From: a virus
Lineage: Duplodnaviria > Caudoviricetes
Direction: 5' to 3' (one strand)
DNA: 64,000 nucleotides
Virus record (IMG/VR): IMGVR_UViG_3300031251_000018
Coordinates: 1,177 to 65,176 of that record
Shown: positions 1 to 64,000 of the stretch, piece after piece
Numbering within the stretch: position 1 is the first letter of the stretch
Layout: the number at the start of each line of letters is the position of its first letter
Notes under the pieces: generated by a model
Databases searched by the model: none
Told to the model about the DNA's origin: nothing
What the model saw: only the letters and a program-made list of their open reading frames with translations
Translations under genes and position numbers: made by a program

Positions 1-17
1 AAGAGAATCCGAAAGAA

Positions 18-638
18 TTGCATATAAGCGCGGACGAATTCGCCGGGTTTCTTTGGGAATGTGTCGACTATTCGAAATTGCATAATCTAATGGCGCACGC
101 TATTTGCGACGCATGGAATCAGGTCGCAAGTGAAAATGTAGACTTTGAACTAGGGTTACGGTTTGAAGAGATAACAAGCCCGCGCTATTACAATTTCGAG
201 ACCGATCGTTTGTTCGCAACCATCCCGCGCGCAACCGTCGCGCGCCTGTTTCGCATGGCGCGCGCCGACAAATTTGCGAAACTCTCCGATATCATCCGCC
301 AGCGTTTCACAAGTTGCGACGGTTTCATTTCGCATTATTCAAATTGCCTTGGCGATTGGCTGGCCAAGCCTGTTTCACAGTGGGATCATAACGAACTAGG
401 AACGCTCTTAATCGCTTGCGTTGGCGACGCAAACGAAGATTTGCAGGTGTATTATCGCGCGGTTGATTGCGACGGTTTTTACCACGAACTGTGCGAGTCT
501 TACGATTACGCGAAAGTGAAGGAAAAAACGGAAGAATTGCGCGCCGAAAAATTGGAAGAGTTGCGCAAAGATGAACCCGACTATGTGGCGCCGGAGCCGC
601 GTTGCCCCTTCACTCTTGACCTCTTCGAGGCGCGATAA
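18..638 (+). CDS. Hypothetical phage protein (start uncertain, near window edge)
   Basis: 206-aa ORF with natural composition; SPRYYNFETDRLF segment resembles phage early-region hypotheticals. Confidence 0.7.
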   Translation: MHISADEFAGFLWECVDYSKLHNLMAHAICDAWNQVASENVDFELGLRFEEITSPRYYNFETDRLFATIPRATVARLFRMARADKFAKLSDIIRQRFTSCDGFISHYSNCLGDWLAKPVSQWDHNELGTLLIACVGDANEDLQVYYRAVDCDGFYHELCESYDYAKVKEKTEELRAEKLEELRKDEPDYVAPEPRCPFTLDLFEAR

Positions 639-649
639 ATCAGCAACTT

Positions 650-700
650 GCAACCATGTCAAAACGAATGGTTGACATGGTTGCCCGACTCGCCATATAA
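650..700 (+). promoter_or_regulatory. Sigma70-like promoter with a 13-bp inverted repeat over the -35 box
   Basis: TTGACA at 672-677 and CATATAA at 694-700; GCAACCATGTCAA (650-662) is the reverse complement of TTGACATGGTTGC (672-684). Confidence 0.6.
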
Positions 701-756
701 ACACAACCGCGCCGGCGCAAACGGCGCCTAACGCAACCGGACTGGAGTCTGAGACC

Positions 757-1656
757 ATGATGAACAATTCCATTTACGCCGCATCCGCCCGTTTCGACAC
801 GGCCCGCCCGCTCGAAAACGACGAACTATTTAAGCTTGCGCCGTCTATCTTCGCAACCGACGCGCATGAAAGCCGGTCCGACCGTTTCCGCGCGATTCCC
901 ACAATAGACATTCTAGACGGTTTGCGCCGCGAGGGATTCTTTCCCGTCGCCGCCCGCCAGTCCGGAAGCCGCGCGGTCGGTCGGCGCGACTATACCAAAC
1001 ACATGATTCGCCTTCGCCGTTTCGACAATGTGGAAGCATACAAAGTTGACGACAACGTTTGCGAAATTATCCTGAAAAACGCAAACGATGGAACGTCCGC
1101 CTATGAGTTGCTGGCCGGCATGTTCCGAATCCGTTGTCTAAATTCCCTAGTGGCGCAAACGTCGACTATTGATAGCGTGAAAATTCGCCATAGCGGCAAG
1201 GCGATTGAAAACGTAATTGAGGGAACCTATCGCGTGCTTGGCGAAACGCAAAACCTTCTCGCCGCGCCGGCGGATTGGGGCGCAATTCAGCTAAACGATG
1301 ACGCGCGGAACATGCTCGCCGGTCTCGCTCATGAAATCCGTTTCGGCGAGCCGGAAGACGGCGAAACAACCGCAACGCCAATCAAGCCGGCTCAATTGCT
1401 TATCCCGCGTCGCCCGGACGACACGTCGCGCGATTTGTGGACGACATTCAACGTAATTCAGGAAAACGCAATCAAGGGAAATCTTTCGGCGCGCGCCCCG
1501 TCCGGCGTGAATGAGCGCGGCCGTTGGCAACGCGGCCGCATGACGACAACACGGGAGATTAAGGGAATCGATCAAGACGTGAAAATCAATAAAGCTCTCT
1601 GGAAGATAACCGAATTTTTCGCGCAGCAAGCCGCGTCGCAAGCGCGCGCCGCGTAA
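757..1656 (+). CDS. DUF932/DUF945-family protein (phage and plasmid leading-region type)
   Basis: Motifs APSIFATDAHESRSDRF, TKHMIRLRR, NANDGTSAY, GMFRIRCLN, DLWTTFNVIQEN, INKALW. Confidence 0.85.
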   Translation: MMNNSIYAASARFDTARPLENDELFKLAPSIFATDAHESRSDRFRAIPTIDILDGLRREGFFPVAARQSGSRAVGRRDYTKHMIRLRRFDNVEAYKVDDNVCEIILKNANDGTSAYELLAGMFRIRCLNSLVAQTSTIDSVKIRHSGKAIENVIEGTYRVLGETQNLLAAPADWGAIQLNDDARNMLAGLAHEIRFGEPEDGETTATPIKPAQLLIPRRPDDTSRDLWTTFNVIQENAIKGNLSARAPSGVNERGRWQRGRMTTTREIKGIDQDVKINKALWKITEFFAQQAASQARAA

Positions 1657-1729
1657 ATCGGAAGACGGGCGCCGACGCAAACGGCGCCCGCCCGCCGCGA
1701 CCGAAACAAACGAACTGGAGCGAAAGACT

Positions 1730-2155
1730 ATGCGTTTTATCATCCGCGCCGACATTCCCTTTCCCGGCCATTGCCAAAGCCTCTTGCTAGACAACGGGAC
1801 CGTTGCCTACACAAACGGATTAACGCTGGAGCAATATGCGCAAGAGCGCGGGTTTCCCGTTCGCGTTGTAGAAAACGACGAACTGGAGCAATTAGAGCGC
1901 GCACATATTGATTCCCTTGTGACGGAACCGTGCGAAGAGTCAAAAGAGCACTTTTGGGACGCGCTCGAATGCCTGCCGCCGTCGAAATGGCGGACGGTCC
2001 GCGGCGTCGAAATGTTTCATATTTGCGAGCGCATAACCGGCGATTTAGTCGCGTGGCATTGCCATGTCGGCGAGCGTTACGCGACGTTTAATGATCGCGC
2101 CGGGAAACCCGCCGACGAAATAGCTGCAAAAGCCGCGGCATTTTTTGCCGCCTAA
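1730..2155 (+). CDS. Hypothetical protein, DUF1419-like C-terminal half
   Basis: FWDALECLPP...EMFHICERITGD motif; ACTGGAG RBS upstream. Confidence 0.65.
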   Translation: MRFIIRADIPFPGHCQSLLLDNGTVAYTNGLTLEQYAQERGFPVRVVENDELEQLERAHIDSLVTEPCEESKEHFWDALECLPPSKWRTVRGVEMFHICERITGDLVAWHCHVGERYATFNDRAGKPADEIAAKAAAFFAA

Positions 2156-2208
2156 CAATCGCGCGCAAACGGCGCGCCCCTTCAACTAACGAACTGGAGC
2201 ACAAGAAA

Positions 2209-2622
2209 ATGATCGACGCGAAAACACATGCTATTTACCGCGCCAGGATCGCCGCCTTTGAAGCGTGGCTCAACGGTCGCACAAGCTATCGGACGGAAGA
2301 CGTTCCGACGGAATTGCGCGACATCGACAACGCCATGCGGAGCGCGGTTGAAGTTTACGAAATAAACACTGAAAAACCGGAAAAACTCTTCGTCTATGTC
2401 GCGCCGGATAAAATCGCCAATGCCGGGGCCTTTGGCTTTGTGACAACGTGGACGGGCGAAAGACTTGGACGGTATGAAGTCCGAAACAAATGGCGCGACA
2501 ATTTCGGCGGCGAGCGCCAATCAATTCGCGCCTGTATCGGCGGCGTCATGTATGCCGGAACCTATTTCAAATCGTCCGGCGATTATGCGCGCCTGAAAAA
2601 GTGCAAAACGGCCCGCGCCTAG
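2209..2622 (+). CDS. Hypothetical phage protein
   Basis: 137-aa ORF with ACTGGAG RBS, in the same operon. Confidence 0.75.
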   Translation: MIDAKTHAIYRARIAAFEAWLNGRTSYRTEDVPTELRDIDNAMRSAVEVYEINTEKPEKLFVYVAPDKIANAGAFGFVTTWTGERLGRYEVRNKWRDNFGGERQSIRACIGGVMYAGTYFKSSGDYARLKKCKTARA

Positions 2623-2629
2623 TCGCGCC

Positions 2630-2678
2630 GATTGCGAGCGCGGGCGCCGGCTTCGTGCTGGCGCCGTCGCGCGCAATC
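2630..2678. repeat. Conserved imperfect hairpin, copy 1
   Basis: GATTGCGAGCGCGGGCGCC...GGCGCCGTCGCGCGCAATC; near-identical arms at 3150-3209. Confidence 0.85.
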
Positions 2679-2703
2679 TCGCGCCGGACTGGAGCAAACG
2701 ACT

Positions 2704-3138
2704 ATGACAACTCTTCCGAATCACCTTTTCGCCAGTGAATGCGACGGCGCCCTATACGATACGCGCGCCGACAACTGGAGCAAGGCGCCCGCATTGCGCG
2801 CCATCTATTGCAAGCATTTTTCGCGCATCGAAACCGTGGCCGAATTTAAAGCTACATTGCGCGCGGGCGCCTACGCGTGGCCGGGTGGCTATCCGCTGTG
2901 TTTCATTACAGCCGACGGCGCCGCCCTTTCGTTCAATACCGTGAAAGCCAATGCGCGGTGGATCATTGACGCCATTGCGGCGGATGATTCGCGCAGCGGA
3001 TGGCGTATCGCGGCTTGCGCCATAAACTGGGAAGACGGCGCCCTGTATTGCGACCATTCCGGCGAGCGAATCGAGTCCGCCTGTGGCGACGACGACGCAT
3101 CGGAAGACGACGACGCGGCCGAAAGCGCCAACGCCTAA
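2704..3138 (+). CDS. Hypothetical phage protein (AWPGGYP family)
   Basis: ATG at 2704 after ACTGGAG RBS; YAWPGGYPL...INWED..LYCDHSGERIESA motif. Confidence 0.75.
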   Translation: MTTLPNHLFASECDGALYDTRADNWSKAPALRAIYCKHFSRIETVAEFKATLRAGAYAWPGGYPLCFITADGAALSFNTVKANARWIIDAIAADDSRSGWRIAACAINWEDGALYCDHSGERIESACGDDDASEDDDAAESANA

Positions 3139-3149
3139 CCATAAAAACC

Positions 3150-3209
3150 GATTGCGAGTGCGGGCGCCGACGGGCTGTTAACCGGCGGGCGGCGCCGTCG
3201 CGCGCAATC
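3150..3209. repeat. Conserved imperfect hairpin, copy 2
   Basis: GATTGCGAGTGCGGGCGCC...GGCGCCGTCGCGCGCAATC with a different loop. Confidence 0.85.
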
Positions 3210-3630
3210 TTGCGCGGAACCATGTGTTGACGTGAAAGCCGGCGCGCCGATATCGGCGCGACGCGCGCCCCGTCGCGCCCCATAGGCGGAACCATGCCAA
3301 GCCGGTCGGAACCGGGCGCCGTCGCGCGCCCCTATGCCGCGCGCCCCTATTCCGGCGCGGCGCATTCCTTGGCCACGGCGCGCCCCTCGCGCGGCGCGGC
3401 AAACGGGCCGCCCGTGCGAGTTTTAGGGTCCGCCCGCACCATTCCAGCCCGGAACCGTTTGACGCATGGGCGGCCCGTTTGCCGCGATTCTGGCGCGGGA
3501 CGCCCTTGCGGACGGGGGCGCGCGCCCCCATTTCGGGCCGTTATGGGCGGCCGATGGCGCCCGCCGCGGGACGGTCCAGAGACGGAATCGCCAGCGATTG
3601 CGTGGCTTGTAGCATGGGCGCAACCATTCG

Positions 3631-3700
3631 AATGGTTGCGTTCAAGGCGGAATGGTCACGTTCAAGGCGGAATGGCTGCGTCCAAGGTAGAAAATGGCCA
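3631..3700. repeat. About 20-bp degenerate tandem repeat, 3 copies plus a remnant
   Basis: AATGGTTGCGTTCAAGGCGG / AATGGTCACGTTCAAGGCGG / AATGGCTGCGTCCAAGGTAG. Confidence 0.8.
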
Positions 3701-3762
3701 TGTTCACGCTAAGGAAACGGCCGTGTCCGAGCCGTGGCCCTGTCCCTGCGCAACCCCCTCGA

Positions 3763-3890
3763 CGGCTTTTCGGATCAAAAGGGAGAGCGGCTTTTTGGAT
3801 CAAAAAGGGGAGGGCGGCTTTTCAGACCGTCTGCGGCTTTTTGGATCAAAAAGGGGAGGGCGGCTTTTTAGACCGTCTGCGGCTTTTTAG
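3763..3890. repeat. Tandem repeats containing the CTTTTTGGATCAAAAAG dyad
   Basis: Three copies of CGGCTTTT(T/C)GGATCAAAA(A)GGG and two of GCGGCTTTT(C/T)AGACCGTCTGCGGCTTTTT. Confidence 0.85.
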
Positions 3891-3965
3891 GCTAGAATGA
3901 AAAGTGGCCAGGGAGCGCAAATCTCCCTGGCCGTGTCCCTGGATCACCGAACTGGAGCTAACAGC

Positions 3966-4313
3966 ATGAGCAATCAGAAGGAACAGACCATCAGAACCAC
4001 GAAACGATCCTACAATCAAGCCGCACGCGCCGCGTCCCGCCGGGCGTTTATCGAGCGCGGCGGTAAGTTGCTTCAGGTCGAGCTAGAAGCCGATCACCTT
4101 GAGCAACTCGAATTGCTGCGGGATAGCCGCGGACACTCGACGATCAAGGAAACCGTGGTCGCCTTGTTGAACGAGTCGCGCTACGTTGTCGACTTCCACG
4201 TCAAACTGACCAAGGCCGAAGCCGACGCGCTCGTTAAGGTGCGCGAGCGGAAGAACCTGTCTTCCAATCGCGCCGCGGTCGCCTTCGCGCTCCTGAAGTG
4301 CGCGGGGGAGTAA
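3966..4313 (+). CDS. Putative DNA-binding protein with two tandem ribbon-helix-helix-like units
   Basis: ATG at 3966 after ACTGGAG RBS; LQVELEADHLEQLELLRDSRGHST and FHVKLTKAEADALVKVRERKNLSS are similar beta-alpha-alpha segments. Confidence 0.55.
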   Translation: MSNQKEQTIRTTKRSYNQAARAASRRAFIERGGKLLQVELEADHLEQLELLRDSRGHSTIKETVVALLNESRYVVDFHVKLTKAEADALVKVRERKNLSSNRAAVAFALLKCAGE

Positions 4314-4354
4314 GGCTTTTCAGGCCCTCTGCGGCTTTTTGAAGGAAGACAACA

Positions 4355-4567
4355 ATGACTGTCTACGACGAAATCACGTTTTGGATGCGCAGGAGTTTCG
4401 CCAAGAATGGCTCCTGTCTGCGCTACGAAGACGAGAACGAATATATCCTCTACGAGTTGAACCGTATGAACCGCCGGGAGTTTTTAGAAAAGATCAGCGA
4501 GGCGATCGAAACGCGCCTAGATGGTATTCAGAACCAGATCGACGCGCTCCGCGAACGTCTGGATTAG
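4355..4567 (+). CDS. Hypothetical protein
   Basis: 70-aa ORF with GAAGGAAG RBS; coiled-coil C-terminus. Confidence 0.6.
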   Translation: MTVYDEITFWMRRSFAKNGSCLRYEDENEYILYELNRMNRREFLEKISEAIETRLDGIQNQIDALRERLD

Positions 4568-5181
4568 CTGCCTGCACGATACCATCGATCCGATAACACT
4601 TGCAGCGCGTCGCGGAATTCTCTCGCGACGCGCGAAGCCCCCACCTGCCTTTTCCACATTTTATCCGCGCCGGGCTCTGATCCGATAAGGTTCGCGGTCT
4701 CGCGGAATGTGTGATCGTCACCAAGCACGGCGGTCAGGATGAATTCGCCGCGGGGTCCGCAGTAGCGGATCGCGACCGCGCGCACTTCGATGGCGGCATG
4801 GGCGGCGTCCAGCATCCGCGCTATTCGATACTCGTTGCTGTCGCGCTGGCTGGATCGCAGGCCGTCGTCCGATGGTGCGCCGACGCCGTGCGCCCGTTCC
4901 ATGATCTCCCGGTAGCGCATCCCTGCCGCATACTGAAACCCGTCGAGCCTGCCGTATCGGTGCTCGCGTTCCAGTGGATCGCGCGCGACGTTGACCATGG
5001 TCTGTTGGCGTTTGCCGCGGGCCAAGTGGACGGCGCGGGTCTCAGTGGGGTCCACAAGCGCCGCGTGGGCGATCTCGACGCGGCCGGGGAGGGGCTTGCC
5101 CTCTCTCCGGAAGTCCCGGCCGGGATGGAGGGCGGCGGTTACGCCTTCATAGCGTCCGAGGCGAGAGTTGGCTTGGCGCAC
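4564..5181 (-). CDS. DUF6456-like protein, putative transcription activator
   Basis: VNVARDPLERE...QYAAGMRYREIME and C-terminal FRDALQVL pattern resemble the DUF6456 (GafA C-terminal) family; CTGGAG RBS before GTG. Confidence 0.6.
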   Translation of the reverse strand: MRQANSRLGRYEGVTAALHPGRDFRREGKPLPGRVEIAHAALVDPTETRAVHLARGKRQQTMVNVARDPLEREHRYGRLDGFQYAAGMRYREIMERAHGVGAPSDDGLRSSQRDSNEYRIARMLDAAHAAIEVRAVAIRYCGPRGEFILTAVLGDDHTFRETANLIGSEPGADKMWKRQVGASRVAREFRDALQVLSDRWYRAGS

Positions 5182-5284
5182 CTGTTAGCTCCAGGGTTGG
5201 GGTGGGTAGTGAATGCTAACGCGGTTGGGCGACGCGGACAACCGGGCGGGCGTAAGGACGCCGCGGGTGGCGGCCTTGCTCAGG

Positions 5285-5617
5285 AAGATTTCTTCCTGCA
5301 CACGCTTCCCTGCACAGGGTTTTTACTAATAAAAAAAACAACACAATAGAGCATAAGCGTAACTGCTTCCGTGCAGTGAACAGGTAGAAATCGGTATTCT
5401 TCCCTCACTTTTCCATACTGGTTACTTACTCACCGCTCACCTCCCCCCCTATTCCTCTTATATTTTTATATTTCTAAAGAAAGAAAATAGAAGCCTACCT
5501 GCCCACCTGCACAGCACCTACCTAAACTATTGAAAAATATGGCTGTGCAGGTGGGCAGGTAGCTTCGGGTTTTATATGCACAAACCCAGTTTTACCTGCA
5601 CACCGGCGCCTTCTTTA
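5285..5617. other. Putative replication origin
   Basis: Non-coding, AT-rich tract; repeated CCTGCAC motifs; perfect 21-bp inverted repeat 5495-5515/5542-5562; directly downstream of primase-helicase. Confidence 0.6.
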
Positions 5618-7996
5618 CTAGAAGGGTTGATCTTTATCGTTTTCAGCCTTCGCCGCAGCATCGTTGCGTGCCGTCCACCCGTCGAGGTCGGCTTTAAATT
5701 TATCGGCTAAAGTTGAGTTGCTCACCTGACTAAGGAGGTGCGCGCTCTTGCCTTTGACCCACAAGATGGCTTGGCCGATACGGGGAAGGCGCTTACGTTC
5801 AAGCGCCGTATAGCCGTGCTTGCGCAAACTGGCCGCTATCTTTTTCGGATGAACCTTTCTCTTACCGTCTTCGGTAAGCTCCCCGGTGAGTTTCACGGCG
5901 CTGGTCAGTTCCTCCACCCGGACGATCTCGCGGCCATGCCACAGGCCACCCTCGGCGAACTGCGCCTCGATCCAGACCTCGGCGTCGTCGCGCGCCTGGG
6001 CGACCATCTCCGACTTCGCCTCGGTCCACGGCGGCTCGGCGTAGGGGTCAAACTTGGAGATGTCGCGGGCTTCTAACCATCCCCGAAGCTTGTGGAGCCT
6101 CAGAATGTTCTCGGGTTCGAGCATCTCCGCGACCCTAGCGTAGAGATCAGCGGGGCCTTTTATCGCGGGAGTCCTATAGACGAGGTAACGGCGGTCGTCG
6201 TTGTCAAGCGCGAGGGCATTTTCGTTGTTGGAAAAGAAGAACCAAAGGTGCCTATTCCTGACAGGATATTGTTCTTTGTTTTTCCGGTTGATCCAGATTT
6301 CTTCTTGAGAAAGAGACACAAGTGCTTTCAATCGCTCATACAGATCGCGCTTATGGAAGGGCGGCAATTCTTCGACGATCAAAAGTTCGCTCTCAGCCCA
6401 CGGCTGGAAGGAATCTTCTAACTCGGAGGGGCTCAACGTCCTTGCATTCTTCGTCCCGAGGATGAAATTGAACGGTCGCAAGAGCAGGGATTTTCCGACG
6501 CCCTGCGCGCCAACCAACATCCATGCCCAATTTACCTTGACGCCGGGGCGCTGTAGAAGATGCGCGCACCAATCGTAGAAAATTTCGCGGATGCGATCGT
6601 CGGGAAAGATGTGTTCACATAGATCGAGCCAAGGACGAATATCTTCGTCGCCGGGGGCGTCGAAGGGCCACGGGCCGATAGGGTGGGGCTCCCATGTATT
6701 CCAGATTTGATGCGGCTTGCCTTTGTCTGTTACCTTTACAACGACTTTTTGTCCGGGGTAAAACCCCAAAGCGCGCGCCTTGAACGCCTCGCCCATACTT
6801 CCAAGGTAGGCACTTGGTGTTTTCTTTTGCCGACGGGGCAAAAGGTGCCAGTTGTTATCGTTAAAGACAGATTTCGAAACAACGGTTCTCTCGAATCGGT
6901 CCCCGATTAACCCCTCGCCGCTCTTGATGTAGACGTAACGCTCCGTAAAAATGTTGGCCGCCTGTTCGGCGACTTCGGCTTGTTCTTCCTCGGCCGCTGC
7001 GGTTTGCTCCTGCCGACGCTCCTGCAAGCGCGCAAGCCGCTCCATGTCGATCGGCTCCGCGGCGAACATCTCACCGACCGCGGCGACGTGTTCCTCGCGG
7101 CACTCTTCGGCGATCCACTTCTTCACATCATCCATCGTGCGGTGCTGGCAATGCCCGTGGTGGCATTGGAAGCCGCCCCCGCCGACCTTATAGCCGGCCT
7201 CGACCCGGTCGTCGGTGTGTTCGTGCGACCAGGGGCAGACCACATTGATGAAGCCGTTGTCGTTGGGGTCGGTATCGATGACCATGCCCTTGGCGTCGAA
7301 CACCTTCAGGACCGTGTCACCGGCGATCTCGGCGGCCGACGCCACGTTGTTGGCGAACATGCCGGCGGTGTAGCGGGCCAGCCGGGTCTCCGAGAGGTCG
7401 GCCCCGACAGCCTCGGCGAGTTCCGCAACCGAGTAGGCCCGCTCGGGGCGCCAGGAGTGCATCACCGAGCGGAACGGCTTGCCGCCATTGGCCTCGATCA
7501 CAGCGGGCTTAACATTGCTTCCCACCGGAGGCCGGGCTACGCGGGTCACGCCAGCCATGCCGGGATCGCGCAGGGAGGGATTAAGCTCGGCGTTGCCTAC
7601 AACGGCATCCACAATCGCCGAGAGCGCCCGCGCGTCCGTGCCATCGGTTAGCTTGAAACCCCACTGGAAATTACCCGGCGAGGTCTCCACTATGTAGGTC
7701 GGCGGGGGGAAGAGATCGATTGCGACAAGGGTGTTTAACTTTGTGCCGATGTCATCCACGACAAAAACATGCTGGCGAAGGAAATACTGTTTTTGGCGGA
7801 CGAATTTTCCGTCGTCCGCCAGTGAAAACGTCGAAACACAGAAATAATTTGCCTTTTCAGGCTTCAACCACTTCAGCGCCGTGCCAGCCGATTTGACGGC
7901 CCACCCTTTGCCAGATGAGACGGGCACGTTGACCCAATCCTCCCCAAAAAGCGCCCTCAGAAACTCTTCATTGGTGACGGTGATCGGGCCTGTCAT
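5618..7996 (-). CDS. Primase-helicase (RepB-type primase plus DUF5906/SF3 helicase)
   Basis: VVDDIGTK and IVETSPGNFQW primase motifs; CPW..H / CHHGHC zinc site; Walker A GAQGVGKS, Walker B LIVEE, DDRRY. Confidence 0.9.
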   Translation of the reverse strand: MTGPITVTNEEFLRALFGEDWVNVPVSSGKGWAVKSAGTALKWLKPEKANYFCVSTFSLADDGKFVRQKQYFLRQHVFVVDDIGTKLNTLVAIDLFPPPTYIVETSPGNFQWGFKLTDGTDARALSAIVDAVVGNAELNPSLRDPGMAGVTRVARPPVGSNVKPAVIEANGGKPFRSVMHSWRPERAYSVAELAEAVGADLSETRLARYTAGMFANNVASAAEIAGDTVLKVFDAKGMVIDTDPNDNGFINVVCPWSHEHTDDRVEAGYKVGGGGFQCHHGHCQHRTMDDVKKWIAEECREEHVAAVGEMFAAEPIDMERLARLQERRQEQTAAAEEEQAEVAEQAANIFTERYVYIKSGEGLIGDRFERTVVSKSVFNDNNWHLLPRRQKKTPSAYLGSMGEAFKARALGFYPGQKVVVKVTDKGKPHQIWNTWEPHPIGPWPFDAPGDEDIRPWLDLCEHIFPDDRIREIFYDWCAHLLQRPGVKVNWAWMLVGAQGVGKSLLLRPFNFILGTKNARTLSPSELEDSFQPWAESELLIVEELPPFHKRDLYERLKALVSLSQEEIWINRKNKEQYPVRNRHLWFFFSNNENALALDNDDRRYLVYRTPAIKGPADLYARVAEMLEPENILRLHKLRGWLEARDISKFDPYAEPPWTEAKSEMVAQARDDAEVWIEAQFAEGGLWHGREIVRVEELTSAVKLTGELTEDGKRKVHPKKIAASLRKHGYTALERKRLPRIGQAILWVKGKSAHLLSQVSNSTLADKFKADLDGWTARNDAAAKAENDKDQPF

Positions 7997-8080
7997 CTTG
8001 ATTTTTCCTTGTTTGCCCCTTATGTTCGGGGCTGTTCGGTCGGTTGCTCTGGCTCCGGTGGCGCCGTTGGTTACGGCGCG

Positions 8081-8116
8081 AGACCCCGGTCCTTCTGATG
8101 AAGGGCCGGGGTTTTC
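8081..8116. terminator. Stem-loop, possible terminator
   Basis: ACCCCGGTCCTTC-TGAT-GAAGGGCCGGGGT followed by T-run. Confidence 0.5.
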
Positions 8117-8464
8117 TTACTCCCAGGGGAGCGAGGGACGACCGGCATCGGCAAGCTCAAGGGCTGCACGGGCCTCTTCAAGCTGCGCGGCCAAAATTCC
8201 GACTTGCCGCCGTTTGCGCGCCTTGAACGAAATGAAGGCTTCATCCGGCGTTTCACATGCCCACTTTTTATTTACCTGTAGGTTGACGAAGCGGCCGTTC
8301 TCCAGGCGTGCACCGCAGCGCGTGCGCTTTTTGATCGGGTGCCAAGACAAAACGAGACGGAGCTTGTCCGAACTCCATTCTCGATCAGCTTCCCACCGCC
8401 AAAGCACGTCAATGTTATCCGGCGGCATGTAGTAGCCCATACCGGGGCAGTAGAGCAGGGTCAT
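8117..8464 (-). CDS. Hypothetical phage protein
   Basis: ATG overlaps polymerase stop (ATGA); KKWACETPDEAFISFKARK motif. Confidence 0.7.
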   Translation of the reverse strand: MTLLYCPGMGYYMPPDNIDVLWRWEADREWSSDKLRLVLSWHPIKKRTRCGARLENGRFVNLQVNKKWACETPDEAFISFKARKRRQVGILAAQLEEARAALELADAGRPSLPWE

Positions 8465-10458
8465 TTGCCATACCTTTCGAGGATTTCGCCCTTGGCTTCG
8501 ACGGGAAGGCCGGGCGCCCATTCGGGCGACGTGTTCATGATCTTCTTGATCGCGGCGTAGCGGGCTTCGGCTTCCTTCTCGGGCACTTCGAAGATCAGTT
8601 CGTCGTGGACGGAGAGCACGAGATCACCGAGCCCCGCGGCGTCCACGGCGAGCGCCTGTTCGGCGACCACATCGCGGGCGACCGCCTGGGTGATATTTTC
8701 CGCTATTCGGCCGCCATAACTTCTGACGTTGCCCCATTTCTTGGTGACTTGGTTCACGCCGGAATATGTCACGGCGAATTCGGTTCGCTTGGTCGTCGCC
8801 GATTCATAAGGCTCCAGCCGAATGTCGCGGTAATAGAGCCGGCGACCGGATGGCAGGGTGATCGTCATCAGCGGCGAGCCGTTCCGTGAGGGCCAGATGT
8901 CGGCTCGGACAAGCTGATTGATCGCCGATCCTACAGGCACACCGGGTTTCGTCGCCGCAATCTGAATAAGCTGTTTGACGACGCGGTCGCACGCCCACCA
9001 GAACTGGACGATCCATTCGTTCGATTCGCGCCAGTTCGAAACAATCGACCGTGCGCGGTCTTCGTCAAAGGTCAAACCGTAGGTTGCAGCGGTGTCCACG
9101 AACTTGCTCGGACCCATGCCGTAGCCAAGGCCGAGAACCGCCACCTTGCCTTCCTGACGATCGTTCAATCCAAGTCGCTGCGCCGTGTAGGTATAAACGT
9201 CTTCACCGCGTGCGAACGTATCAAGGATGTCTTGCTGCCCAGCGAGATACGCAATCAACCGCGCCTCGATCTGTGAAAGATCGAAGACCACGAACTTCTT
9301 GCCCGGCCGCGGCACGATGCAACCACGAAGGCAGGAAGCGACGACGGCCAGCGGAGACCCGTAAAGGCAGTCGACGGCTTCGGCCCTCACCCCTTCTCCC
9401 GAGCACATAAATTTGATCGCGTCGTTGACCTTCTTGATCGACGGTCTTGGGAAGTTCTGCGGCTGGATCAGCCGGCCGCTCCAGCGACCCGTTCTCGACG
9501 CGCCGTAATAGGCGAGCGTGCCGCGAATGCAGTCGTCGTCTTCAACGGCGTTCAACATCGCCTTCAACTTGCGAACGGACGATTTCGCCGCAAGCTGCCT
9601 GATCTCCAGAAGGGTGCGGATCGCGAGATCAACCGGCCGCCCGAGCCACTCGGCGACTTCGCTGCGGGAGAGCGAGTCGATGTTACAGCCTTGCTCTTGC
9701 AGCCACAGGAGCATCTTTGCCGTTTCGGTGCCGGGTGACTTCACGGCTCCGCGGGTCAGTTCGATACATTCTTCCGCAAGCGAATATGTCGCTTGGTTCG
9801 CGACATCGATCATCCGGCGCACGAGATGAAGATCGAGCATCAGACCGCGTTGGTTTGACGCCCGGTCGAGCGCGGCGATCAGTCGTTCACGTTCGGGAAG
9901 CTCGGGGATGTTGCGCGCGATCTCGCGCTCGGCGTCCACGTCGCGCTCACAATAGGCGCGCAGCGCGGCGAGCTTCTCGGGCTCGTCTGTGTGCCAGTAG
10001 CTTTTGGTCATCACCCCTTTCTTTTTGGTGATGCGGGGTTTGGCCATCTGCATCATGAGCCGGTGCGCGGTAGCATCTTTGACAACGTCCAATTTGAGCG
10101 CGGGACCGGCGTCGCCGAGCGCACCGGGGAGACCGGCGTGCAGGGCGCGCTGCATCGTGCAGGATGCTTGTTCGGGCTCCAGCTTGAGCCCGAAGTAGTT
10201 GGTGAGGATCACATACTCGAAAGCAGCGTTCCAGGCGCGAAACTTCCCGCCCTTTTCGAGATGGTTCCTTACCTCGGGCGGCAAATAGCGTTCGCCGCTT
10301 TCGACGCAGTCCGTGGACCGAACTGCGTCTTCATCGAAGGCCCACGCCATCGTTGTAACAACGAGCGAGGGGTCTTTCGAGTATTTGCTGGCGCCGGTCT
10401 TACGCAGATCGGCCTCGCAGCAAGTTTCGAAATCGATCGACAGGATGGGCTCGGTCAT
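8461..10458 (-). CDS. polA: DNA polymerase family A (APSE-like) with 3'-5' exonuclease
   Basis: SIDFET, AWNAAFE, YCERDV, RTGRWSG, DLSQIEAR, GKVAVLGLGYG, ENITQAVARD, LSVHDE motifs. Confidence 0.95.
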   Translation of the reverse strand: MTEPILSIDFETCCEADLRKTGASKYSKDPSLVVTTMAWAFDEDAVRSTDCVESGERYLPPEVRNHLEKGGKFRAWNAAFEYVILTNYFGLKLEPEQASCTMQRALHAGLPGALGDAGPALKLDVVKDATAHRLMMQMAKPRITKKKGVMTKSYWHTDEPEKLAALRAYCERDVDAEREIARNIPELPERERLIAALDRASNQRGLMLDLHLVRRMIDVANQATYSLAEECIELTRGAVKSPGTETAKMLLWLQEQGCNIDSLSRSEVAEWLGRPVDLAIRTLLEIRQLAAKSSVRKLKAMLNAVEDDDCIRGTLAYYGASRTGRWSGRLIQPQNFPRPSIKKVNDAIKFMCSGEGVRAEAVDCLYGSPLAVVASCLRGCIVPRPGKKFVVFDLSQIEARLIAYLAGQQDILDTFARGEDVYTYTAQRLGLNDRQEGKVAVLGLGYGMGPSKFVDTAATYGLTFDEDRARSIVSNWRESNEWIVQFWWACDRVVKQLIQIAATKPGVPVGSAINQLVRADIWPSRNGSPLMTITLPSGRRLYYRDIRLEPYESATTKRTEFAVTYSGVNQVTKKWGNVRSYGGRIAENITQAVARDVVAEQALAVDAAGLGDLVLSVHDELIFEVPEKEAEARYAAIKKIMNTSPEWAPGLPVEAKGEILERYGK

Positions 10459-10800
10459 TTAATATCCGGTAATATGAGGATCGTTAAAGCGAACGTCATC
10501 GGATTCGCCGATACATTCACTTGACCACGCAGCGATAAAAGCTTCTTCCAGCGCGGGAGATTTTGGACCCATATACGCGACGCCAAGAGTGCCCTTGTGG
10601 TCGTAAATAAATGTTGCTGCGGAAAGAATGTAGATAGAAAGAGCAGCCCCATACTTCGCTTCAAGATAGCCATCAGCATAAGCAAGAGCCAGACGTAAGC
10701 GAGCATTGCGACGCTCGCAACTTTCGTAGTTATCAACTTTAATGCGCTGAAAGATGGATTCATACTCATCAAGCTCGGAAATGTCAGCGTGAGTTTTCAT
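10459..10800 (-). CDS. Hypothetical protein
   Basis: ATG at 10800 with GAGGA RBS; abuts polymerase start. Confidence 0.65.
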   Translation of the reverse strand: MKTHADISELDEYESIFQRIKVDNYESCERRNARLRLALAYADGYLEAKYGAALSIYILSAATFIYDHKGTLGVAYMGPKSPALEEAFIAAWSSECIGESDDVRFNDPHITGY

Positions 10801-10825
10801 TGGATTGTTCCTCTTCATTGAGTGT

Positions 10826-11242
10826 TTAGAGCGCCGCGAGAACCAAACCCCACGCAAAGATGAAAAACAGCGCGCCTTCCACGTATATCTGAAGGAAACG
10901 ATGCTCAAGAACCTCAACCGTCTTGTTCGCGAAGTAAGACGCTTGACTTGTCTTGAACGCGTAACTCTCGATCAGGACGGCGCGCTCGGCTTCAAGAATC
11001 TCGATCCGCTCGGCTTGAATCTGCCTCAAGGCGTTGGCGTCGCGGATGTCTTGCTCCAATTTCATGACGCGGTTCGCTGACATATCCCAACGATGCTCGG
11101 CGTTGAGGCGACGGTCCATCTCATAGTCGAGTTCGTCGGCCGTGCGATCATAAAGCCGCTGCCAGAAGAGGCAGGCTTTCCAGGCGTCGGCGGCGCGCTG
11201 ATTTCCCATAGAAGCGACAAGGTTCGAATAAATGCCAGACAT
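10826..11242 (-). CDS. Coiled-coil protein with C-terminal transmembrane helix
   Basis: ATG at 11242 after ACTGGAG RBS; C-terminal IYVEGALFFIFAWGLVLAAL. Confidence 0.65.
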   Translation of the reverse strand: MSGIYSNLVASMGNQRAADAWKACLFWQRLYDRTADELDYEMDRRLNAEHRWDMSANRVMKLEQDIRDANALRQIQAERIEILEAERAVLIESYAFKTSQASYFANKTVEVLEHRFLQIYVEGALFFIFAWGLVLAAL

Positions 11243-11314
11243 TGTTTTAGCTCCAGTTTGATTAACGACTCGAATTCGAACACGAATTTCGGTGCGACGT
11301 TTCATGGTGATTTC

Positions 11315-11614
11315 CTAGCGGTGGTGGCGGCGGTGACGACGCACCGGCGTATCGAGTTCGACGGCCGACGGATCGGCCATCTCGGTCGCAAGGACATTCA
11401 TGCGATCGAGCACTGGCCACGAGCCGACGTAGGGCGAGACCAGCACGCGCGGCTCATCGGCTTGACGCGGTTCGAATGCGTATGTTTGCGGCTCGGTCAC
11501 GCGCGGCTGGTTATCCACGAGCGATTGAATCGAGCCGGCAAGCACGATCGGAACGCCGAGCATCAACATCAATTGAGTAACGGGATCGTCGATCTTAACC
11601 ATTGAAACGTCCAA
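11315..11614 (-). CDS. Hypothetical membrane-anchored protein
   Basis: N-terminal hydrophobic stretch; in leftward operon. Confidence 0.5.
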   Translation of the reverse strand: MDVSMVKIDDPVTQLMLMLGVPIVLAGSIQSLVDNQPRVTEPQTYAFEPRQADEPRVLVSPYVGSWPVLDRMNVLATEMADPSAVELDTPVRRHRRHHR

Positions 11615-12220
11615 TCAGATTTTCGTGCGAAGCCAATTAAGCTCGGTCGGGCGGGAGAGGCTCATTTGATCGCGGGGTTCCCACACGAGCCAAACGAAGT
11701 CTTCCGTGCCACCGCCGGCCTTGTTGCCTTCGCGCAGCCATTCACCGGGCGGGCAAGAGACCCGCGGCGTGAGCAGCCAAACGCGCGACGGCGGGAATTC
11801 ATCGTAGAAACCCAATGCGCGCGCATCGCCGAAGAGGAATTTCGAAGGCGCGAAGATGCAGACCTTGCCGGGCACGATATCGAGCGCGTGCCGAGTAATA
11901 AGCTCGATCCCCTCGCCGCCGCCGAAGGGCGGGTTGCTGACGAAGTTGAAGCCGAGCGGCTCGCGCTTGGTCAGAAAGTTACGCTCGCCGTGGAACCAAG
12001 CCGGCGTGACAGGATGCCGGTCTTCGATGTCGCTGCCAACGGCGTTGAGACCCGCAGCGATGGCGCTCAGAACGATGTTGCCCTGGCCACAGCATCCATC
12101 CCATATCGAGTTGACCTCAAATTCCTCGACACGGAAAAGGGCTTCTGAAGCGCGGCGTTCTTCGACATACCATTCACGATTGGCGCGATCCCAGGTATGA
12201 GCTTGCTTCGGTTTCTTCAC
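11615..12220 (-). CDS. Phage amino (N6-adenine/N4-cytosine) DNA methyltransferase
   Basis: IWDGCCGQGNI (motif I), GSDI, VSNPPF (motif IV), FVWLVWE. Confidence 0.85.
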   Translation of the reverse strand: MKKPKQAHTWDRANREWYVEERRASEALFRVEEFEVNSIWDGCCGQGNIVLSAIAAGLNAVGSDIEDRHPVTPAWFHGERNFLTKREPLGFNFVSNPPFGGGEGIELITRHALDIVPGKVCIFAPSKFLFGDARALGFYDEFPPSRVWLLTPRVSCPPGEWLREGNKAGGGTEDFVWLVWEPRDQMSLSRPTELNWLRTKI

Positions 12221-12465
12221 GGCCGCGGCTCCTGATCCCAGGAGAACGTCGGCATGGAGACCTTGCGTTTCTTCGCGGTTTTGGATGTCAGACTGTTATA
12301 TTTACCGCATTCTGATTTAAGGAAGTGCCGTCGGGCAAATTCCGGGTCTTGCATCCGCGCCTGAAAAGCCCTGTTAGATTCTTGAAACTCCCGCGGTGTC
12401 GCGACGTATGGCGCGGATATATCATGTGCTTGGCCGCTAATCGGCCCAAGAGGCTTGCATGACAT
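12217..12465 (-). CDS. Hypothetical protein
   Basis: 82-aa ORF overlapping neighbours in operon. Confidence 0.5.
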   Translation of the reverse strand: MSCKPLGPISGQAHDISAPYVATPREFQESNRAFQARMQDPEFARRHFLKSECGKYNSLTSKTAKKRKVSMPTFSWDQEPRP

Positions 12466-12877
12466 TGTCTAATTCCTTCCAAAGATCGGGGTCGTTATCC
12501 CAAAGACGCCGCAGCAAGCCGCGATCCATCAGAACGGCGATCTGCTTTTGCGACAGCGGGTAGCCCCGGCGGATTTGCTTTGCGACGGAGGCGCAGAAAC
12601 CGACTTCAAAATCGTTGAAGGCGGGTGAGCGCCCGGCGACCCCCAGGAATTCGATAAGCTCCGAATCCGTAAGCTCCGAATATCTCGGGGGTCGCTTGTT
12701 CCAAGGATCGGGGGAGCGCATTACGCGTTCCCTTCGACCCTCGCGCTTAAAAACTCCGCGAGGGCTTTTGCTTGCTCGCTGGCGTCGTGCGATGACTTCG
12801 TTTGTGAAGTCCGTCAGCCGTTCCGAGATTTCGCTGGTGAAGGCTTCCGCCCGTTCCTTATCCGCGTTCGAAGACAT
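12437..12877 (-). CDS. Hypothetical protein
   Basis: ATG at 12877 with GGAG RBS; FNDFEVGFCASV..YPLSQKQ motif. Confidence 0.65.
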   Translation of the reverse strand: MSSNADKERAEAFTSEISERLTDFTNEVIARRQRASKSPRGVFKREGRRERVMRSPDPWNKRPPRYSELTDSELIEFLGVAGRSPAFNDFEVGFCASVAKQIRRGYPLSQKQIAVLMDRGLLRRLWDNDPDLWKELDNVMQASWAD

Positions 12878-13073
12878 AGGGCGCTCCGATCGGATAGTGG
12901 AAGTTGAGGCTGATCTTCTCGGAGACGGCGTCGGCCGCGGCGATCTCTTCGAACACGTATGTCGAGTCGCGCAACGCGGAGAGATCGAGGGATTTGCGAT
13001 ATTCAATCAATGCGCGGAACACGCATTGAACTTCACTCTCCGAGAGGGAGAGCGTTGCGGTCTTGGTGGTCAT
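12858..13073 (-). CDS. Hypothetical protein, first gene of the leftward operon
   Basis: ACTGGAG RBS upstream. Confidence 0.6.
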   Translation of the reverse strand: MTTKTATLSLSESEVQCVFRALIEYRKSLDLSALRDSTYVFEEIAAADAVSEKISLNFHYPIGAPYVFERG

Positions 13074-13228
13074 AACTAGCTCCAGTTCGGTAGAACGCGT
13101 CGGGTGGTTAGGCCGACGCGGACAACCAACCTGATACCAAAAATCGAATTCGTCAAGCGGGAGTAGACATGAAAAAGGGCGACCCGTCGCCGAGCCGCCC
13201 GCGGAAAACCAAGATGGTTAAGGAATGC

Positions 13229-13642
13229 TTACATGTCCCGGTATCGCGATGCGGCTTCATCAATGATCTGACCAATGCGTAGGCCATCGTCGATGGAGAG
13301 TATGACTTCCGAGCGTAAAATACACATACCGGGCTTGCCCGACACGAACTTGAGTTCGAACGGCGAAGGTGAAGACCCGAGATCGCGGATCGTGTCGCCG
13401 GGAAAAAGGTCGTCCCTTGTTGTCTTGAGGATTTTGCAGAGTTCATCGCGGATTTCTTCGTCGGGGAGGTTCCGCGCCTTAACCCATTGGTTAACTCTGT
13501 CTTTACCATACGGGACCACACGACCGTCGTTCGTTTTGAGGGACCGGCCCCACAGCCGCCGGGCGAGGTCGCTTTGCGACATATCGTTTTCATCCAACAA
13601 ACGGTTAAGCTTGTGGGCAAAATCGTTGAGCTTCTTTTGCAT
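13229..13642 (-). CDS. XRE-family HTH repressor (CI-like)
   Basis: LNRLLDENDMSQSDLARRL...VNQWVKARNLP...LCKILKTTRDDL; divergent from Cro-like gene. Confidence 0.8.
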   Translation of the reverse strand: MQKKLNDFAHKLNRLLDENDMSQSDLARRLWGRSLKTNDGRVVPYGKDRVNQWVKARNLPDEEIRDELCKILKTTRDDLFPGDTIRDLGSSPSPFELKFVSGKPGMCILRSEVILSIDDGLRIGQIIDEAASRYRDM

Positions 13643-13699
13643 TTTTTTCTCCGGGTTAAGGTCTAGGCCGAAGCCCAAGGAACCCAACGCAAGATCACG

Positions 13700-13892
13700 C
13701 TGTTGGAGAGAGTAGTAGGGTGAGTAGCTCACCGGGTCAACTACGGAATCTACTCACGCGTTGACCAACTCACCCCCCAAAAATGACGAAGGTATGAAAT
13801 TCGGGGTTGCATCTCACCGTTTTTCGGGAGTAGGGTGATTCTGTCAACTGAAACGACTCATCCCTACAAACCTACCTTTACAACGGCCTCGC
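13700..13892. promoter_or_regulatory. Divergent promoter/operator region of the genetic switch
   Basis: Between divergent HTH genes; GTAGGGTGA twice, an inverted variant ACTCATCCCTAC, and a GGTCAAC/GTTGACC dyad. Confidence 0.55.
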
Positions 13893-14135
13893 ATGTCTAA
13901 AAGCCCCAAGCTTCGCTGGAAATTCACCGAGTTAATCGATGCGCTAGGCGGGCCAAAGGCGACGGCCGATCTGATCTCCAAGAGGGGGATCGCGCCGCCG
14001 CCGATCGAGACGATCAAGGGCTGGCGATACCGCAACGTGATCCCCTCCGATTGGCTCCCGCTCATCATCATGATCGCCCAGGAAGAGAAGAAGCTTCTGC
14101 GGAACCTTCGCGGTCTATGGGGAGGGGTCGAATGA
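13893..14135 (+). CDS. Cro-like HTH regulator
   Basis: LIDALGGPKATA...IKGWRYRNVIPSDW pattern. Confidence 0.75.
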   Translation: MSKSPKLRWKFTELIDALGGPKATADLISKRGIAPPPIETIKGWRYRNVIPSDWLPLIIMIAQEEKKLLRNLRGLWGGVE

Positions 14136-14581
14136 TTATCATGGGCATCGACCCCGGCTCCGTGTCTGGGGCCTTCGCGATCATTGACACGACGGCCGGC
14201 TCGGCCCGCGTCGGTGATCTCCCGGTCGTGGAGAAGAACATCCACGCGGCAGAATTTGCGCGCTCAATCGGCGTCTACAACCCCGATGTGGCCGTGGTCG
14301 AGCGTGTCAACGCTTTCCCGAAGCAAGGCGTGTCGAGCGTGTTCGCGTTCGGCCGCGCCGTCGGGATCATCCATGGCGTTTTGGCGGCGTCCGACGTGCG
14401 GATTGAATTGGTCACACCGACCGTTTGGAAAAAGTTCTTCAAGCTCGGGCGCGACAAAGAAGCGTCGCGCGCTTTGGCGATCCGACTTTTCCCACAGGTT
14501 GCCGGGCTGCAACTGAAAAAGCATTCCGATCGCGCCGAGGCGCTCCTGATGGCGCATTGGTATAAGGAGCACGCGAAATGA
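14132..14581 (+). CDS. RuvC-like Holliday junction resolvase
   Basis: IMGIDPG, VVERV, QGVSSVFAFG, VTPTVWKK, DRAEALLMA. Confidence 0.9.
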   Translation: MIIMGIDPGSVSGAFAIIDTTAGSARVGDLPVVEKNIHAAEFARSIGVYNPDVAVVERVNAFPKQGVSSVFAFGRAVGIIHGVLAASDVRIELVTPTVWKKFFKLGRDKEASRALAIRLFPQVAGLQLKKHSDRAEALLMAHWYKEHAK

Positions 14582-15918
14582 ACGCGCCGCTCCGCGACTA
14601 CCAAGCCAAGGCGCTCTTTGCCGTTGCGCATGAAGGCTATCAATACCTCGGCCTTGAACAGGGTCTAGGGAAGTCTCGCATTCTAATCGAGTATGCGAAG
14701 CTGGAAGGGGCGCGTCGCATTCTTGTTTTCTGCCCGGCGAGCGTTCGGCTCTCGTGGGAGACCGAAGTTGCGAAATGGTGGAGCGATGCGCCGCCGGTCG
14801 TGCTGGTCAACTCTGTTAAGCAGATCACGAACCACCCCGGCATCTTTGTGATGTCATACGACCGGATCAGCCGTGGCGAGGACTACGTAAAGGCGATTGG
14901 ATTGGTCATGCCCTTCGACCTCGCCTTCGCTGACGAAGCTCATTACGCGAAAAATCTTGAGGCAAAGCGCACGAAGCATCTGTTCCGCGCCGTGCTACCA
15001 AAGGTCGGCAAGATGATCCTCGCATCTGGCACGCCTGCGCCGAACCACGCCGGCGAACTCTACCCGGCGCTGCGCTTCCTGGCGCCCGAGAAGATTATGA
15101 AGGCTGACGGTCGGCCGATGACGCAAACGCAGTTCGAAGATGCGTTTTGCAGAATCGAGCAGAAATTTTTCAATGGTCGCCAGACCCGCGTCATCACCGG
15201 ATCGCAGAACATCCCGGCGCTGCGCGAGCGGCTGAACGGGTTTCTCTTGCGGATGCGCAAGTCGGAAGTCCTCACCGAGTTGCCGCCGCTGGAATTCGTG
15301 CCGACGCCGCTTGCGCCGTCGCTTGCGGGTATAGAGGCGAATGCGTTGCGAGGTTATAGCGACATCCTGTCCGAGGATATGTCTGACGAACAAGTCCTCG
15401 CCGCTCTTGGCTCTATGGATGAGAACGCCGCGCGTCTTCGTGTCGCCCTCGGCGTCGCCAAAGCGAACGCCGCTATCGAATATATAGACGAGTTTATGGA
15501 CGGCTCTCAGAAGAAGATTGTCGTGTGGGCGATCCATCAGAATGTCATCGATATTCTGATGAGCGGATTGAAGCACCTGGGCGCAGTCAAGATAGACGGC
15601 CGCACCCCGGAGAAGGATCGCCGCTACGCGATTGCCGCATTCCTCGGCGACGCCAACACGCGCGTTTTCATCGGTAACATTCAAGCGGCGGGCACAGGGC
15701 TCACGCTTATCGGGCCGCAGTTCCCATGCTCCGACGCCTTCTTTGTCGAGAGCGATTATGTGCCCGGCAACAATCTTCAGGCGGCGGCTAGAATCCACCG
15801 CCTGGGGCAGCGCGACGGTGTGCTCGCGCGTGTCTTCTTTGCACGCAAAACGATTGATGATCGCGTGCAAAGCATCCTCGCGCGAAAGCAGAACGAACTC
15901 GCGCAGATTTTTAACTAG
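14578..15918 (+). CDS. SNF2-like (SF2) helicase
   Basis: LRDYQ, GLGKS, DEAHY, SGTP, AAGTGLTL, QAAARIHRLGQ. Confidence 0.92.
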   Translation: MNAPLRDYQAKALFAVAHEGYQYLGLEQGLGKSRILIEYAKLEGARRILVFCPASVRLSWETEVAKWWSDAPPVVLVNSVKQITNHPGIFVMSYDRISRGEDYVKAIGLVMPFDLAFADEAHYAKNLEAKRTKHLFRAVLPKVGKMILASGTPAPNHAGELYPALRFLAPEKIMKADGRPMTQTQFEDAFCRIEQKFFNGRQTRVITGSQNIPALRERLNGFLLRMRKSEVLTELPPLEFVPTPLAPSLAGIEANALRGYSDILSEDMSDEQVLAALGSMDENAARLRVALGVAKANAAIEYIDEFMDGSQKKIVVWAIHQNVIDILMSGLKHLGAVKIDGRTPEKDRRYAIAAFLGDANTRVFIGNIQAAGTGLTLIGPQFPCSDAFFVESDYVPGNNLQAAARIHRLGQRDGVLARVFFARKTIDDRVQSILARKQNELAQIFN

Positions 15919-15941
15919 GAAGGCGAAGGGGGTTCGCGAAC

Positions 15942-16538
15942 ATGAAGATTGAGATTGAAGGCGAAAGCGCAGAAGATATCGCGGCGAAAGTGATCTCGCT
16001 GGCGAAGCTGTTTGGCTTACAGGGTCAGCCGTCGTTCCGCTCCGACGACGGCGTCGTCACTGGCTCCGTGGCGGGCAAGCCCGATCCGACGGCGTTCGAA
16101 GACATCGGCGCGACGGCTGCGGCCGTCTCCGAGATCGTTGCGAAGCCGGAAGAGGCGCCGAAGACGCGCAGGGGTCGCCGCAGCAAGGACGCCGAGAAGG
16201 CGCTGACCGACCCCGGCGTTGATCCGTTGAGCGATAGCCATGCGCCGAAGAAGTCGAGCGGCGCTGATCTCGGCCTTGAGGCTGACGAAGGCGACGGTGA
16301 TCCGGCTCCCGAGCAACCCGCGAAGGCCGCCGACCCGGCGCACGAATACACGAAGGAAGATATGGCGAAGCTTCGCGACATCGTCAACGCACGCGTTGCC
16401 GAGGTTTATTCGCATCCCGGCGGCGCGGATAAGGTGTCGGCGCTCATCACAAAGGTCAACGGGAAGTGGGGCAAGCTGCGCGACCTCCCCGATGAAGTCT
16501 TCCCGAAGCTCGCCGACGAGTTGCAGATCGCGATTTGA
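15942..16538 (+). CDS. Hypothetical protein with low-complexity linker
   Basis: Acidic/Pro-Ala linker and C-terminal KLRDLPDEVFPKL domain; position typical of APSE-like replication modules. Confidence 0.75.
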   Translation: MKIEIEGESAEDIAAKVISLAKLFGLQGQPSFRSDDGVVTGSVAGKPDPTAFEDIGATAAAVSEIVAKPEEAPKTRRGRRSKDAEKALTDPGVDPLSDSHAPKKSSGADLGLEADEGDGDPAPEQPAKAADPAHEYTKEDMAKLRDIVNARVAEVYSHPGGADKVSALITKVNGKWGKLRDLPDEVFPKLADELQIAI

Positions 16539-16616
16539 AGCGCGTTGCGCCAAGCACTCCAAGCACATCGAAAGGTGTGCTTGCGGGGCTCTGACGCCCG
16601 AGTGTGAAGGAGAACT

Positions 16617-17060
16617 ATGATGCTTGATGAGAACACGCCGACCCCCGGCGAACACGACACGGCGAAGTCGCCGCCGAAGAAAAAGACGGGAACCGCGCTT
16701 TTGGTCCCGCCGCCTTTGCCGTCGGAACTTTCGCCCCGCGGTTTGTCGTTGGCGGCGGTCATGGATGACGCCTTCGTGAAGGTCTATAAGAGCGACGATT
16801 TGTTTCTTCGCTGCATCGAACCGATCCAGAGCGAAACGTCTTTCTCAGGAACGACGCGGGACGACAATATGTTTGCGCTGATGCGGCTGGTCGCTTGGTG
16901 CTCGAATATGGGCGAGCAGTATTTGCCGCTTGTCGATCTCATGCACAATGACATGCCCCGGCTGAAGAAGCTTTTTCACTCGGCGCGCGTTGCGCACGGG
17001 GTTGACGTGGCGTCTCGGCGCAAAGCTGCCCTGAAGGCGGTGGAAGGTAGCACCCATTAA
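16617..17060 (+). CDS. Hypothetical protein
   Basis: 147-aa ORF with AAGGAG RBS. Confidence 0.65.
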   Translation: MMLDENTPTPGEHDTAKSPPKKKTGTALLVPPPLPSELSPRGLSLAAVMDDAFVKVYKSDDLFLRCIEPIQSETSFSGTTRDDNMFALMRLVAWCSNMGEQYLPLVDLMHNDMPRLKKLFHSARVAHGVDVASRRKAALKAVEGSTH

Positions 17061-17065
17061 GACGA

Positions 17066-17095
17066 ACGGCGCTCCTGTGGGGCAGGAGCGCCGTT
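17066..17095. terminator. Stem-loop
   Basis: ACGGCGCTCCTG-TGGGG-CAGGAGCGCCGT. Confidence 0.5.
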
Positions 17096-17105
17096 ATAAC
17101 CGAAC

Positions 17106-18326
17106 GTGAAGGACGCCGCCGTGTATGATGCCCACGAACTAGCTGATCTCTTTCCTAGCATGGAAGAACCGGCGTTCCAAGACCTTGTCCGTGATATCCG
17201 CACGAACGGTCTGGTCGAGCCTATCACCCTGTTCAAGGGAAAGGTTCTTGACGGGCGTAACCGTCAGCGGGCGTGCGCGGAAGCCGGGGTAGAGCCTCGT
17301 TATGTTGAATTCCAAGGCGACGATCCGCGCGCCTTCGTGATCTCGAAAAACATCAACCGGCGGCACCTGACCGACAACGCGCGCACGCTGGTATGGGCGA
17401 GCCTTATGGAGTTTGAGCGGGGCGGGCAGATCGGAAACCAGAACGCAGCAAAAAACGAATCCTTCCAAAAGAAGGATTCGTTTTTCACCTGTGGCGAAGT
17501 CTCTAGGCGATCCGGCATCCCCACAATGACCTTGCAGCGCGCCAAAGCCATCAACACTAGCGGCGACCCTGACTTGATCGCGGCCGTGAAAGCCGGGCGG
17601 GAGACGATCACAGGCGGCGCGAAAAAGGTGTGGAAGGCGAAAGAAGCGGCGAAACCAAAATCCTCGCCCGAGCCGGCGGGGGAGAGCCCGACCCCCGGGG
17701 AAGCACGGCCTAACCCTCCGTCTCCTGAATTTGGTGAGGACGACAGCGAAATGTCCGGTAGCTTGCAGCAAGCGGAGAAGTTGGCTTTGGAGCTTATTGC
17801 TTCAGGACTGGAGCTACCGGCGAACGACTCTGAGATCGAGAGGCGAACGGGATGCCCGACGCGCGTTGCCCCGAAGGTTGCTGGTTTTTTGCGTGGGTTC
17901 TTGGCCGCCTCGAAAATTACGCCCGAAGCCGTCGAAAGCATGATTCGCGAAAAGCTGTGGGATTCGGTTATCCGCGAAGCCCGTTGGAAGATCGAGTTTG
18001 CCGAACAATATCACCCGGCGTATGGGCTTCCGAAAATTCCGTTGCGCCAAGAGGAATACAACACGCTATTGAAGTGCTTGCATCCTGACATGATCGCTCG
18101 GTTCAATGATCCTGACTTGACGGCGCGCTTCACTGAGGCGCTCGCCATCGTCAAAAAGCTAAAGCTGACGATCATGAAGCCCGACACGTTTCAGGGACAA
18201 CCGAAAACAGTGTTGCCATCCCTGGATGAATTTCTAGCAAAACGGAAGGCCGAAGCATCCGAACGCGCCAAGAAGGGCGCCGCGACACGCAAGGCCGGTA
18301 AGCACACCGCAGAAGCTTCCGCATAA
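17106..18326 (+). CDS. ParB/Srx N-terminal domain protein
   Basis: LVRDIRTNGLVEPI...VLDGRNRQRAC...SKNINRRHL; GGQIGNQNA. Confidence 0.85.
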   Translation: MKDAAVYDAHELADLFPSMEEPAFQDLVRDIRTNGLVEPITLFKGKVLDGRNRQRACAEAGVEPRYVEFQGDDPRAFVISKNINRRHLTDNARTLVWASLMEFERGGQIGNQNAAKNESFQKKDSFFTCGEVSRRSGIPTMTLQRAKAINTSGDPDLIAAVKAGRETITGGAKKVWKAKEAAKPKSSPEPAGESPTPGEARPNPPSPEFGEDDSEMSGSLQQAEKLALELIASGLELPANDSEIERRTGCPTRVAPKVAGFLRGFLAASKITPEAVESMIREKLWDSVIREARWKIEFAEQYHPAYGLPKIPLRQEEYNTLLKCLHPDMIARFNDPDLTARFTEALAIVKKLKLTIMKPDTFQGQPKTVLPSLDEFLAKRKAEASERAKKGAATRKAGKHTAEASA

Positions 18327-18385
18327 AAATAGCCTACCGAAACCCCGCTATAACTACGTCCGAAAGGTAGACAAGGTAGCCCAAC

Positions 18386-19660
18386 ATGGCCGACACAACG
18401 AACCAACAAGAGCGCGCGCACGCCGACGCCGGCTTTTCCGGCGCCGAGCGATACATGGCTTGTCCGGCCTCTGTGACGAAGGCGCGCGGGAAGTTTCGTC
18501 CCTCCACGATCTACTCGCGCAAGGGAACATTCCTGCACGAACTCTCCGAGATCATCATCCACGGTCAGCCGATCCCCGACACGATCCAGGTTGAAGACGA
18601 TGTCTTCGACGTGACGCCGGAAGACATAGAGATCGTCACCGCCTACACGCGCTATGCCGAAATCCTGCGCGACACGGCCGACCGTCTCTACATCGAGGAA
18701 CGCGTCACCCTCGATTACTTCTACCCGAACGGGATGCCCGAGCCGGTTTTCTCGCATCTCGACCTCGGCGCGTATCAATCCAACGGCGGCCATCCGATCC
18801 TGACCCTCGCCGATCTGAAGGGCGGCCGGGGCTATCTGGTCAGCGCCGAGAACAACGCGCAGTTGCGCGGTTATGCGCTCGCGCTTCTCGGCCGCGTGCT
18901 CTCCGAAGGGCTCCAGAAGCCCGAGACAATCCGGCTCGTGATCGTTCAGCCGCACGACTACGGCAGTCCGATCAAGTCCGAGACGATTACTTGCGACGAA
19001 CTTCTGGAATGGTTTCGCGACGAACTTGATCCGGCGTTGCGCCGTCTCGCGGCAAACGACCAGACCGAGAGCGCCGGCAAATGGTGCCGCTGGTGCGCTC
19101 GCGCTGGTGAATGCCACGCCCTGACCCGCACAGCGATGGAGACTGCGCGTCTCGCCTTCGCCGCCGCGCCCCTCCCGGCAAAATATACCGGGGGAGGCGC
19201 TGTGTCCGGCGGCAAGGAACCGCCCGAGCCGACCGAGCTTTCCAACGATGATCTCGCCGCGATCCTCGATAAGGCGGAAATCATCGAGTCGTGGATCGAG
19301 AAGGTTCGGGCGACGGCCTCAAACCGGATTGACCACGGCCAGAGGGTGCCGGGCTGGAAGCTCGTTGCCAAGCGCGCCCAACGCAAATGGGCCGACGCGG
19401 AGAAGGCCGAGAAGGCGCTGATGATGCAAGCGCCGATCAGCGAAATCTTCACGCGCAAGCTCAAATCCCCGGCCCAGGCCGAAGCCCTTTTGAAGACGAA
19501 GGCAATGACCAAGGAAGGCATCGCCGTTTTCCTTGCGCCTCTCGTCTCCAAAGAATCGAGCGGGACCACCTTGGTTCCTGCCGACGATCCACGTCCTGCC
19601 GTGGACACAAGCGCCGCTGCGGCGTTCGCAGCAAATCCCATCAAACTCGGGAGCAAATAA
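18386..19660 (+). CDS. DUF2800 Cas4-like PD-(D/E)XK exonuclease
   Basis: SGAERYMACPAS, GTFLHE, DLKGG, NAQLRGYA, IVQP, WCRWC...C, GWKLV. Confidence 0.9.
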   Translation: MADTTNQQERAHADAGFSGAERYMACPASVTKARGKFRPSTIYSRKGTFLHELSEIIIHGQPIPDTIQVEDDVFDVTPEDIEIVTAYTRYAEILRDTADRLYIEERVTLDYFYPNGMPEPVFSHLDLGAYQSNGGHPILTLADLKGGRGYLVSAENNAQLRGYALALLGRVLSEGLQKPETIRLVIVQPHDYGSPIKSETITCDELLEWFRDELDPALRRLAANDQTESAGKWCRWCARAGECHALTRTAMETARLAFAAAPLPAKYTGGGAVSGGKEPPEPTELSNDDLAAILDKAEIIESWIEKVRATASNRIDHGQRVPGWKLVAKRAQRKWADAEKAEKALMMQAPISEIFTRKLKSPAQAEALLKTKAMTKEGIAVFLAPLVSKESSGTTLVPADDPRPAVDTSAAAAFAANPIKLGSK

Positions 19661-20272
19661 ATGGGTGTGGTTACTCCGTTCGCAACTTTGGCCTTTCCGG
19701 CCCTGTTTACACCGCGCCGCCGCGTGAAGGATGATCCGACTTCGCAGTTGGTCTATTCCGCCACGCTTATCTTCTCGCCGGACGAACAGAACACCCCGGC
19801 GTTCGAAGCCCTGAAGGCCGCGGCGCGCGACGAATTCAAGGCGAAATATCCCGATAAGAAGATGGTCGGCGCCTACGCCAACCCCTTCCGCAAGGGTTCC
19901 GAAGTCGATTACGAGGGCTTCGGTGAGGAAGACATCTACATCGCCGTCCGCACGACGGACAAACCTGCGGTGAATGATGTTTGGGGTAATGAAATTCCCG
20001 ACAGCGAGGCCAAGAAGGTTTTCGCCGGTCAGCTTGTTCGCGCTTACGTGAACCCTTGGGCTTACGATAAGAGCGGCAACCGCGGCGTGACGTTCTTCCT
20101 CAACGGTATTCAGATCATCGATGCGAACCGTCCGCGCATCGACGGCCGTGTGAATTCCGATAAGATGTTCCCGACGGACGATCTGGAGGAATTCAGGAAG
20201 TCGGCTCCGAAGCCCTCGGCAGGAGCCAAGGCGCCTGCGCCAGCAATGGCCGACGACGACATGCCTTTTTAA
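19661..20272 (+). CDS. DUF2815-family ssDNA-binding protein
   Basis: LAFPALFTP, YSATL, GNRGVTFFLNGIQ, acidic C-terminus DDDMPF. Confidence 0.9.
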   Translation: MGVVTPFATLAFPALFTPRRRVKDDPTSQLVYSATLIFSPDEQNTPAFEALKAAARDEFKAKYPDKKMVGAYANPFRKGSEVDYEGFGEEDIYIAVRTTDKPAVNDVWGNEIPDSEAKKVFAGQLVRAYVNPWAYDKSGNRGVTFFLNGIQIIDANRPRIDGRVNSDKMFPTDDLEEFRKSAPKPSAGAKAPAPAMADDDMPF

Positions 20273-20362
20273 TCACGAATGACCTACGCACGCTTTTGGG
20301 GTAGGGTGCGTAGGTCTACCAAAACAACCCCAACACCACCCAACAATGGAGGGTCAAACAAC

Positions 20363-20575
20363 ATGGCTATCGAGAAGCGTAAATTCGAAGTGACCGTCTC
20401 GGTCGACTCCAAGACGAAGCAGGCTGCGCTCCGCGCCGATCTCAAGAAGGCCGTTGGCGAAGCCTCGGGCTCCGAGAAGGTGTCGCTGAAGCCGATCACC
20501 GCGGCGAAGAAGCCCGCTCGCAAGACCGCGGCGAAGAAGCCCGTTCGCAAGACGGCCGTTCGAAAGGCGGCCTGA
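20363..20575 (+). CDS. Small Lys/Ala-rich histone H1-like protein
   Basis: GGAGG RBS; TAAKKPARKTAAKKPVRKTAVRKAA tail. Confidence 0.7.
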   Translation: MAIEKRKFEVTVSVDSKTKQAALRADLKKAVGEASGSEKVSLKPITAAKKPARKTAAKKPVRKTAVRKAA

Positions 20576-20658
20576 TGCAAGTGGCCTGAAGTCCGCGCGA
20601 GTTGGGATCGCACAGACTTCAGGCCGCTACCTGAATTCCTTGAAGATGGTGTGAGCTA

Positions 20659-21159
20659 ATGACCCCCGAAGAGATCGACGCAAACCCGAAGAAAGCGTTC
20701 GGCGCGCTGAAGCCGTCCCTACACTACGCCCCCATGAACGCGATGCTTCAAGTTGCGCGCGTCTTCGAACTCGGGGCGAAAAAATACGGCTTGAAAAATT
20801 GGAGGCGCCAGCCAGTGGACGCCTCGACATATTACAGCGCCGCGTATCGGCATCTGATCGAATGGTTTGAGAGCGGCGTCAACGTCGATCCCGAAAGCGG
20901 GCAGCATCCGCTCGCGCACGTCATCGCGTGTTGCCTGATCGTGATCGACAGCACCGAGGGTGGCGAACTGATCGATGACCGCGGCTTCGCCGAAGTGCTC
21001 ACAGGGACGCAGGGTGCACCGGCGGCTCCCACGCCGCCCGCTCCACCACCGCCGCCGCCGGCTCCTGATAGCCCCCACGTGGCTCCGACGGACAACCTGG
21101 GCTCCGACATCTCGGCGGCGATCGAACAAGCTCTGACGACTTTATCGCATCACGAATAG
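20659..21159 (+). CDS. dATP/dGTP diphosphohydrolase (DUF5664)
   Basis: NPKKAFG..K, GAKKYG..NWR, YYSAAYRHL, DPESG.HPLAH. Confidence 0.88.
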   Translation: MTPEEIDANPKKAFGALKPSLHYAPMNAMLQVARVFELGAKKYGLKNWRRQPVDASTYYSAAYRHLIEWFESGVNVDPESGQHPLAHVIACCLIVIDSTEGGELIDDRGFAEVLTGTQGAPAAPTPPAPPPPPPAPDSPHVAPTDNLGSDISAAIEQALTTLSHHE

Positions 21160-21252
21160 GGCCACGGGTTTTCTCCCCGACTTTCCCTGGCCCTGCCCGC
21201 CGGTGGTTTCTTCCTCGGCCACCGGCGGGTTCACGATCCACACGAACGCAGG

Positions 21253-22086
21253 ATGAGGGTGATGGCCGCTGTTTACATCGACATCGATCCGCACGCGTGC
21301 CGATGGACAGAGAATTTAATTGCCGCGGGTCTCGTGGCCCCTGGTGAAGTATGGAACGTGGATATTCGAGATGTCCGACCGATCGACCTTAAAGGATTCC
21401 AACAAGTCCATCTCTTCTCAGGGATCGGTGCGTGGTCGCACGCCCTCCGGTCTGCGAACTGGCCGGACGACCGAGAAGTCTTCACGGTCTCTTGCCCTTG
21501 CCAGCCTTTCAGCGCGGTCGGCGGCAGAACAGGGCTTGCTGACGAGCGGCACCTATGGCCCGCCGCCGATTGGCTTATCGGACAACTCCGTCCTGCAATT
21601 ATTTTTGCGGAACAAGTTAGCAGCAAGGACGGCCTCGCTTGGTTCGACGTTGTTCACGCTGACCTGGACGCGAAGGATTACGCCGTCGGGGCTCTCGATC
21701 TCTGCGCTGCGGGCTTCGGTGCGCCTCACATCCGACAGCGCCTATACATTTGTGCCGTGGCCGACGCCGAAGGCGTCCGACTGCCTCGGCGGAAGAACGA
21801 CGAACACGAAGGGCGGGGGCAACAAACATCTCGACAAGGATGTTCGACTCCTAACGAAACAAACGGGTTCTGGCGCCATTGCGATTGGAAGCGCGGAGCG
21901 GACAAGCGTCTCCGCGCCGTTGAGCCCGGCGTTGAGCCGGTGGTTGATGGGTCTGCCTTCCGCCTGGGATCGGGCGGCCCCTACGAAGGAAAGAGCCGCC
22001 GGCAGATGCTCAAAGGCTACGGCAACGCGATAGTCGCGCCGTTAGCCACGGAAGTCATCAAAGCGTTAATGGAGTGCGTGCCGTGA
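21253..22086 (+). CDS. DNA cytosine-5 methyltransferase, large (alpha) polypeptide
   Basis: LFSGIG (I), PCQPFS (IV), EQV (VI), HIRQRLY (VIII), YGNAIV (X); no motif IX seen in this frame. Confidence 0.9.
   Translation: MRVMAAVYIDIDPHACRWTENLIAAGLVAPGEVWNVDIRDVRPIDLKGFQQVHLFSGIGAWSHALRSANWPDDREVFTVSCPCQPFSAVGGRTGLADERHLWPAADWLIGQLRPAIIFAEQVSSKDGLAWFDVVHADLDAKDYAVGALDLCAAGFGAPHIRQRLYICAVADAEGVRLPRRKNDEHEGRGQQTSRQGCSTPNETNGFWRHCDWKRGADKRLRAVEPGVEPVVDGSAFRLGSGGPYEGKSRRQMLKGYGNAIVAPLATEVIKALMECVP
21371..22033 (+). CDS. Putative overlapping small (beta) polypeptide of the methyltransferase, +1 frame
   Basis: Open for 220 codons inside the MTase gene; WPTPKASD and LSPALSRWLMGLPSAWD (motif IX-like). 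Confidence 0.7.
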   Translation: MSDRSTLKDSNKSISSQGSVRGRTPSGLRTGRTTEKSSRSLALASLSARSAAEQGLLTSGTYGPPPIGLSDNSVLQLFLRNKLAARTASLGSTLFTLTWTRRITPSGLSISALRASVRLTSDSAYTFVPWPTPKASDCLGGRTTNTKGGGNKHLDKDVRLLTKQTGSGAIAIGSAERTSVSAPLSPALSRWLMGLPSAWDRAAPTKERAAGRCSKATATR

Positions 22087-22856
22087 TGCTATTTGCTCAA
22101 CCGTCGTCAGTCATGAACACCGAGATCAGGCTTCCGCCGCCGTCCCGTAAGGACAAAGTCCGCAAGATAATAGCGGAAGAAGCCCGGCGGTGTGGCATCT
22201 CTGTTGACGAATTGCTGGAGGATAACCGGCGCGGATGGGTGTTGGGCATCCGGCAATACGCAATGTGGCGCGCACGCATAGAGACAAAATGCTCTCTCCC
22301 GGAGCTTGGGGTGCTATTTGATTGCAGTCACGTGACGATCAAATACGCATTTCGAAAGGTAGAAGCGATAGCCCCCGATCTGCGCGGTGTGTTTGGCCCG
22401 AAGCCGATGGATGCGGCTCGCGGGATCATAGCCGAAGAAGCGGCACGCGGCGGGTATTCGGTTGATGAGATTCTTTCGCAGAAACAAACAAAGCGGCTGC
22501 GATCCGTCAGACAATACGCGATGTGGCGTGCCCACAAGGAAACCAAGTGCTCTCTTGTCGACCTCGGTGAAGCATTCGACCGCGATCATTCTTCGGTTCT
22601 CCACACGATCCGACGCGTAGAGGCGATGGCCCCCGACCTACGCGGCGTGTTCAGCCCGTGTCCGAAAGTCAGAATACGCCAGAAGATAATACCGAGGCCG
22701 CGGAAGGTCGCAGAAACGTATCAGGGCCGCCCGTGCGGGTATGGACATTCCGGTCTTCGATACAGAGTGAATAGACGGTGTATCGAGTGCAATGCGATCG
22801 GGGTTGCGCGGAGATACTGGCAGCGTAAAGCGGAGCGCGAGAATGATTTGGACTGA
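22086..22856 (+). CDS. Protein with two DnaA domain IV-like HTH repeats and a C-terminal Cys/His cluster
   Basis: RQYAMWRA..ETKCSL..LG..FD twice, second copy has DRDHSSVLH; PCGYGH...RCIEC. Confidence 0.8.
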   Translation: MLFAQPSSVMNTEIRLPPPSRKDKVRKIIAEEARRCGISVDELLEDNRRGWVLGIRQYAMWRARIETKCSLPELGVLFDCSHVTIKYAFRKVEAIAPDLRGVFGPKPMDAARGIIAEEAARGGYSVDEILSQKQTKRLRSVRQYAMWRAHKETKCSLVDLGEAFDRDHSSVLHTIRRVEAMAPDLRGVFSPCPKVRIRQKIIPRPRKVAETYQGRPCGYGHSGLRYRVNRRCIECNAIGVARRYWQRKAERENDLD

Positions 22857-23280
22857 ATATCTTTACGGCTTCGCCGAGCACGCCGCGAAGAAAAGCAAGG
22901 ACTCAACCCAGGTCGGCGCGGCGCTCGTCGGCCCTGAGTTGGAAGTCCGGCTGACCGCTTTCAACGGGCCGCCGCGCGGCGTCCGTGATCTCGCCGAGCG
23001 TCGCGAGCGGCCGACGAAATATATGTTCGCTTCGCACGCTGAAGCAAACCTGATTGCTTTCGCCGCGCGTGAGGGCATACGCACGAAAGGCTGCACGGTC
23101 TACGCCACGCACATGCCTTGCGCTGCCTGCGCCCGCACGCTGATCCAGGCCGGCATCCACAGGGTCGTCTATGGCCCCGGAGTGGCCGTCATGCACAACG
23201 ACGCCGAACTTCTCGCAACTGAAGCGATGTTTCGAGAGGCCGGCGTCACCTTATTCCCCTGTGGCAAGATAGGAGACTGA
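22843..23280 (+). CDS. dCMP deaminase
   Basis: SKDSTQVGA, NGPPRG, HAEANLI, PCAACAR. Confidence 0.92.
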   Translation: MIWTEYLYGFAEHAAKKSKDSTQVGAALVGPELEVRLTAFNGPPRGVRDLAERRERPTKYMFASHAEANLIAFAAREGIRTKGCTVYATHMPCAACARTLIQAGIHRVVYGPGVAVMHNDAELLATEAMFREAGVTLFPCGKIGD

Positions 23281-23282
23281 AA

Positions 23283-23552
23283 ATGGCTCTCAGAACTGAA
23301 GAAGACGCTCGCAAAACATGGTGCCCATTCGCACGCGTCGCGGCGATGGTTCAGACCGCGCCGGGGCAGGGCGTCGTTGTCACCGTCAACCGTTCGCAAG
23401 GGGCATTGCAGCGAGGAATCATGCAGCCCGGCTGCGAATGTCTTGCCTCAGATTGCGCGTTTTGGGTGTCTACGCCGCTGGATGGCCCGACCAAGTCTGG
23501 TGAATGCGCGATGGCGCGTGATCCGAACAAGGCAAAACTTTTCAATTCCTGA
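23283..23552 (+). CDS. Cys-rich hypothetical protein
   Basis: TEEDARKTWCPFAR...CLASDCAFW...GEC motif. Confidence 0.75.
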   Translation: MALRTEEDARKTWCPFARVAAMVQTAPGQGVVVTVNRSQGALQRGIMQPGCECLASDCAFWVSTPLDGPTKSGECAMARDPNKAKLFNS

Positions 23553-23568
23553 GCGGAGAACCGGGGTC

Positions 23569-23802
23569 ATGAAAATAGCTAGACTTGAACAGATAAAACT
23601 GTGTTCGACGATCGGGCGCGTCCTCTTCGGGGTTGGGGTCGTGATCGTTGCGGTCCCGGTTCTTTTCGCGATCCCCGGCGCCTTCATTCTTGGTGTCGGT
23701 TACATCCTGACCCAGGTCGGCGAGGATATGTGGAACATCCACCATAACCAGCCGAAGCGTGGACCCGCCGCCGAGTCGTTTTTTCCGTGGGAGAGGCGCT
23801 GA
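23569..23802 (+). CDS. Small membrane protein
   Basis: GGAG RBS; long hydrophobic segment. Confidence 0.55.
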   Translation: MKIARLEQIKLCSTIGRVLFGVGVVIVAVPVLFAIPGAFILGVGYILTQVGEDMWNIHHNQPKRGPAAESFFPWERR

Positions 23803-23895
23803 TATGTCCGACACAAGCATCATGAACCTTGTCGTCTCCCTACTGATCGCCGGGTTCTTCGCCATCGTTGTCAAGCTCCTATTGGAGGATAAGCC

Positions 23896-24480
23896 GTGAC
23901 GGATTTTACGAAAGAGGAAGCGACGAACGAACTGCGGTTCTTTCCCAAGCTGTTTATGACCGGCCCACAGGAATTCGAATACTCCGGTTCGTATGCTTTG
24001 CAGCAAAGATGGAAGATTACGAGGGGCGGTCTCGGGCGAGTCGACTATACCGAAGAGTGGCGCGACGTGCCGATCGTCTCCGTTGCTGCGGCTGCCACTA
24101 CGGGGCGGAAAGCAGCCCCGGCGGAGAAATCGCCGCGTAATTACGCGTTCGATCTCGTAACGCACATCCGTAGAGCGCGGGCATTCTCCGAAAAGACCTT
24201 CGGTCCCGGCGCTCGCACGAAGGGCGTTGTCGAGCACATCCGTAAAGAGCTTAACGAGATTCTGGCCAAGCCGGACGATATTGAAGAGTGGGTCGATGTT
24301 ATGATTCTCGCAATCGATGGGGCTTGGCGCGCGGGCTACTCTCCCGAAGAGATCACGTGGGCGCTCGACGCCAAGCAGTTCAAGAACGAAGGCCGGAAAT
24401 GGCCGGATTGGCGAAACTTCGCCGCTGACCAGCCGATCGAACACGACCGCCGAGGCGAACAAGGCTTTGAGACGCGATGA
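23896..24480 (+). CDS. DUF550 dATP/dGTP pyrophosphohydrolase with an N-terminal extra domain
   Basis: FSEKTFGPGARTKGVVEHIRKEL, EEWVD..ILAIDGAWR, KNEGRKWPDWR. Confidence 0.9.
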   Translation: MTDFTKEEATNELRFFPKLFMTGPQEFEYSGSYALQQRWKITRGGLGRVDYTEEWRDVPIVSVAAAATTGRKAAPAEKSPRNYAFDLVTHIRRARAFSEKTFGPGARTKGVVEHIRKELNEILAKPDDIEEWVDVMILAIDGAWRAGYSPEEITWALDAKQFKNEGRKWPDWRNFAADQPIEHDRRGEQGFETR

Positions 24481-24737
24481 ACACGCAATTCCTTCTTATG
24501 GCGCAATACAATGGCGCCGCGGTGATCCCCTTGTCTGTAGTCTGTAAAGACTACTTCAAGCATCTCACCCCTGAAAAGTTCGCGCGCAAAGTCGCTCACG
24601 GCGAGATCAAGCTGCCGATGATCCGAATGGAGGGCAGCAACAAGTCCGCGCGCGGCATCCACATAGCCGATCTCGCCGCCTACCTGGACGAACGCCGCGA
24701 AGCGGCGATCAAAGAACTGAAGCAGATCACGGAGTAA
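24477..24737 (+). CDS. Pyocin activator PrtN-family protein (candidate excisionase)
   Basis: MNTQFLLMAQY...IPL..V..DYF.HLT...GEIKLP...KSARG.HIADLAAYLD. Confidence 0.9.
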   Translation: MNTQFLLMAQYNGAAVIPLSVVCKDYFKHLTPEKFARKVAHGEIKLPMIRMEGSNKSARGIHIADLAAYLDERREAAIKELKQITE

Positions 24738-24742
24738 CCCCG

Positions 24743-24967
24743 GTGCCCGATCTCATTATCCTCGATCTCGTGGAACGCCGGCTTGCGCGGAAACTCTCTC
24801 GCCAGGAAGTGGCGACGCGCATCGGTGTTTCGGCACAGAGATTCGGACAGTGGGAGCTAGGTCGGTGCGAACCGTCGCTTCGCTTATTGCGCGAGTGGGG
24901 GCTGGCGCTTGATGTGGTGTGGAAGCCGAAAGTTTTGAGAACGCCACGGGGGAAAAGCAATGGTTGA
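24743..24967 (+). CDS. XRE-family HTH protein
   Basis: RRLARKLSRQEVATRIGVS...WELGRCEPSL. Confidence 0.8.
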   Translation: MPDLIILDLVERRLARKLSRQEVATRIGVSAQRFGQWELGRCEPSLRLLREWGLALDVVWKPKVLRTPRGKSNG

Positions 24968-25895
24968 CGACGAAAACCACGAAGCTCACGGCGCGATGAT
25001 CCACCGCGGAATTGTCGAACAGCGGCAGTATAACGCCGACCAGCGGCAGAGTGCGCTAGAGGCTGAGAATAAGCGCCTGACCGCCGAACTCGCCGCCGCC
25101 AAGCAGCTTGACGTTAATCGCGTGCTGCAATTGGAGACGGCGTTTGCGTTGTGTGAGACCTTGGAATCCGAGCGAGACGCCCTCCGCGCCGACCTCGCAG
25201 AAGCGCAAGACGCGGCGGAATTGTGCTGCGCTGGTCAGGACGATTTGAAGAAGGAGAATGACAACCTGCGCGCCGAACTCGCAACCAAGGCGATGCAGTG
25301 CTGCTCACTCGCGGATAGCGTTGGCGTGTATATGGGGCGTGTTGACGACCTGCGCGCCGAACTCGCCGCCGAAGAGGAAACGAGCGTAGATACATGGGTG
25401 CGCGTCAAAGAATTAGAGGTTGACCTAGAAGAAGCCCGCTCCGAACTCGCCGTCGCTAATGAGGTTATAGACCGCCTTGTAAAAACCGAGCGCAAAGTCG
25501 CAGATGCAATTGGCGACGCCTACCTTCTCGACCTCCCTGATGGTGGCGACGTTAAGCTGTGGGAAGGCGCGCAAAGGCTCCGCGCCGAACTCGACAAATG
25601 GATAGCAAGGGCGAGCGAGGACTGGCCAGAAGCGGCCTCAAAAATCGAACGCTTGACCGCCGAACTCGCCCGGCTACAAGAGTGTTTCACGGGACAAGAC
25701 TACACGTATCGCAATGAAGTCGAACGTCGCGAACGTGCGGAAGCCGAGCGCGACGCCCTGCGCTCCGCTGCCAAGTGGCTGGTCGAGCAAGCCGATAAGT
25801 GCGGTTTCGTGGATGACCACGGCCACAAGCTGACGATGAATAAGGCGTTTATCGACTTGCGCGCGAGGCTGGCGAAGGGGAGCGGGAATGAGTGA
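24960..25895 (+). CDS. Modular coiled-coil protein 1
   Basis: Seven (R/T)AEL-type repeats plus AERDALR. Confidence 0.8.
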   Translation: MVDDENHEAHGAMIHRGIVEQRQYNADQRQSALEAENKRLTAELAAAKQLDVNRVLQLETAFALCETLESERDALRADLAEAQDAAELCCAGQDDLKKENDNLRAELATKAMQCCSLADSVGVYMGRVDDLRAELAAEEETSVDTWVRVKELEVDLEEARSELAVANEVIDRLVKTERKVADAIGDAYLLDLPDGGDVKLWEGAQRLRAELDKWIARASEDWPEAASKIERLTAELARLQECFTGQDYTYRNEVERRERAEAERDALRSAAKWLVEQADKCGFVDDHGHKLTMNKAFIDLRARLAKGSGNE

Positions 25896-26151
25896 CGCAA
25901 GGCTTGTGAAGCTACTGAGCGCCAAGATTGAAGAACTAGAGGCCGAACTCGCCGCCGCTAAAGCAGAAGTCGAACATCTTAATGAAGCCCTGAATTGGTC
26001 GCAGCTTGCAGAGAGTAATGCGATTGAAGCACTAGCTGAGCGAGATGAGTTGCTGCGGGATGCTCTACCATTCGTGCGGACGAAGACAAGGCATGAGGAA
26101 CTCGCAGACCGCATCGACGCGGCGCTGGCGAAGGGAGGCGGGGATGAGTGA
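25888..26151 (+). CDS. Modular coiled-coil protein 2
   Basis: MSD start, AELAAA, RIDAALAKGG end. Confidence 0.75.
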   Translation: MSDARLVKLLSAKIEELEAELAAAKAEVEHLNEALNWSQLAESNAIEALAERDELLRDALPFVRTKTRHEELADRIDAALAKGGGDE

Positions 26152-26458
26152 CGAGGCTTTCTATAAACGGCTGTCAGAGTTGGAAATCACGCACGAGATG
26201 GCCGACGAGTGCGCCGGTCGCCTGATTGCAGGGGCATTTCGCCGCACAGACAAAAAGCCCCGCTTTACTATACCGACGCGTCATGACGACGACGATGTTG
26301 TGATCGGAGAATATATCAAGCGGCAAAAGGCCGTAGTAGCCGAGCGCGACGCCCTGCGCGCGTTGCTGCGGGAGGCGCGACCATTCATATCAACGTGGGC
26401 CAAGCCGGAGTTGGTCGCCCGCATCGACGCGGCGATGGCGAAGGGAGGTGGGAAATGA
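26144..26458 (+). CDS. Modular protein 3
   Basis: MSDE start after GGAGG RBS; AERDALR; RIDAAMAKGG end. Confidence 0.75.
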   Translation: MSDEAFYKRLSELEITHEMADECAGRLIAGAFRRTDKKPRFTIPTRHDDDDVVIGEYIKRQKAVVAERDALRALLREARPFISTWAKPELVARIDAAMAKGGGK

Positions 26459-26544
26459 CAAGTATCTTTTGGGGATTTGTCGTTCCCGTTTTCGTGGCCG
26501 GTATATATTGGCTAGTGGCCTATTTAGCGGGGAGGCGGGGATGA
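26455..26544 (+). CDS. 29-aa hydrophobic peptide
   Basis: MTSIFWGFVVPVFVAGIYWLVAYLAGRRG; ATGA-coupled at both ends with GGAGG RBS. Confidence 0.55.
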   Translation: MTSIFWGFVVPVFVAGIYWLVAYLAGRRG

Positions 26545-26589
26545 GTGACGAACTGGTCGCCCGCATCGATTCGGCGCTGGGAGGCTCTC

Positions 26590-26979
26590 ATGCCGACACC
26601 TGATTTTGACAGAGAGTATGAGCGCCTGCGCGCCGAACTCGCCGCCAGCGAAAGGCTGCGCATAAATGCCATCGAGACGGCGAAATTGTTGGATGAAGAA
26701 AAAGCATCGCTTACCGCCGAACTCGCCGCCGAGAGGGAGAGGGCCGAAAAAATCCAGCAGAAAGCCGACGACGAATTTGCCACCATGTCGAAGCAACTAA
26801 ACACGTTCCTCTGCGCGGGGGCCAAGATCAAAGCCGAGCGCGACGCCCTGCGCGCCGCTGCCGAAAGTGTTGTCGACGCCTATCGAGATAAAGGCCGAGC
26901 GACGGCGGCTTTAGTCGGTCAGTGCATAGAAGACCTCGACGCGGCACTGGCGCTGGGAGGTGGGGATGCTGACGTATGA
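26590..26979 (+). CDS. Modular coiled-coil protein 4
   Basis: GGAGG RBS; RAELAA, TAELAA, AERDALR, LDAALALGG. Confidence 0.75.
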   Translation: MPTPDFDREYERLRAELAASERLRINAIETAKLLDEEKASLTAELAAERERAEKIQQKADDEFATMSKQLNTFLCAGAKIKAERDALRAAAESVVDAYRDKGRATAALVGQCIEDLDAALALGGGDADV

Positions 26980-27352
26980 ACAAGCCCTGCGGGACTTGCA
27001 GAGTTATAGCGACAAGATATTCCGCCTTGAAGCCGAACTCGCCGACGAGCGGGATAAGTCTGCCGGATATGAATATGCGCTTAAACAGTTTGATGAGCGT
27101 GTGGCTGGACTGACCGACGAGCTCGCCGCCGTTATAAAGACGCGCGATAAAGCCTACGGTTTGTGGCTGCAAGGCAAAGCCGAACTCGCCGCCGAGCGGG
27201 AGCGCGTCACCAAGCTGCGCGAGGCGCTGGAGCCGTTTGAGAAGGCGGCGGAAACATGCAAACGGTCGCTCGGGACGACGCCAGACGATCAGGTTTACGG
27301 CGTCTATGTCGGCGACCTCCGCCGCGCCCAAGCCGCATTGAAAAAAACTTAG
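26966..27352 (+). CDS. Modular coiled-coil protein 5
   Basis: GGAGG RBS; three AELA/DELA units; LREALEPF...GDLRRAQAAL end. Confidence 0.75.
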   Translation: MLTYEQALRDLQSYSDKIFRLEAELADERDKSAGYEYALKQFDERVAGLTDELAAVIKTRDKAYGLWLQGKAELAAERERVTKLREALEPFEKAAETCKRSLGTTPDDQVYGVYVGDLRRAQAALKKT

Positions 27353-27358
27353 GGGGGA

Positions 27359-27553
27359 GTGATGGAATACCTAGCCTATTTCCTCGCCGCGGCGAAGGGC
27401 GCCTCCGAGATCACGGCGATCGTCCTCGGCTCATACCTTCTCGTTGGCTCGATCCTCTCGATCTACACGTGGAGCCGCGACCGCAGCGGCAACAGCAAAC
27501 GCGGCGAACACTATACCGAGAACCGCCGCATCGACGGCCCGGATGGAGCGTGA
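27359..27553 (+). CDS. Small membrane protein
   Basis: GGGAG RBS; hydrophobic segment. Confidence 0.5.
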   Translation: MMEYLAYFLAAAKGASEITAIVLGSYLLVGSILSIYTWSRDRSGNSKRGEHYTENRRIDGPDGA

Positions 27554-27556
27554 TCG

Positions 27557-27820
27557 TTTCTACGCCGCCCGCTACGCCACGCCCCGCGGAGCCCGGCGTA
27601 ATCGATGGATGTCTCATCGTGTCCCGTTTTCTGTAGGCCCGATCCATCATCGGCGCGACGCAGAAGCGAATGTCATTGGAATCTAAGCGAGTGCTCGATT
27701 TTTCAACGCCTTGTATCTCGAGATAACGCGCCTTGTCTTCCACCATTGTCGCCCTTTATCGCCTATTCCCTTGCCATTCCTACACCGGGGGCGTAGAAAC
27801 TCACCGTCATGGCGTAGAAA
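27557..27820. other. attP region with dusA-derived core (about 27642-27668) and arm-like repeats
   Basis: Minus strand encodes RFCVAPMMD (DusA N-terminal motif) and then diverges; GGCGTAGAAA twice near 27790-27820 and inverted TTTCTACGCC at 27557. Confidence 0.8.
27642..27746 (-). pseudogene. dusA: Replacement 5' fragment of tRNA-dihydrouridine synthase A
   Basis: MVEDK...DIRFCVAPMMD; DusA begins RF(S/C)VAPMMDWTD. Confidence 0.7.
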
Positions 27821-27837
27821 GTGGGCGGTCATATCGG

Positions 27838-28905
27838 ATGGCGGGAACGATTGTAGAGCGGAAACGGGCAGATGGCACGACCGGCTACCGGGCCGAGATC
27901 ATCATCTACGCCGGTGGCCGGATCGCGCACCGCGAGTCGAAGACCTTCGACCGGCGACCCGCCGCCCGGGTGTGGTTGGAGAAGCGCGAGGCCGAACTGG
28001 AGCGCCCCGGCGCCGTAGAAAAAGCCAAGCTGAAGTCTGAAGGCGCGACGCTCGCCGACGCAATCGACCGCTACGTCGCGACCAGCCGGAAGGAGATCGG
28101 CCGGACAAAGGCCCAAGTCCTGCGGTCGCTGGCCGGGATGCCGATCGCCGCGCGCCCCTGCGCCGATATCAGGAGCCCCGATCTCGTGGCCCTCGCCGAG
28201 GGGCTCGGGAAGGACAGGACGCCGCAGACCGTGGCGAACTACCTCTCGCACCTTCAGGCCGTCTTCACGATCGCCCGCGCCGCGTGGGGCTTTGAGCTTG
28301 ACCCGGCGGCCATGGCCGACGCCTTCAAGGTCACTCGGCGGCTTGGCCTGACCGGCAAGTCGATCGGACGCGACCGCCGACCGACGCGCGCCGAGATCGA
28401 CACCCTGATGGCTTTCTTCCACGACCGCGGTTGCCGCCGGCCGCGCTCGGCGCCCATGCACCGGATCATCCCCTTCGCCCTCTACTCGACGCGCCGGCAG
28501 GAAGAGATCACGCGCATCCTGTGGTCCGATCTCGAGATCGAGCACCGCCGCGTCATGGTCCGCGACATGAAGAACCCCGGCGATAAGCTTGGCAATAACG
28601 TATGGGTCGATCTGCCGGATGAGGCTCTCGCGGTCCTCGATCTGATCGAGAGGACCGACGACCGGATTTTTCCCTTCGGAACCGACGCCATCTCGGCGTC
28701 GTTCACGCGAGCCTGTCACCGGCTCGGGATCGAGGATTTGCACTTTCACGACCTTCGGCACGAAGGGATCAGCCGGCTATTCGAAATGGGCTGGAACATC
28801 CCGCACGTCGCCGCGGTGAGCGGGCACCGCAGTTGGACTTCGCTCAAACGCTATACGCACATCCGCGAGAGCGGCGATAGATGGACAGGAGATTGGTGGA
28901 GATGA
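27838..28905 (+). CDS. int: Tyrosine integrase, dusA-associated type
   Basis: GTIVERKRADG N-terminus; STRRQEEI (R), DMKNP (K), FHDLRHE, SGHRSW, KRYTH. Confidence 0.95.
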   Translation: MAGTIVERKRADGTTGYRAEIIIYAGGRIAHRESKTFDRRPAARVWLEKREAELERPGAVEKAKLKSEGATLADAIDRYVATSRKEIGRTKAQVLRSLAGMPIAARPCADIRSPDLVALAEGLGKDRTPQTVANYLSHLQAVFTIARAAWGFELDPAAMADAFKVTRRLGLTGKSIGRDRRPTRAEIDTLMAFFHDRGCRRPRSAPMHRIIPFALYSTRRQEEITRILWSDLEIEHRRVMVRDMKNPGDKLGNNVWVDLPDEALAVLDLIERTDDRIFPFGTDAISASFTRACHRLGIEDLHFHDLRHEGISRLFEMGWNIPHVAAVSGHRSWTSLKRYTHIRESGDRWTGDWWR

Positions 28906-29171
28906 GCGAACCAGCAAATACCACAGAGAGCATTTACATCGCTCGGGAGAAAGAGCGCCGGTGGCTGCTTTGGGCTATGAAGACGCGCCCATTGACCCAG
29001 GACGAGTGGGCGCGCGTGCAGTCGGAAGATTATATGCTTTGCATTGAATTCAACCCTCACGGGATGTCTCGATCGTATAACGAGCAGGATAAGAAACGCG
29101 AATTCAACGATCTCATCTATCAGCAATTACGCATTACAAAGCTTATGGAGAAGGACAAAACAGATGATTAA
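28902..29171 (+). CDS. Hypothetical protein
   Basis: ATGA-coupled to integrase. Confidence 0.6.
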   Translation: MSEPANTTESIYIAREKERRWLLWAMKTRPLTQDEWARVQSEDYMLCIEFNPHGMSRSYNEQDKKREFNDLIYQQLRITKLMEKDKTDD

Positions 29172-29556
29172 GAACATCGCTTTGATCGCCGCAGCAGCGA
29201 CGCTCGCCGGTTGCGCCAGCACGCCGCAGCCGATCCCGCTCACCAAGCCGATAGAGGATCAGGCGAAGATGCTGACGCTGAAGCAAGCGTATAGCCCGGC
29301 CGATGTTCAGTTCGGACCTATGAAGACCTTCCGGCAGGACGATTCAACAACCGTGTGTGCGCTTATAAACGGTGCGAACCCCTTTGGCGGTCGCACGGGG
29401 TGGGAGCCGGTTTTTATGCGCTTCCCTGATGACGGAAGCGGCCCGTCGTTTCTTGACGGACGAGATGGCGCAATACGTTGTCCGAAGAACACCCTCGGGC
29501 TCGAAAACCCTGTGGACCCCGTATTGCTGAGGAAGAACGGGATTACAGCGCGCTAA
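29164..29556 (+). CDS. Lipoprotein
   Basis: Signal and lipobox MIKNIALIAAAATLAGC; VCALINGANPFGGRTG. Confidence 0.8.
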   Translation: MIKNIALIAAAATLAGCASTPQPIPLTKPIEDQAKMLTLKQAYSPADVQFGPMKTFRQDDSTTVCALINGANPFGGRTGWEPVFMRFPDDGSGPSFLDGRDGAIRCPKNTLGLENPVDPVLLRKNGITAR

Positions 29557-29571
29557 TCGAACGGAGGGCAA

Positions 29572-29781
29572 ATGAGAATGAACCGACGCAATTTCCTGAT
29601 GGGCCTCATCGCCGCCCCGGCCATTATCCGCACGCCGGGCCTTCTAATGCCGATCAAGCGCATCATCGAGCCGGCGCGCCCGATGCTGGTCAGCCTCTTC
29701 CCTGACGAGTTCCACGTGACCGCCGGCACATTTTCCATTGTCATGCCGGGTCAGCCCTACGAGATCATCAGGATCAGTTAA
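29572..29781 (+). CDS. Small protein with twin-arginine-like N-terminus
   Basis: NRRNFL..LIAAPAII...LMPIK; GGAGG RBS. Confidence 0.65.
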   Translation: MRMNRRNFLMGLIAAPAIIRTPGLLMPIKRIIEPARPMLVSLFPDEFHVTAGTFSIVMPGQPYEIIRIS

Positions 29782-29788
29782 AACGCAG

Positions 29789-29817
29789 AAAAACCCCCGC
29801 AGCCGAAGCTGCGGGGG
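29789..29817. terminator. Intrinsic terminator between convergent operons
   Basis: A-run then CCCCCGCAGC-CGAA-GCTGCGGGGG; U-tail on the minus strand. Confidence 0.75.
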
Positions 29818-29903
29818 CCAGACAGAAGAGGGGCCGACCGGCGTCCGATCGGTCTCGGGGGTCAACGAGACATTTGACCGGGCGCCGCTCTCTCCTGCCT
29901 ATC

Positions 29904-30182
29904 TCAATCGAGCATCTTCTTCAGCAAGCCGTGGCCGGACTCGCTCGTAGCCCAAGCGAAGATACTGCCGACGACTGTCAGGAAGACCACGACACGGGCT
30001 CCGAGGCGCGCGAGCGCGCGGTTCTCGCCGTCTTGTTCTGCGCGCTGCACCTTGATCTCTTGCAGCGTCGCCTCAATATCCTCAACCTTCTCCGCGACAT
30101 ATCGTGCGTGCTGTCGCTGCAAGGATTCCAACATATCAAGCCGCGCCATTATAGCTCCGCACTCGGCGCTTCCGTCCGGCAT
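29904..30182 (-). CDS. Coiled-coil plus single TM protein (lysis-region, holin-like)
   Basis: GGAGG RBS; VVVFLTVVGSIFAWA helix. Confidence 0.6.
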   Translation of the reverse strand: MPDGSAECGAIMARLDMLESLQRQHARYVAEKVEDIEATLQEIKVQRAEQDGENRALARLGARVVVFLTVVGSIFAWATSESGHGLLKKMLD

Positions 30183-30241
30183 TTTTTCCTCCGATCTTTC
30201 TGGTGAGATCAAGCGATTCGCCACTTCACTCTCCGTTGCGA

Positions 30242-30718
30242 TCAGGCAGCGCCGGCGTTGACGGTGGCGACCGGGGAGACTGCGCGGCCCGTCAACGACA
30301 TGATAAGCGTCACCGCTTTGATGACGCCGACGAGGATTTCGATCGGGTTCGGCGGGAGCGCGCCGGTGTTGGCGATCGAGACCAGGATCGGGTCGGAAGC
30401 CATCCCATTCGCCGCCGCCATCGCTTTCTGCACGTTGACGCTGTTAGCGTCGATCACACGGTTCGCGATAAGCTGGTTGCCGAGCGTCGAGAGCGAAACG
30501 ACGATCTGGCAAACGGGCTGGATATACGGCTCTAAAAAGGCCGCCGCCGCGTTAATATCGGCTTGCGCCATAACGACGGCTTGCTCAATCTTTTGCGCAA
30601 CGACACGCATATCCACGTAAAGAGCATTGGCGAAGCTCCTGAACCGGCCTTGCTGCGCCTGGGAGCAGGCGCCGAGCGGCAGAATCGCCGCGGAGAGTAG
30701 GAAGTGACGGCGATTCAT
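30242..30718 (-). CDS. Putative lipoprotein with twin-arginine-like signal
   Basis: MNRRHFLLSAAILPLGAC. Confidence 0.7.
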   Translation of the reverse strand: MNRRHFLLSAAILPLGACSQAQQGRFRSFANALYVDMRVVAQKIEQAVVMAQADINAAAAFLEPYIQPVCQIVVSLSTLGNQLIANRVIDANSVNVQKAMAAANGMASDPILVSIANTGALPPNPIEILVGVIKAVTLIMSLTGRAVSPVATVNAGAA

Positions 30719-30727
30719 GTTGATCCC

Positions 30728-30988
30728 CTATTTGCAAAGTGAGCGGATTTGTTGACGCTTGTAAATCCAATCGGACACGAGACGCGGCCACGCGGCGTTT
30801 GGACCGGCCGCGCGCATCTCCCCGGCGACTTGCCGCTGGAGGGATTGAGCATATTCGGGAAGCTCGGCGACCCGTTCAGGGCACTTCGGCGCGGGAACAA
30901 CCGCCGCCGCCGCTTCCGGCTTCTCGGAGCCCGTGCCGAAGCAGCCGCCGAGGGAGATGGCGAGAAGAACAACAGTGATCCGCTTCAT
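30728..30988 (-). CDS. Lipoprotein, o-spanin-like
   Basis: Lipobox LGGC; CP..AELPEY...Q..R..C pattern. Confidence 0.65.
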   Translation of the reverse strand: MKRITVVLLAISLGGCFGTGSEKPEAAAAVVPAPKCPERVAELPEYAQSLQRQVAGEMRAAGPNAAWPRLVSDWIYKRQQIRSLCK

Positions 30989-31272
30989 CACGCCTCTCCC
31001 TTTTCGAGCGCATCGATCGCCTTCGCCATCGACCAATCGAGCGGCATCGGCGAAGTCGGCTGGATCGCGCCGAAGACGGCGCGGACATGGCTGATCGCCC
31101 GCCGGCCTTCGTCGGTCTGGAAATAATCGTAAGCCGCCTCGACGACCGGAGCGGCGTCTACGGCAAGCCGCAGAGCGCCGTGGGCTTCGGCCAGCCCAGG
31201 GATAAGGCCCGTAGCGTCAAAGGCGATTTGGAGCGCCCCGTTAAGGAGCTTCTCCTTGGTTGCTGCGTCCAT
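30988..31272 (-). CDS. Hypothetical lysis-region protein
   Basis: 94-aa ORF with AAGGAG RBS. Confidence 0.6.
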   Translation of the reverse strand: MDAATKEKLLNGALQIAFDATGLIPGLAEAHGALRLAVDAAPVVEAAYDYFQTDEGRRAISHVRAVFGAIQPTSPMPLDWSMAKAIDALEKGEA

Positions 31273-31287
31273 GACCCCGGCTCCTTG

Positions 31288-31476
31288 TTAGGCGTGGGCG
31301 TCCTTCGCCAGGGCGCCGACGCCGATGATTCCGATGATTGCCTGCCACGACTTATCGAAGGGCGGCAGCGGCAGGATGTCGTTCGGCCAAAGGCCATAGG
31401 CCATAAGCGCGTAAGGCCCTAGCGTGAGAACGATCGAAATAAGCGTCGTGCGCCAATTCTGAATAGCAGGCGGCAT
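31288..31476 (-). CDS. Small two-TM protein, putative holin
   Basis: NWRTTLI...IIGIIGVGALAKD. Confidence 0.6.
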   Translation of the reverse strand: MPPAIQNWRTTLISIVLTLGPYALMAYGLWPNDILPLPPFDKSWQAIIGIIGVGALAKDAHA

Positions 31477-31516
31477 AGCAAACCCCTTTCTTATGCGCGG
31501 AGACCGCCGCGCACGG

Positions 31517-31699
31517 TCAGCGGATCGCGCCGTCGCGCGCCGCATCCATGACCGGCTTCAACGAAGAACAGCCGTGAAGTGAGAGAGCGAGAAGACCGCC
31601 GAAAAGAAGGACCAGAAAAATCTCGCGGCGATGCCAAAGGATGTAAAGGCTGAAGACCAGAAGGCCGACGAGCTTTTCCCACCACGGACGGTCGTGCAT
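31517..31699 (-). CDS. Small membrane protein
   Basis: Two hydrophobic segments, near the endolysin. Confidence 0.5.
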   Translation of the reverse strand: MHDRPWWEKLVGLLVFSLYILWHRREIFLVLLFGGLLALSLHGCSSLKPVMDAARDGAIR

Positions 31700-31796
31700 G
31701 TTGGCTACCTACCGAAAGATGATCGCAAGGATGAAGGACACGACCGCCACGAACGCCATGAAGTAGACGAATGCGTCGTAGAGGATGCGGAGCATG

Positions 31797-32342
31797 TCAG
31801 GAGACGAGCGAAGCCGCTCGGGCGTGAGTAAGAGCGTCGCGGAAGTGGCTCGCGTAGCCGGCAACGAGCGCCGCGCGATCGTGTCCGTTGATGATCGTGC
31901 GGGCGTTGAAGTAGTCGAAGTCGCCGGCGCGAAGGAAGTCCGAGAGCTTACGCCCCGTGAACATGCCGTGCGTCATACCGCGAAAGCAGATGTCGAGCGC
32001 GACGGGCCAGGACTGCGCGTCGATCGGGTTCTTCACGCCGAACTTCGCGAAGTTCGTCTGCCACGTCAGTTGCACGAGCCCTCGGCCGATCCATGGCCAG
32101 TAAGGTTTCGACCGGAGATATGCGTCCGATCCCGCTTCTGCGATCGGCTGCATCTTCTGCGCCGTCTCGTGAAAGACCGTCGCGAGGATGTAGGCGAGCG
32201 ACGCATCGGAGAGCACGGAATAGTTCTCATCCCGATAATTCAGGATGCGCGTCATACCGTCGACTTGCCACGGATGCAGGATGCCCCCCGCGAACATCGG
32301 CCGCACTTCGTCAAAGAAGACTTTCTGATTAAGACTGCCCAT
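31797..32342 (-). CDS. Endolysin, glycoside hydrolase family 19-like
   Basis: LAYILATVFHET, GRGLVQLTW..N, FTGRKL, NARTIING.DRA. Confidence 0.9.
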   Translation of the reverse strand: MGSLNQKVFFDEVRPMFAGGILHPWQVDGMTRILNYRDENYSVLSDASLAYILATVFHETAQKMQPIAEAGSDAYLRSKPYWPWIGRGLVQLTWQTNFAKFGVKNPIDAQSWPVALDICFRGMTHGMFTGRKLSDFLRAGDFDYFNARTIINGHDRAALVAGYASHFRDALTHARAASLVS

Positions 32343-32541
32343 TGTTCGACCCCTTCATTTGAAGCACGCTGAGATTGAGCCCGTAGAGCCGCATCGCGAT
32401 CGCCAGAACGCGCTCGTTAATCTTGCCGGCGTGGGGCGTGACTATCTCTCGCCAGACTCGATCCAGTTCCTCCGAGTCGCGCGCCGCGTGGAGCGAGCGG
32501 GCAACTTCGAAGAGAAACAGTTCGGAGTCGAAGTTTTCCAT
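32329..32541 (-). CDS. Hypothetical protein
   Basis: 70-aa ORF overlapping endolysin start. Confidence 0.5.
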   Translation of the reverse strand: MENFDSELFLFEVARSLHAARDSEELDRVWREIVTPHAGKINERVLAIAMRLYGLNLSVLQMKGSNNGQS

Positions 32542-32937
32542 GGCGCATCTCTATCTTGATCTACGCCCATAGGTTCGGTTTTCTGTGCAGGCTCCGATGT
32601 ATTGTCGGATGGCGTCGAAGACGTGTTCGCGTCTAAGTTCCACTCCGAAATATCGAAGCTCTTTGACGATCTCATCGGGACCATCTCCCGCCCTCCAGCT
32701 TCGTAGGATGAACGTCCAGGTCAACAGCGGAGAGAGCGTCAGATTAGCCATCGCAGCACTCCCGATTGCTCTAATGCGTAGAGAACCAACACCGCGAGTT
32801 TCTGACCCGTGATCGCGGACCACGCCGCAAAGACGCCGATCCGCATGTAAAGGAAAGCGTCGGGGTGCATCATTGGCTCGACCCCAAAAATAAACGGCGG
32901 CCAAAAGGCCGCCGTCATCTTCGCGCGCGCTTTTTCG

Positions 32938-33276
32938 TTACGCCGCGGGGGCGGCGGGATCAGCCGCCGGCGCCGGGTCGGCGGGGATGTGCGCCGCCAC
33001 GTCCGCGGCGTGAGCATCCACCTGATCGGCGATAGCCTGAACGTCCGCCGGGCTGATGACTTCCTGCGCCTGGAGCACGGCAAGCTGCGCGGAGACGCCG
33101 TCAAGCTGCGCCTTCAAAGTCTGAAGATACGTGTAGAGGCGAGCCGTCGCGTCGATGTTGTGGGCGACAGCGGTTCGCAGATGTGCAAGTTCGTCGGCCA
33201 TAGCTTTTACACCCTGTTCTAGTTTGGTGACTCGCTCGGAGAGCGAAGGAAAGAGGCGACTAAGAAGATCGCTCAT
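32938..33276 (-). CDS. Coiled-coil hypothetical protein
   Basis: GAGG RBS; heptad pattern; PADPAPAA tail. Confidence 0.65.
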   Translation of the reverse strand: MSDLLSRLFPSLSERVTKLEQGVKAMADELAHLRTAVAHNIDATARLYTYLQTLKAQLDGVSAQLAVLQAQEVISPADVQAIADQVDAHAADVAAHIPADPAPAADPAAPAA

Positions 33277-33316
33277 TGTGCGCCTCGCGAAGTGCCGAGA
33301 GACCGCCCGGCGCGGG

Positions 33317-33622
33317 TTACGTGCCTGGATTGGCACGATTCTTCGTTAGGATGAACTGGCCTTCGTCAACAACGTGCGGCGACGATCCGGTTTTTACAGT
33401 CCAATCGACTTGATCCGCGTCAGCCGGGCTCGAATCCCATATCGCCGACGCGGCGCCAACGACTATCGTCATTGCGACGGTCTGCTTTGTCAGCACGCCG
33501 TTGACACTGTAGGCCAGATAGAGGTTCGCCGACGCGGGAGTTGCAGCCGCGCCCGTCGCATCCTTGAACGTCGTCACCCATCCGATATCGTTGCCGCGGT
33601 AAAATGTGACGTTCGTTGCCAT
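33317..33622 (-). CDS. Small beta-rich virion-associated protein
   Basis: 101 aa; abuts the giant fibre gene. Confidence 0.65.
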   Translation of the reverse strand: MATNVTFYRGNDIGWVTTFKDATGAAATPASANLYLAYSVNGVLTKQTVAMTIVVGAASAIWDSSPADADQVDWTVKTGSSPHVVDEGQFILTKNRANPGT

Positions 33623-36600
33623 TTAAGCCACCTGTGTCAATGCGCTCGCCGGCGTAACGATCGTGCCGGCCTTTGCGCCGGTCACAGTCGATCCGCCCGC
33701 CGCGGGGGTGATATTGCTTTGCGCCTGGGCGGCGATCAGCGCCGTGACTGCCGTCGCCGAAGTCACGACCGACGACCCGGTGACGACGAGGTTGTTCTTC
33801 GTCGTGACGATCAGCGTGCGTGCGACGCCGGTCGCCCATGTCTGGAATGGCGGGATGAAGCTCAACGGAGCCGCCGAGCCCGTCGCCGCCGCGCTTCCTA
33901 GCGGAACATTGTCGTTTACCGCAGCGCCTCTCGCTATGCCGGTCGCGCTCGCCGGTGCGATTGACGGCTGATCCGAACCTTGTATGCCGGTGGCCGTTCC
34001 CGTCGCCGAGGCCGCAAGGCCGCTGATCGAAAGAGCGGCGACGAGCGGGTTCGCCGTCGCATTGGCCGTGGCCGGCGAGATCGAGCCGCTAGTCGTGAAC
34101 CCGAGCGTCGACGCCGTTCCCGTCGCGCTGACCGACAGGGCCGAAGGCGTCGGCTGACCGCTTGCGCCGCCCGCTGATGCGGTCGCGCCGGCTTGGGCCA
34201 CAGACACCGCGCCAGTTTTGGAAACCGCTCCAGCGACGCCCGTAGCTGCGGCAGGGGCCGACGCGAGCAGCACTTGCGCAACCAGCCCGCCAACGCTGCC
34301 CGTCGCGGTCGCGGGAGCCGCGTTCGGGCTGGCCACATTGCCGACCGACGCCGCAACGCCCATCGCCGAGGCGACGGGCGCCGTCGCGGCAACAGACACG
34401 AAAAGCGGGCCGCTTGCGACGCCGCTCGCAAGCGCGGGGGCGGCCGACACGTTGCCGCCACTCGAAATTGTGATGTCAGCCGCAACGCCCGTCGCAGAGA
34501 CCGGCGTCACCGATACGAACTGGCCAGCAACCGCGGTCGCCGCCCCGACCGCGCCAACGCCGACCGCAGGAGCCACCGTCACCGAAACGGGCTCGGAGAC
34601 TCCCGCCGCCGCGCCAGCCGCCGCCGCGCCCGCAATGCTGGGCGAAACACCGCCAACGCCCGCGCCCGCAACGCCCGAACCAGCCGCGCCGATCAGCGCA
34701 TATTGAGCCGCGTCAGCAAGACTCGCCGCTGCGCCCGTTCCGCTCGCCTGACCGGATGCGCTTGAAGCCGTCCAGCCCAGCGCGCCAGCGGCGCCCGAGC
34801 CCGTTGCCTGGGCGACCACAAACGAACTCGAAAAAAGTAACGTGGTCGCAACGCCATTTGCCGGGGCAGGGGCGGCCGTGGGTGCGTCAAGTGGGGTTAT
34901 GGCCCCAACGCCGCCCGTCGCCACCGCAGGCGCGCCAGCGGCGCTTTCCGCCACGGCCAGCCCCGCCGCCGCGCCGGTCGCACTCGCGCCGGCCACGGGC
35001 ACGCCGATTTGCTCGACCACCGAACCGGCAACGCCAGCCCCAGCCGCCGCGCCGATCGACACGGCCACGGCCACCGACAGGGAAGCCGCAAGACCCGTCG
35101 CCGCCGCCTGCGAAGCACTGACGTTGATCGTGCTGTTCACATTCACCGTCACCGAGCCGGCGACGCCGCTTGCGGCGGCAGGCGACGCTGTGACCGCAAC
35201 CGAAGGCGTCAGTCCACCAATAGCCCCAGCGGCCGCCGCTTGCCCGGTTGAGATCGAGCCCGTCTCAGCGACGCCGGTCGCAACGCCGGTCGCAGAAGCA
35301 GCCGGGGTGCTGATCGAAATTTGCTCCGTCGCGGAGCCGGCGACGCTGGTCGCAACCGCCGACGAGATCGACGGCGACACCGCCGCCACAAGAGGCGCGG
35401 CCACACCTGTTGCCGCCGCGCCGGTCGCATTCACATTGAGCGCGCTCACCGCCGAGACGCTCACCGCGCCGGCAACGCCCGAACCGGCCGCTTGCGCGAC
35501 CGTAAGTGAAACCGAGGGCGTCACCCCGGCGGCGCTTGCTAGGCCGGTCGCCGGGGAAAGGGTTGCAGGCGAAATAGCCGGGTTGGGCGACCGTGCTATT
35601 CCCGTCGCGGTCGCCACACCGAGGCCGGGGGAAATAACCCCTGGCAGCGAGCCTGCCGTTCCCGTTGCCCACGCGTTACTGCTAATAGCCGGGGCAGCTT
35701 CGACCCACGCGTTTTGCAGCGTTATAGACGAGCCGTTCGCGTATGTCGCGCTGCTTTCAACTCCTGTGAATTCGTCGTGATACCAAACCGTGACGGAGCC
35801 CACGTCCGCGGTCGAATACGTCTCTGCGGCTCGGGTTGCCGTTGCGCCCCAAGTGTAAATCGGGCTTGTAGCGACGCTTGAATTGCGTATGCCGGCATAG
35901 GCGATGTCAAATTTTTCTGCGCCCGTAGTCGTGATCGTTGGGGATGTTGTGTTGCCTGAGAGGAACCCGAATCCGAGGTAGTAGCTTGCAGCCGAGGCGG
36001 TGAAGTGGACAACGCATTTATACCAGCCGCCGCCTATTGGCTCTATGGAAGAACTAGATATGCCGGCGCTATAAACACCTGCGATTCCATTTTGAATATC
36101 GAAAGCGGCGACGTTCCAACTGCCGAGGTAATAACCGCCCCACACCCATTGCTGCGAGGTATCATACCTGAAGTAGAATATAGCCGTTGCAGGACCGGCC
36201 GCGAGTGCAATCGACCCTGGCGTCTGCCACGATACCTGATTGGTTGTCGCCGCATTGCCAATAACCGTTGACGGGAGCCCATCCGGCCCATTTACGCCAG
36301 TTGGCGATTGAGTTGCGCCGCCCCATTGATACCAATATGTATTCCACGCCCGAGAGTATTGGCAAAGTTCTGTATCGCTCTGCTCAACCAGCACGCCCCT
36401 ATACGCCAGCGTATTCGGGTTGTAATCGTCGCGCCTTCCATAGTAAGGCGAAGACCCCGTAGACACGTAGGGTCTTGGTGAAGTTTGATACGTCACAAGG
36501 TCTAGTTGGAAACCCCACGCGATCAGCGTATCGCCTACAAGCGCGCTTCCGAGATAACTATTCGCTTTTTGTGAGTTTGGTCTTATCGCCGCGTTGGCTG

Positions 36601-38344
36601 CACCCGTGGTCGGTTTGTTGATGACCACATAGGCAAGCCAATAGTTACTGTTTAGAGGATGCGTGGCGCATCCATAAGCGATAACAGACCAACCAGACCC
36701 AAGCGCAGGCGTGCCTATCAGCGCGCCCGTAGAACCGTCAAACGCCGCAGCGATTCCATTTGCAACCGAATCATCGAGGGTTAAGTTGAAGGACGCATTT
36801 GCGCCCTTATAGACGCAACCCGAAAGAATATAATTGCCGCCGGGGATGCTGCTAAAATGCTGGTAAGACGCAGTTCCCCCAGCCGAGTTAGTCGTAAGAG
36901 TATCAGCGGTAGTGCTGCCATCGGGAGCAACCGTGGTATTTGATGTCGGTATTATAGACAAATTCGACCAAAGACTGAAATTCTCACTATTTGGAATGAG
37001 GTTATTCGGCGCATAAGTCAGCTTGCCAGTGCGGTCAACCATCATTGCGGGGCTGGCGCGGGCAACAGTTCCGCTTGGCGCCTGAATGCCCGTCGTTACG
37101 GAAACAGATACACTTGCCGAAAGAGAAGCCGCGAGGCCCGTCGCAGTCGCCGGGGGCGCAGATACATTCGCCGCGCTGCCGGCCGACACGATCCCCGCAA
37201 CGCCTGTCGCCGTTGCCACCCCCGCGCCGGTTGAAACGGGGTAAGCAACAGAACCCGTCGATCCGGTCGAGGATGCGACTAGACCTGCCGCTGATATACC
37301 AGCACTCGGAGTTTGGGCCGCGCCCGCGGCCGTGGCTGGGGATGCCGTAAACGAGTAGCTGTCGTTTACACCGGCCGCCGCGCCCGTCGCGCTGGCTGGT
37401 GAAATTGAAGGTCGCACCGATCCAACCAGCACGGCAGCGGCGCCTGTCGCCATAGCCGCGCTGGTCGCGATCGAAATCTGAATTGCAAGCGCGCCAGCAA
37501 CGCCGGTTGCGGTAGCGACCGGCGCATTGACGTTAAGCGCGCTGCCAACCGAAACCGAACCAGCGACGCCGGTCGCGGTCGCTGCCCCCAAGGTCGCGGG
37601 TGAAACTATCGTTGAACCAGCCGGCGTCGCAACGCCCGTCGCAAGCGCCTGAGCGGCGGTGAACTGATAGGTGTCATTTACAGCGCCGGCGACGCCGGTA
37701 GCCGTGGCCGCCGCCGCGGAGATCGACCAAGTATCATTCGCAACCCCGGCCGCACCGCTGCCCGTCGCCGGTGCGATCGTCGGCAAGACCTGAGCGACGA
37801 TGGAAGCCGCGCTGCCGGTCGCCGTCGCCGCTGCCGCATTCACGTTAAGCGCGCTGCCAACCGAAACCGAACCAGCAACGCCGGTAGCCGTCGCGGGCGA
37901 AAATGCAGGCGAAACTTGAGCCGCCGGTGAAAGGGCCACGCCGGTCGCGGTCGCATGGTTCGCGGTGAAGAGATAGGTGTCGGCCACCGCCCCCGCGACG
38001 CCCGTCGCCGCCGCTTGTAGAGCGCCCGGCGACGAGATCGACGGCACAACGCCCGTCGCCGTGGCAGGCCCAAGAGTAGCCGGCGACACGGTTTTCGACG
38101 CGGCCGCAGCCGCGGCGCCGGTCGCGACCGCGGCTGCGGCCGTTACGCTTAGAGACGAACTCGCGCTTGCCGTTCCAGCCGCGCCGGTCGCCGTTGCGGC
38201 CGGGGCCGTCTTGAGGACGAACAGCGCGCCGGGCAAGCCGCCCGCAACGCCGGTCGCAACGGCGGCAGCGGCGGTCGTTGAAGCCGGGTCGCCAAAGCCC
38301 CAACTTGCGAGCGGGACCGAACCGAGCGGGTTATGACCAAGCAC
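33623..38344 (-). CDS. Giant Ala/Gly/Thr/Val-repeat fibre protein with a central carbohydrate-binding/head-spike-fibre-like insert
   Basis: Dozens of ATATGVAG-like repeats; aromatic-rich insert with YAPNNLIPNSENF, IAWGFQL, GVLVEQSDT, GGGWYKC, ATRAAET. Confidence 0.75.
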   Translation of the reverse strand: MLGHNPLGSVPLASWGFGDPASTTAAAAVATGVAGGLPGALFVLKTAPAATATGAAGTASASSSLSVTAAAAVATGAAAAAASKTVSPATLGPATATGVVPSISSPGALQAAATGVAGAVADTYLFTANHATATGVALSPAAQVSPAFSPATATGVAGSVSVGSALNVNAAAATATGSAASIVAQVLPTIAPATGSGAAGVANDTWSISAAAATATGVAGAVNDTYQFTAAQALATGVATPAGSTIVSPATLGAATATGVAGSVSVGSALNVNAPVATATGVAGALAIQISIATSAAMATGAAAVLVGSVRPSISPASATGAAAGVNDSYSFTASPATAAGAAQTPSAGISAAGLVASSTGSTGSVAYPVSTGAGVATATGVAGIVSAGSAANVSAPPATATGLAASLSASVSVSVTTGIQAPSGTVARASPAMMVDRTGKLTYAPNNLIPNSENFSLWSNLSIIPTSNTTVAPDGSTTADTLTTNSAGGTASYQHFSSIPGGNYILSGCVYKGANASFNLTLDDSVANGIAAAFDGSTGALIGTPALGSGWSVIAYGCATHPLNSNYWLAYVVINKPTTGAANAAIRPNSQKANSYLGSALVGDTLIAWGFQLDLVTYQTSPRPYVSTGSSPYYGRRDDYNPNTLAYRGVLVEQSDTELCQYSRAWNTYWYQWGGATQSPTGVNGPDGLPSTVIGNAATTNQVSWQTPGSIALAAGPATAIFYFRYDTSQQWVWGGYYLGSWNVAAFDIQNGIAGVYSAGISSSSIEPIGGGWYKCVVHFTASAASYYLGFGFLSGNTTSPTITTTGAEKFDIAYAGIRNSSVATSPIYTWGATATRAAETYSTADVGSVTVWYHDEFTGVESSATYANGSSITLQNAWVEAAPAISSNAWATGTAGSLPGVISPGLGVATATGIARSPNPAISPATLSPATGLASAAGVTPSVSLTVAQAAGSGVAGAVSVSAVSALNVNATGAAATGVAAPLVAAVSPSISSAVATSVAGSATEQISISTPAASATGVATGVAETGSISTGQAAAAGAIGGLTPSVAVTASPAAASGVAGSVTVNVNSTINVSASQAAATGLAASLSVAVAVSIGAAAGAGVAGSVVEQIGVPVAGASATGAAAGLAVAESAAGAPAVATGGVGAITPLDAPTAAPAPANGVATTLLFSSSFVVAQATGSGAAGALGWTASSASGQASGTGAAASLADAAQYALIGAAGSGVAGAGVGGVSPSIAGAAAAGAAAGVSEPVSVTVAPAVGVGAVGAATAVAGQFVSVTPVSATGVAADITISSGGNVSAAPALASGVASGPLFVSVAATAPVASAMGVAASVGNVASPNAAPATATGSVGGLVAQVLLASAPAAATGVAGAVSKTGAVSVAQAGATASAGGASGQPTPSALSVSATGTASTLGFTTSGSISPATANATANPLVAALSISGLAASATGTATGIQGSDQPSIAPASATGIARGAAVNDNVPLGSAAATGSAAPLSFIPPFQTWATGVARTLIVTTKNNLVVTGSSVVTSATAVTALIAAQAQSNITPAAGGSTVTGAKAGTIVTPASALTQVA

Positions 38345-38359
38345 GGCGCTCTCCCAGCC

Positions 38360-38695
38360 TTACACGGTCATCGCAGCGGCTTGGACGAACAGCGCATCGA
38401 CTTGTGCGTCGGTCAGGCCGAGCGAAGTCGCCAGAGCTTCAAGCGTCGACGACGAACGATAGACCGTGTCGCCATATTCCCAAAGCGATTGGAGCGGCAC
38501 ATTGCCAGACGCTTTCACCGCCGCGTCAGCCTGATCGAACAAGCCTTGCATGTTCAGCGTCGCGCGCACCGCCCAAAGGGGCGCTTGCTGCGGGCTGGGC
38601 GGCACATTCGTCGCTTGCATTGCGGCGATCTCATCGGGCGTAAGATCGACAACGGTCTCTTCGCCCGTCTCAACATTCACATCCAATCGCTGCAT
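38360..38695 (-). CDS. Fibre-associated small protein
   Basis: NVETGEETVVDLT.DEIA and LGLTDAQVDALF motifs typical next to fibre genes. Confidence 0.7.
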   Translation of the reverse strand: MQRLDVNVETGEETVVDLTPDEIAAMQATNVPPSPQQAPLWAVRATLNMQGLFDQADAAVKASGNVPLQSLWEYGDTVYRSSSTLEALATSLGLTDAQVDALFVQAAAMTV

Positions 38696-38705
38696 TCGAG
38701 TCTCC

Positions 38706-39971
38706 TTAGAACACGTATTGGATATTCATGCTGCCCGCCGTGAAGTTTGGAGAGCTGCTGATGATGTTGACCTGCGTCAGCGCTCCGGCGAGCGCAATAA
38801 AGCCTGAGCCCATTGATACATAACCCGTATTATTCAGGTTCAGCACCCACCGGCAAACCCAAGTATTGCCGGTGATATTTATAAATTCGACGATGCCATT
38901 GATGATGAGAGCGGCCGTTCCTGAGGGGGTCACAAGGAATGCGGTGTTAGACGCACTACTAGCGGCCTGCGGGGAAGTGGAGTTTATAATTCCATACCCT
39001 GAAGTGTAACCTGACGTAGTGTAGCTGCCGCCCTGCCCCAACTGAAAACCGACAGTTGAGGATGACGTTGAGACAGTTACTCCGTTGAGACTGAGTGTGA
39101 ACCGCTTGATACCCGCCGGAAGGCTCGTAAAGCCATAAGACGCTGCGGCAGACATCGAAACGACAGAGCCCGCGGTCAGTAGGCTGTAATCAGTTCCACG
39201 CGTTGCCGCCTGAATAACAGTGCCGCTGGACTTGATCATACCAGCGGCAAGCGCATTCGCGCCTGTTCCACCAGCACCTATCGCCAGCGGAGCATTCCAT
39301 GGAACGGCCGTGTAAGCCCAGGACGCGGCGGTGTTGCCGCTGGTCTGAATAGATGTCAGATCGTAGACAAGCCCCGTTCCTTGAGCGATAAGGGCAGTCG
39401 AGGACGATGTATTGATCGTGAGGCCGAGAGAACTTTGGTTGATGATTCGATATGTAGTTCCAATCGGAATCGTGGTGACATCCGGAAGTAGAACCGTCTG
39501 AATCTGCGTTCCAGTAAAGACTTGAACCAATGAACTGGTGGCGGTCAGCGTGGTCGTGCTACCAGCGGTGGCGGTTGACGCCACCCCTCTCAGAGCGTTG
39601 TAGGCCGCCGCAGCCGTAGTCTGCCCGGTTCCGCCGTTCGCAACGCCGAGCGTATTTGCGCCGCCGTTGTAAATAAAATTCGACGCGATCGGGACGCTGG
39701 CGATCGTCGCCGAGCCCGACAAGTTAAGAAGCGAGCCGGTCGAACTCTTGACTAGAACACGCGTGATCGAAGGCCCGGCCGAGCTATAAACTCCGTTCGA
39801 AATTTCCCAAGCGCCGCCCGTATCGAGGATCAGCAGATCAACCGGATCGCTATTCGCCGCGCCTCCTGCCACGAATGTCTGCCAAAGGCTGTTTACGGCC
39901 GCGCCCGGCGTTACCGCACCCGTGCCAGTGGTTGCGGTATTCACATAGACGCGGTCGTAAACCTTTCCCAT
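38706..39971 (-). CDS. Tail fibre-like protein
   Basis: DRV...TATTGTG N-terminus; LGVANGGTG and LAIGAGGTG repeats. Confidence 0.75.
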   Translation of the reverse strand: MGKVYDRVYVNTATTGTGAVTPGAAVNSLWQTFVAGGAANSDPVDLLILDTGGAWEISNGVYSSAGPSITRVLVKSSTGSLLNLSGSATIASVPIASNFIYNGGANTLGVANGGTGQTTAAAAYNALRGVASTATAGSTTTLTATSSLVQVFTGTQIQTVLLPDVTTIPIGTTYRIINQSSLGLTINTSSSTALIAQGTGLVYDLTSIQTSGNTAASWAYTAVPWNAPLAIGAGGTGANALAAGMIKSSGTVIQAATRGTDYSLLTAGSVVSMSAAASYGFTSLPAGIKRFTLSLNGVTVSTSSSTVGFQLGQGGSYTTSGYTSGYGIINSTSPQAASSASNTAFLVTPSGTAALIINGIVEFINITGNTWVCRWVLNLNNTGYVSMGSGFIALAGALTQVNIISSSPNFTAGSMNIQYVF

Positions 39972-39987
39972 GACAGCCCTCTTTCGA

Positions 39988-40728
39988 TTAGCTGATCTGC
40001 AAGATCGCGTTGCCCTGACTATTCGCCGGCAGAACCACGGTCAGCGTGCCCGCCGTCACCGATTGCGTGCCACCGAAGTCGTGGTAGCTGATGCAGCGGT
40101 TGATCGCGGAGCCGGCCGAGTTGGCCGCAATGCCGTTCGCCGAGAAACCGAGGCGAGGGGTCGTCGTGGCATTGTAGATATTCGCGCCCGAAACGGAGAG
40201 CGTCGCGGAGGTCCAAGACGGGTTAGTCGTGAAGCTCCAGAACGCCGCCGTGGTGCCGACTGCCGGCTGGATATTCGTCAGCGTGAAGCCGCCAGAAGTA
40301 TAGCCGGTGCCCGAGGCTTCGTCGGTGCCGACATTGGTAAGCGTATGGTCGCCAGAGCCGGCCGAGCCGGGCGTCCCGACATTAGTCTGCGAGCCGATAT
40401 AAGTGCCGGCCGGGCTGCTTTTGATAAGCAGCATCTTGAACGTATCGCCGGTGAACGTCGGTGCGGTAAATGCGCCCGTCGAAGCCGCCGACAAGGTAAG
40501 CGCGTTCTGACCGACAAACGCCGCGATGATCGTGCCAGCGGGCGGGAGGCCCGTGCCGCCCGTCACCAGCATACCGACCGCGAGGCCCGAAATGCCGGTG
40601 CTGGAAATGGCCGTCATATTGACGGTCGTGGAACAGGTGCAAGTCAGCGACGAAACGGTCGCCGCGAAGCAATGCGCAGCCAAGGCGAATTCAGCCTTGG
40701 CGCTGTAGGACATAGCAGTCGTGCCCAT
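39988..40728 (-). CDS. Virion structural protein (fibre-associated)
   Basis: DTFKMLL, EASGTGYTSGG, DFGGTQSVTAGTLT motifs. Confidence 0.7.
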   Translation of the reverse strand: MGTTAMSYSAKAEFALAAHCFAATVSSLTCTCSTTVNMTAISSTGISGLAVGMLVTGGTGLPPAGTIIAAFVGQNALTLSAASTGAFTAPTFTGDTFKMLLIKSSPAGTYIGSQTNVGTPGSAGSGDHTLTNVGTDEASGTGYTSGGFTLTNIQPAVGTTAAFWSFTTNPSWTSATLSVSGANIYNATTTPRLGFSANGIAANSAGSAINRCISYHDFGGTQSVTAGTLTVVLPANSQGNAILQIS

Positions 40729-40765
40729 AGTCTAAGCTCCTATCCTTGATTCTGATGGGCGGCGA

Positions 40766-41308
40766 TCAGCCGTGGTTGAACGCGCGGAAAATCTGCGCGT
40801 GTTCGTTGCCGGGGTTCCGGTCGGCGTGCCAAGACCGTTCGATGTGCATGTTCGTGCGCAGATCGGTCTCGATACGCTCGCGGATCACGCCCTTAACGTA
40901 ATCGTGCAGATCGGGCTGCTGGCCGAAGACCGAGCCGGGCACGAAAAGCTGCGCATTCTCCAGAAGCGGCTTCACAAGCTGGAAAACGTCGGCAATAGCC
41001 TTATCGATGTCCGTGTGCTCGGAAGCGTCCAAGTCGGCCATTAGGCGCGAGTGCTCGCCCGCCGCGAGCTTCTGGCGCTCGATGCGCTGCACGACTTCAT
41101 GGTGAACCAGAAGGCAGTCAGCGACCGCCGCGATGGTGCGCAGTTTCATGATCTCCAACTGAGCGCCGCGGCCACTGTTCGGATCGACCTTGAACCAGTC
41201 GAGCAAAGCGTTCGCCGAGGCGATGGCCCAAGTCTCGGCCGGATGCGGCCCGTTATCGGTGATGAGAAGTCCAGCCTGCATTTGAGTTTCCCTTTCTGCG
41301 TCGTCCAA
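40766..41308 (-). CDS. Hypothetical protein
   Basis: 180-aa ORF in tail operon; start may be the second Met. Confidence 0.65.
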   Translation of the reverse strand: MDDAERETQMQAGLLITDNGPHPAETWAIASANALLDWFKVDPNSGRGAQLEIMKLRTIAAVADCLLVHHEVVQRIERQKLAAGEHSRLMADLDASEHTDIDKAIADVFQLVKPLLENAQLFVPGSVFGQQPDLHDYVKGVIRERIETDLRTNMHIERSWHADRNPGNEHAQIFRAFNHG

Positions 41309-41379
41309 AGCAAAACGGCCGCGGCGCTTGCGCGCCCCGACCGCTCGACTTCAATTATTCGATTGTGACTTGCCCCGGT

Positions 41380-41775
41380 TTATTCTTCGGTGATGATCGC
41401 GTAGAGGCCCGCGATGACATCAGGATCGACGGCGTCCGGTAGCAAGCCAACGTCGATTGTCTTCAATTCGACCGTGAACGTCTCATCAAGAAGTTCGTTC
41501 GTCTCGGCATTGAACGCCTCGACATCGCGGATCAGGATGCGGCGCGCCGAGCCTGAGCCCTCGCTGATTACCGCCCCGTCCTCACAGCGTTGAGCGTGTT
41601 TCTCGATAAGTCCGGTGCGGCTTTGCTCGTAAGCCTGCGCAATGGGGAGAAGCACTTTCGCGTTGTATGCCAGCCGAAGGCCCAACGCGACTTTCGCACC
41701 CTTGATACGCGCCTGCGCGGCGGTTATGCCGTTGACGAGATCGACCGCCTCTCGTGTCGTGATTTCCTTCTGCAT
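41380..41775 (-). CDS. Hypothetical protein (possible fibre chaperone)
   Basis: 131-aa helical ORF following fibre gene. Confidence 0.65.
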   Translation of the reverse strand: MQKEITTREAVDLVNGITAAQARIKGAKVALGLRLAYNAKVLLPIAQAYEQSRTGLIEKHAQRCEDGAVISEGSGSARRILIRDVEAFNAETNELLDETFTVELKTIDVGLLPDAVDPDVIAGLYAIITEE

Positions 41776-41789
41776 TTAGACCCCTTCGA

Positions 41790-42632
41790 TTAAGTGGCAG
41801 ACCCCTTGATGATTACAAAGTCGATCGTCGGCGCATCAGACGCGCTGGTCACGCCAAAAATCGTGATGATTGCCGAACCGGCGTTCGTCGTGACATTCCA
41901 ATAATATCGTTCGACGGAGCCGACGCTTGTAATGCTTAGAACAAGGACATCATTCGCTCCGATCAGCGAATTGGTAAGCGTGAAGCTCGTTCCGCTCGTG
42001 GAGGCGCCGCCAGAAACGAGCGTGATTTGCCCGCAAGCCGTATTGAGCGTGACGCCGGTTGAGCGGCTGGTTAACTGCGTAACCGCACCCCCGGCGCCGA
42101 CGCCGGTGTTGTAGCCAATCGGCCCCTTGGCCAGCGCCGAGCCGTCCTGCCCGATCCAAAAGACATCAGCCTGTGTCGCGCTGCTATTCGGCGTCGTCGA
42201 AAACACAAGGCGATTGCCCTGCGCCGCCGATGTCCACGCCTGCGTCGTCTCGCCTCGGATCGAACTGCCGTGCGTCGCGTAGGCCGTGCCGCCTGACGTG
42301 TAATAGCCGACAAACTCGACTTCCCCTAGCGCGTCGCCACTGGCGACCGCGGTAGGAGCCGCACCCGTGCCATCGGCGCGCCGCAAGCGCAGCGAAGGCC
42401 GACCGCCGAAGGCATCAACCACGATCGTTTGATATGTCGCCGCATCCACGCCGATGAAACGCTGGATCGTGCCGGTCGGCGTCGAAGTAGGCGCGGCGGC
42501 GGCGTTTGCATTCAGCACATAAGGCGCGGCGAAAAACGTCTCGATCGTCGTGCCGAGCGCCGCGCACGACGACGGGTTAACCGCCGCGGCAAGGACGAAA
42601 GCACTGGTGAACGCGGTCGCAATAGCAGCCAT
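41790..42632 (-). CDS. Tail fibre/receptor-binding-like protein
   Basis: GTGAAPTAVASGDALG; GGAVTQLTSRSTGVTLN; FTLTNSLIGANDV. Confidence 0.7.
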   Translation of the reverse strand: MAAIATAFTSAFVLAAAVNPSSCAALGTTIETFFAAPYVLNANAAAAPTSTPTGTIQRFIGVDAATYQTIVVDAFGGRPSLRLRRADGTGAAPTAVASGDALGEVEFVGYYTSGGTAYATHGSSIRGETTQAWTSAAQGNRLVFSTTPNSSATQADVFWIGQDGSALAKGPIGYNTGVGAGGAVTQLTSRSTGVTLNTACGQITLVSGGASTSGTSFTLTNSLIGANDVLVLSITSVGSVERYYWNVTTNAGSAIITIFGVTSASDAPTIDFVIIKGSAT

Positions 42633-42642
42633 GCGAAGCCCC

Positions 42643-44631
42643 TTAGATTACGATGTCGGCGGGAAGCGAATAGCTGCCGGCCTTCGTATATTGAAGCGGT
42701 ATGTAACGGACCATCACCCAAACGTGCGTTCCTTTCGGGAACAGCGGCGTCAGAAGCGAAAAATCAGAAAGACGGGCATTGACCGGGGATGTTGGGAAAC
42801 CCGATAGAGGATCGCCGGCAGTCGAATATATCGCGTCATAGATGTAGTTAGGGTCAGGCAACAGCGTGTTTTTCGCACCTGACCAATAGTTAGTCCACGC
42901 GTCTTCAGCCCAATCGATGCGGACCCGATACAGTCCCGTCGCCGAGTCATAAACGGTCGACAGAACCGGCAAGGGCGGTGTCGGCGTCGCCGGCGTTCCG
43001 CTTGGCTGGATGATCGGCAAGTCGTGGAGCGGGTCAGTCGGGCACATCGGGTCGTCGAAAATATCTTTCGCGACTTCGACTAGATCGACATTCCATTCCG
43101 CCAGATTTTCGCCGGGATAGACTTGAAGCAGCCGGAACGTCCCGTAAATCTGAAACGTCGCCGCCGATATTCCGATATAACGCTGACCGATTGCCATCAT
43201 GCCGCGCGCATTTAGACGAAGCGTGATCCGGCGCCGCCGGTTGATCCGCATCAGATAGCGCCGGGCCATGCGCCACGCCTGAGAAGGCGACGGGCAGTAT
43301 TCCAGTTGCATCGTATCGATGCGCCGGCCGACCTTGGCTATCGAATCCGCGTCCTGATAGACCGGCGCTTGAACCATGTCACAGTTCATGCGCGGGTCGG
43401 GGTATGTGATATTCAGGTAGTTAGTTTCCTCGGCCAGTGTCGGCCCGAAGTCCTCGCGCACGCCGCTGATATCGGAATCCGTGAAGATGACACGGGGGTC
43501 CTCCCACTTGCCGATCCACATCGTGAACATGCCGTTTTGATCGACGCCGTAGGAGCCATCGCATACGGCCATGATCTTCGCGAGCACGTCGCGCGGCTCA
43601 AGTTCTAGCGAGATATTCGCCGTCACACGCGCGAAGGGCTCATAACAAGTCCCGCCGCCACCGAATGAATACCGAACGCAAGGAACGAGCGCATCGCAAT
43701 CGTTCGCGGCTTCGGAGATCGACGCCCAATTTATCCCGGTCAGCGGAAGCGCGCCCTGCTGAATAAGTCGGTTCACATAATCCGCCGCGATCAGCGCCGG
43801 GTTTTCAGACCACTTCCACGTTTGATTGTAAAGCGAGTAGTTCCCGGTCGTCGGGTCATTCTGAGACTGCGAACCGTCGCGCGGGTCATAGACCAGCGCG
43901 CCACGGTAAACGAAATTGTAGACGGGCCAGTTGTTCGGGTAAAGCGAGCGGCGATCAATGCCCCACGTATTAAAACTTGATTGCGAGGTAAATGCCCATG
44001 CGTAAACTACCGTAACGCCTTTTCCAAGGTGGGTATTATCCCATATCGCGGGGATGCTCGTATCGACAACGGATTGCCCGTTTACGTTCCCAGAAGTGAG
44101 GAACGTAGTCATCAGATACGACTGACGGCCCGTTAATGTCGCTGAAAGAACTTCAACAAAGACGACACTTGCTCCATATCCCCCGCTTAATTTTTTAGTT
44201 CCTGACGGCGCTTGAAACACAGTCGTCGGGTCGGGGGCGGCGGGGGAATTTGACACAGCCTGAATCCACCCAACATATTCGTCGTCACAGATGATTGAAT
44301 CTATTCCTCCGATCGGCCCATCACAAAGATATAGGCCATAAACGACCTGACCCTTAGAGGCCCCCGCTTCCTTACAGAAGAAAATTCCTCCCGAGCGCAC
44401 GCGGCCATAAGAGATCACGCGCGGCACGACCGGCAGATCGACGGCGACCTTCATTGGCGGCGGCGCCGCCGCAATCGAGATCGGTTGCGGCGCGGCACCT
44501 TTTTTGCGGTTTGCAAGATAGCCGAGGCCAATCGAGCCCGCAGCGAAAATCGGCGCGGCCCATTGGAAGCCGGGCACGAACGACGCGATGGAGCCGAAGA
44601 CGCCGAGGATCGGCGAGAGAACCTTAGACAT
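42643..44631 (-). CDS. Tail tip/hub protein (host-specificity J-like)
   Basis: YGRVRSGG, GALVYDPRD, WKWSENPALIAADY, AANDCD, SQAWRMA. Confidence 0.88.
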   Translation of the reverse strand: MSKVLSPILGVFGSIASFVPGFQWAAPIFAAGSIGLGYLANRKKGAAPQPISIAAAPPPMKVAVDLPVVPRVISYGRVRSGGIFFCKEAGASKGQVVYGLYLCDGPIGGIDSIICDDEYVGWIQAVSNSPAAPDPTTVFQAPSGTKKLSGGYGASVVFVEVLSATLTGRQSYLMTTFLTSGNVNGQSVVDTSIPAIWDNTHLGKGVTVVYAWAFTSQSSFNTWGIDRRSLYPNNWPVYNFVYRGALVYDPRDGSQSQNDPTTGNYSLYNQTWKWSENPALIAADYVNRLIQQGALPLTGINWASISEAANDCDALVPCVRYSFGGGGTCYEPFARVTANISLELEPRDVLAKIMAVCDGSYGVDQNGMFTMWIGKWEDPRVIFTDSDISGVREDFGPTLAEETNYLNITYPDPRMNCDMVQAPVYQDADSIAKVGRRIDTMQLEYCPSPSQAWRMARRYLMRINRRRRITLRLNARGMMAIGQRYIGISAATFQIYGTFRLLQVYPGENLAEWNVDLVEVAKDIFDDPMCPTDPLHDLPIIQPSGTPATPTPPLPVLSTVYDSATGLYRVRIDWAEDAWTNYWSGAKNTLLPDPNYIYDAIYSTAGDPLSGFPTSPVNARLSDFSLLTPLFPKGTHVWVMVRYIPLQYTKAGSYSLPADIVI

Positions 44632-44971
44632 GCCACGCCTTCAATATTGTAGGCCGGCTTTCGATCACCACGCGCGAAAAGCTACGCGTTACGAACCAGC
44701 AATCGGCCGTCAGCACGCCGAGCAGAGCGCCGCCGCGCTCTTGCGCGGCGAGCGCAACGGCAAACGGTTCCGGCGCGCAGGGCGTCAGCCCCAACCGAGC
44801 ACACCAATGACTGACGCCGGCCTCAACCCCGAGGCGTCGCCAATCGAGCATGATGGCCCGCAGGCAGGGCGTTCCCTCAACTCCTTGTGCTTCTAGCCAC
44901 TCGGCCACAAAGCCCGCGCACGGGCCGCGCCGGCCCGTTCTGCGGGCGAAGGGAATGGGGTCGGGCCTCAA
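44624..44971 (-). CDS. Tail assembly protein, NlpC/P60-like (degenerate)
   Basis: CAGFVAEWL...AWHV; position between minor tail and tail tip genes. Confidence 0.6.
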   Translation of the reverse strand: MRPDPIPFARRTGRRGPCAGFVAEWLEAQGVEGTPCLRAIMLDWRRLGVEAGVSHWCARLGLTPCAPEPFAVALAAQERGGALLGVLTADCWFVTRSFSRVVIESRPTILKAWHV

Positions 44972-45579
44972 TAGGTTATGACCGTATGCTTGTAGCCAAC
45001 GCGCTCAAAGATATTGTCGCCGGGGTATTTCATTTGTTGATCCGTGTGCGACACCAGATTAAGCGGCGGGATATGCTTCGACCCAAAAAGCGGTTCGGCC
45101 GGCAAGGTGAATGTCACCGAGCCGTTCGTGCTATCGAAGGCAAGGCTTCCACTTCCAAGCTGGTAGCGCGCCACGACATAGGGCAGATCGATCGGAACCG
45201 AACTAACCGAATCGAAAAACATCAAGTAAACGACCGCCTGCCGGCCGAGCGTCTCATTCACTGAGTCCGACACGGCGCGCGAAAGCGTCGAATAGATATG
45301 ACCGACGCTCTTGTCGGCGGTCTGCGGCGCAAGCACTTTCGAGAGCGTCAGTTGCAAGGGCGACGTTGCCGCCTCTGCGCCGCATTGAATGCCGCTGATC
45401 TGCCCCAACATGCCGAGCCCGGTCCACTTTTGGCCGGTGTTGTCAATAAAACTGTCACCCTGGCACAGGAAAAGCGTCTCACTCACAAGCTGGAGTTGAA
45501 CGCCATAGATGGCGCGCACGATATTGCCAGCGAGGATCGATTGAACCGTCGCGCTGAAAAGAACGTCAGGCGCGGCCAT
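44968..45579 (-). CDS. Minor tail protein
   Basis: WTGLG.LG.IS, DQQMKYPGD motifs. Confidence 0.8.
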   Translation of the reverse strand: MAAPDVLFSATVQSILAGNIVRAIYGVQLQLVSETLFLCQGDSFIDNTGQKWTGLGMLGQISGIQCGAEAATSPLQLTLSKVLAPQTADKSVGHIYSTLSRAVSDSVNETLGRQAVVYLMFFDSVSSVPIDLPYVVARYQLGSGSLAFDSTNGSVTFTLPAEPLFGSKHIPPLNLVSHTDQQMKYPGDNIFERVGYKHTVITY

Positions 45580-46259
45580 TACCAGCGAGCCTCTACAAAT
45601 TCGAACGAAGCCGAACCAAGCGCACCGAACTGCACGCTAGGATTGAACGCGGCCGAGCCTGGATCGAGGTATGCAAGCATACGGGGGTCGTCGATCTCAA
45701 GCACATCGCCGCTTGAATAGGCTGCGCGTGTCGGGGGCCAGATAGTCCACGTCGTGCCGCTGATGTCCTTCAACAGATGCAGCCGCCCGCCCAATTCAAA
45801 GAAGTCGCCAACGGCCACGGGGGCGGTGGCCGAATTGTTTACCGAGATAGTCGTCGCGCCGAGGGCGACGTTCGCGGCAAGCTTGCAATCGCTGGTCGAT
45901 GATGCGAAGCCGAAGCCGCTCGTGAAGCCGAACCCCGAAGTGAAATTGTTCGTGATTGGCCGGGTAACTTGAGCACGTTGAAAGGGCGCGTAGAGCGACG
46001 GGAACGTGCTCACGTAAATCGGCTCAAGGCTTCCGGCGAGCGCCGCGATCATCTGACGGTAAAGCCCGTAGTTGCGCCCGGTGAACGCGACATCGCTGTA
46101 AATGATGCGCCAGCCGCCCGCCGAAGACAGAACTGTCTGCGGGCGGCCGTAAAGCACGGGCGCGCCGGTGATGGCCGCGCGCTCGACCTTCACGCTCACT
46201 TCGTTCGGGATCAGCGTCGATGGCCAAACGCGAACGGTCGGGTCGCGGAAAGCCGTCAT
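45579..46259 (-). CDS. Distal tail protein-like
   Basis: Directly follows tape measure; IWPPTR, FVEA C-terminus. Confidence 0.75.
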   Translation of the reverse strand: MTAFRDPTVRVWPSTLIPNEVSVKVERAAITGAPVLYGRPQTVLSSAGGWRIIYSDVAFTGRNYGLYRQMIAALAGSLEPIYVSTFPSLYAPFQRAQVTRPITNNFTSGFGFTSGFGFASSTSDCKLAANVALGATTISVNNSATAPVAVGDFFELGGRLHLLKDISGTTWTIWPPTRAAYSSGDVLEIDDPRMLAYLDPGSAAFNPSVQFGALGSASFEFVEARW

Positions 46260-49200
46260 GCCGTCCTCCGCTGATAGTCCTGCATCATGGTCGGCACTTG
46301 CGCCATAGCCTGCGCAACCCGCTTGCCGACGATCAATTCGACATGCCCCGCGGTCACACGCGGCTCCACATCGACGCCGGCGTAGTTATGGACCGAGACG
46401 CTGGTCCCGCCGCCGTTGCCGTTCATCTGCACCGGAATCGCGCCGCCTTTGAGCGGGACAAATGCCTCGGGGCCCGAGCCCTCGCCGAAGAGGGCTAACT
46501 GCGGCGTGTGCGCGACGCCACCACCGGCGTAAGCGCGCATCGGTATCGGCCCGGACGGGCCCATGACGCCGCCCTCGGCGAATGTCGGGACGGCGAGCGA
46601 GCCCGCGCCGCCAACTGTCGGAGTCGGCCCGCTGTTGAAAAAGCTCCCGATCGCGTTTCCGAGGCTTTGCAGCAAGCCCCCCGAGCCCGTTCCGCCGCCG
46701 CCGAGGCCACCGGGGCTCGCTGTGGCGCCCGAGACGTTCACAGTCGTCGCGTTGACGTTCATTTGCTGCGCGTTTGCAGCCTTGCCGCTGCCGAAGCCGA
46801 ACATATCGGCAATGCCGTCAAACAGCGATTTTCCGAGGCTGTCGGCCTTGCCGAAAAGCTTTCCGCCCATCGTGTCCGAGCCAGGGGTGCCCTGATCGCC
46901 GAAGGCTTTCGTCGTCAAGTAGTTTGCGACGTTGCTAAATCCGGTGCTCTCGACGTTACCGAGAATGCCTTTGAGAACATCCTTCGGCTTATTGCCCTGC
47001 ACGAGCCCCGTCGCGAGATCAGCGAGCGAGCTACTCGTGACGCCGCGGACCTGATCGAGCCCTTTATTATAGTCGGCCTGCGCCTTCGCCGCGTCTTTCT
47101 GCGAGACCGCGAGTTGCGCATATTTGCCCGCGAGGTCTTCGACTTCTTTCTTTTGATCTTCAGTAAGCTTTACGCCTTGCTTCTGGAAACCGTTCAGGAT
47201 TTCCTGGTTCTTCGCAGATTGAGCCACTTCCAAATCAGACTTACCGAATGCGGCAACCTGCGCATCTAACGCCTTAGTCTGAAGATCGATATCCTTGTTC
47301 ATCTCTTTGATCTTCGAGTCGTAAAACTCGGCGTTCAAAGCGTCTAAACGATCCTTCTTTCCCTTTTCCGCGTCCGATCTGATCTTGTCAGCCGTCGCAG
47401 CGGCGGAATCGCTGCGGGCTACATCGATGATCTTGCCGGTCGGCAGATCGGCGCCGGGGCGCTTGAAGCCCTCCCACGCGCCGATACCTTGCGTCTTGGC
47501 GATCCAGGCCGCCATGGCTTGCTGGTTCTCCGGCGAAAACATCTCGTTTCCGCCGAGTCCGAGCGCCTTCATGGCGTCGCGCTGCGTCGAATTGACGATC
47601 TGAAACGCGCCCTTGGCCGAGGAATTCATGCCCTGCGCTTTGCGAACCTTGTCGCCCCACGCAAGGGATTCGTCCATCGTCATCGACGTAAGCGGTTTCG
47701 GCGACTTCATATAGCCGAGCGACGTGTTGTAGGGGTCTCCGAATTTACCCGTGCCTTCGGCCTTGATGATCTTTGAGAACAGATCATCGTTGGGATTAAA
47801 CGATCCCCCTGCAAAAGCCGGGAGGGTGTTCTTTCCTGCGTTGTCGTTCATGTGCGCCGCGGCGCGGATGCCGACACCGGCGACAACAGCGGCGAGATCA
47901 TTGAACGCAGTCGCGACCGTAGTGGCCGCCGTTGCTGCAACGTCGAAGGACGCTTTAAGGGGCTCGGCTTCGGGCGGAACGATCTTTTTCGTAAGATCGT
48001 TATACTCGTTCATGATCTGCGCTTTCGCGCGATCATAGGGATTCATCCCCGCCATTTCGAGTTGCCGGGAGCCGGTGAGCGCGTAATCACGAGCCTGCCG
48101 GGCCGAGTCGGCAAGGAGCTTCGCCCGCTCTCCCTCGGCCGTCGCTGACGCCTCTAGCGCGTGCGCGCCGTCGCGGAGCGTGTCGATCCTCTCCTTCTCG
48201 GCGATGATCGCCGCCTTCTCCGCGAAGGACTGCGCCATGATCGACTCGGCGGCGAGCCGGGCGTCGTCCGCGATCTTGTTGACCGGCTCCATACGAGCCG
48301 CGAGTTCGTCGGCGGCCTTCTGCGCTGCGGCGGCCTGCGCCTTCTGTTGCGCTGCCGCGTCACCGCCGTTCAGGTAGTCCGTCGTATGGTAGCCTTGGCC
48401 GGAAAGTAGATTAAAACCACGATCGGCGCCGCGCATAATGCCCGCGCCGAAATTGGTCAATCCATTCGACATCGAGACGCCGATGTCGTGCAGCCAATTC
48501 CCGAAGTTTGTGGACGGGTCTTTCAGACCCTCCATCGACGTGCGGACCATGTCCAACAATTTCGCGGTCGCGGCCGAGCGGTCGCCGAGGCCCGCAATCG
48601 CTTCGATCTCCTTGACCTGGGAACGGGTCAGAAGGTCGAAGTTGTCAGCGAGGGTCTTGGCGCCGCTAGCCGGGTCTGCAAGGGCGCTGGCGAGCGTCTT
48701 GGTCGCGTCGGTCTCGCTCATCCCCATGCGATTACCGAAGGAGCGGCCGAGGCCGATAGCTCCCTCGATAGACGATCCCGATACGCCCGAACGAAGATAC
48801 TGCCCGGCGGCTTCCCGCGCCGCGCTGATCGAGATATCTCCTGCGCCGGCTGCGCGGGTCGAGGCGTCGAGCGTTTGCTGAAGCGTCAATCCCGACGTGC
48901 GGCCGATACCGTTAAGCGCAGACTGAAGATCACGCACGGCGGCGGCCTGGGCGTAGATCGAATAGCCCATCGTCGCGAAGGCCGCAGTCACGCCGACGGC
49001 TGCGGTGGCGGCCGGAGTGATGAGCCCTAGAAGGCTTTCACCGAGGGCCTTTACGCCATCTTTGAAGCCGCCCTGATGCGCGTTCAGGATGTCATACATC
49101 TGCGCGCCCTGTTGGACGAAGACCGTCATGGCTTGCTGGCCGCTATAAAGCGACACGCCCACGTCTTCGATCTGGCGCGTAAAGTTTACGATCTCGTAGG

Positions 49201-50305
49201 GGAACAGCCCCTTCTTCATTCTCGCCGTAGCCTCGGCGAAGTCATCCGTGGCTTTGCCCGCTGCTCCCGTCGCCTGCGCGTAGGACGACATGCGGCCGAC
49301 CATCGATTGATCGAAGGTCGCCTGATCGCCTGCCGCGGTCATCTTCTTCATCATGTCGCCGACGGGGGTCTCGGACCCAATCGTCAGTTTCGGCGCGGAC
49401 GACATGCGGCCGGGGATCGAGTTTTCCCACGCGGCTTGCGATCCCGCAGCGGTCATCTTCACCGCTAGGTCGTCAAGGGGCTTCGCAGCCGCAGCGGCGT
49501 CCATCGCCATCTGCCTCGCTGCGGCCGACCACTCACCCAACCGGCCGATCATGGACCGGCTCTGATCGTTGAAGGCGCTCATCGCCGCCGTCATATCCGC
49601 GACGGGCTTCGTGTAATCCAGCATCACCGGCTGCGAGGCCGACATGCGCTCGGCAACCGAACGGGCCGGGTCGTTCAACCGACCAGACTCGTTCATCTTC
49701 GCCATGAGATCGCCGACGGGCTTGATAGCCGCGAGTGCCGCGGCTTCCATGTCCTGCATCGCCTTATTGGCGGCGGCAATCTTCCCGGCAAAGGATTCGG
49801 CGTATTCCGCCGCGGCGCGCTGCTTCTCTTGATAGTTGTTCAGAACAGCAACGACATCGCCGGACGAACGCTTGTATTCCAGAAGGATCGCGTTCGTGTC
49901 CGCGACGGCCTTGTTATACTTCTCCTGTTGCTGCGTGACTGCGTTCTGGATCAGGATCGTGCGATCATCCTGCCCGTAGCCTAGCGCGTTGGCGCGCTCT
50001 ACGAGACCGCGCGTGGAATCCGAGCCTAGAACCTTCTCAAAACTCTGGATGACGCGGACGTTCTGATCCCAAGACCGGACAGCCTGATTAAGCTGCCGAT
50101 CGAGCGACTCTACCGCCTTTTGCGACCGCTCGAAAGATACAACCGTCGCATCGCCGGCCGCGGAAGCCGCACTCTCGATCTTCGCTGCGGACGCGGCGGC
50201 TTTATCCGCTGCGCCCGCAAGATGGTCAAGATTCGTCGCCGCCTGTTCGACGCCGCCGGTCGTAACCGCTATGTGGATTTCAGATTGAACGCTTTCGTCA
50301 GCCAT
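46256..50305 (-). CDS. Tape measure protein with internal muramidase-like domain
   Basis: 1349 aa, Ala-rich helical; QIEDVGVSL.SGQ....VFVQQGAQ; FAEGGV...GEGSGPEAFVPL. Confidence 0.92.
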   Translation of the reverse strand: MADESVQSEIHIAVTTGGVEQAATNLDHLAGAADKAAASAAKIESAASAAGDATVVSFERSQKAVESLDRQLNQAVRSWDQNVRVIQSFEKVLGSDSTRGLVERANALGYGQDDRTILIQNAVTQQQEKYNKAVADTNAILLEYKRSSGDVVAVLNNYQEKQRAAAEYAESFAGKIAAANKAMQDMEAAALAAIKPVGDLMAKMNESGRLNDPARSVAERMSASQPVMLDYTKPVADMTAAMSAFNDQSRSMIGRLGEWSAAARQMAMDAAAAAKPLDDLAVKMTAAGSQAAWENSIPGRMSSAPKLTIGSETPVGDMMKKMTAAGDQATFDQSMVGRMSSYAQATGAAGKATDDFAEATARMKKGLFPYEIVNFTRQIEDVGVSLYSGQQAMTVFVQQGAQMYDILNAHQGGFKDGVKALGESLLGLITPAATAAVGVTAAFATMGYSIYAQAAAVRDLQSALNGIGRTSGLTLQQTLDASTRAAGAGDISISAAREAAGQYLRSGVSGSSIEGAIGLGRSFGNRMGMSETDATKTLASALADPASGAKTLADNFDLLTRSQVKEIEAIAGLGDRSAATAKLLDMVRTSMEGLKDPSTNFGNWLHDIGVSMSNGLTNFGAGIMRGADRGFNLLSGQGYHTTDYLNGGDAAAQQKAQAAAAQKAADELAARMEPVNKIADDARLAAESIMAQSFAEKAAIIAEKERIDTLRDGAHALEASATAEGERAKLLADSARQARDYALTGSRQLEMAGMNPYDRAKAQIMNEYNDLTKKIVPPEAEPLKASFDVAATAATTVATAFNDLAAVVAGVGIRAAAHMNDNAGKNTLPAFAGGSFNPNDDLFSKIIKAEGTGKFGDPYNTSLGYMKSPKPLTSMTMDESLAWGDKVRKAQGMNSSAKGAFQIVNSTQRDAMKALGLGGNEMFSPENQQAMAAWIAKTQGIGAWEGFKRPGADLPTGKIIDVARSDSAAATADKIRSDAEKGKKDRLDALNAEFYDSKIKEMNKDIDLQTKALDAQVAAFGKSDLEVAQSAKNQEILNGFQKQGVKLTEDQKKEVEDLAGKYAQLAVSQKDAAKAQADYNKGLDQVRGVTSSSLADLATGLVQGNKPKDVLKGILGNVESTGFSNVANYLTTKAFGDQGTPGSDTMGGKLFGKADSLGKSLFDGIADMFGFGSGKAANAQQMNVNATTVNVSGATASPGGLGGGGTGSGGLLQSLGNAIGSFFNSGPTPTVGGAGSLAVPTFAEGGVMGPSGPIPMRAYAGGGVAHTPQLALFGEGSGPEAFVPLKGGAIPVQMNGNGGGTSVSVHNYAGVDVEPRVTAGHVELIVGKRVAQAMAQVPTMMQDYQRRTA

Positions 50306-50690
50306 TAGCTTGATCCGGCGTTCTGACGTGTGCGAAGAACTGACAACAGAGATGTCAGACCCTCAACGTCGTCCACTTCGATTTCCTTGATCCCGTCGGG
50401 ATGCTCCGATCGCTCGGAAAGACGGGCAAGGATGGCGTTGTCGATGAGACGAAGAAGCCGAACCTCCCAAGGGTTTGGCTTCCTTGCCGTTAGGGCCGCC
50501 CACGCCGCGATCTCCTGGTAAGAGATCGCATTCGGCGCGGAAAAGCCCATTGTTCGCGTATAGGAAAGTTCACAATACCAACCCCACACATGCGCGAGCA
50601 CCGGGGGCAGGATGCTTCGAACTTTCCTCGGATCGCTCCGGAAGTATGCCTCGGTCGCGTAATCGATTAAGCGGATGCCGAGGCTTTCAA
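50305..50690 (-). CDS. Tail assembly chaperone, -1 frameshift extension (gpT-like)
   Basis: HVWGWYCELS..R..GF..NAISYQEIAAW...PWEVRLLR.ID; no own start, opens at slippery site. Confidence 0.8.
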
Positions 50691-51083
50691 GAAATTTGCC
50701 CTGTCCTCGACGAAGGCTTTCACCTGTTCGCGAAGCCACGGAAGCCGCTCATAAAGCGCCCGCGCGTTGGCGGGGGAGTATGGAAGCGGCGCGCCCGCTT
50801 TTTCAATGCCCTGCCAATCAAGAGTGACAGCCACGAGAAGATCGATATTCTCGCGCATCAAATCTTCTGCGGTCTGTTGCTGTGAGCGCGCGTTTAGGCT
50901 GGTCTGAAGGCGCTTGTTCACCTGAGTCGTAAACGCGGCCTGATACCTTTCGCCATCGACACCAGCAACGGTAAGAGTTACCGCCGTTCCGTCGGCCAGA
51001 GTGAGCGGAACGCCTGTAATCGGATGCTTGACGGGCAGAACAACGCCGGCGTTGCCGCTCGTATCGAAATCTTCGATATCCAT
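50667..51083 (-). CDS. Tail assembly chaperone (gpG-like)
   Basis: KHPITG, WLREQV..F..DRANF; A AAT TTC heptamer at 50697-50691. Confidence 0.85.
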   Translation of the reverse strand: MDIEDFDTSGNAGVVLPVKHPITGVPLTLADGTAVTLTVAGVDGERYQAAFTTQVNKRLQTSLNARSQQQTAEDLMRENIDLLVAVTLDWQGIEKAGAPLPYSPANARALYERLPWLREQVKAFVEDRANFLKASASA

Positions 51084-51146
51084 TTGACCCTCTTTGCTTG
51101 ACCCCGCGGAAGGAAGCTCCCCGACTTTCGCCGGGGAGCGGTTTTA

Positions 51147-51620
51147 TTAGGTCGGAGCGGAAGTCGTGACCTTGGTGTTGATCGCAAGCTGGAAAAGGCG
51201 CTTGGCGATGTCCGAGGCGGTGCCGACGGTAAGGCGCTGCGAGACCACGAAGGCGCAGAGATAATCGATCTGCGCGGTGCCGCCGGTGGTAAGCTGGTTC
51301 GGCAGGGTGATCTTGATCGGATACATGAACTGCGTCGCCTGGGCGGCGATGAGCGCAACCTGACCCGCATCGTCGTAGCGATCGAGAACAGTCAGCGCGA
51401 GGGTGCCGGCGTCGCGCGGTCCCTTCGCCTTGAAGACGCGGTTTTCCTGAAGCGTCGTCGCCGTCAGGATTTGAGACTGATCGCCGTAGTCAGCGAGCGA
51501 GAAGACGCTGCCAATGACGGTCCAGGTGAGAGCCAGATACGCCGCAGCGTTGGCCGGCTCTACCGTAACAGAAGGCGCAATCGAGATCGATGCGCCTGCG
51601 GCGGCATACGGGGTAGACAT
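51147..51620 (-). CDS. Major tail tube protein
   Basis: KAKGPRDAG.L.L....DDAGQ.AL. Confidence 0.85.
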   Translation of the reverse strand: MSTPYAAAGASISIAPSVTVEPANAAAYLALTWTVIGSVFSLADYGDQSQILTATTLQENRVFKAKGPRDAGTLALTVLDRYDDAGQVALIAAQATQFMYPIKITLPNQLTTGGTAQIDYLCAFVVSQRLTVGTASDIAKRLFQLAINTKVTTSAPT

Positions 51621-51635
51621 AGTCGAGTTCCCTTT

Positions 51636-52025
51636 TTAGGAGTAATACTCGTAGCGATAAGGCACGATCACAGAGGCTATAAAATAGCTTCCATCATCGA
51701 TGCCTTCACGGATCGTCGGCGCGTAACAAGACACACCGCCGAAGTTCTGTCGGTTGAAAATGGCCGCGATCGACTCGCACCATGTTTCGCTTTTATCGAC
51801 GCCCGACATGATTTCCGTCGCAACGACAATTCGGAACGACCCCGTTTCCCGATTGTAGTTAGACAGAGCCGCCATCACATTTTGCGAGACGGGAAATTCA
51901 ATACGAACCCAAGGAGAGCCATCCGTTGGGGTCTGTTCGTCAATGTTCAGCACCAAAATAGGCGCGAGCGTGAAGTTCGCCGCGAGACGCGCAGCGACCG
52001 CGGTCCTTACAGCCTGCTTCGCCAT
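51636..52025 (-). CDS. Tail terminator-like protein
   Basis: PWVRIEF motif; position before major tail gene. Confidence 0.7.
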   Translation of the reverse strand: MAKQAVRTAVAARLAANFTLAPILVLNIDEQTPTDGSPWVRIEFPVSQNVMAALSNYNRETGSFRIVVATEIMSGVDKSETWCESIAAIFNRQNFGGVSCYAPTIREGIDDGSYFIASVIVPYRYEYYS

Positions 52026-52028
52026 CGC

Positions 52029-52694
52029 TTACCTCGGGAGAACGTAAATCGCCGGATTGCGCGAATCGTGCTCGGCCTTGTTGGCTGCACGAAGTGCCGC
52101 GCTCGCCTTCTTGCCGCCCGATCTTCCGCCGAGCGGAACATAAGGCCCCATCAAGGACCGATAGGTGAAACCAACCTTCGCGATGTTACCGAAACGACGT
52201 TGCGCCATGTCGGCGACAACGTCGTAGACACCGTCGGGGGCTTGCGAGGATTCGCCGCGCTCAATCTTGCGCGCGTAGGGCACAAGGTTGATGAAGAAGT
52301 ATTCATTCGCCGCGGGGATGTCTTCCGTCTCTGGAATAACCTCGACGCCATCGGCGAGCATGATGTGGTTCTGTGCGTAGTGAATCGGCGGATCGCCCCA
52401 CGGAGAATGGAGCACAAGCTGCTCGCCTATCCACGCGAGAAGAGGCTTGATAAGATCGAACTGAAACGCGATCAAACCGTGATCGGGGTTGACACTATCG
52501 AGAGGCGCATTTTCGCGCCCGTCTACGAACTGACGATACGGACTATCTCGCCCGGTCGCATCCTTGTTAGCCGCAAGCGCGTTATTGAGAATCCTTGTGG
52601 CCTGCGCCGCCGCGATTTGTTGTCTCTTTTCGACCGACAGAGCGTTCGATAGGACGACGCCAAACTCGCGGCGGAAATTAAGGATTCGCGCCAT
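52029..52694 (-). CDS. Neck/tail completion protein (HK97 gp10-like)
   Basis: PYARKIERGESSQAPDGVY. Confidence 0.75.
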   Translation of the reverse strand: MARILNFRREFGVVLSNALSVEKRQQIAAAQATRILNNALAANKDATGRDSPYRQFVDGRENAPLDSVNPDHGLIAFQFDLIKPLLAWIGEQLVLHSPWGDPPIHYAQNHIMLADGVEVIPETEDIPAANEYFFINLVPYARKIERGESSQAPDGVYDVVADMAQRRFGNIAKVGFTYRSLMGPYVPLGGRSGGKKASAALRAANKAEHDSRNPAIYVLPR

Positions 52695-53224
52695 TAGGCC
52701 GAACGGCCGAGAATGCCGATCTGATAGGTGTTCGACGCGCCGGCCGAATTAACGATCGACAGGATATCTGCGGTGCCGGCCGTGACCGTGCCGAGGCCGG
52801 CGGCGGCCGGGGAGCACAGGAACAGACACGCGCCGGGCTGAAGCGGGCCAATCGTCGGCGTAGTGCCGCCGAGGAAGCCGACAAACGGGTTGGCGCCGCC
52901 GCCGAGCGTAAGCGTGGTCGTGTTCGCCGCGCCGCCCGTGCTGTTGATGTTCTCGATAAACAGCGCGACAAGATGGATGGTCGAGATGGTGACGCCGAGG
53001 GCGTCGGTCAACGCGCCGTTAAGATCGATCGAGTCCGTGGCGCCCGTGGTAACGGTGCGGTTCGCCATGTAGCAAAGATCACACTGACCAGCGCCCGAGC
53101 CGCTTGCAAACGCCTGAGCGTATGAGACTGCGCCGGTCCAGAATGGACCCGCAGCAAATGCGTTCGTGCCTTGCTGCGTTGCCGTCATAGAGAAGTTGAC
53201 GACCGCGTTCGTATTAGATGCCAT
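52694..53224 (-). CDS. Virion structural protein, beta-rich
   Basis: IDLNGALTDALG, VTAGTADIL motifs. Confidence 0.7.
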   Translation of the reverse strand: MASNTNAVVNFSMTATQQGTNAFAAGPFWTGAVSYAQAFASGSGAGQCDLCYMANRTVTTGATDSIDLNGALTDALGVTISTIHLVALFIENINSTGGAANTTTLTLGGGANPFVGFLGGTTPTIGPLQPGACLFLCSPAAAGLGTVTAGTADILSIVNSAGASNTYQIGILGRSA

Positions 53225-53236
53225 GATAGCCTCTTT

Positions 53237-53602
53237 TCAGCGTATCGAGAGTTCGATCCGAACTAACTCGCCGTCTACATAGGGTGCGGCCCATCCAAAA
53301 AGGACCGTGCGTGTGCGACCCGCTATAATTACGCGGTCGCCCTTGCGTGGGATCGGAGATGCGCCTACCGAGGGCCAATCGGCATCGGTAACTTCAGTCG
53401 TCGACATGGTCATCTTCGAGTCGCCCATTTGAAGGCCGATACCCGAAAACATATCCTGCGGCGTGTAGTCGATTATGTGCGCCTGAACGGAGACGCTCGC
53501 CAGGACTGCCATCGAAGGCGGCGATAGCCTCTCAAGGAGAACCGTCTGCCCGTAACGGGCAAGCGAGGCGTCTAGCGCCCGGCGAGCTTGTTCGGGCGAC
53601 AT
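53237..53602 (-). CDS. Head closure/adaptor protein
   Basis: LARYGQTV.L.R, PRKGDRV, LVRIEL. Confidence 0.7.
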   Translation of the reverse strand: MSPEQARRALDASLARYGQTVLLERLSPPSMAVLASVSVQAHIIDYTPQDMFSGIGLQMGDSKMTMSTTEVTDADWPSVGASPIPRKGDRVIIAGRTRTVLFGWAAPYVDGELVRIELSIR

Positions 53603-53603
53603 C

Positions 53604-54248
53604 TCAAACGCGATACTTGTCGAAGATCGCGATAGCGGCGGATGTCACATCAGGGGTCGGTTCCGGCTGATCCTTCACCGGCGTATAGCCCTGCGGGAAG
53701 CGATCCACCCACAGGCCGACGGTCTGCGCCACGGCGGCGGCGAGATCGACGGGAAGGGGCGTAGCGTCGGGGTGCGTTTCCCCGTCGTGATCCGGAAGAA
53801 GATACCCCGCCCACGCGATAACGGTCAGCGCCCGCGGGGGCCAGAAATCTACGGGGCTCTTGTCGGCTCCAAGCCGCGTAATGATCCCCTTGGCGAGATC
53901 GATACCGTAGTCGACCGTGGCGGCAAGCAGCGCGTCCACGCCGAAACGGTTCTCTTCGCGAACTGCGGAGACCGAGACAAGCGGGAACTGCGGAAGCTGG
54001 AGGGAATCCGCCCGTCCGTTGACCAGAAACCCCTCGCGGAACGCCGTCGAAAGATTGGCCTTGAACTGATACCGCGCGAGGGCGAACCGGCGGGAAGTGT
54101 ATTCCTCGACAAAGCGGCTCACGCGCTCGATCGCCGCTGCGACAACAGCCGGGTCGGCATCATGGCGTCCGACCGCGTCGGCCGTCACCAGATTTTCCGA
54201 CGGAGCGGCGGTCAGGACATGCGTTTCGAAAATTTCGGAGGGCGACAT
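53604..54248 (-). CDS. Head-tail connector-like protein, paralogue 2
   Basis: IERVSRFVEEYTSRRF, LPQFPLVSVSAV, AGY...LPVDL..A. Confidence 0.65.
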   Translation of the reverse strand: MSPSEIFETHVLTAAPSENLVTADAVGRHDADPAVVAAAIERVSRFVEEYTSRRFALARYQFKANLSTAFREGFLVNGRADSLQLPQFPLVSVSAVREENRFGVDALLAATVDYGIDLAKGIITRLGADKSPVDFWPPRALTVIAWAGYLLPDHDGETHPDATPLPVDLAAAVAQTVGLWVDRFPQGYTPVKDQPEPTPDVTSAAIAIFDKYRV

Positions 54249-54262
54249 TTTCGGGGCCTTTC

Positions 54263-54985
54263 TCACGCCACGATCGGCGCACGGAAGTTATCGAGGATAT
54301 CGGACACGTCAGGGCTGAGGTTGCCCGCGTCCGTCGGACGCGACCCTTGCGTGATGTAGTTGGTCGAGCCAATCCCTTCGACAGTCTCGGACTTGACGTA
54401 GGGATCACGACGGCTCTCGAAATACCGTGTCGCGACCATGCGCCCGATCGCATCTTCAAGATGCGCCGGGATCAGTGGAGCCGCCGCGGGGATTCCGTTC
54501 TGCCCTGCCGCCTGATCGGGAAACACATAGCCCGACCACAGAACGATCATTACCGTCGTAGTCGAATACCAATCGCGGGGGATTTGATTGGCGTCGAGCC
54601 GATAATAGCTCCCCGTTGAGATATCGACTTCGAAATCCGTTCCCTCTACCAGCGTCGTCACGACACCGTTGATGTCCGTCTCCGTGACGCTCACCGTCGA
54701 TGTGATTGGCCAGTAAGGAATCATGATCGGGTCTACGCGACCGAGCGAGAGATGCCCGTCACGATAACCACGCTCCAGGCGCGCCGTGACACTGTATTTG
54801 GCGATCCCAAAATCCCGATTGCAGTAATCCGCCGCTGCACGCGAACAGCGAATTATGGCTCTCTCGATAAACGCTCGATTATCTCCGTCGATGCCCCAAT
54901 CCTGCATAACAGTATCGGAAAGAGTCATCTTCTGCGACGCGGGTGGCGTAATAACCGCCGTCTGCATGTAGGAGACCCGCGGCAT
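54263..54985 (-). CDS. Head-tail connector protein (gp6-like)
   Basis: ADYCNRDF, WPITS.VSV, SGY...IPAHLEDA, RDPYVKSETVEG, DILDNFR. Confidence 0.8.
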   Translation of the reverse strand: MPRVSYMQTAVITPPASQKMTLSDTVMQDWGIDGDNRAFIERAIIRCSRAAADYCNRDFGIAKYSVTARLERGYRDGHLSLGRVDPIMIPYWPITSTVSVTETDINGVVTTLVEGTDFEVDISTGSYYRLDANQIPRDWYSTTTVMIVLWSGYVFPDQAAGQNGIPAAAPLIPAHLEDAIGRMVATRYFESRRDPYVKSETVEGIGSTNYITQGSRPTDAGNLSPDVSDILDNFRAPIVA

Positions 54986-54986
54986 A

Positions 54987-55352
54987 TCAGTAGAGCCGGG
55001 TCACGATGTTGAGGACCGCCTGCGCGATCTGATTGACCGGGGAACCCGAAGTTCCCGAGCGAATCTTGATGATGTTCACGCCGTCGAAGATGACGGGGTC
55101 GAGAACGACATACTGGCTCACCGCGACCGTGTAGCCCGCCGAGGATGAATATCCGATCGTCGGGCGCGGATCGAGAAGCTCCAGAAAATTCGTTCCGTCA
55201 ACGGACACCTGAAACGTGATGACCGCCGCGGTCCACACGCCCGGCATGACGATCCCGCGAGCGCGTTCGGCGCCAAGATTGATCGCCCCCGATAGGCTCT
55301 GGCCGGCGGCAATCGTGCCAGGGACTAGGTTCAATCCGATTGTAGCGGCCAT
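54987..55352 (-). CDS. Head spike base-like protein (resembles RcGTA Rcc01079)
   Basis: IAAGQSLSGAINLG...GIVMPGVWTAAVITFQVSVDG. Confidence 0.7.
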   Translation of the reverse strand: MAATIGLNLVPGTIAAGQSLSGAINLGAERARGIVMPGVWTAAVITFQVSVDGTNFLELLDPRPTIGYSSSAGYTVAVSQYVVLDPVIFDGVNIIKIRSGTSGSPVNQIAQAVLNIVTRLY

Positions 55353-55407
55353 CTCACTTCTCCGTCAGGACGCCGAGGGCGGCTTTAGGCCGCCCCCGAG
55401 AAGGCCG

Positions 55408-56172
55408 TTACTTGCGGTTCGCCCACGCGTCCACGCGATCGATCGTCAGGGTCGCGAGACCCGTGCCCGAAGGCTTGTAGACCGAGGCGTAAAGCTGCAT
55501 GAGCGAGTTGGCCGAACTGGCGCTCCATGTGATGGAGCCCTTCGTGTTGACGCGATTACCGTCGTAGTAGAAGGCAACGTCGGTCAGGTCGGACAGATCG
55601 ATCCGGTAAAGATGCGGGTTCGTGTCCACGGTGATCGCGACACCCGTCGAGATCGGGGCCGCCGCCACCGAATAGGTGTTCGTGCCATCCTTCGAACGGC
55701 AAAGCAGCCCGTTATTCGCCGTGAAGCCGAACTGAAGGTAACGAGCGTTATTGTCGGGGCCGTCGATCCACGCCTGCGCGACGCCGAAGACAGCCTGCAC
55801 GCTCGCGGCGCTCGGCGCGACGGAGAGCGTGTTCGTCCACTCGATCTGGAAGCGTTTCGTCATATCGAACGACAAATTATCGTTCCAATAAAGCGTCGCC
55901 TCTTCCTTCTCGGAGTTGGCGAGAAGCGTGAGAGCGGCTTGCCCGCCAACAGCGTTCGCCACGAGGGCGGCCGTGGGCGGCGCTGCGCCGACGATCTTCT
56001 TGACCCAGGGATAGCCCGCGATGGGCGAGCCCGCAGCGGGGAATCCGGCCGTGTGGCCGCCGCCGATGAATTCCTCGTTGAAACCGAGGGGAGCCATCGA
56101 AGCGACGGTCTCCATACCGATGTCTTCGTAGAAGATTTGGGAACCGGCATCCCAACGCGAGCGAGTCGTCAT
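55408..56172 (-). CDS. Virion protein, lectin-like beta-sandwich (possible decoration)
   Basis: HLYRID...VAFYYDG; position after capsid genes. Confidence 0.65.
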   Translation of the reverse strand: MTTRSRWDAGSQIFYEDIGMETVASMAPLGFNEEFIGGGHTAGFPAAGSPIAGYPWVKKIVGAAPPTAALVANAVGGQAALTLLANSEKEEATLYWNDNLSFDMTKRFQIEWTNTLSVAPSAASVQAVFGVAQAWIDGPDNNARYLQFGFTANNGLLCRSKDGTNTYSVAAAPISTGVAITVDTNPHLYRIDLSDLTDVAFYYDGNRVNTKGSITWSASSANSLMQLYASVYKPSGTGLATLTIDRVDAWANRK

Positions 56173-56257
56173 ATTAAAGTCCTTTCTGGACCGAGCTTTT
56201 GGCCCGCCTTACGGCGATCCAGGGGAGGATAAAAGGGGGCGCGAACGCCCCGTTTAA

Positions 56258-56752
56258 TCAGTTGGCCAGGATGTTGACCGCGCCCGTGCCGATCGCTTTG
56301 ATCTTGTTGAGCGTGATGATCTCGGCGAAGGTGATGTTCGCAGCGTTCGAAGCGCCGGTCTGGATCGCAATGGTCGTGAAACCATTGGTCACGTCGAGAG
56401 CCGCTTCGGGCAGGATTTCGAAAACCACCAACTTGTTCTTCACGGCCGCATCGGTCGTGTAGCTGGCCGCCGCGGCGCGCGCGGTCAGAAGCGAGGTCAG
56501 CGACACGTCGAGATTCGACCAGATCGGCACGGCGTTGACCGCCTTCGATCCGGTGCCCGACACGTCCTGCGCCTGAAGGGGCGTCAGAGCGACAGTCGCC
56601 GCGTTGCCCTGGGTGATATGGACAACGATGAACGCCTTGATGGCGTTCTTGAGGGTGACGTAGCCGCTGGTGCGACCGGCGGCATCCGCAGCCGGTGCAA
56701 GCAGCGTAAAGGGCGGCAGTTCCGCCACAAGAGAGAATTGACGACCCGACAT
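56258..56752 (-). CDS. Head decoration/cement-like protein
   Basis: Directly after MCP; LQAQDVSGTGSK, LDVTNGF. Confidence 0.7.
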   Translation of the reverse strand: MSGRQFSLVAELPPFTLLAPAADAAGRTSGYVTLKNAIKAFIVVHITQGNAATVALTPLQAQDVSGTGSKAVNAVPIWSNLDVSLTSLLTARAAAASYTTDAAVKNKLVVFEILPEAALDVTNGFTTIAIQTGASNAANITFAEIITLNKIKAIGTGAVNILAN

Positions 56753-56816
56753 CGGGCGATCCTTTCGTAGATGAAGAGAGGAAGGGAAGGTCGGGCGCTA
56801 GGCCCGACCAACTCTA

Positions 56817-58226
56817 TCAGCGAGACGCAAGCGCGATGAAGGGCGAGTTCTGCGTGCCGCCCTTGAAGCGGGTCAGCGGCGCCGTCCACATCGGCTGACC
56901 GTCGACGCGGTAAGTGATGCGGAACACCATCTGATCGGTCAGGAACGCGACGTGCATGGAGGTCGCCGCATTGACGCCGCCCTTGTCGGCCAGCGTGTAT
57001 TGCGACAGATCGACCAGCGCGATGTCGCCGGACGTGCCGAGCGCCGCGTTGTATTCCGTCGGGATCACCGGGCGGCCATACAGCGTGCCGAACGGGGCCT
57101 CGGAGAGACCGCCGGGCGGCATGTAGAGCGGCTGACCGCCCGTGCCGACCGCCTGATTGAGCGAGAACAACTGCGGCTCGACATCCTGGTTGATGAGCCA
57201 CACCGCATTCTTGCGCGAGCGGTTCCAGCAACGCGACCACATTTTGTCAAGGTTCTCCTTGACGATGGTGCCCGACTTCTGGCCGTTCTCGGCGCCCACA
57301 GTGATGAGCGCGTTCGACTTCATGATGCCGGTCGGCTGGCCAACGCCCGTGCCTTCCCAGATAGCATCCTCGGTCATGAACATAATTTCTTCCGAGAACG
57401 CCTGCGAAGCGATCGAGGTCAACGCAGTCGAGTCCTGAAGCAGTTCGTCGGACATATACATGGCCGACATCAGCTTCTTCAGGCTGAATTCGATGATGCG
57501 GAACTTCGGCTTCGTGGTCGTGACCGACGTGCCTTCATCGACCCAATAGGACTGCACACCGCCCCAACGCGATCCGGTCGCGCGCGACGTTTCATCGACG
57601 CCAGGGATTTTGATGCCGTTGAACTGCGGCCCGATCGGGAGCTTGTTCACGCGCGAGAGAAGATCGCCGAGTTCGTGGGCGATCATCCACACGGCATTCC
57701 CGAAGTCGGTCTGCACCAGGAAGCCGCCGCCGGTGGGGTCCACTTCGCCAGCGCCGGTGGGGGCGCGAACGAGACGGGGATCGACGGTCATGCCGCGCGA
57801 AGACGCCGCGGTGAAGACCGCCTGAAGCTGCTCGCCGAAGCTACGGAAGTGCTTCGACGGATCGACGCGGATGCCGTTCTCGGCACGGGCGACCGCCGCG
57901 TTGCGCTCGAACTTGTCGAGGAACGAACGGCCCTTCGTGCTGTAGGCTTCCGCCAGCGAGGACGGACCACGCGACAGAGCGCGGGTCTCGGCAAGACGGG
58001 CGACAGCCGGATCAACGGTGTCAACCGTGGCACCGTCGCCTTCACCGATGCGAACAGCGGTGGCGGCGTTCAGGGCCTCGGCCTTCTCCAGGCGAGCCAG
58101 AGTAGCCTTGTCAGACTCGATCTCATCAACACGACGCTGGAATTCGGCCGCGTCTTCAACGTGGGCCGAGAGTTCGCCGGTCTTCTGCTTGATCGCCTGG
58201 CGAAGGGTTGCAATTTTGTCCATCAT
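56817..58226 (-). CDS. Major capsid protein (HK97 fold)
   Basis: GGFLVQ, WVDEG, SDELLQDS, GTGVGQPTG, LYGRPV, FR...RVDGQP. Confidence 0.95.
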   Translation of the reverse strand: MMDKIATLRQAIKQKTGELSAHVEDAAEFQRRVDEIESDKATLARLEKAEALNAATAVRIGEGDGATVDTVDPAVARLAETRALSRGPSSLAEAYSTKGRSFLDKFERNAAVARAENGIRVDPSKHFRSFGEQLQAVFTAASSRGMTVDPRLVRAPTGAGEVDPTGGGFLVQTDFGNAVWMIAHELGDLLSRVNKLPIGPQFNGIKIPGVDETSRATGSRWGGVQSYWVDEGTSVTTTKPKFRIIEFSLKKLMSAMYMSDELLQDSTALTSIASQAFSEEIMFMTEDAIWEGTGVGQPTGIMKSNALITVGAENGQKSGTIVKENLDKMWSRCWNRSRKNAVWLINQDVEPQLFSLNQAVGTGGQPLYMPPGGLSEAPFGTLYGRPVIPTEYNAALGTSGDIALVDLSQYTLADKGGVNAATSMHVAFLTDQMVFRITYRVDGQPMWTAPLTRFKGGTQNSPFIALASR

Positions 58227-58313
58227 TCTACCTTTCTGGACATTAAAAGACCGCCTCGCGGCGGCCGGTTTGCCCCTCGCCAGGAATGGGGAGGGATTTC
58301 TCTCGACCGTCGG

Positions 58314-59813
58314 TCAGTCGGAAGCTTGAAGCTGTGCGAGTTTCGCGATGCGCTCGCGCTTGGCGCGGGCCTCGGCCTCGGCGGCGAACGTCACCATGTT
58401 TGGGTCGGCGCTCATGGAGCCGGCGTCACCGCCCCCACCACCACCGCCTTCATCATCGCGCTTCATCACGCAGCGAAGATGCTCGGCCGCGCGAGAGCAA
58501 TGGTCGAGCGCCTGACCGAGAACCGACATATTCTCGGCGCTGATCTCGCGACCGGCGCGGACCTTCCCGGTCGACCGGGTCGTGGTGATCGTCACGTCCC
58601 TACCATCCGCCGCGTCGCGAAGGGCGTCATGGATCAGCCCGCGGGTCTCGCTATCCGCCGACCAATAATAGGAAGCGCCGGCGTCAAAATCCTCGCCCGA
58701 GGCGAGAAGTTCGCCGACTTCCTCTTTGGTCATGGCGATGAGCGCCTCGCCAAGGGACTTGAGCACGCCCTGGAGCATGGCAGGGACGCCGCTGTCGTCA
58801 CCCTCGGTCTCGGACTCATCTTCGGCGTTGTCGGCGAGGATGCCGAGCGTCTTGAGCGTCATGGCAAGCTGCGCGACCGAATAGAGACCGCGCTTGGTGA
58901 TCGTAAACGCCGGCTTCTCGTCTTCAAACGTGCCGCGCGAGGATTTCGCCGCGTAGTGGTCGATCACTGACCGAACTTCACTGACGGAGGACAGCGGCAT
59001 GTCGATCCCAAGAGCCTCACGGAGCGCCGTCGCGTTCGCCACAAGCCGGCCATTGACGACCGAGGCGATTGGGAAGCGATATGCGGTCTCGTCCTTCGGA
59101 TTGGCCGGGTCGTGGATCAAGAACGCCTTGCGCGCCTTCGCATGATCCGGCTTTTCACCATCAAAACCGCAGGCGGCGAAAATCGCGCACGCGGCGTCGC
59201 CGGCATTCCACTCGGAGACCTCATCAAGAGGCAAATTGCGGGAGGCCCCGCACTTCCATTCCGGCTCGCGGGCCATTTCCTTCTCCATGATCTTCGCAGC
59301 CCATTCATGAACGGGCGAGATGTCGATTCCGGCGTCTCGCGCCTGAACAAGCGCGCTCGCGAGCGATCCAACGGGCACGATCGACGCTTCAAGAAGCGTC
59401 TGTTTCGTAAAATCGAACTTGCCGGGGCCACGATCGGACGGTTTGCCGTCCGTCGGCACGAATCCGACGCTGCACATCCGCAAATAGCCGGCGTCGATCA
59501 TGTCGAGCACCATTCCGGCCGTCGGATTCATCTCCCGTGGCATGAAAACCGCGTCGCCAAGAAGGCTGTCGCCCTCTACGTGCAGATTTTCCCACTGGCC
59601 GAGGACGTGATTTACCGTTTCGGAGTCGTGCGCCCACAAAACCGGCAAATTATCGGCCGCACGGGTCAAATCCCATCCGCTCGTCTTCAGCGTGTGCCCG
59701 TCAAGGGCCACACTGGAGTCGGAAAGCTTGAAACGGCGCGTGCGCTCGTCAACTTTCAGCGGCGTGACATTCGCCGTGAGACGAACGGCCGGTTTATTGA
59801 AGGCGTCGGTCAC
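58314..59813 (-). CDS. HK97-type prohead protease with C-terminal extra domains
   Basis: VLWAHD, CSVGF, LLEASIVPVGS. Confidence 0.88.
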   Translation of the reverse strand: MTDAFNKPAVRLTANVTPLKVDERTRRFKLSDSSVALDGHTLKTSGWDLTRAADNLPVLWAHDSETVNHVLGQWENLHVEGDSLLGDAVFMPREMNPTAGMVLDMIDAGYLRMCSVGFVPTDGKPSDRGPGKFDFTKQTLLEASIVPVGSLASALVQARDAGIDISPVHEWAAKIMEKEMAREPEWKCGASRNLPLDEVSEWNAGDAACAIFAACGFDGEKPDHAKARKAFLIHDPANPKDETAYRFPIASVVNGRLVANATALREALGIDMPLSSVSEVRSVIDHYAAKSSRGTFEDEKPAFTITKRGLYSVAQLAMTLKTLGILADNAEDESETEGDDSGVPAMLQGVLKSLGEALIAMTKEEVGELLASGEDFDAGASYYWSADSETRGLIHDALRDAADGRDVTITTTRSTGKVRAGREISAENMSVLGQALDHCSRAAEHLRCVMKRDDEGGGGGGGDAGSMSADPNMVTFAAEAEARAKRERIAKLAQLQASD

Positions 59814-61108
59814 TTATTCGCTCCCGGTTGGTCGGGGTTGCCACCGTTTTTAGGCGGCTTGCCGGCGCCGTCGGGCGCGTTGCCGGAATGATCTGACCCG
59901 TAAGGTGTCGAGTTCGACGGGAAAATCAGCTTATCGGCCCCGTCGTCATCCGAAGGATCGAGGCCGATGCCTGCGCGCCCTTCGTTCGGTGTTTCAAGTG
60001 AGCCGAGCACCGCGAGACGGTGCATGTTGATGCGCTGCGCGAGGTCCGCTTCAAGAAGCTGACTCATATCGAAGCGAACTTTAAGGTCTTCGCGCCACAG
60101 ACCGAACATTTTATCGAACGCCGCGGACCAGATCGTCGTATATTCCGACAACGTATAGTTCACATACGCCTGCGCGAGCATACCGGGATCGGTGCGACCC
60201 GAAGATGGCACTTCCGTTATCATGGCGATCGGGATGCGGAACATCCGCGCGATCTCTTCGATCTGAAAACGCCGCGAAGTTATGAATTCAAGATCGGCCG
60301 AGGTCATCGAAAGCGGTTGCCATTTCAAACCGCCCTCAAGGATCGCCGTTTTGCCGCTGTTCAGTAGCCCTTCCTGGGCCTGCTTCCACGATGTCTTCGA
60401 CCGCTCATACACGTCCGGCGTCAGTTTGCCGTCCGTAATAAGGATGCCGGACGGTTTCGCCGCGTTGCCCATCCACCGCGCGGCTTGCTGTTCCTGCGCG
60501 ACGGCGAGGCCAACTGCCTCTCGTGCAATCGCGATAGGCGAAAACCCTAGAAGACCGTTCGTGGACATGCCCTTCATGTGGAGCATGTCACGCGCCGGGA
60601 TCAGAAGCGGCTCGTTGGCGAGGATCGCAAGCTCGTGAAGCCCCGAACGCGACACCATATAGAAGAGAGCGCCGTCCTGGCCCTGATAGAGAGACACTCG
60701 ATCGGGATTGATCGGCACGAAAAACAGCGGATCGCCGCCGTAGTTGCGAACGATCACCGCATAGGCGTTTCCGCGAAGCGCGAGACCGATCTGCATCATC
60801 GCCGCGAAGTCGGGCCACGTCATCCAATCGTTCGGCTCGTGAAAGAGCGTATAGAGCGGATGCGTCTTGGCGACTTGCTTCTTACCGTTCGCGGCCTGCT
60901 TGTAAATTTCCGGCGTCGCTTTCGCGAAGTCGTAGGCGATCATGCGGACGCAGGCGAGAACCGCCGTGACCTGGAGCGCCGTATATTGGCTTACCTGGAC
61001 GCCAGTCGCGGACGGGACACTCCCGTAGCCGTCGAACCACGTCGTATCGTTGAACGCGTCGCGCTTCTTCGCGCCGAACACGTTGCGGAGAGATTGGAGT
61101 AAATTCAT
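59810..61108 (-). CDS. Portal protein (HK97 family)
   Basis: AVLACV, LRGNAYA, G.SPI, NSGKTAILEGG, EEIARMFRIP, TPNEGR. Confidence 0.95.
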   Translation of the reverse strand: MNLLQSLRNVFGAKKRDAFNDTTWFDGYGSVPSATGVQVSQYTALQVTAVLACVRMIAYDFAKATPEIYKQAANGKKQVAKTHPLYTLFHEPNDWMTWPDFAAMMQIGLALRGNAYAVIVRNYGGDPLFFVPINPDRVSLYQGQDGALFYMVSRSGLHELAILANEPLLIPARDMLHMKGMSTNGLLGFSPIAIAREAVGLAVAQEQQAARWMGNAAKPSGILITDGKLTPDVYERSKTSWKQAQEGLLNSGKTAILEGGLKWQPLSMTSADLEFITSRRFQIEEIARMFRIPIAMITEVPSSGRTDPGMLAQAYVNYTLSEYTTIWSAAFDKMFGLWREDLKVRFDMSQLLEADLAQRINMHRLAVLGSLETPNEGRAGIGLDPSDDDGADKLIFPSNSTPYGSDHSGNAPDGAGKPPKNGGNPDQPGANK

Positions 61109-61118
61109 GATCTCTCCG

Positions 61119-62828
61119 TTACCAAACGCTGATTTCTGGCATCCGCGCTGGTTCTGGATTATTAGCCATCAGCGTAATGGCGTTGAACATCGCCATCAGC
61201 GGGTCGATTTTTGCCGTCCCGCTCACCGCTTTGGTGATGAGCATGGCGTTTCCCTTCATCTCCATACGAGCGTTGGAAACAGCCCATGCGAGGATTTCCT
61301 GCGCGGCCGGGATAAGCGTTCCATCGGCCAATTTGCGCTCGGCAGTCTTGATCGCGCCTTGAAGCTTATAGCCCTGCGAGACCGCGACAACGACATCATC
61401 CTTACCGTCTAGGCTTACGACCCCGGCGTCCACAATCGCGTCTACAATCGCGCCGACGCCGACGGGATCGAGACCGACTTGCGAGAGCAGCCCGGCTTCG
61501 TAAACCTTGCGGATAATGCTGACCATCTCTTCGATGTCGTCGCCCATCATCTCGAAAATGGACAACTCACCGGCGGCTGCAAAATCCTTCAACCTCGGCG
61601 CTTCAGACTGACGCCGCTGAAGGACGCCGCTCTTGCCGACAGGGTCGGTGAAGGCCCATGAGTGCCCCCATCCGAACCAGCGACGAAAACGGACATCCGT
61701 CGTCGCCTTCTCGCGCCCGATCACATAGAGACTAAGAAGATCGTCCAGACCGCCGCCGTCGATCCCGATCGTGACAACTTCGCAGCATTGCAAAATGCGC
61801 TCTAGCGTCACCGCGGGCTCGATCGCTTTTTCCCAAAGATCGCCGCCGACCCATCGGTCAGCGCGAAGCGCCATGCCGATCTCGACGTTAAGATGCTTCG
61901 CCAGGAAGCCGCGCAAGCTCTCTTCGCCAGCGCGTTCGGCCTTTATCAATTCTTCCCGAAGAAACTGCGGATCAACGGAGGCCCCGAGGTTCGGGTTCGT
62001 GATGTAGAAGTTCTTCGGATCGAGATAGGCTTTCGCCTCGGCCATCTTCTCGGGAAATTCGTAAATCACCGGAAGACTACGATTATCGACAACCTTTCCG
62101 TCCCGCACGTCGCGGAAGTAATTCAACTTCTGCCGGAAGACACCGGCGGGCGGATCATCGCTCTGCGTAGACAGGTATGCGACAAACCCTTCGGGCCGAG
62201 AGACAAGACCGCCGGTCGCCTCGCGAAGCATGTTCTCCGCGTTCGCACGCTTACCGAACAGCCAAAGTTCGTCTATCAGGACGCCGATCGCCTTCTTACC
62301 GGACACCGTATCGTTGTCCGCGGCGACAACCTTCAGGGTCGCGCCGGTCTTGCGATGCGTGATCGTCTTGAGATGCTCCTGAACGTGGAGAATCTCGGCC
62401 AACTCCGGATCGGCCTTCACCATGTCACGCGCCGGGAAGAAGCTGTTATTCGCCACTTCCAACGTCGGCGCGAGGATCAGAAACTCACCGGACATGCGCC
62501 AGTTGCGCATGAGCGCGGTCAGCATAATGCCGCCGCTGGTCGTGCTCTTGCTGTTCTTCTTGGAGATCAGCAAAAAGAATTCTCGGATCAGGCGCCGGCC
62601 CGTCTCGTGCTCGTAGGCCCCAAAGATCGCTTTGGCGAAGTCATGAACCCAGGGAAGCCCCGCGGCTCCCATCGTCGGCGAGCCCGGCGCATCCACGATC
62701 CGGAGATCGTTGAAGACCTTCATCGCCTTCTCGGCCTGTTCCGGAAAGAGCGGATCGAAAGGGATCAGGGACCGCCCTTCAACTATGCGCTCCCGCCAAT
62801 CCGGGCAGGCCGTCGTCCACTCGGCCAT
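61119..62828 (-). CDS. terL: Terminase large subunit
   Basis: ISKKNSKS Walker A variant, LIDELW, GIDGGGLDDL, KIDPLMA. Confidence 0.95.
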   Translation of the reverse strand: MAEWTTACPDWRERIVEGRSLIPFDPLFPEQAEKAMKVFNDLRIVDAPGSPTMGAAGLPWVHDFAKAIFGAYEHETGRRLIREFFLLISKKNSKSTTSGGIMLTALMRNWRMSGEFLILAPTLEVANNSFFPARDMVKADPELAEILHVQEHLKTITHRKTGATLKVVAADNDTVSGKKAIGVLIDELWLFGKRANAENMLREATGGLVSRPEGFVAYLSTQSDDPPAGVFRQKLNYFRDVRDGKVVDNRSLPVIYEFPEKMAEAKAYLDPKNFYITNPNLGASVDPQFLREELIKAERAGEESLRGFLAKHLNVEIGMALRADRWVGGDLWEKAIEPAVTLERILQCCEVVTIGIDGGGLDDLLSLYVIGREKATTDVRFRRWFGWGHSWAFTDPVGKSGVLQRRQSEAPRLKDFAAAGELSIFEMMGDDIEEMVSIIRKVYEAGLLSQVGLDPVGVGAIVDAIVDAGVVSLDGKDDVVVAVSQGYKLQGAIKTAERKLADGTLIPAAQEILAWAVSNARMEMKGNAMLITKAVSGTAKIDPLMAMFNAITLMANNPEPARMPEISVW

Positions 62829-63155
62829 GCTACGCCCTCACGAAACAGGTAACGTCGCTACAACAGCGCCCGCTGATAAACAGAACGCCGCATCTGGTGA
62901 GATCACGGCGACCGCCGCGACCACAAGATAGAAGAGGGCGAAGACGGTATCGGTCGGCGTCCAGGTTAGCTTCATGTCAGCCCCGCCGACCGAATAGGAT
63001 GACCGCGCCCAGGATCGCCGCAGGCGCCACGATCATCACGAATGCAATGATGATGTCGCCGGCTTCGTCCATAGGGGTGCGCTATTGCTTGGCGAGCCAG
63101 ATAAGGCTGGCGCCATAAGCCGCTACCTCGATCGTGACGATCCAATCCAGTAGGG

Positions 63156-63596
63156 TCATTGCATCCGAGTCCCTGGTGGGGGTGGCGGCGCTTCAAACTT
63201 GCCGCCGGCCGCAATCTTCGCCTCGGCCGTAGCCTGCGCCGCGGCCTTCTTCCCGGTGATCCCTCTGGATTCCGCGTCGCGCTCGCGCTCGGCGTCGGCC
63301 CATTCCTTCACGGCCTTCGCCGCCGAGACGCGGGGGCCGTCCTGCGGACCCGCGCGCATGATCTGCTTCAGGGTCGCGAGAGCGAGCCCCTCTAGTTCGG
63401 CCGCAGAGGTCGGATAGTCGCCATCGTCAAGCTTGGAGAGGACCGACGTGATCGCCTCGTCCAAGTCTTTGCCGACGGAACCGGTCTTCTCGGCAATCAC
63501 CTTGGCGACCACGCCTTTTGATTTCGGGCGGCCGGCGCCGGGGCGCTTACCACCACGTCCTCGATTGGTCGATACGGTCAAGGTTAACTCCAGCAC
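63156..63596 (-). CDS. terS: Terminase small subunit
   Basis: RGGKRPGAGRPK N-terminus; GKKAAAQ..A...GGKF..PPPP C-terminus; upstream of terL. Confidence 0.8.
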   Translation of the reverse strand: MLELTLTVSTNRGRGGKRPGAGRPKSKGVVAKVIAEKTGSVGKDLDEAITSVLSKLDDGDYPTSAAELEGLALATLKQIMRAGPQDGPRVSAAKAVKEWADAERERDAESRGITGKKAAAQATAEAKIAAGGKFEAPPPPPGTRMQ

Positions 63597-63634
63597 GTTC
63601 AGCGGGTTACGACCCTATGAATTCAAACGGCGTA

Positions 63635-63710
63635 ATCAAAAAATTCTGTGCGTGAGCCCGTCGCCGGTCGCGGCCCCCGCCTAGAGCATAACCATAACCC
63701 CCCGGCCGCG
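63635..63710 (-). other. Candidate cos/packaging region
   Basis: Upstream of terS; minus strand has a G-run, then GCGACCGGCG...CTCACGCACAGAATTTTTT, a layout recalled from cos regions of HK97-like phages. Confidence 0.4.
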
Positions 63711-63873
63711 TCTACGCTTCCTAATGGTTATGATCGCGCTACAACCGGCGGATTTACTGGGGTTTTACGATTGCGGCTAATCGGTTGAGTTGCTCAACCG
63801 TTCGGCCGTTGCGCTGCTAAATGGTTGAGGTTTCAACCGTTTGCGCCTTGCGTTACGCTTAACGCAACACAAT

Positions 63874-64000
63874 CGCCGAGCGGATGCGCCGAGCGGATGC
63901 GCCGAGCGGATGCGCCGAGCGGATGCGCCGAGCGGATGCGCCGAGCGGATGCGCCGAGCGGATGCGCCGAGCGGATGCGCCGAGCGGATGCGCCGAGCGG
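63874..64000. repeat. Perfect 13-bp tandem repeat running off the window
   Basis: (GCCGAGCGGATGC)n, about 9.7 copies visible. Confidence 0.95.

Follow-up and report, generated by a model that had tools for sequence, protein, structure and literature searches.

A +1-frame gene nested in a phage cytosine methyltransferase gene probably encodes its second subunit

One phage gene of about 830 bases, at 21253 to 22086 of the 64,000 nucleotides of viral DNA analysed here (the window), probably encodes a two-subunit cytosine methyltransferase of the M.EcoHK31I kind, with a catalytic alpha chain in the main frame and a beta chain nested in the +1 frame of the same strand. An earlier note, made from the sequence alone, had proposed such a gene-within-gene design with two polypeptides, and our results support it by showing an intact second frame, selection acting on that frame in its own right and a predicted binding of the two products. 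On our best reading, what is new here is a beta of about 80% the length of alpha, with putative recognition modules and conserved across a very large phage family, while the layout as such was already known from M.EcoHK31I.

Two chains encoded by one gene

The beta frame lies wholly inside the alpha gene (21371-22033 within 21253-22086) and the two overlap by about 660 bases. Alpha probably starts at the ATG at 21262, which has GAGGG just before it. The +1 frame is open from 21320 to 22033, giving 237 aa when counted from the TTG at 21320, and it holds a single ATG, at 21371, from which the 220-aa beta runs to the stop at 22033. The coordinates and sequences of both frames in the earlier note, including WPTPKASD and LSPALSRWLMGLPSAWD, were all reproduced from the DNA, and the motifs that it had named in the main frame (LFSGIGAW, SCPCQPFS, AEQV, GAPHIRQRLY and YGNAIVAP) were read directly in alpha. 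The gene sits within the phage replication and recombination module, and a scan of the 14 flanking ORFs against PHROGs gave no match to a restriction endonuclease. The features of the locus are:

21253..22086, + strand: alpha, putative C5 cytosine methyltransferase catalytic chain, 277 aa (ORF list, PF00145, phrog_363)
21371..22033, + strand: beta, nested +1-frame ORF, 220 aa from ATG (phrog_1008, phrog_31772, homologues)
21412..21435, + strand: alpha LFSGIGAW, tentatively named motif I-like glycine loop (strand-loop-helix 49-67 in the AF2 model)
21490..21513, + strand: alpha motif IV SCPCQPFS with catalytic Cys83 (invariant in 66/66 alphas; within the PF00145 match)
21500..21559, + strand: beta block ASLSARSAAEQGLLTSGTYG, beta 44-63 (conservation in beta starts here; bases shared with alpha motif IV)
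21584..21739, + strand: beta anchor, helix 72-90 plus hairpin 95-117, GSTLFTLTW...LRAS (beta-alone fold, co-fold)
21607..21618, + strand: alpha motif VI AEQV, equivalent of ENV (E120, Q121 and V122 invariant)
21718..21747, + strand: alpha motif VIII GAPHIRQRLY (G156, R161 and R163 invariant)
21758..21781, + strand: beta WPTPKASD, the one recognition-like module in the window copy (read directly)
21763..21861, + strand: alpha variable low-confidence linker, residues 171-203 (only the beta frame constrained)
21862..21951, + strand: alpha conserved block NGFWRHCDW...RAVEPGVEPVVDG, residues 204-233 (dual-coded)
21920..21970, + strand: beta LSPALSRWLMGLPSAWD, motif IX-like (pattern, conservation, co-fold)
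22018..22041, + strand: alpha motif X YGNAIVAP (Y256, G257, N258 and I260 nearly invariant)

Judged by its catalytic residues, its PF00145 match and an M.HhaI-like predicted fold, alpha is a C5 cytosine DNA methyltransferase chain. Pfam PF00145 matched it at 57.9 bits (cut-off 22; 1.5e-15) and TIGR00675 at 46.3 bits, which is under the 100.65 cut-off of that model, and both matches were confined to residues 71-176, i.e. to motifs IV-VIII; phrog_363 of PHROGs matched over the full length (8e-62). In an hhalign comparison with E. coli Dcm motifs IV-VIII were likewise aligned (E 4e-5), and a Foldseek search with the AF2 model of alpha gave M.HhaI as top match (1fjx_A, E 1.3e-7), with 1dct_A at 2.2e-6. 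The model had a mean pLDDT of 74.9 and was confident for residues 1-170 and 247-277, with values below 50 for residues 181-201. C83, E120, R161, R163, G257 and N258 are all present, and conserved across 66 alphas. The motif I-like loop comes after the motif II/III-like YIDIDP...IRDV, and therefore the motif order of alpha looks permuted. What an M.EcoHK31I-type alpha would contain was found by HMM for motifs IV-VIII, and by eye and model for motif X and the motif I-like loop.

The stretch between motifs VIII and X has 93 residues, made up of a variable linker (one third of them) and a 30-residue block, and by sequence and model alpha appears to be without a full recognition domain there. Within the block (204-233) W207, W212, D217, R221, P225, P229 and G233 are conserved; it shares bases with beta just before and within the motif IX-like segment and falls in the predicted alpha/beta interface, and both frames are constrained there. 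The helix that carries motif X (247-275) is confident in the AF2 model and contacts beta 189-199 in the co-fold model. No HMM saw a motif IX in the main frame, and the earlier statement that this frame is without one holds at HMM level, as far as such models see.

Beta matched two PHROGs families, phrog_1008 (1.9e-16) and phrog_31772 (7.8e-8), and has 1250 homologues of similar length, with up to about 390 aa in relatives. Searches of Pfam, NCBIfam and PDB sequences gave no match, and the ESM Atlas returned no family, only virus clusters of 'hypothetical protein'. Folded alone, beta was modelled poorly (mean pLDDT 58.7), the anchor being its sole confident part (pLDDT 78-95). The first 43 or so residues are poorly conserved, and the constraint on alpha wobble bases starts at alpha residue 85, near the beta block 44-63. 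Downstream of the anchor the number of W-P-T-P-like modules varies from 0 to 5 per beta across relatives, and the beta of epsilon15 has four W-x-T-P units where its alpha has a low-complexity insert; these modules may be what recognises DNA.

Towards its C-terminus beta carries LSPALSRWLMGLPSAWD, which matches what we take to be the motif IX pattern. L184, P186, W191, L192, M193, P196 and W199 of this segment are conserved, the conserved pattern being L-x-P-x-x-S-R-W-L-M-G-L-P-x-x-W, and in the co-fold model it contacts alpha 18-22, 157-159 and 256-263 with the lowest expected error. An hhalign comparison of the beta profile with E. coli Dcm gave a probability of 0.13% and aligned the wrong region, and the naming as motif IX thus rests on the pattern together with the model. 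The motif IX that the earlier note had placed in the +1 frame is accordingly there as a conserved pattern, but profiles find no motif IX; and the subunit that it had described does have a motif IX-like part but is no small peptide, since beta, at 220 aa and about 80% of alpha, also carries a W-P-T-P module and an N-terminal anchor overlapping alpha motifs IV-VIII.

Selection on the +1 frame and the start of beta

Neither frame is interrupted, and selection acts on each of them separately. Openness alone is weak evidence in G+C-rich DNA: in the window (60% G+C) 2 of 200 synonymous-codon shuffles kept the +1 frame open for 237 codons or more, which makes the window-only signal modest, and at 17 of the 84 loci the observed open run was attained by more than 4 shuffles in 200. 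Across the relatives, the evidence for a beta frame beyond chance is overwhelming. The open +1 frame covered 70% of alpha or more in all but three of the 84 loci, which are related by descent so that counts across them are not independent events, and the exceptions have an extended (L034, L049) or a truncated (L038) alpha. The stop-codon avoidance that the earlier note had suggested checking was borne out, as one stop-free beta ORF spanned the beta profile in 82 of the 84 loci and the other two (L075, L083) are cut by contig ends. As a control, E. coli dcm had a longest +1 run of 88 of its 472 codons and no match to the beta profile. Scores of this profile on the real +1 frames had a median of 278 bits, as compared to a median of 90 and a maximum of 149 bits for 420 synonymous shuffles and a maximum of 1.1 for the +2 frame. 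The real scores topped all 420 shuffles in 83 of 84 loci, the lowest being 43 bits (the truncated alpha, L038) and the next 168, and the conservation of alpha by itself accounts for about 90 of the 278 bits.

Wobble bases were analysed at conserved four-fold codons in 76 non-redundant alphas. Their entropy was 1.74 bits at the 12 sites that lie outside the overlap and 1.22 bits at the 45 within it (one-sided Mann-Whitney p 0.005), and at alpha residues 85-239 as many as 19 of 26 four-fold sites were below 1 bit, with a T in 76/76 at V122 and a G in 72/72 at P229. Alpha wobble bases are thus nearly frozen just where beta is conserved. The mirror test showed that the W-P-T-P codons of beta hold positions 1 and 2 and leave the wobble bases of P131, T132 and P133 free (H 1.5-1.85 bits), which is an ordinary coding signature in the beta frame where alpha is variable linker. 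Both frames are constrained together at alpha residues 85-170 and 205-229. Further, the length of the alpha VIII-X spacer correlated with the number of beta modules (rho 0.66, p 8e-9) in 60 of 78 loci, the 18 with unmatched motif patterns being left out, and by sequence the insertions in alpha appear to be beta modules.

Most likely, beta is started independently at the ATG at 21371. All 76 sequences have a beta-frame ATG ahead of the conserved block, the codon of alpha Asp40 is GAT in 61 of 75 (81%) as compared to 40% GAT overall, and past alignment column 41, as far as alpha residue 95, the beta frame is free of stops. In a 1.8-billion library, profile positions 3, 9 and 13 are where many called beta proteins start. 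At the ATG of the window no GGAG, GAGG or AGGA was found from -16 to -4; such a tetramer lies upstream of some beta ATG in 63 of 76 sequences, a count that carries no weight without a null. A promoter scan inside the gene gave 0 sites vs. 0.8 expected.

A two-subunit enzyme and the alternatives

Co-folding, which the earlier note had proposed as a check, predicted an interface between alpha and beta, with ipSAE values of 0.91, 0.91 and 0.90 as compared to 0.00 for the best control. The mark is attained by 116 of 157 solved complexes and by 2 of 215 mismatched pairs, a calibration that is rough because of the own alignments used. The runs had at least 81% of their contacts in common and a partner pLDDT of at least 67. 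In the complex model the beta hairpin pairs with alpha strand 144-152, and the paired strands, alpha 144-152 and beta 104-115, come from the same 30 or so bases. Possibly, the pair passes because it resembles methyltransferases solved as a single chain, a common outcome with the halves of a split enzyme.

We propose that alpha, read in frame 0, would form the catalytic large domain, with the AdoMet-binding fold, the PCQ cysteine, motifs VI, VIII and X and the short conserved block, and that beta, if translated from the +1 frame as we infer, would supply a loose tail of about 43 residues, the helix-plus-hairpin anchor, one W-P-T-P module and the motif IX-like segment. Beta would bind alpha by extending the alpha sheet with its hairpin at strand 144-152 and by packing its motif IX-like helix on the first helix and motif X of alpha. 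Both chains would be needed, and the pair would restore the two-domain architecture that M.HhaI and Dcm hold in one chain. The phage would have its own DNA methylated by this enzyme, presumably as a protection from restriction by the host.

It is unlikely that beta is translated but is no methyltransferase subunit, and that it instead regulates or inhibits alpha or has an unrelated role and just shares its DNA. Such a role would fit the lack of a match to known families, the lack of detectable likeness of the beta profile to Dcm and the fusion of beta, in some relatives, to an HNH domain (P0124) or an SNF2 helicase (P0213). However, alpha, with its 93 residues between motifs VIII and X, appears to be without a full recognition domain there, the C-terminal motif of beta lies in the model at the place expected for motif IX relative to motif X, the same motif type is followed by GNSVV (motif X) in the same frame in Gordonia phage Jumbo, and the nested pairing is preserved in 82 of 84 loci. 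That the +1 frame is non-coding, and open owing to G+C content, to alpha conservation or to an RNA or DNA signal, is hardly credible. Shuffles alone do leave 100-200 codons open and score about 90 bits with the profile, but they are outscored by the real frames in 83 of 84 loci, beta keeps a coding-type pattern where alpha is unconstrained, the indels are whole beta modules, and Lactobacillus phage Lc-Nu and the 45% G+C locus of Paenibacillus phage Genki have the frame open too.

The remaining alternatives concern how the +1 frame would be read. A programmed +1 ribosomal frameshift early in alpha, fusing its first 40-80 residues to beta, would account for the weak Shine-Dalgarno at the beta ATG of the window, the failure to find an internal promoter and the poor conservation of the first 43 or so beta residues. 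We regard it as very unlikely, since wobble bases are hardly constrained at the alpha four-fold sites 41-82, where 16 of 17 sites have 1.65 bits or more, and thus no conserved slippery or stimulatory sequence is present at the shift site it needs, and since the invariable ATG, the GAT preference at Asp40 and the starts of called betas all argue against it, as do the Met codons of its own at which M.EcoHK31I beta initiates in the available text of PMC2836561. Two frame changes, from 0 to +1 after motif VIII and back before motif X, would produce a single chain with the classical order VIII, recognition part, IX, X. This, and likewise a pseudogene or sequencing artefact, is extremely improbable: the dual constraint extends over alpha 85-170, upstream of motif VIII, as well as over 205-229, 81 of the 84 independent loci, from many samples, have the two frames open, and PF00145, which would mark a fused single-chain form, is absent from all 120 listed of the 122 longer beta relatives found. 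A double frameshift or a pseudogene created by sequencing error was rejected on the dual-frame constraint and this openness.

Distribution, meaning and known systems

The nested layout is widespread. At E <= 1e-3 the beta profile matched 22,192 called-protein cluster representatives, of which 8,236 remained at E <= 1e-30. The two-frame layout was found in Rhodobacter, Kagunavirus, Vequintavirus, Krischvirus and Lactobacillus Lc-Nu phages, as well as in Paenibacillus Genki, Mycobacterium Spikelee and Gordonia Jumbo phages, and spans T4-like and rV5-like phages among others. The expectation that gene callers miss beta did not hold for called proteins, as these 22,192 representatives and the two PHROGs families demonstrate, but it did for GenBank, where 10 of 12 phage records annotate alpha only; the nested CDS is annotated in one, Paenibacillus phage Genki, and the Gordonia phage Jumbo record has just its last 78 codons. 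Our literature search, with subscription journals and REBASE outside it, found nothing on the two-frame layout of this phage family. Two papers on Paenibacillus phages list, in their available text, two DNA-cytosine methyltransferase rows (PMC6070908) and one such row (PMC5056774), where the nesting is unremarked.

It may be, although we lean slightly against it, that the nested layout is the standard build of a very large methyltransferase group of Gram-negative, Gram-positive and actinobacterial phages, of which M.EcoHK31I and M.AquI are two sampled forms, and that its recognition subunit is built from cassettes, with 0-5 W-P-T-P modules, and overprinted on the catalytic gene. If so, specificity would shift by gain and loss of modules in one frame while the other tolerates them as linker, and among the same-strand overlaps conserved in double-stranded DNA viruses this one would rank with the longest and the most widespread. 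Should both chains be required, the annotations of most phage genomes record half of the enzyme, and recoded or codon-optimised expression of the annotated gene would destroy beta unnoticed, which could account for inactive 'orphan' phage methyltransferases and for wrong specificity predictions. A dual-coding region of 0.6-1.1 kb, in which alpha-only, two-frame and beta-only zones can be told apart, would be available in this family in thousands of natural copies, rare material for studying the origin and upkeep of overprinted genes. For engineering, it would provide natural split C5 methyltransferases with modular recognition chains, and a two-frame methyltransferase also bears on how phages evade restriction.

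To our knowledge, a nested two-frame methyltransferase layout is proven only for M.EcoHK31I of E. coli. The available text of PMC2836561 and PMC3404938 presents M.EcoHK31I (E. coli HK31, YGGCCR) as an alpha/beta C5 methyltransferase with a predicted TRD in alpha, and that of PMC2836561 further describes a beta nested in another frame of alpha, a requirement for both chains, internal Met codons of beta that act as starts, and the use of the enzyme for targeted methylation. As far as described there, the phage pair resembles it in having the catalytic motifs and motif X in alpha and motif IX (IX-like here) in a beta on the same strand in another frame. Several usable Met starts and an N-terminal part of beta that modulates association are M.EcoHK31I's own features in that text. 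Unlike M.EcoHK31I, where the predicted TRD is placed in alpha, the phage beta holds W-P-T-P recognition-like modules, and it has 220 aa and an anchor overlapping motifs IV-VIII. M.AquI (CYCGRG) is likewise split, according to the available text of PMC3404938, into a catalytic chain and a chain with part of the variable region and motif IX; its small chain has both IX and X, whereas in the window motif X is in the alpha frame and beta stops at 22033. A relative, Gordonia phage Jumbo, does have an AquI-like split, in which alpha ends after motif VIII and the +1 frame has IX and X.

Alpha shares its large-domain fold with the single-chain enzymes M.HhaI, M.HaeIII and E. coli Dcm, but differs from them in that the small domain, i.e. 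the recognition part and motif IX, would lie outside its frame. Also unlike single-chain enzymes, it has the motif I-like loop after the II/III-like segment, and the +1 frame of Dcm is closed. Among nested phage genes, the Rz and Rz1 products of lambda act together as one complex. This pair is mentioned in the available text of bioRxiv 10.1101/2022.06.14.493971. As in lambda, one gene lies wholly within another on the same strand in another frame, with products that would act together, but the phage methyltransferase frames share about 660 bases and their proposed products are the halves of one enzyme.

The methyltransferase gene and its nested frame

The source virus record has 65,176 bases with direct terminal repeats and is rated 100% complete, and the window covers nearly all of it. 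The methyltransferase gene is part of a rightward block of genes for replication and recombination, with the following features:

rightward block around the methyltransferase gene, ParB-like protein
rightward block around the methyltransferase gene, exonuclease
rightward block around the methyltransferase gene, Gp2.5-like annealing protein
20659-21159, upstream of alpha, ORF with an N-terminal dATP/dGTP diphosphohydrolase domain (PF18909) and a proline-rich tail, APAAPTPPAPPPPPPAP
21253..22086, plus strand, alpha, the main-frame ORF of 277 aa
21758-21781, plus strand, +1 frame, WPTPKASD
21920-21970, plus strand, +1 frame, LSPALSRWLMGLPSAWD
22074-22856, downstream of alpha, ORF with two tandem DnaA C-terminal helix-turn-helix units (PF08299, two stretches, 2.4e-24)
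22792-23280, dCMP deaminase
27733-28905, farther along than the replication block, tyrosine integrase (phrog_1, 1.9e-40)

With the diphosphohydrolase-domain ORF and the dCMP deaminase near the methyltransferase, nucleotide-pool and DNA-modification genes lie side by side. The tyrosine integrase, together with the direct terminal repeats of the record, makes a temperate lifestyle probable for this phage. The helix-turn-helix ORF (260 aa, GTG start) overlaps the last 13 bases of alpha, and its C-terminal tail is rich in Cys.

Alpha matched phrog_363 over its full length (8e-62) and PF00145 at residues 71-176 only (57.9 bits). Modelled alone, it took the fold of a C5 methyltransferase large domain (mean pLDDT 74.9), confident at residues 1-170 and 247-277 and poor at 171-246, with M.HhaI as the top Foldseek match (E 1.3e-7). 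The motif order in alpha looks permuted, as a motif II/III-like YIDIDP...IRDV is followed by the motif I-like glycine loop LFSGIGAW and directly by PCQ (21274-21513); relatives in phages Lc-Nu, Genki and Spikelee have the canonical order with an N-terminal glycine loop.

Reading of the window sequence bore out the earlier note's coordinates and its placing of WPTPKASD and LSPALSRWLMGLPSAWD in the +1 frame. This frame has no stop from 21320 to 22033, and its sole ATG, at 21371, gives a nested protein, beta, of 220 aa.

Chance, by-product or selection

Two of 200 synonymous-codon shuffles of the window alpha reached the real +1 run length in this 60% G+C window, so the open frame of the window alone would not convince; the relatives do. 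We compared 84 loci, comprising the window, 3 phage records and 80 viral-contig loci (the best 80 of 580 relatives). In 81 of them the open stretch of the +1 frame covered 70% or more of the main ORF. Of the three others, L034 and L049 simply have a longer main ORF, and viral-contig locus L038 (1501-2230) has a stop at alpha codon 106 and a whole nested ORF of 207 aa, which could reflect a sequencing error, damage to alpha or a remnant with beta only. One stop-free +1 ORF spanned the nested-protein profile in 82/84 loci, and in L075 and L083 it runs off the contig. In such DNA, openness by itself discriminates poorly: the observed run was reached by more than 4 of 200 shuffles in 17/84 loci and by none in 34/84. 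As a control, the longest open +1 run in E. coli dcm was 88 of 472 codons, with no profile hits.

A profile of 13 nested proteins had a median score of 278 bits against the real +1 frames (lowest 43, for the truncated L038, then 168), as compared to a median of 90 and a maximum of 149 bits on 420 synonymous shuffles, in which the main protein and the codon usage of its gene were preserved. The +2 frame gave approximately 0 bits. The main frame thus accounts for about one third of the beta similarity, as a by-product, and not for the remainder.

The main-frame wobble base is the middle base of the +1 codon, and its entropy was taken at conserved four-fold alpha codons in 76 non-redundant sequences. 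It was 1.74 bits outside the overlap (12 sites) vs. 1.22 bits inside (45 sites; Mann-Whitney p 0.005). The wobble was free at alpha residues 41-82 (at least 1.65 bits at 16/17 sites), whereas at residues 85-239 it fell below 1 bit at 19/26 sites, with nearly fixed bases at V122 (T, 76/76), P229 (G, 72/72) and A153 (G, 72/73). In the mirror test, within the variable-linker stretch of alpha, the W-P-T-P codons of beta hold bases 1 and 2 and vary at the wobble (1.5-1.85 bits), which is an ordinary coding-frame signature. Simultaneous constraint on both frames was seen at alpha residues 85-170 and 205-229.

Where the main protein has insertions, these are modules of the nested one. In the main frame the epsilon15 insert has low complexity; in the +1 frame it reads as four W-x-T-P units. 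The VIII-to-X spacer length followed the number of such units (0 to 5) with rho 0.66 over 60 loci, leaving out the 18 of 78 where simple motif patterns failed. The window, which has a single unit and a spacer of 93 residues, is near the minimal form.

As to the putative start of beta, none of the 76 sequences had a +1 stop after alignment column 41 (columns up to alpha residue 95), and all 76 had an ATG upstream of the conserved beta block, most commonly at columns 40 (54/76), 34 (43/76) and 44 (22/76). The Asp40 codon, which makes the commonest ATG, is GAT in 61/75 sequences vs. 40% GAT overall. In a large protein library many called beta proteins share a small set of start positions on the profile. 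The window ATG is without a good Shine-Dalgarno tetramer, and no promoter-like sites were found inside the window methyltransferase gene. For M.EcoHK31I beta, several Met codons were shown to be usable as starts, according to the available text of PMC2836561.

Distribution and annotation

Matches to phage records by tblastn numbered 122 with the nested protein and 419 with the main protein. Of the protein-database relatives of beta, 1250 were similar to it in length and 122 were longer, and PF00145 occurred in none of the 240 matches listed. Two relatives are fusions, perhaps formed by reading on from the nested ORF into the following gene: P0124 (455 aa) has an HNH nuclease motif (residues 364-405) and P0213 (1076 aa) a SNF2-type helicase (residues 349-756). 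A 66-sequence beta profile matched 22,192 cluster representatives at E <= 1e-3, 12,513 at E <= 1e-10 and 8,236 at E <= 1e-30.

The same layout was found in Rhodobacter phage RcCWillis, E. coli phage ULINTec2, Klebsiella phage YX3973, a Vequintavirus and a Krischvirus, with profile scores of 95-186 bits in the +1 frame vs. at most 0.3 in the others, and was recognised by eye in Lactobacillus phage Lc-Nu, Paenibacillus phage Genki and Mycobacterium phage Spikelee. In Gordonia phage Jumbo (L093, 1000-1891) the main frame ends past motif VIII, and the +1 frame, open at 1283-1888, encodes LLPTPVASD, a motif IX-like INPEFVEWIMGF and LGNSVV.

The main frame alone was annotated in 10 of the 12 phage records examined. 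The Jumbo GenBank record has only the last 78 codons of the +1 frame, as gp36, and that of Genki (L091) has a main CDS (970-2025) and a nested +1 CDS (1172-1876), both named 'DNA cytosine methyltransferase'. In the literature searched we found no description of the two-frame layout of this phage methyltransferase family; in the available parts of two papers on Paenibacillus phages, PMC6070908 gives two rows for DNA-cytosine methyltransferases and PMC5056774 one, with the nesting not remarked on.

Two probable chains of one enzyme

Folded alone, beta was poor (mean pLDDT 58.7) except for a helix at 72-90 and a hairpin at 95-117. Co-folds of alpha and beta with our own alignments A3 and A4 gave ipSAE values of 0.91, 0.91 and 0.90 (best control 0.00). 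Of solved complexes 116 of 157 attained this mark, as did 2 of 215 mismatched pairs, and split-enzyme halves can pass it through resemblance to solved single-chain enzymes. The runs had at least 81% of contacts in common, with partner pLDDT of at least 67. The tightest predicted contacts were between beta 189-203 and alpha 18-22, 157-159 and 256-263 (motif X), and between beta 112-113 and alpha 149-151; by coordinate arithmetic, the two strands paired at this last contact share the same ~30 coding bases, about 21680-21715. The models support predicted binding of beta to alpha.

Beta had no match in Pfam, NCBIfam, PDB sequences or named Atlas clusters, and hhalign against E. coli Dcm gave a probability of 0.13%. 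The naming of its putative motif IX thus rests on a C-terminal pattern known from canonical enzymes, together with the place ahead of motif X in Jumbo and the structure model.

Taken together, our results show that the nested gene is real and strongly conserved, and beta is quite probably the second subunit of the methyltransferase. As described in the available text of PMC2836561 and PMC3404938, M.EcoHK31I needs both chains, an alpha with motifs I-VIII, X and a predicted TRD, and a beta with motif IX that is coded wholly inside alpha in another frame. Likened by this described layout rather than by sequence, the window has the same nested design. Unlike M.EcoHK31I beta as described there, the window beta has ~80% of the alpha length, overlaps motifs IV-VIII and bears a modular recognition-like part. 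The split in Jumbo, a member of the same broad group with the motif IX-like segment and GNSVV both in the +1 frame, is M.AquI-like.

Follow-up and report, generated by a model that had tools for sequence, protein, structure and literature searches.

Genes and junctions of the array

Positions 24960–27352 of the window, by which we mean the whole 64,000-nt stretch of DNA that was analysed, contain five tandem paralogous genes (A, B, C, E and F) and one 20-codon remnant (D). The source is a complete 65-kb tailed temperate phage, siphovirus-like, from rhizosphere metagenomes. Excisionase and helix-turn-helix (HTH) genes flank the array on one side and an integrase gene on the other (Table 1), and the G+C content of this part of the window is 0.59–0.60. 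Upstream of the array, a RuvC-like resolvase is also encoded on the same strand, in addition to the exonuclease and the annealing protein.

The C-terminal tails are common to the array genes, indicating that these are paralogues. Seven AELA-type linkers and two copies of AERDALR lie in gene A, which terminates in RLAKGSGNE; its single-sequence AlphaFold2 model is nearly all helix (residues 4–189, 196–281 and 293–307; mean pLDDT 66.5). Two AELA copies spaced 84 nt apart and one exact AERDALR copy were found in gene E, and three AELA-type copies (84 and 63 nt apart) followed by KLREALEPF...GDLRRAQAAL in gene F. The start of gene B overlaps the stop of gene A, and that of gene C the stop of gene B. 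At the A/B junction, a Shine–Dalgarno-like GGAG stands together with the ATG start codon and the stop that overlaps it (ATGAGTGA), and the B/C junction codes for both ...GGGDE-stop and MSD..., with copies identical over 19–23 nt in the related contig G001. Remnant D consists of a gene start fused straight onto a gene tail. The KLREALEPF motif, the conserved junction, the common C-terminal tails and the remnant at 26541–26603 are features absent from the first-pass annotation of this DNA.

Table 1. Genes, junctions and linker copies in and around the array (window coordinates)
Feature	Position	Strand	Evidence or remark
Phage exonuclease, upstream of array	18386-19660	+	phrog_69 1e-77
Gp2.5-like single-strand annealing protein, upstream of array	19661-20272	+	phrog_112 1e-23
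PrtN-type excisionase	24477..24737	+	PF11112 7e-30; phrog_1300 6e-32
HTH regulator, adjoins gene A upstream	24743..24967	+	PF01381 1.4e-6
Gene A, 311 aa	24960..25895	+	ORF and translation
AELA linker, exact 12-mer (gene A)	25083..25094	+	
AERDALR-type linker, 3 mismatches	25167..25187	+	
AELA-type linker, ADLA, GCCGACCTCGCA, 2 mismatches	25188..25199	+	
AELA linker, 1 mismatch	25272..25283	+	
AELA linker, exact	25356..25367	+	
AELA-type linker, SELA, 1 mismatch	25440..25451	+	5' border of module shared with L084/G001
AELA-type linker, AELD, 1 mismatch	25584..25595	+	15 nt past 3' border of shared module
AELA linker, exact	25659..25670	+	
AERDALR linker, exact 21-mer GCCGAGCGCGACGCCCTGCGC	25743..25763	+	
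Gene junction A/B	25877..25898	+	family D10
Gene B, 87 aa; one AELA copy; tail RIDAALAKGGGDE	25888..26151	+	ORF
AELA linker, exact (gene B)	25942..25953	+	
Gene junction B/C, GGGAGGCGGGGATGAGTGACGA	26133..26154	+	family D10
Gene C, 104 aa; AELA 0, exact AERDALR 1; tail RIDAAMAKGGGK	26144..26458	+	
AERDALR linker, exact 21-mer GCCGAGCGCGACGCCCTGCGC	26339..26359	+	
Same 22-nt junction, 5' of remnant D	26530..26551	+	family D10
Remnant D, 20 codons (MSDE + LVARIDSALGG...)	26541..26603	+	repeat families D8, D10
Gene E, 129 aa; tail DLDAALALGGGDADV	26590..26979	+	ORF
AELA linker, exact (gene E)	26632..26643	+	
AELA linker, exact (gene E)	26716..26727	+	
AERDALR linker, exact 21-mer GCCGAGCGCGACGCCCTGCGC	26833..26853	+	5' border of 97% block of L001
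Gene junction E/F, junction variant	26949..26973	+	family D12
Gene F, 128 aa	26966..27352	+	ORF
AELA linker, exact (gene F; Leu25)	27032..27043	+	
AELA-type linker, DELA, GACGAGCTCGCC, 2 mismatches (gene F; Leu53)	27116..27127	+	
AELA linker, exact (gene F; Leu74)	27179..27190	+	
KLREALEPF linker	27212..27238	+	91-97% identity over 27-35 nt to G001 copies
Tyrosine integrase, directly downstream of array	27733..28905	+	PF00589 7e-19; phrog_1 2e-40

Linker motifs, their spacing and their codons

The AELA linker has the form (L-R/T-)A-E-L-A(-A) and is coded by GCCGAACTCGCC(GCC). At up to one mismatch, the 12-mer GCCGAACTCGCC occurs 11 times in the array, where two looser copies are also present, and 15 times in the whole window, compared with 1.37 matches expected and a maximum of four in 100 shuffles. 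Outside the array, the 12-mer is matched at four sites: 24666 on the + strand, and 6968, 7415 and 56842 on the − strand; within the array, all copies are on the same strand. The first-pass annotation had listed 13 motif starts, and a copy was present at every one of them. Likewise, each of the AERDALR sites that it placed at 25743, about 26339 and 26833 proved to be an exact 21-mer; a fourth copy, at 25167, differs at three positions, and the expected number of matches is 0.05.

Within genes, the intervals between copies are 105, 84, 84, 84, 144 and 75 nt (gene A), 84 nt (gene E), and 84 and 63 nt (gene F), just as first listed. Multiples of 21 nt account for seven of these nine (P = 3e-5, given a chance of 1/7 for in-frame intervals) and for 14 of the 21 distinct intervals pooled from six loci (P = 6e-8), the remaining seven being of other lengths. 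The spacers had been described as mutually dissimilar and less GC-rich than the repeats, and both descriptions hold. Local protein alignments between spacers scored at the shuffled level (mean 14.5 vs 14.4 for shuffled sequences; maximum 27 vs 35), and so did the DNA comparison, which gives no sign that the spacers align to each other as tandem duplications. Their G+C content is 0.549, vs 0.59–0.60 for the surrounding part of the window and 0.75 for the 12-mer.

The codons of the motif are close to invariant in the array: GCC for the first Ala (11/11), GAA for Glu (11/11), CTC for Leu (12/12) and GCC for the last Ala (9/11). This agrees with the earlier remark that the same codons recur nearly throughout, and they depart from the codon bias of the phage (GCC 0.36, GAA 0.51 and CTC 0.31 in 37 reference ORFs comprising 12,390 codons), whose commonest Ala codon is GCG, not GCC. 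Eight of the nine AELA peptides in the array are coded by the exact 12-mer, with 0.02 expected per site (P = 3e-13). By comparison, the 15,936 reference residues contain five AEL tripeptides, each coded differently and none by GCCGAACTC, and the conserved Leu four residues before the motif Leu (two before the first Ala) is spelled with five different codons.

The same pattern was present in relatives found via protein similarity (G001, L001 and L084), with GCC in 14/14, GAA in 14/14 and CTC in 14/16 cases. In an unbiased set of 16 loci picked through another peptide, L[RA][EAK]AL[EKR]PF, the exact 12-mer coded five of eight AELA peptides (0.013 expected; P = 2e-8), two of these five being on a contig of 49% G+C; the other three peptides were coded otherwise. 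Overall, codon-exact linker copies span contigs of 49–60% G+C. In LREALEPF, 23 of 24 copies have GCG for the Ala, in contrast to GCC in AELA, indicating that codon choice tracks the motif and not the genome. The peptide RLRAELAAERE is also conserved in the protein consensus of 73 family members; the motif therefore has a protein-level role too, and its persistence is in part explicable without any cause at the DNA level.

On the basis of structure models, the array proteins are predicted to be long alpha-helices that pair as parallel, in-register coiled coils. Given 73 aligned sequences, AlphaFold2 models the gene F monomer as a single helix from residue 4 to 101 (pLDDT 90.8). Its homodimer model scored 0.69, compared with 0.00 for the best of three controls; this score was attained by 20 of 30 proteins solved as same-chain pairs and by one of 23 solved as single chains, and the model favours pairing without demonstrating it. 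The runs share at least 98% of contacts, with a partner pLDDT of at least 91. Dimer contacts (such as i–i) follow an unbroken 3–4 pattern from residue 4 to 98, and Leu25, Leu53 and Leu74 of the three linkers are all placed at the interface in one heptad position.

Block ends in mosaic relatives

Close relatives are few, and our main mosaic comparisons rest on six contigs, with three further contigs supplying single blocks. Positions 25441–25569 of the window share 95% identity with contig L084 and 79% with G001, and this module is found in three different proteins with a linker at its border. The last 132 nt of gene E (26837–26968) are 97% identical to L001, where the upstream sequence is unrelated; the block is bordered by AERDALR on its 5′ side and by the E/F junction on its 3′ side. 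Contig L035 differs from L001 by an extra 168 nt, exactly 2 × 84, between two linker copies, and the homology of the two stops at the next linker copy. Among other pairs, G001 shares a 208-nt stretch of 99.5% identity with L205, ending inside the 12-mer, and a 116-nt stretch of 100% identity with L068, starting at the AERDALL motif, and L069 and L084 share 93% identity over 112 nt with a linker on each side.

In total, 19 of 25 block ends lie within 8 nt of an AELA motif, AERDALR or a gene junction, compared with a mean of 3.3 for random placement. In 20,000 random draws, a count of 19 was never attained, although the resulting P value is too optimistic, because BLAST alignments extend into adjacent conserved islands and the 25 ends stem from about 13 events. 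The six ends outside this 8-nt range of the listed linkers include both ends of one block, each 15 nt short of a linker, one end 10 nt before a junction, and two that fall within a non-coiled-coil gene, at 143–147 nt from any linker. The sixth, window position 26968, sits at the E/F junction, which was absent from the search pattern. Between copies, the exact shared core measures 12–15 nt, or up to 25–31 nt for some pairs. We also observed a variant arrangement of the array in one Logan contig (run X5, depth 6.9), in which position 26377 is joined to 26562 via 30 other letters.

The first-pass annotation had proposed that in-frame modules are exchanged or added by recombination at the repeats, and had named three outcomes that would speak against this: collinear relatives, repeat codons that follow genome-wide bias, and spacers that align to one another. 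What we found instead were the same modules in different contexts with breaks at the repeats, codons that depart from the bias, and spacers resembling each other no more than shuffled sequences, all of which supports the proposal.

Probable exchange at linkers, rival readings and known systems

Judging from these sequence comparisons, the short in-frame linkers probably serve as crossover points for module exchange in a coupled array of paralogous early genes. In each protein, a small set of short linkers, namely AELA(-A), AERDALR and KLREALEPF, connects modules that are unrelated to one another, and at gene ends the 22-nt junction unites the tail of the previous gene (GGGDE-stop), a ribosome-binding site and the next start (MSD). 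The genes are small, early, tandem and translationally coupled, and the linkers are conserved at the nucleotide level, including synonymous sites, both in this genome and across otherwise unrelated phages. Recombination on short homology would then use the linkers as crossover points. Since the motif Leu holds a constant heptad position and most spacings are multiples of 21 nt, crossing over at any pair of copies would preserve the reading frame as well as the coiled-coil register. The expected outcomes would be module swaps, insertions, deletions and the exchange of whole-gene cassettes. The recombining enzyme could be the exonuclease of the phage together with its Gp2.5-like annealing protein, or host RecA, and the linkers may either be selected for their crossover role or merely be homogenised by recombination. 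As for function, our guess is an accessory role for these early proteins, which would bind partners from the host or the phage and be under diversifying pressure.

According to De Paepe et al. (2014, PMC3945230), phage annealing proteins recombine short, diverged sequences into mosaics, which offers a mechanism, and the Gp2.5-like class, found in our phage, is one of three recombinase superfamilies named there. That work dealt with homologies of hundreds of bases, in contrast to the exact 12–15-nt cores inside the array genes. The minimal efficient segments that it gives are 31–34 bp for RecA and 23–27 bp for Red-beta, so that crossovers on a single core should be rare.

More tentatively, the 12–15-nt AELA(A) core, AERDALR, KLREALEPF and the ribosome-site/ATGAGTGA junction might be shared joints under DNA-level selection, or the target of a dedicated phage enzyme, through which unrelated temperate phages swap heptad-phased coiled-coil modules and whole cassettes in frame. 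If this possibility were borne out, the array would be the phage equivalent of exon shuffling and would yield early proteins as combinatorial libraries.

Most accounts of phage mosaicism place it at gene boundaries and, within genes, mainly in receptor-binding proteins; on the reading of crossover at linkers, the principle operates inside a row of early, non-structural genes. The fixed codon string, the single heptad position of the Leu and the mostly whole-heptad modules would make nearly every crossover productive, providing a concrete, testable case of short conserved DNA that channels recombination into viable protein variants. Were the linkers selected as joints, they could further serve as a natural template for recombination-built coiled-coil libraries and as a marker for fast-evolving phage accessory genes.

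We consider it unlikely that the array is an ordinary repeat coiled coil, in which an old 28-residue tandem duplication diverged save for a structurally needed peptide that nucleates the helix or coiled coil, with DNA identity due to sporadic within-genome gene conversion and mosaicism due to general, motif-independent phage recombination. The conservation of RLRAELAAERE in the 73-member consensus and the predominance of 84-nt (28-residue) intervals fit such an origin, and the three exact AERDALR 21-mers of the window resemble one another more than the copies of relatives do, as within-genome conversion predicts. However, the spacers retain no residual mutual similarity, the same codons occur in phages without other detectable common DNA (one of them of 49% G+C), block ends cluster at the motifs, and the L001/L035 indel comprises exactly two units bounded by motif copies. 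Chance or composition is a very improbable source of the motif, even though AELA is common in G+C-rich coiled coils, where preferred codons would give the 12-mer: bacterial genomes hold at least 120 stretches with two 12-mers 63–93 nt apart, and most of the matches listed are in unrelated genes of actinomycetes with G+C of at least 70%. Against this stand the rank of GCG as the top Ala codon of the phage, the share of CTC (only 0.31 of Leu codons), the 15 matches vs 1.4 in shuffles, and the use of GCCGAACTC for none of the five AEL tripeptides outside the array.

The 12-mer could also be a cis-acting nucleic-acid signal, i.e. a protein or RNA binding site whose coding location is incidental, which we regard as distinctly improbable. 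Its synonymous sites are frozen both in this genome and across others, its copies are all on one strand, and 63, 84 and 105 nt would correspond to 6, 8 and 10 turns of 10.5 bp; multiples of 21 nt being whole helical turns, such sites would be phased on the DNA. Yet this phasing is broken by intervals of 75, 144, 153 and 159 nt, and every copy has the same frame, peptide and heptad position. The motif is neither palindromic nor within an inverted repeat, RNA folds around the copies were no better than shuffles (z −0.16 to +0.95 in four stretches), and Rfam gave no match in 22000–30000 at E ≤ 1. Two other motifs and the gene junction, moreover, show the same behaviour. Finally, we give next to no credence to one of the known diversity machines, despite the repeat-spacer-like layout and the adjoining tyrosine recombinase gene, as this recombinase matches ordinary phage integrases (phrog_1 2e-40). 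CRISPR arrays consist of non-coding direct repeats of about 24–48 nt with spacers of similar length and adjoining cas genes. In the array, the repeats are 12–21 nt long and in frame, the ORFs are open throughout and intervals vary between 63 and 144 nt, which contradicts a CRISPR array; no cas families were among the neighbouring proteins scanned (part of the ORFs). A diversity-generating retroelement, which combines a reverse transcriptase with a template/variable repeat pair, is contradicted by zero matches to the reverse transcriptase family PF00078 in the complete 65-kb record (the same search was positive in three of 14 control genomes), and no long repeat pair was found in the array. Similarly, a shufflon, in which inverted recombination sites flank the invertible segments, is contradicted by zero inverted repeat pairs in 24700–27700 and by motif copies that are all on one strand.

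The preferred reading, crossover at linkers, has partial parallels in other phages. In lambdoid phages, boundary or linker sequences between small non-essential genes serve whole-gene shuffling. PeSL cassettes of T4-type phages are short conserved sequences that lie between small non-essential genes and act as gene-shuffling recombination points (Arbiol et al. 2010, PMC2839356), and the 22-nt junction resembles them as a candidate point of whole-gene recombination. PeSLs are promoter-plus-terminator units between genes, whereas the array junction is coding sequence plus a ribosome-binding site in a coupled operon, and most array linkers are inside genes. The gp38 adhesins of T-even phages, in which hypervariable segments alternate with conserved glycine-rich motifs (Trojet et al. 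2011, PMC3157838), likewise place short conserved motifs between unrelated variable segments of a phage gene, and these segments are described as independent and readily exchanged. In gp38, a virion receptor-binding domain has the motifs as its structural core; those of the array, in contrast, are heptad-phased points in early, non-structural coiled-coil proteins, and the array differs further from what is described for gp38 in its synonymous-site conservation, its several paralogues in a row and its conserved gene junctions. Two hallmarks of such gp38/PeSL-type systems, short motifs that delimit unrelated variable segments and the presence of the same segments in other combinations in relatives with breaks at the motifs, were found here, and the array is probably linker-mediated phage mosaicism in a new form.

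The analysis also singles out a large family of small phage proteins, with 1,420 cluster representatives at E ≤ 0.001 (50%-identity clusters), that has no Pfam family or name. The comparison with modular Ea22-like genes made in the first-pass annotation stands as an analogy but not as membership: none of 15 array proteins reached Pfam Ead_Ea22 (PF13935), with no match for five window proteins at E ≤ 0.01 or for 10 array proteins of relatives at E ≤ 1, and none was obtained for 73 family members at E ≤ 0.001. The sign of Ead/Ea22 was limited to an Atlas feature score of 0.82, under the lead level of 0.9. In the excerpts of the Ea22 literature at hand, Ea22 is a single gene for which neither a repeat/spacer layout nor frozen codons are described, and lambda Ea22 has a mixed alpha-beta C-terminal domain (PMC10834534), of which there is no counterpart in the helical models of the array proteins. 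Both are early genes near xis and int with high sequence diversity, and they may have in common an order in which a short N-terminal part is followed by a coiled coil and then by a variable C-terminal part. Ea22 proteins are reported, in the same excerpts, to end in a common K/RGE motif, and the array proteins end comparably in KGGGDE, KGSGNE or KGGGK.

Organization of the array and its gene junctions

The virus record is 65,176 nt long, has direct terminal repeats and is rated complete; the window covers nearly all of it. The source is a tailed temperate phage, whose large terminase is 57–61% identical to those of Pseudomonas, Burkholderia, Salmonella and Stx phages, a match that does not allow a host to be named. 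All or part of the stretch is contained in eight rhizosphere metagenome runs, two of which are possible sources of it. Four runs were compared as Logan contigs, which are fragmented and have a depth of 2–9, making uncovered stretches uninformative. The array lies between an HTH gene and the integrase gene, with each of its genes encoded on the + strand.

Positions and encoded features of the phage (window numbering)
Feature	Position	Strand	Remarks
Gene A	24960–25895	+	311 aa
Gene B	25888–26151	+	87 aa
Gene C	26144–26458	+	104 aa
Remnant D	26541–26603	+	20 codons
Gene E	26590–26979	+	129 aa
Gene F	26966–27352	+	128 aa
Tail/ribosome sites	25877–25898, 26133–26154, 26444–26459, 26530–26551, 26949–26973
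HTH gene	24743–24967
Integrase gene	27733–28905
ORF between gene F and integrase	27359–27553		64 codons
Two MazG-like genes and dCMP deaminase	20659–21159, 22792–23280, 23896–24480
DNA methyltransferase	21253–22086
Long ORF	33623–38344	−	1,573 codons
Virion genes			Large terminase, portal, major head protein, tape measure, tail fibre
Replication genes			DNA polymerase, primase, helicase
Recombination/nuclease genes			RuvC-like resolvase, ParB-like nuclease, exonuclease, Gp2.5-like annealing protein
Lysogeny genes			PrtN-type excisionase, HTH regulator, tyrosine integrase

The repeat coordinates of the first-pass annotation all held on recheck. Allowing at most one mismatch, GCCGAACTCGCC occurred 15 times in the window, with 11 copies within the array and one just upstream at 24666, compared to a mean of 1.37 and a maximum of 4 matches after shuffling; the copies at 25188 and 27116 carry two mismatches each. 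The AERDALR 21-mer was present in three exact copies and a degenerate fourth (0.05 expected). That the intervals are mostly multiples of 21 nt was borne out for seven out of nine (P = 3e-5, where an in-frame interval would be such a multiple with probability 1/7), and pooling six loci gave 14 out of 21 distinct intervals (P = 6e-8). The spacers (G+C 0.549), said to lack mutual similarity, were indeed no closer to each other than shuffled sequence. The feature is real and not due to composition.

Consecutive genes abut or overlap via a conserved junction, GGGAGGCGGGGATGAGTGACGA, which is exact twice and has variants at A/B and E/F (junction-string families D10 and D12). This single string encodes the ...GGGDE-stop tail, a Shine–Dalgarno-like GGAGG and the following start, MSD.... 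The ribosome-binding site of each following gene doubles as the coding sequence of a glycine-rich tail (KGSGNE, KGGGDE, KGGGK and LGGGDADV). For Ea22 proteins, a common K/RGE ending is reported (PMC7093339), and by analogy this ending might have the same trivial origin. Their common tail, (R)IDAALAKGGG, and the AERDALR box make genes A, B, C and E paralogues; the C-terminal half of gene F differs (KLREALEPF...GDLRRAQAAL).

Downstream of gene C lies an A+T-richer gap of 82 nt with a terminator-like hairpin (26470–26488) followed by TTTTCG, the site counts of the promoter/terminator scan being at chance level. This is followed by the 22-nt junction in a perfect copy and by a 20-codon ORF that consists of a gene start (MSDE) joined to a gene tail (LVARIDSALGG) and nothing else. 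The stretch 26459–26603 resembles what a deletion or an unequal crossover would leave behind. A contig from the rhizosphere run X5 has a variant arrangement, in which 26377 is joined to 26562 via 30 other letters resembling the VMQLPEHRR stretch of two related loci, G001 and L068.

Related arrays and module shuffling

Relatives are rare. In a blastn search of 23800–29000 against 50,697 phage records, the integrase part alone was matched (60–80% identity) and the array was covered by none, while searches of Pfam, PHROGs and NCBIfam with the array proteins returned nothing beyond sub-threshold coiled-coil noise. A word-based protein search with gene E retrieved only itself and a protein of contig L001, and searches with gene A gave one locus in viral contigs, one in metagenome contigs and none in genome contigs. 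Protein-guided scans yielded the relatives G001, L001 and L084; G001 is a complete viral record of 64 kb, and its array runs across the record ends.

Scanning bacterial genomes for two 12-mers 63–93 nt apart gave at least 120 stretches, mostly unrelated actinomycete genes, with neither the host nor related arrays among the matches listed. A looser pair pattern gave at least 80 loci in viral contigs, some of which resemble the same array type (e.g. L024, L042, L020, L069 and L035); many others are unrelated families or tandem/CRISPR-like repeats. Since the motif had served to select these loci, they were kept out of the codon statistics. Whole-window blastn against 83 loci detected two blocks alone at E 1e-10. 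The motif-pair scans also picked up regular arrays of 4–12 direct repeats with a period of 71–78 nt in a viral contig and a pair of bacterial genomes (L083 6974–7791, L117 and L130). Their repeat includes CCGAACTCGC by coincidence; they look like CRISPR arrays and are irrelevant here.

Arrays of the same design were observed directly 5′ of excisionase and integrase genes in L042 (10719–11126), L024 (3979–5101), L205 (2309–3417) and L084 (224–2134). They consist of small overlapping genes with RLRAELA near the start, LREALE later and a common short tail (ALEGKP, AIEGxx). In one L042 member, the RLRAELAA motif is preceded by a PGPW-containing N-terminal part, which we take to be typical of Ead/Ea22-like proteins.

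The first-pass annotation had proposed that modules are exchanged in frame at the repeats. Comparison of the sequences supports such shuffling, as modules recur in other contexts and similarity breaks at linkers. For example, the module ANEVIDRLVKTE...DGGDVKLWEG (25441–25569), whose DNA is 95% identical to L084 and 79% to G001, occurs in three proteins that differ from one another and in which its flanks are unrelated; the linker marks where similarity begins. Gene E matches L001 at 97% identity over its final 132 nt, a block running from the AERDALR box through the gene junction; upstream of it, similarity between the two genes is confined to islands at the AELA copies. L001 and L035, which come from the same metagenome and share a 95% identical flank, differ in that L035 contains exactly 168 nt more (2 × 84) between two linker copies, and their shared sequence stops at the next linker. 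A 208-nt block that reaches from 27 nt ahead of a gene junction into the 12-mer is 99.5% identical in G001 and L205; beyond it, one protein has an A-type and the other an F-type tail. G001 and L068 are unrelated before the AERDALL box and 100% identical from there on, a 112-nt stretch lying between a pair of linkers is 93% identical in L069 and L084, and the block common to G001 and L208 begins at KLREALEP.

Globally, 16, 19 and 22 out of 25 block ends fell within 4, 8 and 15 nt of a listed linker, respectively, compared to means of 2.4, 3.3 and 4.8 for random positions in the same arrays (0 of 20,000 draws matched the observed numbers). These ends derive from ∼13 events, and local alignments extend into any adjoining conserved island. 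Six ends were >8 nt from listed linkers: two in a non-coiled-coil gene (143–147 nt away), two of one block 15 nt short of a linker, one preceding a junction by 10 nt, and one at the E/F junction, which the linker pattern used had missed.

Frozen linker codons and coiled-coil register

As codon reference we used 37 long ORFs of the same phage, in which GCC accounts for 0.36 of Ala codons (GCG is commoner, 0.45), GAA for 0.51 of Glu and CTC for 0.31 of Leu. In the AELA motifs of the array, the first Ala was GCC in 11/11, Glu was GAA in 11/11 and Leu was CTC in 12/12 cases, and eight of the nine AELA peptides had the exact 12-mer (0.02 expected per site, P = 3e-13). Elsewhere, the phage encodes five AEL tripeptides, each with a codon set of its own and none with that of the motif. 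As an internal control, the conserved Leu four residues before the motif Leu, also a coiled-coil core position, was encoded by CTG, CTC, TTG, CTA and CTT. The motif codons are therefore beyond what codon bias explains. The array copies of G001, L001 and L084 likewise had GCC in 14/14, GAA in 14/14 and CTC in 14/16 cases.

To avoid ascertainment through the AELA motif itself, we built an F-type protein profile, which matched 1,420 cluster representatives at E ≤0.001, most of them 90–200 residues long; of these, 34 passed the stricter limit of E ≤1e-10, and no Pfam family was common to the 73 members scanned. Viral loci were fetched via the peptide L[RA][EAK]AL[EKR]PF, and 16 were counted (G001 excluded). 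Five of their eight AELA peptides had the exact 12-mer (0.013 expected per site, P = 2e-8), these copies sitting in three loci, one with just 49% G+C. In LREALEPF, the Ala codon was GCG in 23 and the Pro codon CCG in 16 of 24 copies (19 sources: L205–L221, window 27215–27238 and L003), counts that are not independent since some of the loci (L210, L213 and L215) are closely related. The Ala codon of AELA, by comparison, was always GCC, and thus each linker has its own frozen codons.

AlphaFold2 predicted gene F (73 aligned sequences) as one helix (4–101), a loop and a short helix (pLDDT 90.8), and gene A, modelled without alignment, as nearly all helix (pLDDT 66.5). The gene F homodimer model scored 0.69, versus 0.00 for the best of three controls; that score was reached by 20 out of 30 proteins solved as one-chain pairs and by 1 out of 23 solved as single chains. 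With contact agreement of ≥98% and pLDDT ≥91 across runs, the modelling supports, short of demonstrating, pairing of gene F as a homodimer. The modelled contacts are in register (25–25, 74–74, 84–84 etc.) with an unbroken 3–4 rhythm, and leucines 25, 53 and 74 of the three linker copies, at spacings of 28 and 21 residues, are all turned towards the partner, so that a crossover between any two copies would keep both frame and register. The heptad register explains the 21-nt spacing, and a DNA-phasing argument is therefore not needed. A fold search of the gene F model against the PDB gave no match (best E-value 1.6).

Possible mechanism and relation to known systems

The exonuclease and the Gp2.5-like annealing protein (18386–20272) and the resolvase, encoded upstream on the same strand as the array, are candidate machinery for exchange. 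According to PMC3945230, Gp2.5-like proteins form one of three phage recombinase superfamilies, phage recombinases can recombine short, diverged sequences, and minimal efficient segments are 23–27 bp for Red-beta and 31–34 bp for RecA. The exact linker cores are 12–15 nt long, extending up to 25–31 nt between some copies. As the cores are shorter than these minimal segments, events at one core should be rare, which would still suffice over evolutionary time. The linkers may owe their preservation to the exchange that they allow, or exchange may simply homogenise them; as the AELA peptide is conserved across the family, it also has a role at the protein level. Other readings of the repeats found no support: an RNA element, for which there was no Rfam match and fold z-scores were −0.16 to 0.95; a CRISPR array, since the repeats are in frame inside open ORFs; a retroelement, since the genome encodes no reverse transcriptase; and a shufflon, since the array has no inverted repeats.

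The array is a new, variant form of linker-mediated phage mosaicism. The nearest described designs include gp38, with its glycine-rich motifs and hypervariable segments (PMC3157838), and the PeSL cassettes, by which small genes of T4-type phages are shuffled (PMC2839356). The diverse Ea22 proteins (PMC7093339, PMC10834534) are alike in position and perhaps in general build, but none of the array proteins matched the Ead_Ea22 model of Pfam. In the literature library searched, we found no description of codon-frozen, heptad-phased linkers in early coiled-coil gene arrays.

Elsewhere in the window, the two separate MazG-like genes (dATP/dGTP pyrophosphohydrolases), the dCMP deaminase gene and the DNA methyltransferase gene lie just 5′ of the excisionase gene, a nucleotide-pool gene set that is unusually rich for a temperate phage. 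The long ORF on the − strand crosses the G+C peak of the window (0.695 in 34001–36000), and its match to a tail family is limited to residues 638–1025 (phrog_5939, 2e-20). The N-terminal half of the short ORF between gene F and the integrase gene is hydrophobic (MMEYLAYFLAAAKGASEITAIVLGSYLLVGSILSIYTW...), and its product may be a small membrane protein.
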